DNA of 64,000 nt from Mytilus californianus (Eukaryota), in NCBI RefSeq assembly GCF_021869535.1, contig NW_026262582.1:47864001-47928000 (forward strand), given 5' to 3'. Below, one piece after another: positions 1-64,000 of this stretch. How positions within the stretch are numbered: the first letter of the stretch is position 1; each line of letters begins with the position of its first letter. The notes below the pieces were generated by a model. It did not search any database, was not told the DNA's origin, and saw nothing but the letters and a program-made list of their open reading frames with translations. A program made the position numbers and the translations under genes.

Positions 1-3000
1 ACAACCGCCATTGCATCTACAACTGATGCTTCGTCTTTAAGAACTTCTTCATATACAACCAATGCTACACCCTCAACGACTACTTCATCTTCAACCGATG
101 ATACACCTAAAATCACTACAACATCTACAACCGATGCTACCCTTACAACCACTACTGCATCTACTACCAATACTAAGCCTACAATCACTACTTCACCTAC
201 AACCGATGTTACGCCTACAATCACTACTGCATCTACAACCGATGCTACGCTTTCAACCACTATTGCATCTACAACCGGTGCTCTGCCTACAATCACTATC
301 GAATTTACAACGGATGCCACGTCTACGATTACTACTTCACCTACAAATGATCTAACGCCTACTAATACAAGTGCACCTACAAACAATGCTTTACCTACAA
401 CCACTGCTGCATTTACAAACGCTGTTACGCCCACCATCGCTACTTCATCAAATACCGAGGATACACCTACAACCACTAGTGCATCTAAAATCGGGGCGAC
501 GCCTACAACCACTACTTCATCCACAACCGGTGCTCCGCCTACAACAACTACTTCATCTACAACCAATGTAACGTCTACAATTACTACTGAATCTACATCC
601 GATGGTATGCCCATAACAACATCTTCAGCTACAATCGACGCTATCTCTACAATCACTGCTTTACCGATAACCAATATTGCATCTACAACCGATGCTACGA
701 ATACAATCACTACCAAATCTAAAACCGATGCTAAGCCTACAACCACTGATTCGTCTACAATCACAACTGAATATACAACGAATGCTACGCATACAACCGC
801 TACCGAATCGACAACCGATGCTCTGTCTTCAATTACTACTGCATCTACTACCGATACTATGCCTACAATCACTACTTCACCTACAACCGATGTTACGCCA
901 ACAATCTCTACTGCATCTACAACCGATGCTATGCTTACAACCACTACTGCATCTACAACCGATGTTCTGCCTACAATCACTATCGAATTTACAACGGATG
1001 CTACGTCTACGATCACTACTTCTCCTACCAACGATCTAACGCCTACAACTACCAGTGCACCTACAACCAATACTTTACCTACAATCACTACTTCATTAAC
1101 AAACGCTGTTACGCCCACAATCGCTACTTCATCAAATATCGAGGATACACCTACAACCACTAGTGCATCTAAAATCTGGGCAACGCCTACAACAACTACT
1201 TCATCCACAACCGTTGCTCCGCTTACAACAACTACTTCACCTTCAACCAATGTAACGTCTACAATTACTACTGAATCTACATCCGATAGTATGCCTACAA
1301 CTACTGATTCGTCTACAATAACAACTGATTCTACAACGAATGCTACGCAAACAATCGACACCGAATCTACAACTGATGCTATGCCTACAATTACTACTGC
1401 ATCTACTACCGATACTAAGTCTACAATCACTACTTCACCTACAACCGATGTTACGCCTACAATCACTACTGCATCTACAGCCGATGCTACGCTTACAACC
1501 ACTACTGCATCTACAACCAATGCTACGCATACACTCACTACCGAATATGTTACCAATGCTAAGCCTACAACCACTCACTTGCCTTCAACCGATTCTACAA
1601 ATGCAATCACTACCGAATCTACAACAGATGCAATTCTAACAGTCACTAATGCACCTACAAACGGTGATACGGCTACAACCACTATTTTATTTACATCCAA
1701 ATCTACGCCATCAACCCCAATTGCAACTACAACCGAGGTTACGCATACAACCGCCATCGCATCTACAACTGATGCTTCGTCTTTAAGAACTTCTTCATAT
1801 ACAACCAATGCTACACCCTTAACGACTACTTCATCTTCAACCGATGATACACCTAAAATCACTACAACATCTACAACCGATGCTACCCTTACAACCACTA
1901 CTGCATCTACTACCAATACTAAGCCTACAATCACTACTTCACCTACAACCGATGTTACGCCTACAATCACTACTGCATCTACAACCGATGCTACGCTTTC
2001 TACCACTATTGCATCTACAACCGGTGCTCCGCCTACAACAACTACTTCATCTACAACCAATGTAACGTCTACAATTACTACTGAATCTACATCCGATGGT
2101 ATGCCCATAACAACATCTTCAGCTACAATCGACGCTACCTCTACAATCACTGCTTTACCGATAACCAATATTGCATCTACAACCGATGCTACGATTACAA
2201 TCACTACCAAATCTAAAACCGATGCTAAGCCTACAACCACTGATTCGTCTACAATCACAACTGAATTTACAACGAATGCTACGCATACAACCGCTACCGA
2301 ATCTACAACCGATGCTATGTCTTCAATTACTACTGCATCTACTACCGATACTATGCCTACAATCACTACTTCACCTACAACCGATGTTACGCCAACAATC
2401 TCTACTGCATCTACAACCGATGCTACGCTTACAACCACTACTGCATCTACAACCGGTGTTCTGCCTACAATCACTATCGAATTTACAACGGATGCTACGT
2501 CTACGATCACTACTTCACCTACAAACGATCTAACGCCTACAACTACCAGTGCACCTACAACCAATACTTTACCTACAATCACTACTGCATTTACAAACGC
2601 TGTTACGCCCACCATCGCTACTTCATCAAATATCGAGGATACACCTACAACCACCAGTGCATCTAAAATCGGGGCAACGCCTACAACAACTACTTCATCC
2701 ACAACCGGTGCTCCGCCTACAACAACTACTTCATCTACAACCAATGTAACGTCTACAATTACTACTGAATCTACATCCGATGGTATGCCTACAACTACTG
2801 ATTCGTCTACAATAACAACTGAATCTGCAACGAATGCTACGCACACAATCGACACCAAATTTACAACGGATGCTATGCCTACAATTACTACTGCATCTAC
2901 TACCGATACTAAGCCTACAATCACTACTTCACCTACAACCGATGTTACGCCTACAATCACTACTGCATCTACAGCCGATGCTACGCATACAACCACTACT

Positions 3001-4558
3001 GCATCTACAACCAATGCTACGCATACACTCACTACCGAATCTACAACCGATGCTATGCCTTCAATTACTACTGCGTCTACTACCGATACTAAGCCTACAA
3101 TCACTACTTCACCGACAATCGATGTTACGCCTACAATCAGTACTGCATCTACAGCCGATGCTACGCTTACAACCACTACTGCATCTACAACCAATGCTAC
3201 GCATACACTCACTACCGAATTTGTTACCGATGCTAAGCCTACAACCACTCACTTGCCTTCAACCGATTCTACAAATGCAATCACTACCGAATCTACAACA
3301 GATGCAATTCTAACAGCCACTAATGCACCTACAAACGTAGATACGGCTACAACCACTATTTTATTTACGTCCAAACCTACGCTATCAACCCCAATTGCAA
3401 CTACAACCGACATTACGCCTACAACCGCCATTGCATCTACAACTGATGCTTCGACTTTAAGAACTTCTTCATATACAACCAATGCTACACCCTCAACGAC
3501 TACTTCATCTTCAACCGATGATACACCTAAAATCACTACAACATCTACAACTGATGCTACCCTTACAACCACTACTGCATCTATTACCAATACTAAGCCT
3601 ACAATCACCACTTCACCTACAACCGATGGTACGCCTACAATCACTATTGCATCTACAACCGGTGCTCTGCCTACAATCACTATCGAATTTACAACGGATG
3701 CTACGTCTACGATCACTACTTCACCTACAAACGATCTAACGCCTACTACTACAGGTGCACCTACAACCAATGCTTTACCTACAACCACTACTGCATTTAC
3801 AAACGCTGTTACGCCCACCATCGCTATTTCATCAAATACCGAGGATACACCTACAACCACTACTGCATCTACAACCAATGCTACGCATACACTCACTACC
3901 GAATCTATTACCGATGCTAAGCCTACAACCACTGACTTGCCTACAACCGATTCTACAAATGCAATCACTACCGAATCTACAACAGATGCAATGCTAACAG
4001 TCACTAATTCACCTACAAACGATGATACGGCTACGACCACTATTTTATTTACATCCAAATCTACGCCATCAACCCCAATTGCAACTACAACCGAGGTTAC
4101 GCCTACAACGCCTATAATCACTACTGCATCTACAACCAATGCTACGCTTACAACCACTACTACAACAACAACTTCTCCTACAACTATTACTTCTCCTACA
4201 ACAAATACTTCTTCCACAACTTCTACTTCTCCAACAACAACTACTTCTCCCACAACTTCTACTTCTCCAACAACAACTACTTCTCCCACAACTTTTACTT
4301 CTCCAACAACAACTACTTCTCCAACAACAACTACTTCTCCCACAACTTCTTCTTCTCCAACAACAACTACTTCTCCCACAACTTCTACTTCTCCAACAAC
4401 AACTACCTCTCCTACAACAACTACTTCTCCAACAACCACTATTACACCTACAACGGTTTTCCCACCTACAGCCGCTACTAAACCGAGAACAACTTCTACT
4501 TCTACAACCAGTTTACACACGTCAACAATGGTCCCTGGGAAAGTGCCAGTAAATACAG
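1..4558 (+). CDS. Membrane mucin, giant Thr/Ser/Pro-rich (PTS) exon; 5' end lies outside the window
   Basis: Frame 1 is open from base 1 (TTAIASTTDA...) through ORF 607..4575. It is very Thr-rich with long internal repeats. Probable phase-1 donor ACAG|GTTTGC at 4558/4559, which joins in frame to the downstream exons. Confidence 0.9.
4159..4440 (+). repeat. Coding tandem repeat of SPTTTT/SPTTST hexapeptides (18-nt unit)
   Basis: Repeated acttctccaacaacaact-like units at the end of the PTS exon. Confidence 0.9.
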
Positions 4559-5164
4559 GTTTGCTCATATTGTAATTTAATGCATGTTGTATTTATTTTG
4601 GAATCCTAAACAAAATTTTGAAAAGAGAAAACACCTTTAAGTTACAAAATGCGGATTTTGAACAGCTTATTTTATAATTTGTCTTTTTGTTTTTCTTTTC
4701 CCACTCTCATCTTTTATTTGGCTTCACATTTCATTTCAACAAGCAAATATGACCATTTATAAATTATGTCAGAAAAATTTATGTTGGGGAAAATGAAAAT
4801 AATATTGTATATACTTCACTGGTTTAAGCTGTCACAGTTTGCCTTTTGTTTTTCAAAATACAGCAGTATGACACCTTTATATATGTGCACCAATGGGTGG
4901 TTGAAAATAGATTTATCATAGCAGAACTATTTTATATGAGATTTTAACAGTGAAGTAACATTAAGTAGAGTGACTTATACGTATTTATTTTTTGTTTACT
5001 TAAAATCTAATAGTTGTTCTGCGTATTTGTTCATTCATTTAAATTGTCCTTGAAATATACCGACTACTACGAGTTATTCGAATATTCCCATTTTCATATT
5101 ATTTATATGTTCGATTTGAACTTCTTGTTATCTCCTTAATTCCTTTAAGGAGTTAACGTTTCAG

Positions 5165-5250
5165 TGCAGTTGATATTTTGTTTGAGTGGACCCCATGTAA
5201 AAATCAGGACAAATGAATCTGGAAATTTCAGAAAGAAGATACTCAAAGAT
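5165..5250 (+). CDS. Mucin exon 2, start of SEA-like module (VQLIFCLSGPHVKIRTNESGNFRKKILKD)
   Basis: tttcag acceptor and gtaagt donor; 86 nt, phase 1 to phase 0, open frame. Confidence 0.7.
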
Positions 5251-6195
5251 GTAAGTTTTATTACAAAACTCAGTTGCATTCAATTAATTCTAATCTAATT
5301 TCTTATAAGAGTCTTTTGGTTCGTTGAGCAGCGAAAATAATTGCAGTGCTGAAAGATCGTGTTTAAGGCTGCATGGAATTCAAAGTCGTTCAAATTCCGA
5401 TGCCCTGTAATGGATATTGCTTTGATTTCTATACCTCAAAATACCTTTGTTAAAACTGGTAATATTCCGTAGGGGATCTGTTCAGAGTATTTGACAGAAC
5501 TACATAACAAACCTTTTTTAAGTCATTGACTTCAGATTTCCCGTCTATCATCTAGGTCGAATCCGCAGTGATGTGCATTCTTTTATGTATTACGTAATTT
5601 CCTCTCGGGAACCAGTAGAAAATGTAAGTACTGCATTTCCGTAAGATATTTGATGTTTCCATTCATAGATTTCTACCTGTGCAGTCAATTGTAAAACTTA
5701 GCAGCCTGTTGGTGAATGATTGTACAATGTACTGTCATTGCTTTAGTGGACTAGACAATCTGTGAACGAATCTGAAGTGCCAATAATTCCTTTATTTGAT
5801 AGCAAAAATAAAAAAAAACTAAAAAAAAACAACATATTCATATATATGAGATCTTGAGCTATAAGACAGCACCTTGGCAATCCGTTATACCTAGAACAAA
5901 CAATTCCACATACCGGAATGCATAAGTATGTAACACAATTTGAAAGTTCATTTTGGGTTTATAGGTTCGAAACAAAAAATCATTGGAATCAAACAGGTAA
6001 AATAAGGGTTAATGTGTCTAGTTTTTGGAATTTTCATGAAATGCACTCACTGCATAATGATTAGATGTAAATCCAAGATTTAAACGAAAGAATGAACGGA
6101 AAAGGTGAAAAAAGACACAACGGAGGGTTATAACTTTGATTTGCCATTGTATTATTATTTTCTAATCGATAAAAATATAAAGATAAGGCGTCAGT

Positions 6196-6530
6196 AAACA
6201 TGTTTAACCCCGCCACATTCTGTATGTGCCTGTCCAAAGTCAGCACCCTGTAATTCAGTGGGTGTCGTTTGTTGCTGTATATCATATATGTTTTGTTTGA
6301 ATTGTCTTACATTTTTCATTTCGAGGCCTTTTATAGCTTACTCTGCGATATGAGTTTTGCTCATTGTTGAAGGCCGTACGGTGACCTATAGCTGTTAACT
6401 TCTATGTCATTTTTGTCTCTGGTAAAGAGTTGTCTGATTGGCAATCATACCAAATCTTTTTATTTTTCGATAAGAAGATGTTGTTTGATTGCCTTGGAGA
6501 CAACAATACACGAGAGACCAAATGACGTGG
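6196..6530 (+). mobile_element. PLE 3'-terminal fragment plus a short inverted copy of the same terminus
   Basis: Ends ...gttgtctgattggcaatcataccaaatcttttt, then aagaagatgttgtttgattgcc... in the opposite orientation. The same terminus recurs across the window. Confidence 0.6.
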
Positions 6531-6769
6531 AGGAATCATAGGTGAACCAATTTAATACAAACATTTCAGCAATGCTAACTGCCAAAATTGTTGAAAGCTA
6601 AATCAAAGTTGTTATACTACACATGTATATGCATAGACGACTTTTAAAACTAGAGACTAATTTTAAATAATCGTTTAATACTAAAATTTCAAAAATCTAG
6701 AGGTTTAGTAATTTGGTAAATACAATTTACTAAATTATTTGTTTTCTTTAATTTTGATTTTTTTTTTAG

Positions 6770-6828
6770 CTTAACAGAGCGTTTGAAAATCTAACTGGAT
6801 TTATAGCAGTAAAGAACATGAACTTGAG
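6770..6828 (+). CDS. Mucin exon 3, SEA-like helix/strand (LNRAFENLTGFIAVKNMNL)
   Basis: Poly-T plus ag acceptor and ag|gtaaac donor; 59 nt, phase 0 to phase 2. Resembles the SEA segment L..F....GF..V. Confidence 0.72.
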
Positions 6829-6861
6829 GTAAACATTTTTAAAAACATTCTGTATGTGACT

Positions 6862-7139
6862 GTACTAAGTCAGGAGCCTGTAATTCAGTGGTTGTCGTTT
6901 GTTGCTTTGTACCATATTTGTTTCTCGTTCATTATTTTGTACATAAATAAGGGCGTTAGTTTTCTCGTTTGAATTGTTTTACATTTGTCATTTTGGGGCT
7001 TTTTATAGCTAACTATGCGGTATTGGCTTTGTTCATTGTTGAAGGCCGTATGGTGACCTATAGTTGTTAATTTCTGTGTCATTTGGTCTCTTGTGGAGAG
7101 TTGTCTCATTGGCAATCATACCACATCTTCTTTTTTTAT
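6862..7139 (+). mobile_element. PLE 3'-terminal fragment
   Basis: gtcaggagcctgtaattcagtggttgtcg...gagagttgtctcattggcaatcataccacatcttcttttttta. Related copies at about 36135, 37755, 44830, 50805, 53240 and 58255. Confidence 0.62.
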
Positions 7140-8063
7140 ATCCAATAAATGTATTGTTGGATTAACATGTTTAGGCATTGACATAGAAAAATGGGTAGTA
7201 AGGCATGTTGAACAAATGCCTCCCACACCTAGATAAAATGGAGATAATTTATGTTGGTCGATCATACACTATTCAATTTTAAGGAACTGTTTACTGAATT
7301 TCGTGTAATCTTTTCTCAATATGGCACATTTGAAATGAATTTTGATTTATGAACATCTAGAAGCAACTGCAACAAAGACACATGAAAGATATTTAAACGT
7401 TTTATTGTCTTTCAATTTTTTGTATTTACTTTCTTAGTTCACCAAAGAGCTGGCCAGAAATTTAAATCACTGTTCTAGTAATTTTAAACAGACACCAAAA
7501 TCAGTAGTATGGAAGTCATTAAACAATAAAAAATGTCATTTTAATAACATTCAAATCTCTGACTTTGTAATATTCTGTGTCATTTTAGTAGCAAGGCAAT
7601 TAGATAAAAGGTTTGATGTACAGAAGACAAAATTCTAAAAGTATTCTAGGAATACTTGTTTTTGAGAAAAATAATATTGTAATGCCTGTAAACAATGGGC
7701 GATTTAGGTCAATGATTCACAGTAACCGTATAATGAATTGGCTACAATTGTACAATTAACAAACTTTAAACATAGCAAGTTGTCATAATTGCATAAAAAA
7801 ATTGTTAAAATTTTTTTTTTTTAAATTGAAAACGTCGGTAGCGTATATATTTGGTATGCATTTCCTCAATGTAATTGGGGTTCTTTTATAAATGAACGTA
7901 TCCTATACGTACAAAAACTAATACCACATGAATGATTGAATGAATGAAATAGTTAATGTGTTAACGTTTAAATAATTACAGAGAAAATCCAGTTATCTTG
8001 ATTATATTGTTCAAATGATGTTATATGAACAATCATCTTGATTTATTTACTTACACGCAGATA

Positions 8064-9588
8064 TACTGAGTGCCAATGAAAACGCAACACTTGTAAATTT
8101 CAAATATTTTAAAATATATAAATATTTTTTTTAAATGATTACCTATATCGGTTTGAAAATGAATCGTCAGACTTCTTTCGACAACTTTACGCTTGAATGA
8201 TTTTAGAAAAAAAAAGTTACGTGCTTACGTTACAGAAAAAGGGGGTGAGTCGAGTGCACCGCTATTTTTCGCACGAGTGATTTTTTCATTGTGTGTTTTG
8301 GAAAGCCTCGCTTAAGAATTTAACTTTCCCATCCTTTTTTGTAAGCCACTGCAATAAACTAAGGCGTAGATGCCAAGACTTTCAGACAACCAGAGACATG
8401 AAGTTTGGGGCATGGTGCAAGGAGGCATTTCAAGTCGTGAAATTGCACGCAGAATTCAGTGTTCAGCCTCAACAATTACCAGACTTATCCAAAGATTCAA
8501 TCAAACTGGGTCTTTGAATGATAGACCACGTCCCGGAAGACAGAGAGCAACTACTGCCCAACAGGACCGATACATTCGTCTTCAGCATCTGCGAGATCGG
8601 TTCCGTGCGGCTGTCCAAACGGCACGGGAGACTGTCGGCGTCCATAGGAGACAAATTGGAGCAAACACGGTAAGACGCCGTTTGCGCAGCAGTGGATTAA
8701 GGGCACGGAGGCCTTTCCGTGGTAACATTCTGACAGCAGTACGACGCCAAAATCGCTTTAGATGGACACAACAGCGTCAGAGATGGTCACACAGGCAATG
8801 GACAACTGTCTTATGGACGGACGAATCAAGATTCCATCTTCGTCGTAGTGATGGACGAACTCGTGTGTGGAGACGAAGAGGAGAACGCTATGCAGATTCG
8901 TGTATCCAAGAGACAGATCGTTGAGGTGGTGGTAGTGTCATGGTATGGGGAGGAATATCATTCAACCATAAAACTCCGCTCATCACTATCAATGGCAATT
9001 TAAACGCTCAACGCTACATTGACGAAGTTTTACGGCCGACCGTTATACCGTTTATGGCTAGGCATCAAGATGTTAATCTTTTTCAGCAAGATAACGCTCG
9101 TGCACACTCCGCACGACTCACAACTGCGTTTATCAACAACAACCATGTTCAGACATTACCATGGCCAGCCTTTTCGCCGGATTTGAGTCCAATTGAACAC
9201 TTATGGGATCAAATTGGACAAGCCGTAAGACGACGACAGCCACCACCAGTTACGCTGCGCCAACTCGAAATTGCATTGCGGAAAAAATGGACAAACATTC
9301 CACAACACCGTATCCGACGTCTGGTCAGGTCAATGCCACGTCGTTGTAGAGCTTGCGTTGCAGCACGCGGTGGACACATTCGTTATAGAGACTGTGAGTT
9401 AGTGAACTGTAGCGTTGTGATGCATAACCGTATTGCATTCGAATCGTGGCAGTTGAACATTTTTGTTTGACTTTTATCTTTAGATAAACCCTTTAACTGT
9501 CATTAACAATTACTATATAGAAAATATTATTTTGTATAAAAATTTTATTTCTAAAAAACTTAGTGTTGCGTTTTCATGGCACTCAGTA
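8064..9588 (+). mobile_element. Tc1/mariner DNA transposon (DD34E), full length
   Basis: About 27-bp TIRs tactgagtgcca(a)tgaaaacgcaacact / agtgttgcgttttcatggcactcagta, flanked by TA on both sides, with an internal transposase. Confidence 0.93.
8370..9470 (+). pseudogene. Tc1 transposase with one in-frame stop
   Basis: Paired-like HTH N-terminus; WTDESRF, QQDNARAH and SPDLSPIEHLW with 34 residues between D and E. TGA at 8922-8924 within DR*GGGSVMVWG; both ORFs are in the same frame. Confidence 0.9.
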
Positions 9589-9694
9589 TAATATAATCAT
9601 TCATCACAACTCTGCCGATTCCGTACCGCCATCTATGGAGAGAAGCGGAGTCACCCAAGGTTAGCCGATTGATAATATAAAATTATTTTTACAG

Positions 9695-9745
9695 CTTGAG
9701 AACTACAACGGGTAAGCAAAGAATACGACAACAGGTCAACAACAG
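9695..9745 (+). CDS. Mucin 51-nt symmetric mini-exon (SLRTTTGKQRIRQQVNNR)
   Basis: tttttacag acceptor and cag|gtatgt donor; phase 2-2 and frame-preserving, so it could be skipped. Confidence 0.55.
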
Positions 9746-10149
9746 GTATGTTGTTTATAAATAACCTCTGTTCCACATTAATCAGCATGAATATGACAGC
9801 AAAAGGGAGGTTATACAAACTTTAACGGGAACAGATCCCCATTCAGCCAGTCTACATACGGTTTTTGTCGCGTTCTCTGATACGTTGCATATTTTAATGA
9901 CCGAAACAGCCATAATATACTACATGTACACGTCTTTATTATGCGATACGGATTTTTTAGTATATATATATGCATTTTACATACTAAAAATTAACTAACT
10001 TAAAGTAAATTTTATCTCGAACCCAGAAATAATATTGTATAGGATATCAATACTTATATTGGTAAAAAATACTCTGTCGAAGGATCAGCTGGCTTTTAAA
10101 TGAGTTCATGCCATTAAAAATTTTTGTTAAATTTTCCTGTGTTTCAATT

Positions 10150-10690
10150 ATTCTGAAAATAATAATAAATAGGAAGGAATTGTTAATGGCAAAAATGATC
10201 AGCAATTCAAGACCGACTATTCGGTGACTCCTTAAGAAATTATGATCATGTGTTTTGCAGCACAAAAGCTCAGAAGTTTAGGATCTACAAAACATGAATG
10301 TGACCAAAAATAGTAGATGACTTCTTAAGGGAAAATGGTTCTTGAATGACGATTTTTTAAGAATGTTCGTGTTTTCTCAAGAACTATAAAATATAGATGA
10401 AAACAATAAACAGCAACAATAATCAGCAATGTATGATATAAACAAGCAATATGACCAAAACCATTGGTGAGTCCTTATAAGATTGACTGCCCGTAATTCT
10501 TTTTTTGTTGTTGCTAATTTCTAAAATGTTACAAATTATCTTGAAAACTGTAATAGATAGGTAGAAATTGTTTATAGCAAAATATGATCAGCTATACAAG
10601 AGCTACAAAAATGCAAAAATGGCCAAAACTGTTGGTGACTTTATCAGGAGTTATTGCCCTTAAACGACGATTTGTTAATATTTGTTTGTG
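10150..10690 (+). repeat. Degenerate tandem repeats resembling Helentron (HINE) internal units
   Basis: Recurrent gacc/gccaaaa...tgac...ag(g)agttattgccc-like motifs, similar to those in the 29514-30791 element. Confidence 0.35.
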
Positions 10691-11103
10691 TTTTTGTATA
10701 TCAAAACAAGGTACAAACTGTGCACTGTTAAGAGATCGGCAATACAGGATTTACGAAAATGAAATTATGGATTGCAATAAAGCTAAACATTAATATAAGA
10801 ATGGCATATCTTTATCTGTTGAGCGTGTTTGGCTTTTAGAAGCCTCTTGTTTAAAACGCAATGCCGTGGAAGTCTGTCATAATTTGAAGTTCCTTTTTGT
10901 TATTCTCAGAAAATTAATTTTCTATAAATTGTTAATTGTTACAGTACGAAAACTACGACGCAGCACGATTTAAAAAACATGGCTAATATCTGAACTTGAA
11001 AGTATCACAAAAATAATTTTGGAAAACCTTGGAATACCCAATAGCTATCAGTGGTCTTGTTACATGTAAAAGTTATCAAACCCGAATGCATTATTTTTTT
11101 CAG

Positions 11104-11273
11104 AAGCTGTGTACTAGTAAAACTAGTGTTGATTGTTCAACCATACATCAACACTACTGATAGAAATGTCACCGATATAACAAACGATATTTATATAATA
11201 ATTAACGGATCACAGAAAATAGGAATTTATATAATTATCGAACATCAGACATTACAAGAGCTGTTAGAATTAG
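11104..11273 (+). CDS. Mucin exon, second half of SEA-like module (RSCVLVKLVLIV...QELLEL)
   Basis: ttttttcag acceptor and tag|gtaagc donor; 170 nt, phase 2 to phase 1. SCVLV aligns with the SEA GSVVV strand. Confidence 0.78.
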
Positions 11274-11822
11274 GTAAGCTCAAACTTAAAAAAAATCTTG
11301 TAAGCTATTAAATGTTAACTTGGAAAACGCAATTTGACTTAACGACTGAAACCCAGTGTAAAACATACATTTAACTGAGAAATGTATAACTTGATTGGGT
11401 GTAGCGTGTCTTTCCATAGCACAACACACTGAAACACATGATAACGTAAACGTTGGGTACTAATCATCATAAGACAGCAACCAGGCAACAATACGTTATA
11501 AATAATGGGAAAGTACTCAAGTTGGCCACCATTTTGGTAATGTTTTACTCAATATACATTTTTAGAATAACCGCTAGGCAAACGCATTATGATTTTAAAG
11601 ATTGTAAAGACTGACTAGTATTGTAGATATCTACGGAGTATAGATTCGATAAGCAATGATTGTCTATGCTTTAAACCTAAAGTGTTCTTAAACATATCGT
11701 CAGATATAACTAACGATTGTCATGCATTAATAAGATTTAAGTATGCATAATTTAATGTAATATTATCTATAATGTTTGGTTTTTTTTTTTTTTTTTTTCA
11801 AATTTCTTGTACTTGTTTCTAG

Positions 11823-11976
11823 TGAAATCGGCAGTAAAAATAATTGAGCCTCAACTATGTTCCAAAGAATACAGATTCGACAGTGGATTTTGTTACTTGT
11901 ATGCACCTTGCATAAACAATCCTTGTCAACATGGCGGGAATTGCGTAGTCAACATACAACGAAAACCGACATGCAT
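11823..11976 (+). CDS. Mucin exon, EGF domain C1-C4 (CINNPCQHGGNCVVNIQRKPTC)
   Basis: tttctag acceptor, 154 nt, phase 1 to phase 2, classic EGF Cys spacing. The donor implied by frame is non-canonical (AT|GAAAGT). Confidence 0.8.
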
Positions 11977-13059
11977 GAAAGTGGTTGTATTGGCAAACCA
12001 TCGATTATTATTTTTTACGCGGCTTTAATTTGTTATGTTTCTACTATAACTGGCACTCAGAATCTACTACTCTCAATACTTTTAAAAAGACTAGTTGACT
12101 ACAGCTTTTATTAGAATTCTTCGACTGCACTACTTAGGTCTACTCATCCCGTAATTATGATCCTAGTTTAAAGCTGTGACTTTCGGCCTCTTTTACCTAT
12201 CTACTTTTATACAATATAATATTATGATTTTCAGTCTATGGAAAGTGTGAATCAAGAAATCTGTTTCTTATGTAGAATAGCGATATTTTTTTTTGGTAAA
12301 TGAGATGCATTGTGGGGAAATCTCAGACGACTTTTGACATTTGTAGGAATAAATGAAAATTCATCTGAAAGTACTTGTGTATTCTTTTTAAAACATGAAC
12401 GTATTAAACAGGACAAACGTATATACAACTTGCAATGTACTTTGAACATTTAATCCCAAGTATGTTGTTTATATGCATTAAATAAAACCTATGATTTTGA
12501 GTTGTCCAAATACTTTGACAATAATGTACCAAAGACAGTGGAATGGCCATTGAACTTATTCGATTGCATTCTACGCCATAATCACTTGTAATAAGACAAT
12601 TTTTTCTTATATGAGTGCGACGTTTTTATAATAGAAAAGCGATAAAATTATGCCTTTATTATGAAAAAAATTTCCAATGCGATATTTTTCTAATAGATAC
12701 ACGATACTGTTTTCATATGAAAAACATACGATAAAATGGCACAAAACATCCTAACAAAGTAGAAACATCGACAATTATTCATGACAGGTTCGATGGTACA
12801 GGCAAAGTATCACTGAAATTTCGTATAGATGATGTACGTATACATTAAACCAATTATACGCATATAAAGAAATAGACACAATGTATGATATCCCCTGCCC
12901 GTCGATCAATATTGCTTTTTTTCCAGATTAATATTGCACAGTGTTTACAACCTCCCAACTTCCGATGAAATAATTGTCTGGTTAGTGTCACTCTAGAATA
13001 ATAAAGTGTTCAAACAGATATATGTATGTACATGTGTAGCATCTGTCATATCTATTTGT

Positions 13060-13545
13060 AATTTTGATACGATGTGACAGGGCGTGTATTTCCTTGATCG
13101 AGGGTTGCTGCTCACAAGAAGAGTTCCAAGTGGTGAAGTTGAAATCATCCCTTCGGAAATTTTACGGACGCCATCACGAGTTGGTTGACCGTTATGGGAT
13201 ATCCGTTTCACAGATGACAATGATATGTTCCAATTGTCCTAACTACTATCCCGTCCCCTTTTCCTGAATGTAATCTACCGAATTAGACTTATCACCGGGT
13301 TTGTACTAAAATGAGCAACACGACGGGTGCCACATGTGGAGCAAGATCTGCTTACCCTTCCGACTCACCTGAGATGACCCCCAGTTTTGATGGGGTTCGT
13401 GTTGCTCAGTCTTTATTTTTATATGTTGTGTTTTGTGTACTGTTGTTTGTCTGTTTGTCTTTTTCTTTTGAAACCATGGCTTTGTCATTTTTTTTTCGAC
13501 TTACGAATTTGAACGTCCCTTTTGTATCTTTCGCCTCTCTTTCAA
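13060..13545 (+). mobile_element. PLE 3' fragment (RT thumb and 3' UTR), decayed
   Basis: Translates ...FQVVKLKSSLRKFYGRHHELVDRYGISVSQMT, homologous to the RT C-termini at about 29000, 39900 and 42050. Confidence 0.75.
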
Positions 13546-13599
13546 TAGTTAAATGCAGTTGTTGAAATTAAAATGAATACTTTATCATGCATTTATTAT

Positions 13600-13970
13600 G
13601 CAAACCATTTAAAGTCAATGAAACGTGACTGAAGTTGCAGGGCTAAATAATCTCTGGAAATGAGATATGATAATGCTGTTACAACTGCATACCAAATATC
13701 ATTGACCTATTGTTAATGGTTCTCCTTAAACTGACTAAAAATCACTTTAAGTCAATGAACCATCTTTTAGAGGGCGAGGCCGTTTGATCTACATAACAAT
13801 ATGCCAATGCTAATACAAATGCATACCAAATACCCATTGACTTATCGTTAATAGTCCCCGTTTTAAAAAACTCATCTTACATGTATCACAAGTTTTAAAA
13901 AAAATGTTGACGCCGCCGACGCCACCGGAATCAGCACGCCTCCATTACTTCGTAGAGTCGAGACAAAACA
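13600..13970 (-). mobile_element. Non-autonomous Helentron/HINE-like fragment
   Basis: Two diverged internal units (aagtcaatgaa...gcataccaaata), a gacgccgccgacgcc microsatellite and a gagacaaaa end. Confidence 0.45.
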
Positions 13971-14669
13971 TACCTATTCTAACATTTTTTCGACCTCTTA
14001 TATCTGGCAAATCTATATTTGATGTAATGTTATTGCAATTTTATCGAATTATGCATGACGATTTAAAAGGCTGCATTCGATAGGTTAAAATGTGATTTTA
14101 AAGTTGTTAACTAGGATTTGTTTCTTCTTTTCCATTATCACCGCGATTTAGCCTTTTTACGCTTATGCGGCGTTAAGTAATCACCAATAGATCAATCTTT
14201 TCCATTACTTAAAGTACGTTTTATCTTCCAGCGATCTTTTATTTGACATGCCTGAAAACTCGTGTTTAGAATAGCGATATTATCTAAACACATTTCTAAG
14301 TAAACACATTAAATGTACTTATACTGCAATCAGGTATTTTACTATACAGATAAAGCTATACGTATAAACGTAAGCTTTATACGTCAATGACCTCGACTGA
14401 CCTATTAGCCACGCCTACTTACCGGAACTACTTTATTTCAACAATGTCACGTCACTTCGATGGCAAGTGTGTCAACAATCGTTAAACTGTCGATAAACTG
14501 TCAGTGTTATTAATAAAAATAATAATAAATTCGATAGTTTTGTTTTCTTGAACCAACTATATATTTGTTTTTAGAATTTTTGACATTTTCAATTGATTCT
14601 TGAAAAGCCAACATATTCCAATGCCTTAAACCCTCCCCACAAACTTCGACTGCTACAATTTCCAGAAAA

Positions 14670-17414
14670 ATGTCGGACGAAGTCGCAAATTTCAATCTTC
14701 TATGGTCTCCATCAAATATGTTAGAAGATGAACAAGATGTAACTTCAAATATTGATGAAGATCTAGAACATGTCCTCATCCAAATAGATATGCTGGCTGA
14801 TCAAGGAAGTACTGAAATATGTCTTGAATACTCCCTTGATAGTGATACACTCACCACTGACACTGCAAATACATGTATTGCAACTGTTCCAAACACAACA
14901 CATGAAGACATGGATTTTGAAGATAAACAGTTTGACGAAGATTTTTTACATCTTGATGAAACTGGTGTACAAAACTTTCTTGATAAGCAACAAAACAAAA
15001 ACACTGCAAAGAAATCATTTTATGACCTAGCATTGGTTACCAGGTTTCTTAGAAAGAAAAATGAAACTAGAGAAATACAAACAATACCAGTTGCTGAGCT
15101 TGACTCTCTTCTTTCTAACTTTGTTCTTACTGTACGAAAAAGATGGCCAAGAGTATGAACCGTCGACTTTCCGTGGCTTCATAAGTAGTGTCGAGAGAAA
15201 ACTTAGGCGTCACAAATATGGTGACTCTATCATTTGAGATGACAATGATGAGAGTTTCCACCTTACCAGAGAAACATTAAAGGCAAAGCAAAAACTATTA
15301 AAACAAAAAGGCAAGGGCAACAAACTAAAAGGGCCCAGCCATTAACAGATGAGGAGATCAGCATGCTATTTGACAAGAATATTCTTGGTGACAATTCTCC
15401 AAAAGCCCTCCTCAACACAGTATGGCTGAACAATTGTGTTCAATTTGGACTAAGAGGCATCTCAGAACATTACTCACTTCGGTATGTTTTTATATGAAAT
15501 TATATTTAAGTTCTGAGACAGGTATTGTTAAATGCAAAAAAAAAATTGATATCAGAGAATTTCAAAAAACTAACATAAAAAAAGACCAATATTAAAGCGA
15601 TATGACATACGTCATAAATCACACACCAATATCTCCTAGATCTCGTCGATACAGTTGTTTCATTGGCAATCATATCGCATCATATCGTTTCTTTTAAACA
15701 AGCATAAAAAAGCTGAAATAATCACAGGAATAGATCACATTTTATGTTTATAAAATATTTATAAACCACACGGATAATTTTTACTGCATATTTGCTCGAG
15801 TGTAATCAAATTTTCTAACTTCAGGTGAATAAACAATGTACATACATTTTACATAAAATGCATCTATATGTTGATTGATTGATGGTGTATAACACCACTT
15901 TCAGACCGCATAGTTATAATGTGTTTTGTGGCGAACAGTTACGAAGTCCATATTTAGTGTACAAACTGCATCTGGTTGTCGCTTTTTTTTTCACTGAATA
16001 ATACATGCATATAAATCCACTTGATGAATAAACTTAATAGCGTCTCATTCTATACAATTCTCTATATTTGTGATACATCTTTCATCTGTAATAATCTACT
16101 GCGAGTGAAATTTTGCATCATAGTATAAAAAGTTGTTGCCACAGCTTGGAGTTTTTAATTCTATAAATAATTCTAGCACAATACTTCATCACTCACAAAT
16201 ATTTATCAAATTCAGACATGTATAAATGTAACTACTCCTTAGTTAGTGGATGGTATGGAGTTCAAATTCTTGCAGCTAGCAGATCAGAATCTCTGAAAAT
16301 AAAATATGAGACTAGCCACTTAATAAAAGTGATTGGAGTATAATGCATAAGAATAAATACACAGCAAACATGAAATAAAGTCTCATTTAAATATTAAGAA
16401 ATTTGGTTTTCTCGTCCAAATATGACATATTGGCCTTTTATAGATTTGTATACATTGTAGAAGGCTTTCATACATATACATTGGTCTCTGGTTGATCGTT
16501 GTCTCATTAGCAATCTACCGCAAAGTAAGAACGGATTGTCTGATATCATGACATTGTTAACTGCGATTGACCAAGTCCACTGGTGTAACTCGTTCATAAA
16601 TAAACTATTATTCTCAAATTGTGAAAAATATGATAACGATGTTGTTTTTTTTTCAGTTGGGGAGATGTAACTTTAACCACGGCATATGATGGCACAAAAT
16701 ACCTAGAATTGAATGAAAGGCAGACAAAAACTCGAACAGGAGCAAATGTCGCAGACGTTAAAGAAGTGTCGCCTAAAATATATGAAACAAAAGGGGATCA
16801 TGATCCAATTAAGTACTATGAAGTATATAAATCAAAGAGGCCACAAAATTTCAGTGATGCAGAGGACCAATTTTGTTGGCGCCACGCACCATTTCATTAG
16901 CCGACACACGTTCCCAAATATGGTTTCTTCGCCAGAAAATAGGAGAGAAAAAATGGGTTCAATAGTTAAAACCATGACGATTGAAAGAGGGTTAGATGAA
17001 CACAAGCGTTTAACAAACCACAGTGCCCGAAAGTATCTTGTTCAGAAACTAAGATCAAATGAAATTCCTGACACAGACATTATGCAAATTTCGGGTCACA
17101 AAAATGTTAATTCCATAAACAGTTCCAGTTCAATTTTAGAAAACAAACAGAGAAAAATTTCAAATTTGTTAAGTAATACAAGCAGCGAGGAAACTTGTCA
17201 CACTTCCACCGGGCCAAACTTACCGTGCACAACAGCTTCAACAGTCCTCTCATCTTTGTCTCAGCCTGTCAACCAACAAAACAACCTTGGTATGATGGCA
17301 TTTTCCATTAGCTCGCAAACCAACATGTCCAGCCGTATCAATTCCATGTTTTATGGCCCTACTCTCCACATCAACTCCCTCAATGTTTACATGGACAAAC
17401 CGCCTCAACAGTAA
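14670..17414 (+). pseudogene. Crypton-type tyrosine recombinase (DUF3504-like), two exons, decayed
   Basis: DGQEYEPST, FGLRG, LR|WGD across a GT-AG intron 15482-16656, ERQTKTRTG, TNHSARK and ISGHKN. Frameshifts near 15140, 15330 and 16880-16960; TGA at 15235. Confidence 0.88.
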
Positions 17415-17919
17415 TGGCCGCGCGCCAAAATCCGTTAGATCACAACGTGTAATAACATTTGTCAAACTTTTATAAATTCAAACTCTTTATGTCTTCAAAT
17501 TGTTGATTTACATACCATATTTATTAAATATCACTCTGTTATGAATCTAATTTATTTTCTCTTTCTATTTCCTAAAAATATCAATGTCTTATCGCCTGGA
17601 CTTTATGAATTACTACGCTATAAAGGGAAATACCCAACAATGGTACCCCAAGAGGGAAATTCTGAACACTTTTTTTTCTTATTAACAATAAATTTGTTAC
17701 GTATTTTATTTTTGATATTTTTTATCGATTTCAGTATAAAGACAATATTAAAAAAAAACACATATTTCAGGAAATTCCAATAGCGAAAAAAATATTAAGC
17801 ATCTATTTTGAATTAAAAAAAAATTCATTTAACATGTTTAATTACTCCTTTGCTTGAAGCTAAAATTTTGATCCCATATGGCAATGTCTTAAAGAACATA
17901 CATGCAAAAAACTTTTGTC

Positions 17920-18068
17920 CAGGGGCGGGTCCAGCCATTTTTAAAAAGGGGGTTGCAACCCAGGATAAAAAGGGGGGGGTGTTCCAATCATATGTCCTCA
18001 TTCAAAAACATTAATCGTCAAAAAAATGAAGGTTCCAACCCCCGGAACCCCCCTCCCCTGGATGGCCC
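17920..18068. mobile_element. Short MITE with degenerate caggggcgg.tccag TIRs
   Basis: caggggcgggtccagcc ... cctggatggccc around G/C homopolymer runs. Confidence 0.5.
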
Positions 18069-18141
18069 AAAATTAAAGGGGGGGGGGGGGGAGGTTCTTG
18101 CATATGCAATCTATATTTTTGTATGTGTCCGGTCGTCAGAT

Positions 18142-18818
18142 TTCTAATCAAGACACACCTATCCCTCAGTATGTTCGAATATGAATGTTTGTTTAATGTT
18201 GAGAAGGAGGATGGGGATTTTTTTTATTAAACCGTAGCATGTAAAATACATTTATCATTACCTTCGTTGAACTGATACATGCGAGTTCTTTGGGTTATAG
18301 ATATTGCTTTTTCTTCAGTCTCTTCTGCCAAATCCAACGCCTGAATCAAAATGTCGTCCGTCTTATACCCCGTCCATATTGACAACTGCATACAAGGAGC
18401 ATGGTGTATTTTTTTTTTGTAAACAGAATGCACGATACTGCCAACCTTGACCTGTTGGTCCATATAAGCACATGCATTTAACGGGAATATGCAAATCGGC
18501 AACTTTGAAATTTGTAAAATCTACTCACTTGTCAAAGTTTGAATGAAGATCGTCAAAGTAAGGTTACTAGTGGGGTTTCATCTAAAAAAATATGCCTTTT
18601 CTTATTAGTTATGGTTTGATATTGTCAATCAAAATGCTATCCGTTCTTTTTATTTATTTGATATTCAATGTAAACAAATTAAATTATTTTTAGTATCAGG
18701 TGTAAGTAAGTTATACACTTCGGGATACGGCGTATCTGGATAAGAAACCCCTCCGGCCTCCGGCCGTCGGGGTTTCTTATCCAGACACACATATCCCTCA
18801 GTGTATAACTATTACTTA
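18142..18818. mobile_element. Putative non-autonomous element with a single arm at the left end and a long hairpin at the right end
   Basis: Hairpin at 18703-18818 (tctggataagaaacccc / ggggtttcttatccaga). Its right arm is repeated, 26/29 identical, at 18142-18170. Confidence 0.5.
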
Positions 18819-18858
18819 AACCATTGTCGTGACGTAAGCCTATTCATTTACCATGGAT

Positions 18859-20043
18859 TCTTTTTCTAGAATCAACGCTTTCTAAATCTGTCGCTGAAAT
18901 GGATTCACCAAATTATATTCAATTGTTTCCTTTGTATGTCTAATTTCATTAAGTTTGAATTAGCTAATTTACTGATTTCTGTTCACTAATGGAATTAATT
19001 TAAAAACTTACCTTTAATTTTTGTTACTTTTATATGCCTTCACTGGGAAGCGAACCCGTCCTTGAAATCTGTTATGTGTGACTAACATCAACATATCGAC
19101 GAAACCTCTCGGCTACCAATTGGTTACAATTTACATGTCTATTTTATATATATAAATGAACATATGATATACATCGGTACAACGGACACACAGGGCTTGT
19201 ACCTTTATATATACATAATAGGCAATCGTATAGTATCAGTTGGTAGCCGCGAGGTAACATGGTTAAGATCAATGAGTTAAAGAGTCAAGTTAAAGGTAGG
19301 GACTTGTAGGTTTAGGTTCGAATCCCTGTCCCTATTCTTTAGTTTTTCTGTTTTTTTTTTTTTCTTATTTTGTATGTAATTGTGGATATTTTTGTAATAA
19401 TAGTGAGTTTTACCGTTTATTTTTGGATTATTATTGGCTATTTCACATATTTGAAACGAAAATGATTACATTCAATTTGTCCATTTTTGTTTTATAAATA
19501 TAGTAAGATTTCATCTGTTTTAGTACATAATTTTACAAATGTTTATTCGCAAATTCCTATGCGAGTAAATCGTGATGTGCCTAGAATTAAGCTTCTTGCT
19601 AGAAATTTTTGGTAACATACTTATTATATATACTTTTATATATGCTCTTTGGTCAGGTTGTTGTCTCTTTGACACATTCCCCATTTCCATTCTCAATTTT
19701 ATTAGAAATAAGTTCGAATATGTCAAGTTATTTTGTAAACACAGGTAATATTTAGATGCCTGATAATTTAAAGGCAGACGTGTCGTGTTATATTTGTATT
19801 TTTCTAACCAATTAGTTGTGATCTTAAATTTAGTAATGCATCGTTGAACATGATACCATGGTTATTCATACTTACTTACAATTCCTTCTAATTAAGAAAA
19901 GGCTTTAATTTTGAAAAGACATTAACACAATAGTTCAAGTTATAGATACAGTGGATAAGCGTTGATTCATGAAAAACAAACCATTCGCCCTCCGGGCTCA
20001 TAGTTTCTTTTTCAAGAATCAACGCTTATTCATTGTATCTATA
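18859..20043. mobile_element. Second putative non-autonomous element with the same single-arm plus hairpin layout
   Basis: Hairpin at 19941-20043 (gatacagtggataagcgttgattc / gaatcaacgcttattcattgtatc). Its right arm is repeated, 21/22 identical, at 18859-18880. Confidence 0.5.
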
Positions 20044-21418
20044 TTACATATGTCTTGAATATAAACACTTTTAAGTGGGCTTAAACACTAATACCTAAGC
20101 TAAGCATGATCCTAACCACAGTTCTCAACACTTTCTCCAATCAAAACATGTTATGATATTAAATATGTTAAAAAAAGTGCGCAAACAATGTACAATATAT
20201 TTAGAATTGTGTTTAGAATTTAAACACCAGTTATACAGTTTACATGTAGTAAGGATATCGAAAATGCATTTTTGACGTGTTCATATAGAAATTTAATAGA
20301 TGTTATGTCAATACCACCAATTTGAGAGAAAATCTGGGTCGGTCTATTCAACATGACTTGATTTCATTCTTCACATATAAAAAGTTAAAACAAAAAACAG
20401 AACTCCAAGGCAAATTCAAAAAGGGGAAGTCCATAAAAACTGACAAAATCAAACGCTATCAATCAACGGAACAAGTGAAAAACTTCTGCCATGTAACTTT
20501 AATCTAATAAAAATATGTTTGGAGAACAATTAAGAATTTCTAAAGATGTCTCAAAAATTCATTTTGACAGTGATCAGTGGGGTTACACTGCTACCTCATA
20601 TTACATGAAACGTATAGTAACAAATAAAACATACCGCAACTACATAAGAAAATGTCGCATCTACAATTAAATAAATAGCGTTCAATTATTTATTCACAAA
20701 AGAAAAACGTAGCAGTACAATTTTTACAAGAATATACACTTCTGCTATTACTTTGGTATTGATCATATTTCAAGGCTTAACTTTTGTTAAAATTTAAATG
20801 ATAGGGTAACAGTTTATATGTCTATAAAGACATTTCACATTTGTGCTTGTTTAACTGGTCAATTTAACTTTGTTCCTTTAAAACGACCTTGAAAGGCTGA
20901 TAAACATGATAAATAGAGTATATCATATGGCTTTTTCAATATCACATCCGTATCAACCCGAAACACCAATATAATTCCAAGAGCGCTGCTAATAATAATC
21001 GATTTCACAATTTATTGATTAATGGTAAAACATAAATCTCCTCTGTTTGTCGCGTGAATTGATTTCTGTATGAACGTACTAATATATTTTAATACTAAAT
21101 TTTTTTTATCGCAAAAATCATCTTTTTCCTCATGGAGTGTCTGCATATTTACAATTTCATATTAGACAATATCGCGACTCTACATAAGAAACGGCTTTCT
21201 CGATTTGCACTTTTCATAGACTGATTTTTAGAAACGGTAAAATAACAAAAAAACTCTCCACACTTGGAATATCCCCGTGCTCAAAATGGAAATAGCAGGG
21301 TGTGAATTTTTAGGCGGGTACATGACGACCGATTAATTTGTGATAAAATGTGACATTTTACCAGTTATTTGTGATTTTGAATGAACTATGATATCTAGTG
21401 ATTATTCTGACTTTTCAT

Positions 21419-24400
21419 ATGGGTAGAAAGAAAGGGAAACGTAAAAGATCATCAAATTCTACGGTTAGTTACACCCCAAGCCCGCACACAAAAAAAAAAA
21501 TGGCAACGGCATCAAAAATGAATCCATCAACTCCGATAGGCAATGCCATTGGCCGAGCAAATGATGTCATTCACGGCACAAACTCTCATTATTTTAAAAC
21601 TGGAGTCAGTGTTCCACCAAATACACCGTTTAAAACTATATACCCTAGCCCAGATTCACTACAGTTTACTGACCAGGGGTCCTCTCCGCACATTAGACCG
21701 TCCGGCTATGAAACACAAACCTTACATGATGTGATTAAAGACATTTACATAAAACTACAACCACTCGATCTTCTGCCGACGATAAACAATCGACTCAAAA
21801 ACCTAGAACTTAGATTGAATAATCTAGATAGTGAAATTAAATCAATGAAGGGGCAAATAAACCAACATGATAACAGACTTGAAACAATAGAAAATGAAAA
21901 TAATTTTTTTACTTAAAGAGTGTGAAAGTCTCAACCAACAAAACACACAATTGTACAACGAGACAAACCAGATGTATGAAAAGTTACTTGACATGCAAAA
22001 TCGGTCGACGCGGGACAATTTGATATTAAGCGGTATAGCAGAAGTGGCCCGAAGGCGAAACCCCGCCTGAAATTATTGCACGACGCAATGAGCTTTGGCC
22101 CGCGTTCCGTCACCATCAACAGCAGGAGGACACCGTCTAGTTTTACGATGTCAAACTGATAGTAAATGGAAGGCGAATTTATCCGTCCACTTATCACCAA
22201 CCACTTGATTAAACTTATGCTCCTCATCCAGTTCAACGTACTCGTTATCCTGCCGTACACATGCCCCCAGAACAAAATAGCCAACAGCAGTTCCCGAAAC
22301 CCGGACCTTCCTTCGTCTCAAACATTCCGCGTTACCAACCGCACACTAGAGTTCCGCAACCATTTCAACAGAGAACTGGTCAAACAAGGATCCCTGTATT
22401 TCAGGAACAGCAAAATGTGAGAACACCAATGCAGCCTCCACAGCAAGTTACTTGTTAGGACATTGATACAAGAGGCCCTATATGGTGCACTGACTATAGT
22501 TCTCAAACACAGAACAGTCTAAACATATCGTGTTTAAATGTTTTTGGGATCAAAAGCAAACTTCTTTTACCTGAATTTATTAATTTGATTATGATGTATG
22601 ATATCCTTATTTGTCTAAAAATTAAACAGATGATCTTGATCACTAAAATTGCCAGGTGGATACATACATTTTTCAAAAAACCGTAAGGGCCTAAACAAAA
22701 AATCGTGGGGTAGTAATTTATAAGAAATGTCTGAGCAAACAGATGAAATTTAAAAAAATGTAACAGCGAATTTGTGCAATGGGTGAAAATAGAAAATACC
22801 CCTGAGCAAGACACTTCATTTTTACTTGGGTGTATTTATATCCCCCCTTATGATAGTAAATATTCTTCTACCATGTCTACAGATGCATTTGATGAGATAG
22901 AGAGTGAGTTTATTTCTCTTCAAAATGATAGCACTTTTAATGCGCTTGTTGGGGATTTTAACTCAAGAACAGCTGTTTTACCAGATTTTTTTTATGCAAA
23001 TAAAAATTTGATGCATATTTTACAAGATGTAGAAAGTGATGTTAGTGAATATGTTTTCAACTTTAAAAAATTGCTTTTATATAATGTTCCACTTGAAAGA
23101 TTTAACCAAGATAAGTCAAAGCCTAATGCTTATGGCTATACATTGTTACAGTTGTGTAAAAACTTTAATTTGTTTATAGCAAATGGGAGAATTTGTCAAG
23201 CCAGATATATTGGTAGAGTAACATCCGGTGGTTGTAGCCTTATTGATTATTTGATTGTGTCTTCTGAAATTTTCCCCTTTATTGTAGACTTTAACGTCCT
23301 TGACTTTGACCCATTGTTTTCTGACACCCACTCACGCCTACATTTTACTATAAAATATTACGCTAGAGTAGTTCATGAGAACCAGTTTAACCAGTCTGAC
23401 AACAATTACCACAGATGGGTTAACAGTAAACGTGATATTTTCGTAGATGCCATTAACAATCAACAAGATACAATGTAGCATTGACTCTATTTTGGTGAAT
23501 CTTGAAGAGGTGAATACCCCAACTCAAGATGAAATCAACAATATTGTTAATAAGATGTCAAATATATTTGTCAGTAGTAGTGAGTCGGGGCGGCGCCAGG
23601 GGCGTAGCTGCCGTTAGGCACTTTAGGCACGTGCCTACACATAATTTTTTCACAAAAATTTTTGTTATTAAAAAAAATAATAAACAACGTTATCAGTAGA
23701 TGCACGTGAAGTCGTCAAAACTCTTTAATTATGAAATATCATTTGTACACTAGTCTATCGTCCTTAGTGAATGAAGTATTGGATAGAATTGTATGTCATT
23801 ATAGATAGAAACTAAAAACTAGAACTTTGGTCCAGATCATTTCACTTCTATCAACAAATACTTGAATAAACCTCAACATGCTCAAAACCCTGACATTGTA
23901 TTCTTAGATACATGATTTTTTAATTAGTTGTTTTTGGCTTTCAACTAGCGTACCACTTGGTCTTCATCCGACCTACAATAAAACCCTTGCCAAAGTTGGA
24001 CGTCTGTTTGGCTGTGCGGGATGTATAAATACGGAGGCACGTCTGGTCAGAATTGGGACATTAAATCCAATGCCTAGTGTAGAGAGAATGCCACGCTCTA
24101 TGCACATACACTTATATACTTGCAACAACTCTTTGAGGGGTTCGTAGGTGGTCTGAAGAAGGGCAAAATTTCTGTTCCTATCCAATAAATCCTCATTTTC
24201 CAATGCATGGCATTTCCAAATTTCCAGACCTTCATCCTGGACGACCCCTATTGCAGGACCTAGATACCTGTTGTATTTATTGTAAATTATTTATTGTGAA
24301 CATGCATGAACTATTTGCCATTGGCTGTTTAGCAATCAATCAATCAATCAATCAACTAGCTTTCAGTAATTTCGAGTACTCTCAGATCTACGTGAAATGA

Positions 24401-26305
24401 CCATAATTATTCAAATTCCTAAGCAGGTAGGGATTTTACAATACAGTATATCAGAAAATATGAATTTCTTGAATTTTGTTAGATAGTATGAACAGAACAG
24501 AACTTCTTCATGAGGCATCGACTGTGTGTGTGTATGTGTTTGTGTGGCTGGGGGAGGGTGAAGGCTTAAGAATCAAAAGATGAATGGTCGATGCGTAGTC
24601 CAAAGGATAGTATTATTTTATCTAAAAAAAAAAAGCGTTTGACACAGTTTGGGGGGTAGGTTAATGGCAAAACCTCTTAGCTAGTGGAATTAACGGTAAA
24701 ATATTGAGAGAAATTGTTAGTATGTGCAACGGTATACAATCATGTGTCAAACAAGGTAATGCATTATCTGAGTTCTTTAGTTGTGATATTGGTGTACGTC
24801 AAGGAGAAAATCTATCTCCATTTTTATTTGCAATTTTTTTTAATGATTTAGAAAGTTTTTTTACTGAAAATAATGTTTCAGGACTTGACATGATTACCAA
24901 CTTTTGTGAAGAAAAAAATCAGTGTTATGTACATTTATTTCTATAATTGTTATATGCTGACGACACAATATTATAAGCTGAGAGCCCCGAAAATATGCAA
25001 ACTATGTTAGAAAAATTTGAGAACTACTGTATACAATGGAAACTAAAGGTGAACTCACAGAAAACAAAAATTGTTATTTTTTCAAAACGCAAATCCAGAC
25101 TGAATTATGATTTTAGATATTTGGTGAAACATTAAAAGTTGTCGATGATTGCTCTTACTTGGGTTTAACTCTAAAATATAACGGTAATTTCTTTCTAGCA
25201 AGAAAAAACTTGATGCAGCAACCACACAAATTACTTTTTGCTCTGTTAAGACGTACTAGGAATTTGAATATTCCAGTACATCTCCAGTTAAAGTTTTTTG
25301 ACAGCTTAGTGTCACCTATTTTGCTATATACCTCTGAGGTCTGGGGATTCGAAAATATGAAGGATATTGAGAAAGCTCATTTGCAGTTTATTAAGAAGAT
25401 CCTGGGAATTCGTACTAGTACACCAAATTATATAGTTTATGGGGAAAATGGAAGGTACCCGCTGCACATTCAAGTAAAACTTAGAATGTTGAACTTCTGG
25501 AAGAAATTATTACAAAACCCAAGTAAGTTATCAGGTATATTGTATAAATCATTGCATACATTACATGGTACACATAACTTTAAATTTAAATGGATTGAAT
25601 GTATCAAGTCTACATTTGATAATATAGGTTTATCTTATATATGGAATGGTCAGTATTTGTTACATAATAATGATATTAATTGTTTAGTAAAGCAACAGTT
25701 ATTAGATAATTTTTACCAGAACTGGTATAAGGATATGGGTAAATCTTCTAGAGGCGACTTTTATATGTGCCTTAAGAAAGAATTTGTACTACAAAGATAT
25801 CTTTTAAAACTAACTAAAGTTGATCGTTTAACTATATGTAAACTAAGATGCTCAAATGTAAAATTTCCTGTCGAAACAAGTACATGTAGATGGGTTGGTA
25901 CATCCATGGAACACAGGATTTGTCATTTGTGTAACTTGAATGAAATAGGTAATGAATACCACTACTTTTTTGTATGTAACCATGTTAAAGTAACATCTCT
26001 TAGAACTCAGTACATTCCAACATATTATACACGTTATCCAGCTGTATTTGAAATGTATGGACATTTCTCATTATGTAATATAAAGGTCTTGAAGAATAAA
26101 GCTATATTATTGAGGAATTTAGAAAAAATATTGTAAGTAGCTGTACTGTTCAGATAAAACATCTGCTCATAATTAATTTAATGATAGAAATTTGTATATT
26201 TTAGCTGCCATTTCCATTTGAATATATGTACTGAATTCCTCTTGTAACACTTTATGTGTCTGAGAGTTTACAATAAAGAATTTGAACTTGAACCTGAACT
26301 TGAAC
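21419..26305 (+). mobile_element. Non-LTR retrotransposon (RTE/RTEX-like LINE), decayed, with an internal deletion and insertion
   Basis: ORF1 is basic plus coiled-coil from ATG 21419. APE endonuclease motifs GDFNSRT, DYLIVS, SDTH. RT motifs GVRQGENLSP and YADD at 24953-24964. C-terminal CxxC...H...C. The 3' end is aataaa plus a (ttgaac)n tail at 26272-26305. Sequence 23581-24660 is foreign. Confidence 0.88.
23597..23660 (+). mobile_element. DNA-transposon terminal fragment (caggggcgtagc...) at the LINE breakpoint
   Basis: GC-rich hAT-like terminus; the partner end was not found. Confidence 0.35.
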
Positions 26306-29300
26306 AAAAAAATCCCGTTCCTAATATAAATTCAACTGCCGCTAATCATGCTAATAGAAATTCACCTTCAAAATTAAGCACATTTCACAATTGTGTTAAA
26401 GGAGGCAATGCCTCTGCAGCTAGATTGTTCAACAAAAACGCTCGTGGATATCCACAAATATTTCCGCGCAATGTCATAAAATGACAACCCTGTTTCAGAT
26501 TATCTTCAGATAATACAGTTCGGTCATCAGTGAACGGAAGAACTTTATATCTCTCCTTTTCATATGAAATTACTTGTAATACCCAAAGCCTCATATATCT
26601 TGTTACATGAACAAAACTGAAATGTAGTATTCAATATGTAAGGCAAACTGGACGTGAATTTTTCAAACGAACACAAGAATATCTATACCGCTTCCGCAGA
26701 CCTAAGAAATTCAAAAGCTTAGTTTACCAAAATTTACACAAACACAAACACAATATTAAATCTATCAAATCCCAACCACTTCAAACAGTCAATAAGCAAC
26801 CAACACAATCACATAAACAGTTTGAAGATTCTCGTAAAATTTGCGAACTGTCTTGGATCAAACGACTACAGACAGCGTATCCCCTAGGTCTAAATGACAA
26901 TATCATGGGCCAAGGGAACATATCTAACACTTCCTTTATTGATACCATGACTATTGTTGATAAACGACAACGTAATCACATGTCTCATGGCAATCGCATT
27001 AACCGCAATCAACGAAATAAACATCGTTCTAATTTTACACTTGATGATTTTTTATCTATATTTAAAAACAATGGTAGACATCAATTATTATGTAAACTGG
27101 GTCAAATGTCAATTAGTAAATCATATAATATTTAAAACGAGTGTGATGCAATATCGTTTTTTAGTCCAAAATATGAGTGTACACGGATTATTACAACTTT
27201 TTGTCACCATAGACTCTTCCCTCAAAGTGACAAACCTGAAGATCATTAAAAGTATTTTACAAAAATAAAATACATTAATAGAGGTATTGATTTTATTGGT
27301 TTGTCTAGTATTTTTCATGATTCTACCGTTCAAAACTTTATATCTCCATATTTTGATAACATTGAGGCACCTATAATTTCTTATTCGTATAAAAAACAGA
27401 GTAGAAGTTTAATTTTTAATTATACGTCAGTTACATCAGACGTCAGTATAGAAAATAATGCTCCTTCAACATGGGACTGTGAAACGTGGCCATGTAATTA
27501 CAGGGGACCTCAACATCGTTCAGGACCGAGATTTTATAAACTTTCTGAAAAAGGGACCAAGATATCGTCCACCGTTGAAAATAAATTGGGAAGAGTGTCG
27601 TCAGGTTATTACAGATGCTCTTTCATCCTGTTGTTAAAAATGGTGTAAACGAATGAAATCTGACAAAAAGTCAATTGATTCCTATTTAAATAAATGTAGG
27701 AATATTGTAGATATTCGTATATCACATTTCGAAAATAGTTTAGAAATAAATAAAAGAGTAAGTAATACGCCCATTCCTATGATTAAAAACAACATTCAAG
27801 TACTATCAAAACGTTTTATGTTCGTACCGGCCGACAAAGCAGCCAACAATGTGGTGGTGGTTTGATATAAATACTACACGGAAGTCCTTAAGAATGAAAA
27901 TATACATTCAACTACATTCAAGGCCGTACGCTCAACAGAGAGTCATATAGTAAATAATCAAGTCACTACCACAGCTCAACTTAAGGACTTCTCGGAACAT
28001 TTGAAGGTCCCCACTACATGTACTACATAAAAAACCCGTAAAATATCGTTTCATCTCGGCCTCTAGTAAGTGTTCTACCACCAATCTTTCGGTGCTTTTA
28101 ACGAGTTCCTTACCTTCTATCAAAGAACTTATCGTTGATTTTTGTAATAAAACATGAAAACAGTGGAATTAAACCATTTTTGGAGTGTAAAAAGTTCTTT
28201 GGATGTTTTAGATAAATTACGTGCTTTTGATGGTCCTTTTGAATCGGTTAAAAATTTTGAATATTCCACTCTTTATACTACACTTCCACACAATCTTATC
28301 AAATAAAAGTTTTCATATCTAATTGAGTGGTCGTTTGATAAATCTGGTTACACATTTATTTGCTGCAACTTATATAAAGACTTTTTCTCTAATGAGAAAG
28401 GTAAATATGCTAGATATACTTACTGGAGGTGTGATGAGCTAATTAAAGCACTAAATGTTCTCCTTGATAACATTTATGTACGTTTCGGCAATAAAGCTGA
28501 TCGACATTTTGTAGGTATTCCTATGGGCATCAACTGCCCCTTTAATAGCAGACTTGTTCCTTTACTGTTATGAATCACAGTTTATGGCCAAACTCAGTAA
28601 AGAACCGTCTAAATTCCATTTAATAGATAAATTTACCAACACTTACCGTTATCTTGATGATATTTTTTCGTTAAATAATCAAGAATTCTCTAACTATACT
28701 GCTGAAATTTACCCAAAGGAACTTATTTTAAATAAATCTAATATTAACAGCAATAATTGTCCTTTCCTAGATTTAGATATTTGAGTATTACACCAGGAAC
28801 TCTTCACAAAAAATTACGACAAAAGGGACGATTTGTCTTTCCCTATTGGTAATTTCCATTTTTGGACGGTGATGTTCCTTTGCACCGTCCTACGGTGTTT
28901 ATATATCCCAACTCGTTCGATATGCCCGTGTATTAAGTGACGTTTTGGGTTTTAATGAGCTTAATATATGTATTACTAGTAAATTATTGAGTCAGGGATT
29001 TTGTTACCACAAATGACTTAAAACCTTTACTAATTTCTTTCATTGATACAAAGATTTAGTCTGCAAATTTGGCTGTACCTGTAGAAAACTTGTTTCAAAC
29101 GGAATAGCAAAACCTTAATTTTACGGTGATGTTGTAAATCGAGCCCGGAAATTTAGATACGATCCGGGTAAACTTATCAATCCTTCAAATAAACTTATTC
29201 TAAAAGATTACCTTTTCAACACTGTAATTAAATCTTTGAATATTGATTTTATTGGTATAAATATTCATTTTGTTATCAGTAAGTTAAAACCATACTAAAT

Positions 29301-29512
29301 ATTACACATTTGTACTTTCACTGTACTACAATCTGTCAATACCTTTAATAGTTTGGCATTTCACAAGGTCATGTTTTTTCTCTGACTGTTAATGACGTCT
29401 TGACTAAATTCATTGTATGTTGGATGTGTACTGGTTGATATTTTAGTCTTAGATACATGATTTTTTTCATTAGTTGTTATTGCTTTGAACTAGCTGTCAG
29501 TAACTGCGAGTA
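26306..29512 (+). mobile_element. Naiad-type PLE (N-terminal GIY-YIG, CxC linker, RT), decayed, family 1
   Basis: IYLVT*TKLKCSIQYVRQT, ELSWIKRLQTAYPLGLND, GHVITGDL, FVPADKAANN, GIPMG and RYLDD in this order. ORF ends TAA at 29296-29298. Confidence 0.9.
29368..29462 (+). ncRNA. SECIS-like element, partly degraded, in the family 1 Naiad 3' UTR
   Basis: ATGA at 29392, AAA at 29406, TGAT at 29436, outer helix gact/agtc and tcatg/catga. Helix II is imperfect. Confidence 0.6.
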
Positions 29513-29513
29513 A

Positions 29514-30791
29514 AATGCAGTTTTTGGCTTATATCTCTGAAACTAAAGCATTTAGAGCAAATCTGACAGAGTAAAAATATTCATCCGGTCAAGATCTCTA
29601 TCTGCCTTGAAATTTTCAGACGCATTAGACAATCCGTTGTTGGGTTGCTGCCCCTGAATTGGTAATTTTAAGGAAATTTTGCAGTTTTTGGTTATTATCT
29701 TGAATATTATAATATATAGAGATAAACTGTAAACAGCAAAATTGTTCAGCAAAGTAAGATCTACAAATAAGTGATCATGACCAGAATTGTAAATTGACTC
29801 AATCAGGAGTTATTGCCCTTAAAAGTCAATTTTTCACAATGTTTCGAAAATTTTTGTAATCGTTTACAAAATTCTTCTTTTCTGAAACTACTGGGCCAAA
29901 TTAAACCAAACTTGGCCTTAATTATCCTTAGGGTATTTAATTTTAAAAATGTATCCGATGACTCCGCCCATCAACCAAGATGGCCGCCATGGCTAAAAAT
30001 TGAACATGGGGATAAAATGCAGTTTTTGGCTTATATCTCTGAAGCATTTAGAGCAAATCTGACGAGATAAAAATGTTTATCAGGCCAAGATCTATCTGCC
30101 CTGAAATTTTCAAACGCATCAGACAATCCGTTGTTAAGTTGCTGCCCCTGAATTGGTAATTTTAAGGAAATTTTGCAGTTTTTGGATATTATCTGGAATA
30201 TTATAATAAATAGAGATAAACTGTAAACAGCAACATTGTTCAGCAAAATAAGATCTACAAATAATTCATCATGACCAAAATAGTCAATTGACCCAATAAG
30301 GAGTTATTGCGCTTGAAAGTCAATTTTTCACAATTTTTCGTAAATGTTTGTAATCTTTTACAAAAATCTTCTCCTATGAATCTACTGGGCCATATAAAAT
30401 TAAGCTAAGCCACAATTTTCAGTAGGGTATCTTGATTGAAAAATGTATCCGATGACCTTGTCATCCAACCAACATGGCCGCCATGGCTAAACACAGAACA
30501 TAAGGGTTTACTATAGAAGTCTACGGGAAAATTGTAAAAAACAATTTCAAATGGTCAAAACTTGAAAAACTAATTTAAAAAAATATAAGGAGTCTTTGGT
30601 AACTATTGTAAGACTACAATAGGACGACCTGCTTTAAATTTAACTACTGAGCCGAATTAAACCAAACTTGGCCTCAATCATTATTAGGGTACCTAATACT
30701 ATTTATTATGATTTTATCTTTATTTTACATGATTTCATAAACCACAGTAGATTCAGGTGAGCGACACAGGCTCTTGAGAGCCTCTAGTTTT
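29514..30791 (+). mobile_element. Non-autonomous Helentron (HINE)-like element with about 502-bp tandem units
   Basis: Units start at about 29512 and 30014. The 3' end is tcaggtgagcga, the palindrome aggctcttgagagcct, then a T-run. The 5' end is absent. Confidence 0.75.
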
Positions 30792-31519
30792 ATAATCAAA
30801 ATCGAAACAACTAAGTTGTCATAACTTTACTAGTCCATTTATTTCAGGTTTTCGTATGTTATTTAACGGTCACCGATTGGGTTATTTTTACAACCGACAC
30901 GAGATATATTGAGAGACCAGCAAAAAATACATGTGACCAATAAATATTCCCAGCAGTTCAGGAATTCAGTATAACCCACAAACGTGTCTTTGTTTTCAGG
31001 GCACGTTTCTTTTTATATTTAAAGACCTGTAGGGACAAGGTTGCAAATGGTGTATGCGTAATCTTTTGGATGTTTTTGTTTAAACAAATAGTCACGGAAA
31101 ATACTTGTACGTTATAGGAAAATATCAAATTTATTTGTAAAAACTTAGAAACGGCTCGACCACCTTTTTCTCCAGTTTCGTAGCGAGTTCAAATACGTTT
31201 AATATTTTCCTTCAATGTACGATTATTTTTTTTCATCCAGCAATTTAACATTTACGCGTAAGTGTATATATATTTTTTTTTTCCCAACCGTTGGATTTAT
31301 TTCTTAATGAAATCAGCACAACTTAAAAGGGGACCGCGATTAGGACCCCAAATTGAACTGTGACGTAAACAGTAATTTGATTATAACTGTCGCTCACAAC
31401 AAAAGTGGGATATCAGATGACTATATATAAACGTATACAGTTTATGTTATCTGTCAACATGTAGTTGTATAGTAGAAAGGTTGTTTGCAGGATAAATATA
31501 GATTCTTTCATTTGTAACA

Positions 31520-31640
31520 GTGGATTATCGGATTTATCCAATCAAGATAGTAAAAATATCGAATTTAAAAGTCCGAGTCTTGGCGAGGGCTTGAACATTG
31601 AAAATTTAGATATCGAGATTGGATAAATCCGATAATCCAC
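31520..31640. repeat. Long hairpin with perfect 24-bp arms and a GC-rich central loop
   Basis: gtggattatcggatttatccaatc (31520-31543) / gattggataaatccgataatccac (31617-31640). Confidence 0.85.
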
Positions 31641-31662
31641 GAGTAACTGTGTAATAAGTTAA

Positions 31663-32130
31663 TTAACAAAGATACCGAACTCTCAGGAAAATTCAAAACG
31701 GAAAGTCCCTAATCAAATGGCAAAATCAAAAACTCAAACACATCAAACGAACGGAAAACAACTGTCATATTCCTGACTTGGTACAGGCATTTCCTTGTGT
31801 AGAAAATGGTAGATTAAACCTGGTTTTATAGCTAGCTGAACATCTTACTTGTATGACAGTCGCATAAAATTCCATTACATTAACAACAATGTGTGAACGA
31901 AACAAACTGACATAATAGGAAAAAATGTCAAAAATAGGGATACAGCAGTCAACATTGTCATTGACTGTGTTATAATCTTAATCACTATAAAACAAACAAA
32001 TATGTCAACAGAGAAAAACAAAATAGCATATAGACAAAGCACATAAGCAAAAATGAAAGACAAGAATACAAAAAATGACCATAGCACAATAACACAACGA
32101 CGGGATGTATAAGTACAGAGCCACGCCAAA
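31663..32130 (-). mobile_element. PLE 3' UTR fragment, same family as 38570-40563
   Basis: Reverse-complement match to about 40080-40560. Confidence 0.7.
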
Positions 32131-32932
32131 AGAGTCTGTTTGTCTAATGAAATAACATAATTATATAATAAATTGACAGTTTTGATAAACGAAAATCCCA
32201 TTCGAGAGCTTTCCGCATTCCACAAAGTTGTCAATTTCTCTAACACCTGTTAGCACATTCTATTCGTCCAGTGAGCTGATAAAGGTTATGATCCTTAAAC
32301 TCAGTCAATCATCTTCTGAGATCATCGGCAACCACACGTTGATTAAAGTTTGTTTTATAATGTTTCCAGAAAGGGTTAAATTGCCATAGGTTGACTCTTA
32401 GCAATGTCAAGGTTACAGGAAGATTCTTTTTTTTTTTCACAAAATATTTATTTAACGTGTAAAATTTTGATTGGAGTATGTTTGATGGTTTAAGTTGAAT
32501 ATTTCTATGTAACATTTACAGCAAAGAAAATTTTGACATTCTACTGTCCACATGCAAAAACCAAAATGGGAACGCGTTTCAAACTATAATTCACCTAAAG
32601 GAAGTCCAAGTTAAATCTTGTCACACAGAAGACCATTGTTGTAGGTACATGTATCCAAATCGAGATTATCGCAGCCATTACCAATCAAACGATCCAGTAC
32701 ACGTGTGATGCATGTACAATTTAATAGTCAACCTTAGAACCTTCGGTTCTTTTCATTTTACTTTATTTTCATACAAATCCAGCCATGTTTTCTATTGCAC
32801 GGAATAAATGCCTTGCGGTGGTTACATATTCGAATGCATACATGAAATAAAAGATTGTACATTTTACATCTGATATTATATATACCTGATTCATTTGAAA
32901 GTTATAATGGTTTTTACATTTCAATATTGTAG

Positions 32933-33130
32933 GTGTTCCGAAGACGACGAGAACACATATTCTGGTGCACACTGCGAAAATAAAACTTCAAAGTTGTTTT
33001 CTGATCTAAAATACATAATTGCTGCGGCAGCTGGTTGGTTCACCGCTGTTCTGTTAATTATCGCCGTCATATGTTGTATGTGCAGACAGAAAAAGGGAGA
33101 CAAGAAGGCCCGATGCGATAATGAAAATAT
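32933..33130 (+). CDS. Mucin exon, EGF C5-C6 plus transmembrane helix (CSEDDENTYSGAHCE...YIIAAAAGWFTAVLLIIAVICCMCRQKK)
   Basis: ttgtag acceptor and gtgagt donor; 198 nt, phase 2-2. Completes the EGF as C-M-C, followed by a hydrophobic helix and basic stop-transfer residues. Confidence 0.85.
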
Positions 33131-33281
33131 GTGAGTTTTCTGCAAGATCTTTTTTCAGTTTTCGTGAAAAAAAGTTCTTATTGATTTGGTCGATATTACT
33201 ATATCGATCAGAATTAGATTGTTAGTTTCTGTTGGCTTTTATGATGTATAATACTTAATTTAGCTATATTAAATTCACCGT

Positions 33282-33730
33282 GTAGAACGCTACATGCGGG
33301 GTATTTGCTTTGTTTGACAAGGGGTACGGATTTCGAAGCGGAGAAAAACGATCACTTTAAGTAAAAATATCAGATTTTCCTTTTTTGAGAACTATTTTCA
33401 TCAAATGATGTATTTCACGAAATGTACCGACCCATAATATATTCCCAGCATGCAGAATCAGACGTCAAAAGAGGTCTTTTTTCTCAGACACCCCTCCTCA
33501 GTTTTCTGTGTCGTAGATTTGAGACTTCAAATGCAAGTTGCAGGATAAAAACTACTTTTCGGCGAACTATTTCCGTACTTTTTGTTTGAGAAAACAGAGC
33601 TCTTTTGACGTCAGCTTCTGCTTGCTGGGTCGGTACCTTCCGTGCAATACACCATTGACTGCTTTTTTTTTTGCTTTATAACCGCCACCCCATGTCAAAT
33701 CTGGCCAACGCCCCGCATGTGACGTTCTAC
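33282..33730. mobile_element. MITE with 20-bp TIRs and a second internal inverted repeat
   Basis: gtagaacgctacatgcgggg / ccccgcatgtgacgttctac; inner pair cagacgtcaaaagag / ctcttttgacgtcag. Confidence 0.7.
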
Positions 33731-34518
33731 GTTATCAGTAAATCGTGTGCTCTACAAGGATCACCAGTCCTTCTCCTTTTATCTGATACCTTAATTACTA
33801 AAATGTATGCTACATAGTTTAAGATTTACCCTTATGCGTAGGAACTAATTTGTTTTAAATATGTACTACCTTCCAGTATGTTCTTTTTTGACCGGGTGGT
33901 GTAACATCTACTACATAGTCTATCCAAATTATTTTTGCAAAGAATACCGCTCAAGCCGGTGCTAGGTGCCGTCTTTAACTTGCATTGAGATGAGAGTTTT
34001 TTCCCCCGTGTTGAAGGCCTCACAGTGACTTTAAGATGATGAGATGAAGAACAGCAATAAAAGCGCTGTTCCTTTGCTTTTTGTGTGTGTTTTTTTTTTA
34101 CTGTGCATGTACTGATTTTGTGTCATGGATGAATACCAAATATCCTTTGATTTTCTATTACACGGTGAAATTGGAATGCAACCTGTATTCTATTTCAATA
34201 TTTGTTCACTTCCTGTTGCATCAACATGTATCTGTCAGTTACGTGAAAGAGTAATTTGTTCCCAATAGCTATAGGAATTGCTTTTTACCACGAGTTGATA
34301 AAAATCTGTTATGGTATAAGTTTTCAATATCTGAAATGCATTTAAAATGGCTTCAAAATAGATAAACCAAAAGGTATTACAGAAAGTTAAGAATTACCCA
34401 AAACGAAAATGTGTTATTTGGAAAATGAAATTTTCTATGAATTAAAGTATTATGAAGGGAAATCAAGTCACTCCTTATTTTGAAAATAAACTTGGTTGTT
34501 TTTCTATTGTTTTTTTAG

Positions 34519-34681
34519 ACATGAGCAAGAGAATTTGAGTTATAACCATCCTATGGGACTTTTGAGGCGTCAAAGAGTTCCATCAAACCTTTACTTAACA
34601 GATGCTAGTAGAGATGACAGCTATTCTATTGATTATAGAAATAGGCATACCTATATGGAAGGCACTATGGATAGAAATAAT
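34519..34681 (+). CDS. Mucin cytoplasmic exon (HEQENLSYNHPMG...TMDRNN)
   Basis: ttttttag acceptor and gtaagc donor; 163 nt, phase 2 to phase 0, open frame. Confidence 0.75.
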
Positions 34682-34920
34682 GTAAGCATCTAAAAATTAA
34701 TGTTGCTCTTGCTTTTGTTTTAGTGTTAAACTTTGTGCCTTTGTATTTTTCGACGTCTGTCTTGTTTTTTCTAGGAAAATTCTTATCCATCTATTGTCCT
34801 GAAAAAAAATGCTACAATCCTAAAATTTTATGTTCTGTCATGTTTTAGAGCTAGAAACTTTACATGACCGATGGATAGCGAATTTGGGAATGTTTTGTGG
34901 TTAGCTAAGAGTCAAACTCG

Positions 34921-35636
34921 CTTTTTATACGCCCGTTTACGGTAGTTTTTGGTATACCGTTGTCCGTCCGTCCGTCTGTCCGTCCGTACGTCCGTCGTCC
35001 GTCCGTCCGTCGTCAACATGTCGGACAATAACTCAAAAACGCTTTAGTCAATTTGCATGAATAATTGGTGAATTGTTTATATCTATTGACGTGAGCTCCC
35101 ATTTCGTTTTTTATAAATTTTAGATTTTAAGTTTCTGAGTTATGGGGTTTTATTCCTTAAAAAGAGGGATTTTCCAGTTTTCGGACAATAAATCAAAACA
35201 CTTTCACTAATTTGTAAGAAACTTTGGTGAATTGTTTATATCTATTGACATGAACTCCCTTTCGATTTTACGTTTCCGAAGTATGGGATTTTATTCAATA
35301 AAAAGACGGGGGATTTTTCAGTTTTCGGACAATAACTCAAAAATGCTTTCAGCAGATTTTGATGATTTTTTGGTGAATTGTTTATATCTATTGACGTAAG
35401 CTCCCTTTTGATTTTTATAAATTTTAGATTTTACGTTCCCGAGTTGTGGGATTTTATTAAAAAAAATGGGTGATTTTCCAGAGCAGTTTTCATGAAACTT
35501 TGGTGACTGGTATATATCTATTAAGATAACCTCCCTTTGGTTTTTTCATAAATTTCTGATATGACATTGAGAAGTTATGTAACTTCATTCTTTGAAAAAG
35601 CGACGAGCATATCGTGCGTTCATGGCGCAGCTGTTT
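34921..35636 (+). mobile_element. Non-autonomous Helentron (HINE)-like element
   Basis: 5' tttttatacgcccg, (gtcc)n microsatellite, tandem units at 35022, 35182 and 35326, 3' cgagcatat with a gcg..catggcgc hairpin and a T-run. Confidence 0.8.
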
Positions 35637-37037
35637 ATTAAATATTATTATTATTATTATTATTAAAATTGTTATTATTAGAATTATTATTAATAATATT
35701 ATTATTTCAAAATTAAAATATATTTCAACACTAATAATTCCTCATCAGTTAATTTGATTTATTAACGCATTTTATGTGAAGCTGGGTCAATCTAATTAAC
35801 AACCGATCTCTATTTTTAATTAGATTGTAGCAGGGTTTGTTATTTTTAGGAGCACCTGAGCCCTTGATTTTGGTAAGGTTCGTGTTTCTCTGTCTGTACT
35901 TTTCTTTGTGTTGTGGACTTTGTATTCAATTTTTCGTCATTGTTTGTTTCGGCGCTCTCAGTTTCTCTTAGACTAATGAGTTTATATTATGTTATTATTT
36001 AACCAAGAATTATTCGTCGGTATCCCTTGTCATAAACTTGCATTTGTTCGATGTCGATCATAATAATGGCCTACAATCATGGAAATCTTTTTCTATCCAA
36101 TAATAACATTTCAAGCATATTCTTTTTTATAATATAAAAATAAGAAAATATGGTATGATTGCCAATGAGGCAACTCTCCACAAGAGACCAAATGACACAG
36201 AAATTAACGACCGTGTGCTATGCCATGATACGGGTATCGACAGATTGTAGAGCCATGAATGTGCATATGTATATAAAAGAAATGTTTAGTTTGATTTCAA
36301 TTTACTGATAACAAAGTCGATATTAATACCAATAAAAAAGAATATTCAAAGATCTAATTACAGTGTTGAATTGGGAACCTTTCAGAATAAGTTTATTAAA
36401 AGGATCGATAAGTTTACCATATCTAAATTTCCGGGCTCGGTAATGTCTGGAAAATTTTTAAATAAAAAGAAAAAAGTCAAAACTTTGTGTTTAATATAAC
36501 AATGCACATATATTAGAATTGAATAATTATTTTAGAGTATTAAGACATCACCTTTTGTTGATATTAAATAAAAGAAATGAATACTTATTTTTTGGTAATT
36601 TTTACTGGGGTGTAAAAGTGTTGACTGAAGCACATATTGTATGAAGCGCGGAAGCGCTTAATTCTGAAATGTGTCCACGATCAACACTTTAACAACCCTA
36701 TCAGATTACTATGATAAGCATTTATTTCTTATAATTATATTTTTGTGCTAAGACTATGAAAACAAGTTTTATCAAGTTTTTCTTTTATTTACCTGTCCAC
36801 TTTTTTGTGGAAGCACGTTTCATTTAGAATGTAACAGTTCATTTTGAAATGAAGGTTAATTCTTGAATGACACGCGATTGTTGTTAGCCTATCAAACTAA
36901 CCGATTCTCGTGACACATACATGTAATGTAATTATTAGAAAGTATACGCTTTCTCACATGTCTTATTACGTGTGTGTTATAGTCAATGTCAAATTCATTT
37001 AATGCCAATCTTAATTACTCGATTAAATATATTTTAG

Positions 37038-37121
37038 ATATATAATGAAAATACATCTGATGGGGAAGACGATATTGACTACATTCCAGATTTCTGCAAC
37101 AATGCGATATTTGAAAAAGAG
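37038..37121 (+). CDS. Mucin cytoplasmic exon (IYNENTSDGEDDIDYIPDFCNNAIFEKE)
   Basis: ttttag acceptor and gag|gtaaaa donor; 84 nt, phase 0-0. Confidence 0.68.
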
Positions 37122-38569
37122 GTAAAACCAAAAATTTCAATTTTAAAAGACGAAGTTTCAAAAAAAGTGAATTTGAATACTAGTATATTGAACAGCTGAA
37201 TCATATTTATACGCTTTAGTATATTATTTTTAGCAAGTTAGAGAATAAAATGATGTCGATAGTAGCTGTTTTAAATTTAAAGGAATCCCAACTACACATA
37301 AATGTAGATATTTACGTACTGGTAAACCTCGTTTGTAGTTGTAGCATGCCGTATCTTAATGTTTTTCGTCATTTTGAGAATTTGATTTCAAATGTTATAT
37401 GGCAGACTTTTATTGTTTCGTTTATACTTATTCATAGCTTGTTTACACAAGGGATGGTTCAGAACTTTACATATTGAAAAGACACATGCATTGTAATGAA
37501 TAATATATTTTGACCGTTAAGTGTCTTTTTGGTTTTTGTCGTTAGATTGCTGTCATGGTGGTGTTTATCCTATAGTCACATTGTCTTCATAATGTATACT
37601 TTACACAAAAACAAATGCTACGATGAAGACTTTTCATAAAATTGAAATGAACCGAGACAACAATGGATGCCTGATCTAACTATCATTTGAAATAATCATT
37701 GATTGATTGGTAATTGCTTAACTCTCAGTATAAATTAACAATTAGTGCAATAGTATAAATGTGGTATGATTTCCAATGAGTCAACTATCCACAAGAGTTA
37801 AAATAAAGTTGTTGTTAGCAATAATCAGCCAGCATATGACCTTCAACAATATAACACCTATTCCGTCTAGTCGGCTTCAAAAAGTACCGACATGAAAAAT
37901 GAAGAATAATTCACATTGGAAAACTAAAAGCCTTATTTATAACAAAATAATTACGAAACACAAATATGACAGACATGGAACATCGACGACCACTGTACTA
38001 CAGGCTCATTACTTGTGGCAGGCACATAAATAACGTGTCAGGCTTAAATGGTTTATGAGCGCTCAACCCTCTCCTTACCTGGGACAGTGGTGTAACAGCA
38101 CACCACAAGAACAAACTGTTAGCATCAGTTGCTATTGGGCTAGATCAAATGATCGGTACGAGGCAGAAAAAACTCAAGCATAAAATTATAGACACAAGCA
38201 CCGAAATGAGTTTGTTTTAAAAGATAGGGCAACTCTGATAAAGCGATGGTAATATTGACTGCCATAAGAAAAAGATAGTACTAGACAGTAATTACACATT
38301 GAAGGCCATTTTCGTAATCATCAGACAGCTGTGTGTGCAAAGGGTCTTTAAATTGCACACAGCGTAAAACTTTCCCAACACAATGCATGGAATTGAGCTT
38401 CCTCATTTCCTTCCAGAAGTGGCTGTGTGTATTTCACATCCCGAACTGTCAAACGAATGCTTTTCAATATAAAAAATGGTAGCATACGCTATAAATTTAT
38501 TTCTTTGGGATACCACACGGTATAGTTTGTTAATAGTGAACAAAAAGGTAAAACATGCTACACAGAGAA

Positions 38570-40563
38570 ACAAGTGAGCAGTATGCTGGAGTTTCTCATG
38601 GACAACATATTTGTTGAATTTGGAGGTAAATTTTTTCCACAAATTGTCGACATTCGTATGGGAACGAACTGTGCGTCTTTCTTTGACGACCTCTTCTTAT
38701 TTTCATATGAGTGGGAGTTCCTTCAGACACTTGTCAAAATCAAGAAGAACAAAGAAGCCAGATCATTTAATTTCACATTCAGATATATTGATGATGTTCT
38801 TTCCATAAACAATCCAAATTTTTCTGATTGGGTTCCATTAATATATCCTCCATAACCACAAATTTAAGGAACAACAGACACGGTTTCCTCCGCATCATCT
38901 TCAGACTGTTTCCTCATATTTGACATAAGCGGTCATCTCAGTACCAGAATCTATGACAAACGAGACGATTTTAATTTTTAAATTATCAATTTCCTCCACC
39001 TTAGTAGCAATATACCAAATTCACCTGCATATAGGATATACATTTCCTAACTCATTCGGTATTCACAAGCTTACAGCTTCTACTCAGACTTTGTTAAACG
39101 TCACCAGTTTCTGAGCAGAAATTTTGAGAACCAAGGTTATGTTAAACATGTCATATCCAGAAATCAACGCCATTTTGTTTTTTTACTATTATACTGAATA
39201 AAAAAATCGGATACGGGTCACGGAAATTATATTGAAATGATAGGGAATTTTGAAAAAAAATGTCTGTTTTAACTTTAATTTAAGTGATAGACAGGTTGCG
39301 GGGACAGAAAATAAATATACACATCAATATACACCATTTAAACGAAACATAATAACTGTCGTTGCAAAAATCAAGGTTCCTGAGCTATTTTAAAAATCGA
39401 AGCGAGAGGCTTTTAACATTGCAGTATAAAATACAGGCTAAAATGGCTGAAACGTCAAATTTGCAAACTTCGTGTTGAAAATTGGCTAACAAGGTCATTA
39501 CAAATCCAGGTTGCGGGAATGAACTTGAAACTTGAATGTCCAAAGAATAAGCAAGTTCAAACCTTGTATGTGTAGTCGTTGAACTCTAGGTTCCCACGTA
39601 AAGTTAAAATGCCCCTATTTCAAGAAGAATAAACTCACGAAAACAAGAAAAATTCACTAAATTCGCGTTCATTGTTTTGATTTTGACCGCCTGACAACTT
39701 TACGGACATATCAGAGTGATTATAAACAAGGCCTCTGTGACGGGCAACTTATAATATCCGTGTTTTAAAGATTTTCATGATATCAAGCCAGTCCAGTTCA
39801 AACTTTTATCACGTGGTACAATTCTCATTTACATATTATGAATATTAATTAGCAAAAGTACTACTAATTTCAGGCTATGTTAAAGAACGTCTCCTTTTTC
39901 TAAAAAAGTTCATCGGAAGATACCAAAACCTTGTTGATAAGTATTCCGTATCAACTTTACAAATAATACATGATGGTCTTGATGTATAGATTCTAGGTAC
40001 TGACGTTGTTTATCATCTTAATTACGTGTTATAGTGTTATTTTATTTGTCTTTGTAAATTATTAACGTTTACTGTTTGGTCCATTTTTGGTAATATCCTT
40101 TTGGCGTGGCTCGGTACTTGTACATCATGCCATAGCGTTGTTGTGTTGTGGTAATTTTTTGTATTCTTGTCCTTCATTCTTGTGTATGTGCTTTGTCTCT
40201 ATGCAATTTTGTTTTTCTTTGTTGACATATTGGTTTTTTTTATAGTGAATGAGATTATAACGCAATGTTGACTGCTGGACCCTTATTTTTGACATTTTTA
40301 CCAATTATGTCTGTTTGTTTTGTTCACACATTGTTGTCAATATAATAGATTTTTTTGCCACTGTCATAAAAGAGAGAGGTTTAGCTAGCTTTAAACCCAG
40401 GTTTAATCCACCATTTTCTACATAAGGAAATGTCTGTACCAAGTCTGGAATATGACAGTTGTTTTCCATTCGTTTGATTTGTCTGAGCTTTTGATTTTGC
40501 CAATTGTTAAGATACTTTCCGTTTTTAATTTTCCTTGGAGTTCGGTATTTTTGTTGTTTTACT
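38570..40563 (+). mobile_element. 5'-truncated PLE (RT core to 3' UTR), decayed and interrupted
   Basis: LEFLMDNIFV, MGTNCA, RYIDD, TRIYDKRDDF, QGYVK|ERLLFLKKFIGRYQ across an insertion. Confidence 0.85.
39147..39875. mobile_element. Unclassified insertion in the PLE RT with an apparent 9-bp TSD
   Basis: tatgttaaa at 39138-39146 and 39876-39884; removing the insert restores QGYVKERL. Confidence 0.65.
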
Positions 40564-41661
40564 TTTCACGTTACACGTGGCAAGGGTTCTGATGCTAAAC
40601 GAGAGACGTCTATATATTTTTTTTTTCTTTTTTCGTTTGTTGTGCTCACTCGACAAAAAAACTTCCTATTATAACTCGCATCTGTTATTTTACATTGCCA
40701 ATATGCAGAAAAGCTGATGATTGGTTCCTTAACTCAAAGTTTTGGCCCTAGAAATCTGAAAATTTGTAACCGCGGTAATGGTTGATGAACACATATGGTA
40801 CAATGTCAAATTATTTCCGTTTAAAAGATTTTCACCATTTGCATCATCAGTGATGTATATGTGACATCAGGAAAGTAGGTGAATTTCATTAAAATATGAT
40901 GTTGTTGCATAAGGAGTGATAACAAATGATAGTTTTCTGAATAATTTAAAGTGGCGTCATCCCACGCAGACCAAATATTTTGCTGAAACGTTTTTTATGT
41001 ACTATATATTTTCATTTTCAACAAATATTTCAATTGCCGAGGGGTAGTGTTCCATAGGAAATCATGAAAAAAGGTCAAAAAATGGACTTATTTGAAATAT
41101 ATTCCTACTTCAGGCTATTAAAGTTGTAAATATGAAGCAGATATATTAATAAAATTGAGAATGGAAATGGGGAATGTGTCAAAGAGACAACAACCCGACC
41201 ATAGAGCAGACAACAGCCGAAGGCCACCAATGGGTCCTCAATGCAGCGAGAAACTCCCGCACCCGGAGGCGTCCTTCAGCTGGCCCCTAAACAAATATGT
41301 ATACTAGTTCAGTGATAATGGACGTTATACTAAACTCCAAATTATACACAAGAAATTAAAATTGAAAATGATACAAGACTAACAAAGGCGAGAGGCTCCT
41401 GACTTGGGACAGGCACAAAAATGCGGCGGGGTTAAACATGTTTTTGAGATCTCAACCCTCCCCCTAAACCTGTAGCCAATGTAGAAAAAACCAACGCACA
41501 ACAATACACACAGTAAAACTCAGTTTAAGAGAAGTCCGAGTCCGATGTCAGAATAGGAAACAAAAAAAAATAAACAAAATGACAATAATACATAAATAAC
41601 AACAGACTAGTGGCAGATACTGACATGCCATCTCCAGACCTCAATTAAACTGATTTAAAGA

Positions 41662-41750
41662 TTATGTCTTCATCATATGAATATCAGGCACAATCCCTTC
41701 TGTTCGGGGTTTAGTATTATACCATCATAAAATATATGAGAAGAACATAA
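41662..41750 (-). ncRNA. Type II SECIS element (canonical)
   Basis: A-UGAU GGUAUAAU ACU-AAA-CCCC gaacagaa GGG AUUGUGCC UGAU: G.A quartet, 8-bp helix II, AAA bulge, mini-helix. Helix I ucauau/auauga. About 62 nt after the RT stop at 41790-41792. Confidence 0.85.
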
Positions 41751-44041
41751 CCCGTGTTATGCCAACAACTGGTTTTAGAATAAATATGTTTAATTCCGAT
41801 GCAAAGTCCCTATAAGTGAATCAATATTAAAGCAAAAATATGCAATCTTTAATGACCTGACGACAGTATCGTTTGTTTAAAGGTTTTGTTAGCTTTTGAG
41901 GTGAATACTGACATTTTTGTGCTTTGTAAAGAATATTACCATAACAGATTGGATGTGAAATACCCGATCGTATAAGATGTCTGCATGTTGAGTTATATTT
42001 ACGAATGATGTCCTTATACGGATGCAATTTAGTTAATGTTTTGACTAGTTTATGATATCGAAAACCCTGGTGTAATAATTTTTCAGTAATACATAAATTT
42101 CTCTCGCTAAAATATAATACGTTGTTACATACACGAGCGAATCGTACAAGTTGAGATATATAAACACCATAAGATGGGGACAAGGGAACGTCACCATCTA
42201 AAAATGGATAATTAACGATAGGAAATGAAAAATAATCTCTTTTATCATAAATTTTTGTATTAAGCTTCCCGTTAATGATATAGATATCAAGATTGAGGAA
42301 AGGACAGTGGTCATTGTTAGTATTAGCTTTATTTAAAGTAAGTTCAACAGGATAAATTTCTTCAGTATACATACTGAAGTCGTCATTATTGAGAGCCAAT
42401 ATATCATCCAAATATCTAAAAGTATTATTAAATTTTTGTATCAGATGTTGTTTCGATGGGTCTTTGCTGATTTTAGTCATAAATTGTAACTCATAACAAT
42501 ACAAAAACAGGTCCGCAATAAGTGGTGCACAGTTAGTCCCCATTGGAATTCCGATAACTTGACGATATACGGAATCTCCAAAGCGAACAAAAATGTTATC
42601 AAGTAAAAATTCAAGGGCAGATATGTTATCAAAGCATGTCCAATTGACATAGTTCTTTTGTTTGTTGCTACTAAAAAATGACCTAAAGAGTTTGAACATA
42701 ATATGTATTCGCATTCCGACCTTTTAAATGCCCATTTAATTAGGTGTGTGAATTTTTTCTTAATAAGAATATGAGGCAAAGTGGTATATAGGGTAGAAAA
42801 ATCAAAACTTTGATCAGATTCAAAATCACCAATATATGCATGCAATTTATCAAGTACTTCCAACGAGTTTTTGACACTCCAAAAGTAGTTAATTCCACTA
42901 TTTTCAAAGGCCTTATTTGAACAATTTATTATTAGATTTTTGATTGTACCAAGTGTACTAGTAAGTAAAATAGACAATTTAGTAGTGGAACAAAGACTTG
43001 AAGACGAAATAAATCTATATTTGTAAGGTGATTTGTGTAGCTTTGGAAGCCAGTACATAGTTGGGACTTTCATTGTATTTGGTTCTGCTTGTAAAGAAGT
43101 AGCTAATAGTTTATGTTTGTTACAGATATCGTTTTCTGAAAATGAAGTCAGTTGGAATGTTGGTGAATTCGTGATTTCCTTTTGCAGAACCTCAATGTAA
43201 AATTTACGTCAAACTATATAAGATATTATTAGCAGCTTTATCAGCCGGGACAAAACAAATTCCTCGGCTAGTTCTTTTAGTTTATGTTTGATACGAGAAA
43301 TAGGATTTGTATGGTTGTTGTTAAGAGTAAAATGTTCTTTAAAATGTTGTATACGTATATCAACTATCTTCATTACTGAATTAAAAAAAGAGTCCAAAGA
43401 TTTTTTGTCAACTTTTTCCCGTTTTATCCATTTCAAACAGTAAGCACGAAGTGAGTCGTGGATGATATTACTACACTCATTCCAATTAATAATTGACAGG
43501 GGACGATATTTAGGTCCTTTCCTGAGGAATGATTTTAAATGGAAATGGGGAATGTGTCAACGAGACAACAACCCGACCATAGAGCAGACAACAGCCGAAG
43601 GCCACCAATGGGTCCTCAATGCAGCGAGAAACTCCCGCACCCGGAGGCGTCTTTCAGCTGGCCTCTAAACAAATATGTATACTAGTTCAGTGATAATGGA
43701 CGTCATACTAAACTCCAAATTATACACAAGAAATTAAAAATTAAAAATGATACAAGACTAACAAAGGCCAGAGGCTCCTGACTTGGGACAGGTGCAAAAA
43801 TGCGGCGGGGTTAAACACGTTTTTTGAGATCTCAACCCTCCCCCTATACCTCTAGCCAATGTAGAAAAAACAAACGCACAACAGTACGCACAGTAAAACT
43901 CAGTTAAAGAGAAGTCCGAGTCCGATGTCAGAATAGGAAACAAAAGAAAATAAACAAAATGACAATAATACATAAATAACAACAGACTACTAGCAGTTAC
44001 TGACATGCCAGCTCCAGACCTTAATTAAACTGATTGAAAGA

Positions 44042-44130
44042 TTATGTCTTCATCATATGAATATCAGGCACAATCCCTCTTGTTAGGGGTTTAGTATTAT
44101 ACAATCATAAAATATATGAGAAGAACATAA
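44042..44130 (-). ncRNA. Type II SECIS element, duplicate copy
   Basis: Same fold as 41662-41750, with one mismatch at the base of helix II. Lies after the stop at 44170-44172. Confidence 0.78.
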
Positions 44131-46144
44131 CCCGTGGCATGCCAACAACTGGTTTTAGAATAAATATGTTTAATTCCGATGCAAAGACCCTATAAGTGAA
44201 TCAATATTAAAGCCAAAATATGCAATCTTTAATGACCTGACAACAGTATCGTAACTATATCCCTTCCTAATAAGTATGTTTAAAGGTTTTGTTAGCTTCT
44301 GAGGTGAATACTGACATTTTTGTGCTTTGTAAAGAATATTACCATAACAGATTGGATGTGAAATACCCGATCGTATAAGATGTCTGCATGTTGAGTTATA
44401 TTTACGAATGATGTCCTTATACCGATGATAAAATATAGTATATGTTTTGACTTGTTTATGATATCGAAAACCCTGGTGTAATAATTTTTCAGTAATACAT
44501 AAATTTCTCTCGCTAAAATCTAATACGCTGTTACAGACACGAGCGAATCGTACAAGTTGAGATATATAAACTAAGCTTTTTTTGTTATACTTTCAAACAA
44601 TACATGTAGTAATACATACATACATTAGATTTTTTTTTTATACTTTCAAACAATACATGTAGTAATACATACATACATTAGATTTCCTCAAACAATTGAA
44701 AAATACACGTTAAAAGTGCCGTTTATTTGGTTATTGCCTTTATTCCGCACAACGCATGTTAATCCATAAAGCATCAACTCATATTCAGTATACGTTTACT
44801 TTGAAACAAAATTAGTTTTAATTTGCTTTGAACTAGCTTTCAGTAACTGTGAGTACTCTTAGGTGGGTATTTGGTGTCTTTAGTCTATTTGTTAGTTGTT
44901 TATTGTGTTTTGTGTCGATCTGATGAGTCAAACCTACCTGCACTTTGTTTTATGTTGTGTTGTTAACCACTGTCCCCGGTTACGGAAGGGCTTAGTTCTC
45001 ACAAACTTGTTGTTATTCGCAGTCTGTTATACATGTTTACGTTTAAATTGATTTATACTTAAATATGATCTTGTTTTCTTGTTTGAATTGTTGCCGGGGC
45101 CTTTTATTGCTATTATACTGTATGAACTTTGTTCAATGTTGAAGGCTGTACTGTATCCTATAGCTGTTTACGACCACGCCATTAAGTTTTAGGCGAATAG
45201 TTGCCTCATTGACAGTCATGTCAGATCTTCTAGTTTTTATATTTTCTAATGGTAAAAGTCGAATTCAGTCAGTGGTAATATAAAAAGTATTAACCATATA
45301 TCAGATTAACAACATAACAGTTGGCAAGTCAAATATCTTCATCTGTTATCATATCAATTTTAATTATTGTTCTATATTGTAAATTCTCAATCTGGAGCTG
45401 ATTATTGTTTGATTGTCAATTCAAGATCTTTCATGTTTTCAAAAGCGTGCTTAGATAGTGGGTTTTTTTAATCACCAAAATGACTTCGGAAGTTTGTAGT
45501 TGCTTATGGTTGTGTTCTCTTATAAATTTTCGAATCACAATTTGTTAGCAAGGTCAAAGTGGTATGAGGTATTTTAAGTAAAGAGATAAACTAATTGTAT
45601 GCTCATTCTCAAAGAACCCCGCAATGTTAAGTAATCCACTAAAATGGACATGACATCGGACAAAGCGTTCTATACGATAGGACTTAACTTATAAGCGATA
45701 TTGATTTTCTCCAAGATTCGTTACCTCAGTCAAATTTGCTTGGTTCCAATGTTACCAAGATTTCAATAAAAGAACAAGATTCCAAATAAGTGATTGAACC
45801 AAACAACAGTGAGAAGGAATAGTTTATTTGTCAGATATTGAAAGTTTTCTAATCTTATACACGTTACAACTTCAGTTATGCTATTATCAATTTTCACCTA
45901 TTTATTATCCAGTTATGCTATTATCAATTTACATCCATTTATTGTCCATCAAACGGCGAAGTAGGTCATTGTCTTCGGGAATCTGTTAGCTAGTAGTTAC
46001 TGCGGTCAGATTCTTGTTATTACAGAATATTACAATCAGAGTTATATCGACTCTCAATGTATGGTACTGGTTGGCGGTAACAAGTTCCAAAACATTCTTT
46101 ATGAAATGAATGTTTTTGAACTTGTTTAGTGGCGGACTTTGTAA

Positions 46145-47271
46145 GCTGCACCAGTACCGATGAACTTGATATATCACTGTATTATTATTTAATTTAGAAC
46201 ATTAATCCATGTAATCTTCATTTCCACCTCAAACGTAGTTTCTCATGTTGATTTTGGACATCTGTTGCCAGGGTTCAATTCATCACCCCATTATTTCAAA
46301 ATTTCATTTCATTTTAGTTTTTATTTGAATTTTGAATTTTATTTGCATCTAATTTACGGTTGTCCAAAGACCCTTTGTTTGTGGGTTGGTAACCGACAGA
46401 AGCCATGATCTTACTTTGCCAATAAAATATATTTTGACTTTGATAACGTCTTCTCTCTTACAATTCGATTTAAAGGGCTTGACCGTTAAATTGCGTTATC
46501 AGTGGAAAGTAAGCCTTGCGACAGTTCATGTACAGGTCAATGTCACGCGCATGTCTTAATTCGATTACACGGCATTTCAATTTTAACAGCTATAGCACTC
46601 CTCACACTATTCTGAATGCACGGTCTGTTAGGAAGTAACTGAATATATCTAAGGTCAGATTGTTGAGTTTATTGTACGCATAATTAATGTAAACCCACCC
46701 ATCCCTCCTCTTTTAGTTTTTCAAAACTGCTGTTTTATGTCTTATTTTACAAAGTTCTGCTTGTCTCTAACTCCAACATAGAACTCCTTTTACGGCTTCT
46801 GGATTTACAACTCTTCGACAGTCTATAAACACAATTAACCACAGTACGACGTCCATCTGACGAGTGATAACGGATTAACAGTCATAGTGTACCGATAAAT
46901 AATGTTATGACAGTCTTTTAGAAGAGTTCATCACTAGGTTGGACTTTATAGGCTGCACCAGTACCGATGAACTTGATTTATCACTGTATTAATATTTAAT
47001 TTAGAACATTAATTAATGTAATCTTCATTTCCACCTCAAACGTAGTTTCTCATGTTGATTTTGGACATCTGTTGCCAGGGTTCAATTCAGTACCCCATTA
47101 TTTCAAAATTTCATTTCATTTTATTTTTTATTTGAATTTTGAATTTTATGTATCTATTTTATTTGCATCTAATTTACGGTTGCCCAAAGACCCTTTGTTT
47201 GTGGGTTGGTAACCGACAGAAGCCATGATCTTACTTCGGCAATAAAATATATTTTGACTTTGATAACGTCT
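46145..47271 (+). repeat. Direct duplication of about 310-320 bp (46145-46451 and 46952-47271)
   Basis: Near-identical blocks gctgcaccagtaccgatgaacttg...gataacgtct. Confidence 0.85.
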
Positions 47272-48840
47272 GATCTCTTATAATTGTCAATATCTATGTT
47301 GTCTTTGTTGCTATTCATATTGTTGCTATCACAGCCATGTTTTATTATTATTTCAGTTTAATATAAAAAGACCACAAATAAGAAGTGAAAGTATACCCGT
47401 CTTTAACAATTTCGGGAGGTATGTTTTACAAGATTTTATAGTTTCAAATCAGATCTTATTTAAACTGTTTCAATTCAAACTATTATTGATTTTTTGTTTC
47501 AATTCAGCGTTTCATATTATTAAGGACTCAAATAGTTTAATTATACAAATAAGGAGATGTCGTTTGATTAACAAATGAATCGACTATCTACCAAAGTTCA
47601 AATGAAGTGGGTGTAAGTAATTATAATATTGTGCGGCCTTCAACAATGAAAATACCCATACAGTATAGTCAGCTATAAAAATGAGAATAACTTCACCCCA
47701 TTGTTTGAATTTCTATTAATGAGACGCTATTTCAAGAATACTTCTGTCATGTCTTGCTATATGCTGGTTTTAACATAGGTTGGCATTTCATTAATCAATG
47801 TATTTCCGACGAATGATTGCGAGATGTAAAAATGTTAACAATTTATGTTTAAATGAGCATACATCATGGCACGATAGAACTATTTCGATTTTAATTCAAT
47901 ATTCAGATATTTTGACGTCGGAAGGGACCTACAAAACACCTTCGAAAAGACACCAATTTGGGTTTGTTGAAGCCAAAACGTTATTAAAAACTGGCCGTGT
48001 TACGGTTAAAATCACAAATACATGTAATCTTACTTTTAGAATGATTTTCCGAGCGACCAACACCAACCAAAACGTCCATTTTGATATTTTGCATGCATTT
48101 TCAAAATACAACTGATATTGTAATTCTAATTTTGACGTCACGCACGTACAACCTATGTTCGAATTAAACCATAGCGTTGTTAACAAAGCGAAAGAAAGAA
48201 CACCATACTAGAATAAGACACCACAACGTTTTGGTGTACGCCTTCAAAGTTATAACCTACCATGCATTACATCTGAAACGTCGAAATGCAAATTAGTTGC
48301 ATTTGTAAGGCAGCATGGATGCTTTTGTTTAAAAAGACAAGAAGATGGATAAATAGATGATGGATGTTTAGTGTTCTGATGACTATCTTTCTTCCATATC
48401 AATGACGATAACATTTACCTATGCTTAGATATGAACCGTTGGAATGAAAACAAAAATCCGTTACAGATTGGAATTAACGTCTTACATGTAGGTATTCACC
48501 GAATGAAAATAAGGCGTCCGTTTGAAAAACAGAGTTCTATAAAAACACATCGAAGTTCTGTATAATCCAACAACAACTGCATACTTATCGGTTAACTACA
48601 TAATTGCAATTATAAATTATGTTTTTATGTTTTAAAAAAAGAGTATGAATTAACCTGTTATGAAGCAAAAGGTACACTAACAAAACGAATTTAACACTAC
48701 CTACTCAGAAGCTGGTCCTATAATAAATTGTTCTTATCACTACTTTTTACTTCTTTTTATCATGCATATTCATCAATGTATCTTTTATCATAAAGAAAAC
48801 CAGTTGTATTACACATGATATTTGTTCAATTTTATTTCAG

Positions 48841-48906
48841 GCCAACGGCATACAGACCGGACTATATTTGATATGCAAACCAACAGACGGAAATCCGTAT
48901 GCTTAA
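48841..48906 (+). CDS. Candidate terminal exon of the mucin (ANGIQTGLYLICKPTDGNPYA*)
   Basis: tttatttcag acceptor, phase 0, ends in TAA. Chosen by splice-site quality and composition only. Confidence 0.5.
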   Translation, partial: ANGIQTGLYLICKPTDGNPYA

Positions 48907-50804
48907 CACTTCACTCAATTCAAAAGAATATACCATATGATGTACCTTTGTTTGTAAATGCCTGTAGATTGGATATTATATTGTCGATGTAAATAGTAAT
49001 CATTCTTAAGATTTACATTTTTGTTAGAGTAATATTTGAGAAAACATAGGATACTCAAGGTGGATCATCACTAAATATTTCCTCATATAGAATTTTCTAA
49101 TACTTTGCTATAGTTAACCATGCTTTTTTCAATGATATGATAAAAAGTATGGGTCAACGTGATATTTTGCAAACAACAAGATGTAAAGTTGCCCAATTTT
49201 GTATACAGTATTCATGAAACACAGTTTTTTGTGAACAACAAGTAATCTGTGTGAAAAAATTTAAAAATTAATAATGAGGGAGTAAGTTTAATAATATGTT
49301 TTAGAAAAAAAAAGTACGACCGAACTTGTTTCATTAACATTCTTTTATATTTTTTTACTACACGAGTTATCTACTTTTATATGGCTAAGTTGAACAAAAA
49401 CATGATTCGAAAAAAAACTATTTTGTATGTGTTTAAACAGTCTCAATATAGAATATCTTGCTTATTTTTATTTATTTGAATATATAAACAATCCAACACA
49501 TACATTGTCCCAAAAAGCTAGACCAATTGTGTACTGCTGTTTCACAATCCCAAATTGCGATATAACATTAGTTTACCTTAAATTATTACCAATTAATCAT
49601 ACACAAAATAATAGGCATGCGCATATGCAACAATTTTGAAAGCTATAATATTCTTTATCGGGATAAACATAAATTTCATTGCACAAGAACTTTCTATATT
49701 CTCAAAAAGAAGATATGAGGGTCAAAAGTAAAACCACACAGCTAACTTGCTACCAAAAGTTAGTGTCGCAAATCATCTTGAATTACACTGAATTAACTGC
49801 AATACCGCAATGCAAAAATTAAATAAACATATATTTAATTATCTTTAATCTTCTACGTGCAAATAGCTAATTCCATCCGTAAAGTCCTGTTGATGAAACG
49901 TGAAAAAGTTTACATCTGTATTCCTTTTCCTAAATAAACCTGCTAGTGTATTAATTTATCGTGTTTAAGGTAATACATTGTTTAAATATATCTGTCAAAC
50001 AGACAACTCCGAAGATCATAAAAGAAATAAAGAAATCACAATATGCAGTTACCCCACAAACACTTTCAAACGTTTTATATACTTTCTTTTATACATAATA
50101 CTTTCAAATCTGTATTTGTAAATATCTTTAAACTGTCAATAGCATGTAATTGATAAGTGTAAAGACATTATTTGATTTATTTTGTCTGATATCCGTATTT
50201 ATTGAACGATAACAACTGAAAGAAAATAATGTTAGCATTCTTTGGTATCTTGGTGTGAGGTATCATAAACGATTTGGGTTACATTTTCTAAAATCAATTC
50301 TGTTTGAAAACAAAAGTAAATTTTTACGGTTTTTTTCCCATTAAATATGTATTTATATATTGTACATGTAATATTAACACTGTATGCTAATTTTTAATTA
50401 ATCTTTTTACTTATTTATTCATGTATTCAAATGTTGCAAATGTATGTATTTTTAGCTTATTTCAATGTGTGTGCGTGGTGTACATTAAAGTAATGCAAGT
50501 GAAATAAATACATTGTACATTAACAACTGCACATTTTCCCTTTTATTAAACAAATGAAAAATCATAATATTTCATCATGACAATTCTATTCATTCAAGAT
50601 TTGACACTGTCCCCTTATGTGAAGAAATAGTGTACTGCAATTGTTTACATAATAACATGTGATTAGTATCATTTGAATAAGAATGATGACTGAACTAATA
50701 TTAATGTTTTATACTTGTGATTATGTGTTGCAATTCATAAATAAACATAATTTATTTATTTATTAATCGCAACACATAATCTCAAGTATAATTTTGAATA
50801 AATA

Positions 50805-53800
50805 GAATTGTTTTATATTTGTCATTTCGGGGCCTTTTTATATCTGACTATGCGGTATGGGCTTTGCTCATTGTTGAAGGCCGTACGGTGACCTCTACTT
50901 GTAAATATCTGTGTCATTTTGTGTACTTTTTTTGCAGATTTGTCTCATTGGCAATCATACCGCATCTTCCTTTTAATATAAACGTTTATTGTCCGGTAAA
51001 ATCACATTTGTACTGTAATTGCACGAAGGAAGAAATGAAATCAATTGTGAAAACACCAGTCATCCACTTTGTAATTTATTCATTATAATAACTTATAAAT
51101 AGGAGGTGTTAGGTTTTTTTGATCTCAGGGTTTTGTGACATTTTTACCAAGAAAAACGAATCATGTTTTCATTAATTTAAAAGGAACTAACATTTTTCTT
51201 TAAAACTTGAGAATCAGGATAGATTTTTAAAATTTTATCTCGCATAATTGTGCATAAAATCCGTGTTCTTGTTTTAGTAATTCAATCTGATAAATGGAGT
51301 AAAGACTTGTTTCTTGATTTCTATGTGTTTAAATAATACTGCATGTTTAATTCGTCAGTTTATTCTTTATCTATTATATTAATTTATTTTGCAATAATGT
51401 TATGTTTTTTTTCATATTCAAAAGTACAATCTGGGTTTTTTTTTTCATTCTCAAAAGATATAACAAACAGTCGCTCAAAACGATTTTATGTTGATATGTA
51501 ATGTAATTAATACTCGGATCGTTAACAACTCAATATATTATTTCTTCAATATTGCGCAGACAATTAATATGTCCATTAATGATAAATAAGAATAACGCTT
51601 GACCTAGTATTAGAACACCAACTTTTCGATCAACAAAAACATTAAAAAAAAACAACATCACGTAAGAACTAAATTTAAGATGCCGGTTTGAATTAATGAA
51701 CGATTGCACAAAAAAGCAAAGCATGCAAACAAACATCTTCAGATTATTAATTACGAGACAAGCAAGTAGCCATACTTTAAAACAGTTGTCTCATTGGCAA
51801 TTATACCCCATCTTTTCATTTTTATATTCTTTAGAGATCATTGGTATCTGTAAACAGATTCAATTCACCACACATTCTGTTTTTTTTTTGGCAGAACTAG
51901 AAATAGAATGAATTAATTGAAAATAGTTCTGATATATCGTGATATTGTCGATCATCTTATGTGTTCATTCTCTTATATAGGTTTCTTTAAATAGAAGGGG
52001 TGGGATTTGACGTTTTGATAACATATTTATCAATCAATATACGTTCTCATTATCTACATTATTAAACATTTCTGACAAAAGGGTATGTTTATCAGCTGTT
52101 TCAACTTTAGTAAACGGTAAGATACTTCCGAAAGGACTTCTACTGTATATCGTAAAGGTAGGTGGAACTAAAATGCGAAGTTGTCAAATTAGATTATAAG
52201 CAGATAACATTTTATTTTATTTTTCTCATTTTTATCGTTTAGTTTGTTAGCGGACAATGTACGTCAACATTAGTGCAAGGACACTTGGATACTTATTATC
52301 TGGTTTGATAAGTCATAACATACTGATAGTATATACCGATCAAAAACAGCTCGTTTTTATAGAATATGACTCAAAATTGGAAATTTGGCTTGAGAAAAAG
52401 TAATTGACTTTTGTAAGATTATAGATTAAACTTTATTTTGAATTCTTATTGTAATTTATCGTTTGATCTTTAAATTTACATTAGTCTAATATCAAAGTAT
52501 ATGCACCCTCTAATTGTATTAAAACGTTGAAAATTGTTTAACATTAATGTATAAAATCTCATGTTTTTGTTGACGTGTTCGTGTTACGATTTTCCAAATC
52601 GTCGATTCCAAAATGATTGGTTTCGGTATTGCCTCATCAAAATAGGTCTGTTACACTGCGTTAGTTATTGTTTGTCTATTGAAGAATTTAATAATGGTTT
52701 TAAGTAATTTACAGTAACGAAATCCCTGACTAAAAAAGTTACCAGTAATATATAGATTACGTTCATTATAAACCAAAGAAACGTGCATAGAGAACGAGTT
52801 GTGATATATAAACATCGTAAGATGGTGCAAAAGGAATATTACTATCCACAAATGGAAAATTAACAATAGCGAAAGAAAAATCGTCCCCTTTGTCCTAAAT
52901 TTTTCTGTAGAGTTTCCCGTGTAAAACTGAAATATATAAATCTCAGAAAGGCATGTTATTACCGTTATTATGTTAATTTCTCCTTACTATCATTACCATC
53001 AGTTATTTCGTCATTTGATATTTGCCCTACTGAAAATAGTTGTATTTTTACATCCTATTTACTATTTCTTTTGTTAGATATGTGAAATATGGTAGTACAC
53101 AAAACCTTTATTAAAGATAGCAAAACTGTAACATGTGTAATAACGTTTGGATATGTTATAAGAAATGCATATTGTTGTTGTTGGGATGTACAAGTACTTG
53201 GCCACGTCCACTGTGTGTTTTTGTTAGATGAATTTCTACATGTATCCATCTGATGAGTTGAGCCTTTTTCTACTATTTTTTATTTGTTCTTACGTTGTAC
53301 GGTATAACCACTGTCCAAGGTTAGGTGAGGGTTGAGCGCTCGTTAACATGTTAAACCCCACCACTTTCTGAATTTGCATGTCCCAAGTCAAGAGCCTGTA
53401 ATTCAGTGGTTGTTGTTTGTTTCTGTGTTACAAATTTGTTTTTCTTTCATAACTTTGTATATAAATTAGGCCGTTTGTTTACTCGATTGAATTGTTTTAT
53501 ATTTGTCATTTCGGGGCTTTTTATATCTGACTATGCGGTATGGGCTTTGCTCATTGTTGAAGGCCGTACGGTGACCTCTACTTGTTAATATCTGTGTCAT
53601 TTTGTGTACTTTTTTTACAGATTTGTCTCATTGGCAATCATACCGCATCATCTTTTTTATATAAACGTTTATTGTCCAGTAAAATCACATTTGTACTGTA
53701 ATTGCACGAAGCAAGAAATGAAATCAATTGTGAAAACACCAGTCATCCACTTTGTAATTAATTCATTATAATAACTTATAAATAGGAGGTGTTAGGTTTT

Positions 53801-54063
53801 TTTGATCTCAGGGTTTTGTGACATTTTTACCAAGAAAAACGAATCATGTTTTCATTAATTTAAAAGGAACTAACATTTTTCTTTAAAACTTGAGAATCAG
53901 GATAGATTTTTAAAATTTTATCTCGCATAATTGTGCATAAAATCCGTGTTCTTGTTTTAGTAATTCAATCTGATAAATGGAGTAAAGACTTGTTTCTTGA
54001 TTTCTATGTGTTTAAATAATACTGCATGTTTAATTCGTCAGTTTATTCTTTATCTATTATATT
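50805..54063 (+). repeat. Direct duplication of about 575 bp (50805-51380 and 53489-54063)
   Basis: Near-identical blocks that start with a PLE 3' terminus and continue about 400 bp beyond it. Confidence 0.88.
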
Positions 54064-56657
54064 TTGACCACATGTAACACATTTATGTGTCTGAGCGTTT
54101 TTAATAAATCTTGTAAACTCTTGTTATCTTGTATAAAATCTTAAAGGAATATTTGTGATTTTACTTTTTAAGATAGACAAAGGTATAGAAAACCCCGATT
54201 GACAACAAACACAATTACTATCAAATGATGTTTAGCAAAATGCATTTTAATCGGGATAAATAATGACTTGACAGAGATTATTATTTTAAGCCTTGGAGCA
54301 CTTTTCCTTGAAACATCGTATCATCCGGTTTGAAAAGAATGACCTATCGTTCTGCATGAAAATAACTCCATATAAGTTACTATATTCCTGAAACTACACA
54401 TTATTGTCATGAATAAACTCACCATAACTTGACTTTTTTTCAGTTGTTAGAAAAAAATGAATTTTGGTTTCAACCATAGATTTTAGAATATATAGCAAAA
54501 ACAAAAGATGATTTTTTTATTTTTACACACATGTATACACATATATATAGCTGCATACAAAACGTGCATTCAAATTAATATCATTCATAAAAAACTGTAA
54601 AATGAATAATATCATTTTAGGTTTTAAACAAACATATGGATTTCATATTATTACTACGTACATATAAACTTTTAATTTATCAAAATGATAAATAGTTTAT
54701 CAATGCTATCAATCATCACAGTAAGGATCCTTCAAGTTTTGAGACCTATTTGATCTCAAACCTGATTGTTCAAATAATTTGAACGTCATAAAAAAATATG
54801 TACGGCATGACAGATCCGCAATCAAATTCTCATGACATAACATGTTTTTCAAAACAGTATGCGTAATATTGAAATATATTGAAACATCACTTAGGTAAAC
54901 CAAATCCTAATGTTTGCTTCTATATACATTACGTTCAAAAATATACCTATAATTGTAAGGCAATGTTGTGACAGTTAAGAGATAAGCATTGAGCTTCGTA
55001 CTTTAATACTTAAATAGTGAAAAGATTTAAATAAGTTGAAAATGCTCTTCAACAATGTTTTATATAAAAAAAACTAACATTTAAAGCTTTATACGGATCA
55101 GTAGGCATGCGACTCAGGGCACTAGCTGAATTCATGAGCGAAGTCCGACCCCGTAACACATATGTTATTTTGCAAACGTTCTTTTATATCTGCCACTAGT
55201 ATATAAATGTATCCTGCAATGTAAATATATGGATTATTATATTTTTATTTAAGAATTAATTAAATACTTCTTTAATACTTTTATTGGGGAGTAAAATCTT
55301 TGACCGAAGCACATTTTGATTGAAGCGCGAAAGGGCTTCATACTAAACGTGTGCGCACGATCAACTCTTTTACAATCATATAAAGTTATAAAAAGATGTA
55401 GTCAATTCTTACAATTACATTCTTATGATACAGCCATGAATATAAGAGGTTTACACAACTTTTTTTTTCTATTCATTGTTTTAAAATTGTCGTGCTTAGC
55501 ACTTACACTCAAAGCTGTTATATTCTACACGTTAATAAAAGGTGATATTTTGGTGCCTTGCAATTGTTGTCAGCCAAACAAATAATAAATCTATAAGGAT
55601 GTTAATAAAACATACATGACAATACTGCGTTGAAAACCTCTTCATGGCCTTGGGCTGTTTTCTACTCTTTGGTTGGAATGTTGTCTCTTTGAGACATGCC
55701 CCATTTCTATTCTCAATTTGATGTAATGAAGTATTTTAATGTTATTTCTTTTTTAAGCTTTGTATTACATGTATTAACAAAACGTTCGTTTGTCAAAGAA
55801 AACCAGCATACCTGTGGTGTATTGATGAGGGCGTTATAAATAAGACTTAGATACACACATTGGAAATAATATCTCTCTCGAACATATTTTGATCAAAATC
55901 GTTTTCTGGCATTTGTTCAACAACTATTCAACAATGTTCACAAAACACGAAAACAATATTTACTTTATATTTACATGTATGCTTTAGTATACAATTCAAG
56001 TATCGTGTATTTCATCAGAATAAAATAAATTATTTTTTATAGACAGTATAGTCAAAACAAGTACTTTTTTTTAAGTTACTTATATAGGTAATTTTTGTTT
56101 TTGAAAATTATTAAATTAATCAACAGAGTTATCTTAAATTTCAACAGAAGCATGGACTAAATGTAGTTCTTTATAAATTTTCACACCATTATATCATAAA
56201 ATAAAAATTTATTAAATTTGAGAGGAATATAGAGAGAAACGGTTACTTTAAAAAATGATTACAAAAATATTACATGAATAAGTAATGTTATACATCTTTG
56301 AAAGAATTAGAAATTGCAATTATTTAAGGAACATATGTACATGTTTTGTGTTACAAATTATAAATAACTTCAAGTCTTAATTAAATCACAAGTTTCTATC
56401 TATTTATATCTGTTTACCTGCAAGATTTTAGATGAAAAAAAATATTTGAGTAGTCCAAAGAGACCATTGTTTGACCTAGAAGCGTAGGAAATTGATTTTT
56501 ATAACTATCCTTCAAATGTTTAAAAGATGCGTATAAGTAATCAGTAAAATAAATATTTTCATTTCACAACAATTTTAAGATACATCTGCTTAAACCTTTG
56601 ACCAATCCCCAAACAGTAGTAATATTTATCAATTTGTGGATTTTGTGGATCTTTCCT

Positions 56658-56660
<3 letters not shown>

Positions 56661-56716
<56 letters not shown>
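56661..56716. repeat. (CT)28 microsatellite
   Basis: Perfect dinucleotide run. Confidence 0.97.
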
Positions 56717-56719
<3 letters not shown>

Positions 56720-58254
56720 GTACTTTATACATGCTTTAATCAAATATTTCACATATGAACCTTAAACTAAAAAAAAAAATATATGCAATAAATTCATATC
56801 CAGAACTTTATCTTTTTGTACACTTATTTCAATAAATATATTTAAAAGCTTTCCAAGGAAGACTGCAATGCCTCCAATATTTTCTCTATGCATTGTTTTC
56901 CATATTGTGGCTAATTGCGGCAAGCTTAAGAGGAATATTCTAAAACGACCGTCCGTGCATTGTTTCGTAACACTATAAAGGACACAAAAACCTTACACTA
57001 ACTTCCAACAATCATACAAATGGTAGTACAGTGAGGGTTAGAAACTTTTTTTTTTAAAGTCAAAGGACAAAGTCATACTACTAATATTAAGTAAGTACGA
57101 AATTCGAGACAACTGACATGTTACAATACCAGTTTTTTTCATTATCATGCCTTATACCCTCATGTAGTTCCAATTTTGTAATTTTGTAAAGGAAATTAAA
57201 TTGCCAACCAAAAATATGGATTACATATATATGATGATAGATGTGTCGAGAAGACCCATTACAATTTTTAAAGGGTAAGTAATAAAAATGTTTTTTGTCT
57301 TCTTTATATTCTAAATTATTAAACTTGGAAGCTTTTTGAAATCTGATGTAAAAGATCACAATATGACGGGAAGTTCATCTGGTTAAAGACAAAAAAGTTG
57401 ACAACCAAGTACTATTCCATTGACATTTAGTCGTTATCTGCTTTCCTGTTCTTATTTTGTAATTATAATATGATAATGCTGGAAATATGAACAAGAAGAA
57501 ACCGATTACAATAATGTGCTTAATTCTAATATTCGTGTTTTCTTAGACATATATTTATTTGCTCGATAGATGCCAGACATTTCAAACAAAAATAAAACAA
57601 TATAATCACCTGACAACTGACATAAGTAATCCAAGCTACACGATGGCATGACTTCTATATTATCGATACCAAAACTACACAATACCAAAGGAATGTGCAT
57701 CGGACAAATCAAAGTGTGTTTATTTCGGTACATGTGACAATGTAACATAAAGCTTTTAAAATCATTAATGGTGTTAGATTTATTTCTGCAAAAGATGTCG
57801 AATCTGTATTTCTTTATTTTTAAAGATAACCTGTTACACCTCGACAGTAACATAGATACATCGAATTCCCATATCAAATCAGTATTTGATATATAAGTTT
57901 GGTCATTGTAAGAAAAGGAAACTGTGTAAACATGTACATATCAATGCCAGAAAAAAGTTAAGGAATGATCAACCAAACAAAATACAAAAATCTTTTTAAT
58001 GGTGTTTAAATATTAAAAAGTATTTATACAGATTTCAGGCTACTGCCCGGAGTGTACATTGGGCATGTTGGAGAATGTAATTAACAGAGACAAACAAATT
58101 AATTTAAAACTGTAAACATTAATTTTACAAAAGCAATGTGATATCTTCATTGTAAGCCGAAAGATGGTGTCATGCAGCAAAACATCACGATATTGCAGTG
58201 CGCTTGTTTTGTTGTTTTTTTGTTGTTTTTTTGTTATCATATACAATATGAGTT

Positions 58255-58900
58255 ATATAAAAAAGAAGATGTGGTATGATTGCCAATGAGACAACTCTCC
58301 ACAAGAGACCAAATGACACAGAAATTAACAACTGTAGGTCACCGTACGGCCTTCAACAATGAGCAAAGCCCATACCGCATAGTCAGCTATAAAAGGCCCC
58401 GAAATCACAAATGTAGAACAATTCAAACGAGAAAACTAACGGCCTAATTAATGTACACAAAAATGAACGAAAAACAAATATGTAACATAGATATAAGAAG
58501 ATGTGGTATGAGTGCCAATGAGACAACTCTCCATCCAAGTCAAAATTTAAAAAAGTAAACCATTATAGGTCACAGTACGGTCTTCAACACGGAGCCTTGG
58601 CTCACACCGAACAGCAAGTTGGAAAGGGCCCCCAAAATTACTAGTGTAAAACCATTCAAACGGGAAAACCAACGGTCTAATCTATATAAAAAACGAGAAA
58701 CGAGAAACACTTATGAACCACATCAACAAACGACAACTACTGAACATCAGATTCCTGACTTAGGACAGGTGCAAACAAATGCAGCGGGTTTAAACGTTTT
58801 AATGGTACCAAACCTTCACCCTTTTTCTGAAACAATAGTGTAACATCACAACATAGAAAGACACACTATAAAATATCAACTGGAATAGCTTAACTCAATC
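58255..58900 (-). mobile_element. Two tandem PLE 3'-terminal fragments
   Basis: aagaagatgtggtatgattgccaatgagacaactctcc at about 58263 and a variant at about 58495. Confidence 0.7.
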
Positions 58901-59385
58901 AAAGGACATATTAACACCATTGAACACACACTGAACAAATACATTTGACCTATGATACAATGTAAATACAAAATAAATAAACTAAGGGAAGAATAATAAA
59001 AGTAACATGTTATATCGGTATGAAATGTTAAACAATTAAAGAAAAACAATCTGCTCGACAAAAATATCAGCCGTTTGCAATAACTTTAAACACAGGTAAA
59101 TGAAAATAATTTTGTTGTTAGGTATACGTATACAGTACCAATAGAGAAAGGAAATATTTTTACAAAATAAATAATTTTGATGTTCATAGTACGAAGTGAA
59201 AATTTATAGTAATACCAAACACTTATAAAAGCTGGTATATAGACCAGATTTAACCCTGAATAACATTAAATAACATAAAAGCAATACATAAGTATCAACA
59301 GGTCAAATAATCAAGAAAGTACGATTTGAGAGTACTCGCAGTTACTGACAGCTAGTTAAAAGCCAAAACAATTAATAATAAAAAA

Positions 59386-59470
59386 TCATGCATCAGAGAC
59401 TAAAATCAACTAAAACACATCCCAGGGATTTAGTATTTTAACGTCATGGACAGTCAAAGAAGACATGACT
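59386..59470 (-). ncRNA. Type II SECIS element in an ORF-less PLE 3' fragment (third sequence family)
   Basis: A-UGAC GUUAAAAUAC U-AA-AUCC cug GGAU GUGUUUUAGU UGAU: 10-bp helix II, all Watson-Crick or G.U, and helix I gacu/aguc. Confidence 0.8.
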
Positions 59471-60517
59471 AGTGCAATGCCAAAAATAATGTTTACTATT
59501 CGGTTTTTTTTTCTTGCAGTAATTATGTTTTTTTTTTCTTTTTTTTTTGCAATGTATCTATCAACAATGAACTTGTTAATATTGAAATAAGGTAATTCAC
59601 GAACCAAGATATTGTCCATCTTTTAAAATAAACTGAAATGATTGTCACACATTTATCAGAGATTATATATTCAATACATTTAATATTGATACACAGCGAT
59701 AAATCTGAACATGATAATTCGACTATTTCAAAAATCTGCACGAATCGAGTCATTCTTATAATTTTTTTTACAAAATGATGATGTCATATACTTTTGAGTT
59801 TTCGCAAAATAAGTGTGTAATGTGTGTTTCGGGGATTATGTAAGATCACATATCCTTTCTTCAGCAATTCGATAGCAATCAATCGTTTGTGAGATACCAC
59901 ATACAAACTATGCATAGGGGTAAATTCAGTAACAAATCTCACGTTGACATCAATGCATCCCTATTTATATATTAACATTTGTTCTTTGTGTAGATCAATA
60001 AATTAGAAACTTTGATGTATCATTTTTTTTTATTCTGAATGCAGCCTCATCTTTTGCTACAATCCAAACATTCTGTGGACTATTCGTCAGGCATTGTTTA
60101 AAACAAAATAGATTTGGACTTAATTCCTTCAATGACCTCCGTTACTTTTTAACCCTGTAGTAAACAAAAACATTCAGCATTTATCTTTTTTTCATTTACC
60201 CTAAATTTGTTCAATCTGATCAATAATTTTTTTAAATGTATTAACCATTCAATGAAGCACAGGTCCTCAATATTTCCAAGAGAGCTCTCCTTCAAAGGAA
60301 GGGTGTTATTGATGACGTATATCTATTTACTGAAACTATCATTATATTTACTTCACGGTGTGCACAAGAGTTATTGTCCTTGATATTACCCAATATAAAA
60401 TGACATATTTTAAAATAAGTAATATATAACAGTTTCATGTGTTTTTTTCAAGCATTTGATATTTGGTCTTATAATATTTCACAGTCCAACGGTAGAATAA
60501 CATACCACGGTTAGTAA

Positions 60518-60986
60518 AGGTATAGAACCACTAATTAAGGCCTGGTCGGAAAGAACATACAAGAAAGTAGTTCATATTTTAAACAAAATAGTTCCTAGCA
60601 TAGCTGTATCTTTGTCAATAGGTGGAGTATTTGGGTAGTTTTTGGTATCAAATGAAAGCTTGGGACTTGGAATCACTGTAGAACCCTTGTTGAAAGTTTC
60701 TTTTGAATAATAAAGAAGTATATACAATGTTAATAAGAGGGCACATTTGCCCTGTTGTTCAGATCAGAAGTACCTGTTTTGTACTATCAAACTTCCGGGA
60801 ACCAGTACTTTCTAATATGCAAATAAAGGCATGTTGAATTTTTCAGCACAAGTCAGGATAAGGTTTAGTTTTGACATGAAATAACTGCTACTTTATTTGA
60901 ACTTAAGACAAAGTAGCCATTAATGCTTGAAATTGCAGAATTTAACATAGAAAGCAACGGGGCTATGAATTAGTGGTTTTATACCT
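60518..60986. mobile_element. MITE, about 470 bp, copy 1
   Basis: TIRs aggtatagaaccactaatt / aattagtggttttatacct. Confidence 0.8.
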
Positions 60987-61857
60987 ATTACTGAAAGGCA
61001 TGTGAAATTCTATTTTTAGAAATCATACCCTTTACAATAAAAATTAGTCACATTTGTTGTCAGTTATCATGTTTTTTATTTTTATTTTTTTTAAATTATG
61101 TTGGAGACAAATTACAACCCTCAAATTGCTACAATAAGGTATTTCAGCCTTTTTTTATCATTTAGCATGCACACAGTTAAGATTTTACCTGAAGTTTAAA
61201 TTTTTGCATTACCTAAGACTGAAACCAATGAAACATGTATATTATGACTTGTTAATAGTATAAATATTGCTTTTGGTCAAATTATCTAGTGAGTGTTCAT
61301 TTTTTATTGGGTTTCTTAGTGAATCATTTATTTCAAATGAAATTGATGTATACTTATATAGGATTTCCAAAATCCCACTTAAAATGCATTTTATAACCAG
61401 TTTAGCAAGTTGTTTAGCTGGGAGATACATAAATTGCTCTTGTTGATCCATGTTTATACATAAAGGTATGTTTTTTACCAAATCACTCTCCTTTTTCAAC
61501 ATGTAGAAAAAACGGGGGGTCAAAATTATCTATTATTTTTTATGTTTGGACCACTGTATTTATATTCAAGGAAGAATCTTTGATGAAGATAAGGCACATA
61601 TGTAAGGACACTGTTATTTGAGTAGATATTAACAAATAAGGACTGGTAAACATTGAAAAAGTGTCATATCTGTCATTATAAGTATACATATGGAGTTTTC
61701 TTTGTATAACGCATATGTTACTACCAGTCCAATTTGAGCTTGAATTCAGTGATATTGTGTTTTGACTAAAGCTTTATGTGTTTTTCTATGCTAGAAATAG
61801 ATCATAGAAGGAAATTAAGTCTAGCAAAAGTCAATATAACAAGTTAAGTGCTGGTAT

Positions 61858-62327
61858 AGGTATAGAACCACTAATTAAGGCCTGGTCGGAAAGAACATAC
61901 AAGAAAGTAGTACATATTTTAAACAAAATAGTTCCTACGCATAGCTGTATCTTTGTCAATAGATGGAGTATTTGAGTAGTTTTGGTATCAAATGAAAGCT
62001 TGGGGACTTGGAATCACTGTAGAACCCTTGTTGAAAGTTTCTTTTGAATAATAAAGAAGTATATACAATTTTAATAGGAGGGCACATTTGCCCTGTTGTT
62101 CAGATCAGAAGTACCTGTTTTGTACTATCAAACTTCCGGGAACCAGTACTCTCTTATATACAATTAAAGGTATGTTGAATTTTTCAGCACAAGTCAGGAT
62201 AAGGCTTAGTTTTGACATGAAATAACTGCTACTTTATTTGAACTTAAGACAAAGTAGCCATTAATGCTTGAAATTGCAGAATTTAACATAGAAAGCAATG
62301 AGGCTATGAATTAGTGGTTTTATACCT
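61858..62327. mobile_element. MITE, about 470 bp, copy 2
   Basis: Near-identical to 60518-60986, with the same TIRs but different flanks. Confidence 0.8.
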
Positions 62328-64000
62328 AAAGGGAATACTCTCTCACCACATACAACATATATATGTATATTATTGTTTTCATCGTTGGGTTACTCTCTCG
62401 CTGGGTTTATTTCAAAGTTCCGTTACATCAGATCTCTCGTACTAGTGTTTAATTGTTGCTACTGATATATTTGGGTTGCTGCATCATTGAACTAAATTCT
62501 CAACTCTTTTTTAAATCTTAATGTAAATTTACAAGTGGACATTGCATTCATAATGTCAACAATTTAAAAGACAATGGGAAATTTTCTAATAAAAATGATA
62601 AACTCGTTTATCAATTATATGATTGATAACGAAAACAACTTCATCATATATATGAGTTAGGTTATCTTTAAACCCCTTCTTTACATACAAGTGTTTATTG
62701 AAATATAATTCCCTTCATTCAACATTCTGATTTATATTAAAAGGACACTATGATTAATAATAATTTAGGCATTTATTAATACTTAGTGGTTAAGAAGGTC
62801 ATGGGAAAAATTCTAGACTTTAGATATTGATAAATGTAGTATTGCTTTAATCTGTTATCTAAACTACTAAAATAACGCGATCCAATTTGTTAGTCGGCAT
62901 GACGTAAAAACGACGAATAAAAAAATTCAACTGTATATGTAACTTAAATAGAACAAATGTGTTTATTTTCAGGCCATTTTGTTTTCAACCAAATTTGTAT
63001 TACAAATAATCAACATGTTTCCAGTCTAATCCGATACCGAATAGAAAAGTATATGTCCCATGTTACCAGTTACCTGCTGCTTAATGTGTACGTTCCGCCT
63101 TACAGTTTGTGATTTGCTATATACACGGATCATAATCACAGATTATAGTTAGAATACCAGGACGGATTCATACAGAAAAAATTTGAAAGCAGAGCAAACA
63201 TGTGCACCTTATATTTAGCATGACTTTATCAAATGACAATAAAAAATATTAAAAATTCAAGCAAAGAAAAAGTCGTAGGTACTTTAATTCAGTCAAGGAC
63301 CCGCGTTCTAGTAGTATATAATAAAACTAATTATATATTCTTTGACAGTATGCATATAGTTCTTTTTCAATTTGAACGTTATTCCTTGATCTTGATTCAA
63401 ATCATAACTTTAATGTGTTATACAATAAAATATTGATATTTTTTTTACATTAAGGTACATAGAACGGTATAATCCATATTGGTGTGAAGCAGGGCATATT
63501 TGTTTACGTTGACAAAATAAAAATCTCGTTACACTTTTTTATGTGCACCCTGACGAAAAATAATTTAGGAACGCGAATCAGATGCACAACAATTCATTTA
63601 AAACGAGTAATATACAACAGAACTAGGTTCGGAACTAGTTTGTATTAAGTTATACGTGGTTATCATGCTTACAGTGTTATTTCATTTATCTTTTTTCAAA
63701 AGTATTTATTTCATTTTTAATCTCTCAAGCTTTTACGCTTTCGTTGTAATCGTTAGACAGGTGAAGTCGTGATCAAGATTTGTTCAAATGAATTTTGAAA
63801 ATGAAGACTGTATAATAGGTCAATATCTCTTGGATGTAGTTTCTAGCTATATTCTTTGAACAAATTTTGAATGGAAAAAAAAAAAAAACGATTCGACGAA
63901 TAAACGGGATAGGATCCATAACAATTCATAACAATGTGAAAACATATTTTTACAACTTGTACAAAATGAAGTATGTAACGGAAACTTATATAATTTGTTC

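Follow-up and report, generated by a model that had tools for sequence, protein, structure and literature searches.

The locus at positions 41149 to 44571 of the window (the whole 64-kb stretch of DNA analyzed here) is a dead remnant of a bivalve Naiad-clade Penelope-like retrotransposon, an element with an N-terminal GIY-YIG endonuclease and a reverse transcriptase (RT). The insertion takes the form of a head-to-tail pair in which both copies are truncated (Table 1). Copy A, the upstream half of this pseudo-LTR layout, directly adjoins copy B; it is 93.2% identical to 41160-42165 in a self-comparison of the window and, by alignment, 91.4% identical to positions 3105-4124 of L003, an intact relative. 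The counterpart of copy B in L003 extends from 1734 to 4124 and on to 116 (91.7% identity by alignment). Copy B lacks the first ~411 codons, and so the GIY-YIG endonuclease and the CxC region. Its coding sequence differs from L003 by indels near 43251, 43219, 42700, 42684, 42025, and 41873; besides a compensating pair described below, a 1-nt deletion at ~42684 and a 23-nt deletion at ~41873 break the frame. Because of the missing regions and the frameshifts, copy B is non-functional; upstream lesions also leave its TAA out of frame. Partial tandem (pseudo-LTR) structure and 5' truncation, both of them Naiad traits, are thus present at this locus.

Table 1. Features of the two truncated Naiad copies in the window
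Feature	Position	Strand	Basis
Copy A: 3' part of a family-2 Naiad, ~codon 869 to stop, 3' UTR, and tail	43538..44571	-	L003 alignment
Copy A TAA stop, closing an intact C-terminal reading frame	44170..44172	-	Translation
Copy A SECIS	44048..44125	-	R1, 99.6 bits; same fold, z-score -2.9
Copy B: family-2 Naiad, 5' truncated, from ~codon 412 of 1002 onward	41149..43537	-	L003 alignment, three-frame translation
GxKF/Y motif KGPKYRP	43500..43520	-	Translation
DKA motif (Naiad counterpart of PLE DKG) in PADKAANN, locally shifted frame	43234..43242	-	Translation
In-frame TGA, predicted inherited selenocysteine codon, eight codons past DKA	43209..43211	-	Translation, alignment
YLDD, RT active-site motif, within FRYLDDIL	42403..42414	-	Translation
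Copy B position homologous to the family TAA stop	41790..41792	-	Alignment
Copy B SECIS: helix I, AUGA/GA core, 10-bp helix II, AAA, weakened apical mini-stem	41668..41745	-	Rfam, R1, fold
Element 3' tail beyond the SECIS, up to the junction with unrelated DNA	41149..41667	-	L003 alignment

The translation of copy B contains the GxKF/Y motif, which is diagnostic for Penelope-like elements and Naiads (PMC8557442); a preliminary description of the locus had recognized it correctly as KGPKYRP and placed it at ~43535, about 15 nt too high. DKA replaces the DKG of Penelope-like elements (PLEs) in copy B and in all relatives. The RT motifs YLDD and IPMGTNCAPL are both found in the window translation, and a sequence search returned thousands of homologues. 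Pfam searches of pieces of the window and of the intact relative L002 yielded only sub-threshold matches to RVT_1 (on window pieces, 14.3 bits over the YLDD stretch, below the cut-off of 29.6) and none to GIY-YIG on these pieces, which the TGAs divide. At gathering thresholds no Rfam family passes anywhere in the 64-kb window; this includes the canonical hammerhead ribozyme, which Naiads lack. Fragments of the 3' tail recur at other positions in the window.

The frame that leads from LKSFLRKGPKYRP (copy start at ~43537) into the RT core is interrupted solely by the TGA, just as had been proposed, once two small compensating indels upstream are taken into account: relative to intact L003, copy B has a 1-nt deletion at ~43251 and a 1-nt insertion at ~43219, which put FVPADKAANNI into another frame for a short stretch. 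The interrupted codon had been called an RT cysteine. It does occupy a conserved Cys column, but one that lies ahead of the RT core, in the region of the DKA motif. When families 1 and 2 are aligned, this TGA (43211-43209) matches the family-1 TGA at 27863-27865 stop to stop, although the two families are as divergent as the preliminary description held, with 38% protein identity near the site and DNA similarity (68%) detectable in the RT core only. The TGA of both families was inherited from a common ancestor; given common descent inside one clade, they do not represent independent TGA acquisitions.

Intact relatives of family 2 carry the same codon in long open frames. L002 and L003 (both metagenome contigs) and L004 have a 1002-codon frame that contains four TGA and no TAA or TAG codons and ends in TAA, whereas ~58 stops would be expected from composition (P ~1e-26). 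All four TGAs fall on conserved cysteines: two in the fingers (second Cys of CX4CxxC, first Cys of CCHH), one ahead of GIY-YIG, and one at DKA+8. L001 has the same TGA inside an otherwise open 592-codon frame, on a contig whose 51x coverage likely reflects many collapsed copies. Between L002 and L003, dN/dS is 0.10 over the whole frame, 0.101 upstream and 0.109 downstream of the DKA+8 TGA, and differences at the three codon positions number 31, 27, and 150. Purifying selection acts on both sides of each UGA. For family 2, our unbiased DNA-level sample comprises L001, the window copy, and the only three loci returned by a metagenome scan that used the peptide preceding the TGA, and collapse or chimerism during assembly is possible for the metagenome contigs; a degenerate DNA pattern spanning the TGA site had no match in viral contigs.

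In the full-length relatives the GIY-YIG domain lies N-terminal to the RT, together with CX2-5CxxC and CCHH fingers, as is characteristic of Naiads. The translations of L002, L003, L009, and L014 show the finger as C-x4-U-x2-C, followed by IIYLLT-U-..CGIQYVGETGR...WIKKLQTVYPLGLN, all upstream of the RT, and the Naiad CxC motif reads SCNCS in L002. Recoding had been thought specific to a single site. The other Cys codons are indeed ordinary TGY (25 of the 29 Cys positions in L002, the remaining four being TGA), but full-length elements have three further TGAs in the endonuclease domain, a part missing from the truncated window copy, so recoding affects a few sites rather than one.

In the wider alignment, the DKA+8 column holds TGA in 11 of 12 sequences. 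The codon is invariant in eight divergent lineages, while flanking synonymous sites are saturated, differing by 44 to 100% between families and by 0.3 within family 2. The TGA lineages all group in a single clade (support 99/99). Among more distant Naiads with a continuous frame, 80 representatives have Cys at DKA+8, and TGA and TGY interchange in Cys columns only. An in-frame UGA is thus aligned to the Cys of homologues, with the coding frame conserved downstream, the pattern by which selenoprotein genes are recognized. Sister lineages have additional UGAs, at the first Cys of CxC in L006, L008, and L009 and at the third finger Cys in L010. Two Cys-type Naiads, L016 and L017, lack both in-frame TGA and any SECIS match. 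Most of the lineage sample consists of ORFs of 162 to 516 amino acids, a length filter that favors frames cut at TGA. One member, L005, has TGT at DKA+8; we rejected it as a sign of a Cys-type ancestor because it nests in the TGA clade beside the family-1-like L009 and is decayed upstream. Another candidate relative, P0099/L015, was set aside as uninformative: it is truncated, belongs to another RT family, and lacks the DKA region.

Downstream of its homologous TAA, copy B has the hairpin that the preliminary description had placed about 62 nt past the stop; its AUGA (41728-41725) lies 61 nt beyond the TAA. The parts are those proposed: GGUAUAAU pairs with AUUGUGCC, AAA follows AUGA at 12 nt, and UGAU lies on the 3' side. 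Rfam SECIS_1 (RF00031) matches over its full length at 41674-41738 on the minus strand, scoring 25.9 bits (E = 0.0037, 251-nt search) against a gathering score of 35, so that this family surfaces only with E-value thresholds on short stretches and not at gathering over the window. Our own model, R1, gives the hairpin 101.8 bits, and its fold has a z-score of -4.5 (106 nt). The apical mini-stem is decayed relative to that of intact copies. The SECIS of copy A sits on the coding strand, likewise 61 nt past its TAA, and a G-to-U change opens the first pair of its helix II. An orphan SECIS hairpin occurs elsewhere in the window, at 59391-59464.

Full-length SECIS_1 matches are found at the same 3' UTR position in relatives (L001 and L002, 32.3 bits; L003, 30.9; L006, 28.8), and a SECIS occupies this position in every TGA lineage for which a 3' UTR is available. 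Scores for copy B and its relatives range from 25.9 to 32.3 bits, none reaching gathering. The AUGA and UGAU quartet is shared by both window copies and L001 to L006, and the spacing of exactly 12 nt from AUGA to AAA is that of the Rfam consensus. L014 has GUGA instead (R1 alignment and by eye). In the SECIS alignment, 86.6% of cells are paired, compared with 31 to 48% when partners are slid; because the alignment was fitted to the model structure, the pairing is inflated. Changes on both sides were seen in 10 of 18 pairs (helix II, 5 of 10; helix I, 4 of 5). At most 5 of 500 shuffles reached the observed value on any of five measures, and none did on three. Independent minimum free energy folds of L001, L006, L009, and L014 give the same architecture. 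SECIS-like hairpins read by eye in L010 (GUGA) and L007 (UUGA), neither of which is in alignment A2, were dropped as evidence: they fold no better than shuffles, and R1 failed to recover the former and found the latter only at E ~1.

The proposal that Sec recoding here is ancestral and selected is therefore supported by the intact relatives, the dN/dS of 0.10, the eight TGA lineages, and the compensatory changes in the SECIS. Judging from sequence, working members of the family very probably decode four UGAs as selenocysteine (Sec) via the SECIS, the window copy being a dead remnant with an inherited UGA. A working family-2 element would have a single ORF of ~1000 codons with four UGAs at conserved cysteines, served by one SECIS hairpin ~55 to 60 nt into the 3' UTR; in the sequences, the UGAs sit 1.5 to 2.9 kb upstream of the hairpin. 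The SECIS would recruit SBP2 and eEFSec with Sec-tRNA, and ribosomes would place Sec at each UGA to make one full-length protein. The window copy presumably inherited the fourth UGA and the SECIS and then decayed.

Of the other readings, the one that survives best is that the UGAs are decoded or bypassed without Sec, by near-cognate read-through (as Trp, Cys, or Arg) or by termination and reinitiation to give separate endonuclease and RT proteins, and that the hairpin serves otherwise, for example in 3'-end recognition by the RT. We consider this unlikely. dN/dS alone cannot tell Sec insertion from other read-through, and conservation of the entire 3' tail is unusually high (identity of 93.5%, against a raw synonymous difference of 0.23 and a JC-corrected dS of 0.28), so other constraints bear on 3' sequences. 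However, the recoded positions are all cysteine columns, where interchange of Cys and TGA is the signature of Cys/Sec exchange, and the hairpin has specific SECIS hallmarks: the AUGA/GA quartet, AAA at a distance of 12 nt, and a SECIS_1 match that covers the full model. Reinitiation would be very inefficient with four to six stops per ORF, and the absence of Met from the 24 conserved codons just past the TGA in seven of eight lineages (L010 has one at +9) argues against it.

Ordinary decay, that is, a TGY-to-TGA mutation in a pseudogene with a hairpin that is SECIS-like by chance, would suit the truncated and frameshifted window copy and its Rfam score below gathering. It is very improbable, since intact copies have this same TGA in 1002-codon frames that are otherwise open and subject to purifying selection, eight lineages have it in common, and the hairpin, which Cys-type relatives lack, shows both conservation and compensatory change. 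A variant genetic code, with the intact contigs coming from an organism that uses UGA as a sense codon and thus uninformative on Sec, has almost no chance of being correct: metagenomic origin speaks for it, but the same family is present in the window's bivalve-like genome at 92% identity, TGA recurs at a fixed set of only 4 among 29 Cys positions where sense reassignment would scatter it, and a SECIS is present.

To our knowledge, selenoprotein-encoding transposons have so far been the subject of one paper, with four families. Sec-encoding Naiads, including the exact codon position at DKA+8, have already been published: Craig et al. described them in clams and spiders in 2021 (PMC8557442). 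The clam elements and family 2 are alike in being Penelope-like elements of bivalves whose GIY-YIG domain is N-terminal, in having UGA before GIY-YIG, at the first Cys of CCHH, and at DKA+8, and in having a SECIS in the 3' UTR and three or four Sec per protein; for Naiad_Scon and Naiad_Mmer, this comparison draws on the published description. Family 2 differs in an extra UGA at the second Cys of CX4CxxC, reported only for the spider Naiad_Sdum (PMC8557442), and in its SECIS, whose apical mini-stem gives it a type II shape and which begins ~55 to 130 nt past the stop across the elements studied here, as opposed to type I at 1 to 21 nt in the published families. The spider elements Naiad_Sdum and Naiad_Smim share UGA at DKA+8, before GIY-YIG, and in the CX2-5CxxC finger, but have an arthropod host and a CCHH finger without UGA; for spiders, an independent Cys-to-Sec transition was inferred (PMC8557442). 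Cys-type Naiads (Penelope-2_CGi of oysters, L016, and L017) agree with family 2 in domain order and motifs, Cys standing in place of each UGA, and differ in having no in-frame UGA, no SECIS match, and at most 44% identity to the TGA clade. Selenoprotein P, which is especially rich in Sec in bivalves (as cited in PMC8557442), likewise decodes several UGAs in one ORF with a 3' UTR SECIS. The Sec of this host gene lies in a C-terminal tail for Se transport, and two SECIS are usual, whereas family 2 is a transposon that has a single SECIS and whose predicted Sec would occupy putative metal-binding cysteines.

The Sec trait thus appears common to a whole clade of bivalve Naiads. Beyond the published account, our analysis adds purifying selection across the UGAs, SECIS covariation, Cys-type negative controls, and further Sec positions. 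Since these elements are often 5' truncated, every insertion also adds a SECIS to the genome, from which host genes could plausibly acquire one. We offer as a tentative and rather doubtful extension that this bivalve and marine metagenomes contain an extensive Sec-Naiad radiation, monophyletic and recently active (at least seven lineages with four to six UGAs each and Cys/Sec toggling at zinc-finger and CxC cysteines), that truncated copies scatter working SECIS (such as that of copy A and the orphan hairpin), and that some host genes captured one and became selenoproteins; if so, the four published families would represent only a small fraction of the whole. For annotation, gene callers split such elements at the UGAs, and annotators of transposable elements take them for pseudogenes. 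Among the matches listed, many ORFs of ~430 to 490 amino acids begin just past the DKA+8 site.

Family 2 is represented in the window by a minus-strand locus carrying the motifs GxKF/Y (KGPKYRP), DKA replacing DKG, and YLDD; full-length relatives add, upstream of GxKF/Y, a C-x4-C-x2-C finger, a CCHH finger, a GIY-YIG core (IIYLLT..CGIQYVGETGR...PLGLN), and a CxC motif. This set is diagnostic of the Naiad clade of Penelope-like elements with an N-terminal endonuclease (Craig et al. 2021, PMC8557442), and on these motifs we assign family 2 to that clade. Pfam RVT_1 scored 14.3 bits, under its cut-off, and a Pfam search of the TGA-split pieces gave no GIY-YIG match. No Rfam family passed gathering in the window, hammerhead ribozyme included; its absence agrees with the published description of Naiads.

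The locus consists of exactly two joined truncated copies, A and B, spanning the interval 41149-44571 of the preliminary description. The part common to both is 93.2% identical, and each is ~91.5% identical to L003, a metagenome contig with an intact family 2 relative. The two copies form a partial duplication, head to tail and 5'-truncated, in the pseudo-LTR arrangement characteristic of Penelope-like elements (PMC8557442). Copy B lacks the entire endonuclease domain; besides a compensating pair of indels, it has lost 1 nt near 42684 and 23 nt near 41873 and carries three 3-nt indels in its coding part. It is dead and unable to make protein.

Naiad features in the window, homology scores of SECIS hairpins, and TGA columns of the 12-sequence alignment
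Feature	Position	Strand	Observation
Copy A	44571-43538	-	3' fragment: ~codon 869 to TAA 44172-44170, 3' UTR, tail
Copy B	43537-41149	-	From ~codon 412 of 1002 to 3' end of element
Tandem repeat	44572-44700	-	Directly upstream of copy A; ~60-nt unit twice, (ATGT)n-like repeats and A-run; may be a repeat-rich insertion target
Short fragments	19643-19704, 55625-55727, 6196-6249, 53324-53397, 58753-58800		77-97% identity to parts of family 2 3' tail; probably more truncated insertions, or tails common to other repeat families
RT fragment	52685-52920	+	236 nt, 68% identity to family 2 RT region; probably a third Naiad remnant
Family 1 copy	26306-29512	+	TGA 27863 at DKA+8
Orphan SECIS	59391-59464	-	R1, 34.6 bits
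L009 SECIS			R1, 29.7 bits
L014 SECIS			R1, 22.3 bits
L007 SECIS			R1, 17 bits, weak
Copy B SECIS			SECIS_1, 25.9 bits, under gathering
L001, L002 SECIS			SECIS_1, 32.3 bits, under gathering
L003 SECIS			SECIS_1, 30.9 bits, under gathering
L006 SECIS			SECIS_1, 28.8 bits, under gathering
Second finger Cys, first CCHH Cys, Cys before GIY-YIG	Columns 56, 87, 98		TGA in 6/6 covering sequences
Third finger Cys	Column 59		TGA in L010 only
First Cys of CxC	Column 386		TGA in L006, L008, L009; otherwise TGY
DKA+8	Column 525		TGA in 11/12 (not an unbiased frequency); L005 TGT

In copy B, the frame opening at LKSFLRKGPKYRP (~43537) reaches the RT core with a TGA at 43211-43209, eight codons after the DKA motif (DKA+8), as its sole interruption. 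KGPKYRP is present, at 43520-43500 rather than near 43535 as first placed. The two compensating indels noted upstream are, relative to L003, the loss of 1 nt near 43251 and the gain of 1 nt near 43219; FVPADKAANNI lies in another frame for ~32 nt just upstream of the TGA. The family 1 TGA (27863-27865) is real and occupies the same column, both by pairwise BLASTP and when 12 sequences are aligned by MAFFT with stops as X, and the two families are indeed widely divergent: protein identity is 38% around the TGA, and DNA is alignable in the RT core only (68%). The family 1 copy has TGG at the CxC position (by eye), where its relative L009 has TGA. It also contains several TAA/TAG stops, and its SECIS region (~29390-29450) is altered, so this copy too is decayed.

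A search with a 295-aa RT piece returned thousands of ORFs, many of which, among the matches listed, were ~430-490 aa long and started shortly after the TGA position. The best match, P0001, is 93% identical and belongs to a cluster of 133 members; its contig, L001, has 51x coverage and one 592-codon frame whose sole interruption is TGA at DKA+8. L001 probably represents many copies collapsed into one, and the relatives' contigs in general may be collapsed repeats. Three contigs of ~4.1 kb were recovered by scanning at the DNA level with the peptide that precedes the site, an approach that cannot favour TGA or TGY. L002 and L003 have an ATG-opened frame of 1002 codons ending in TAA, whose only in-frame stops are four TGAs: at the second Cys of CX4CxxC, the first Cys of CCHH, the Cys before GIY-YIG, and DKA+8. 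All four recur in L004. By composition, ~58 TAA/TAG would be expected in such a frame (probability of none, ~1e-26), and the remaining two frames hold 49-128 stops. Other Cys codons are ordinary, as proposed, with 25 TGY in the frame. The rulers used here are natural contigs.

Differences between L002 and L003 fall 31/27/150 at first, second, and third codon positions, and dN/dS is 0.10 overall, 0.101 before the DKA+8 TGA (codons 96-521), and 0.109 after it (codons 521-1003). We also compared eight lineages (L002, L003, L006, L007, L008, L009, L010, and L014) over 14 codons each side of this TGA, which is invariant in all eight: synonymous differences were 0.44-1.0 between families (0.3 within family 2, L002 versus L003) and non-synonymous differences 0-0.3. 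Reinitiation after the TGA is disfavoured because the next 24 conserved codons (R-x-Y/F-Y-x-x-V-L...) are Met-free in seven of the eight; L010 has Met at +9. The ~600-nt 3' UTR and tail (L002 3511-4094 versus L003 3507-4125) is 93.5% identical, whereas synonymous sites differ by ~23% (dS 0.28). Constraint on the tail thus seems to reach well past the SECIS, perhaps for RT recognition.

The SECIS-shaped hairpin reported ~62 nt after the stop was confirmed: AUGA (44108-44105) of copy A starts 61 nt past the stop, and the homologous distance in copy B is equal. Matches to Rfam SECIS_1 (RF00031) cover all 64 positions on the same strand and in the same 3' UTR place, with a gathering score of 35 bits. 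AAA lies exactly 12 nt past AUGA, the Rfam consensus spacing. The type II shape holds for intact copies, whose apical mini-stem is 3 bp long (CCC with GGG), but this stem is eroded in both window copies by two G-to-A changes. We built a covariance model, R1, from five sequences (family 2 and L006). The orphan SECIS that it matches is family-1-like, almost identical to that of L009, and just preceded by a poly-A-rich stretch.

In the eight-sequence SECIS alignment obtained with R1, whose model fitting favours pairing, 86.6% of cells were paired versus 31-48% with 3' partners slid 1-3 columns. Two-sided changes occur in 10 of 18 pairs, and at most 5 of 500 shuffles reached the observed value on each of five measures (none on three). 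Independent minimum-free-energy folds of L001, L006, L009, and L014 gave the same helix I/internal loop/helix II/AAA architecture. As negative controls, the full-length Cys-type Naiads L016 and L017 carry TGC at DKA+8 and lack TGA in frame; neither matched SECIS_1 at E up to 10 or R1 above 12 bits with filters off, although just 132 nt of the L017 3' UTR were available. Downstream of the L014 Naiad, a near-perfect ~100-nt palindromic hairpin (3674-3777), probably a MITE-like inverted repeat, matches several microRNA precursor families sub-threshold on both strands.

In the 12-sequence alignment, all TGA columns are cysteine columns, and TAA and TAG are confined to decayed copies. The 11:1 ratio of TGA to TGT at DKA+8 is not an unbiased frequency, since most lineages came via 162-516-aa ORFs, a filter favouring frames cut at TGA. 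A maximum-likelihood tree groups every TGA lineage, those of families 1 and 2 among them, into a single clade (99/99 support). L005 is nested within it, beside the family-1-like L009, and a secondary origin is therefore the simplest account of the L005 TGT. In an exhaustive phmmer search with the protein P0023, representatives with ≥50% identity all start after DKA+8; continuous 900-1100-aa Naiads are ≤44% identical, with Cys at DKA+8 in 80. Given the single TGA clade and the Cys of distant continuous Naiads, both window families have inherited their TGA from a common Sec-type ancestor, consistent with the ancestral Sec recoding proposed in the preliminary description.

In this clade, UGAs are fixed at cysteine positions with the frame selected across them, and they occur together with a covarying SECIS-shaped hairpin that the Cys-type relatives lack. 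By established eukaryotic Sec biology, SBP2 would bind the AUGA/GA kink-turn and eEFSec would bring Sec-tRNA to every UGA; the predicted product is a single selenoprotein that combines endonuclease and RT and contains four Sec. The window copy inherited the fourth UGA and the SECIS, then decayed.

Craig et al. (2021, PMC8557442) described four Sec-encoding Naiads, two clam and two spider, with grade A, type I SECIS 1-21 nt past the stop; in the clam elements the first CCHH Cys is another UGA position. The literature searched held no later paper on Sec-encoding Naiads. The window family is a further member. Relative to the clam families, compared by published description, the present clade has Sec in the CX4CxxC finger, a fourth site for bivalves; it also adds lineage-specific Sec at the CxC motif and third finger Cys, and its SECIS is type II-shaped and 55-130 nt downstream. 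New here are an entire clade of Sec-type Naiads, of at least seven lineages, and selection, covariation, and negative-control evidence for such elements.

Elsewhere in the window, a 1322-codon open frame (607-4575, plus strand) with Thr/Ser/Pro-rich tandem repeats is mucin-like by eye, and adjacent ORFs of 184 and 176 aa (8370-9470, plus strand) resemble, by eye only, a split Tc1/mariner-type transposase.
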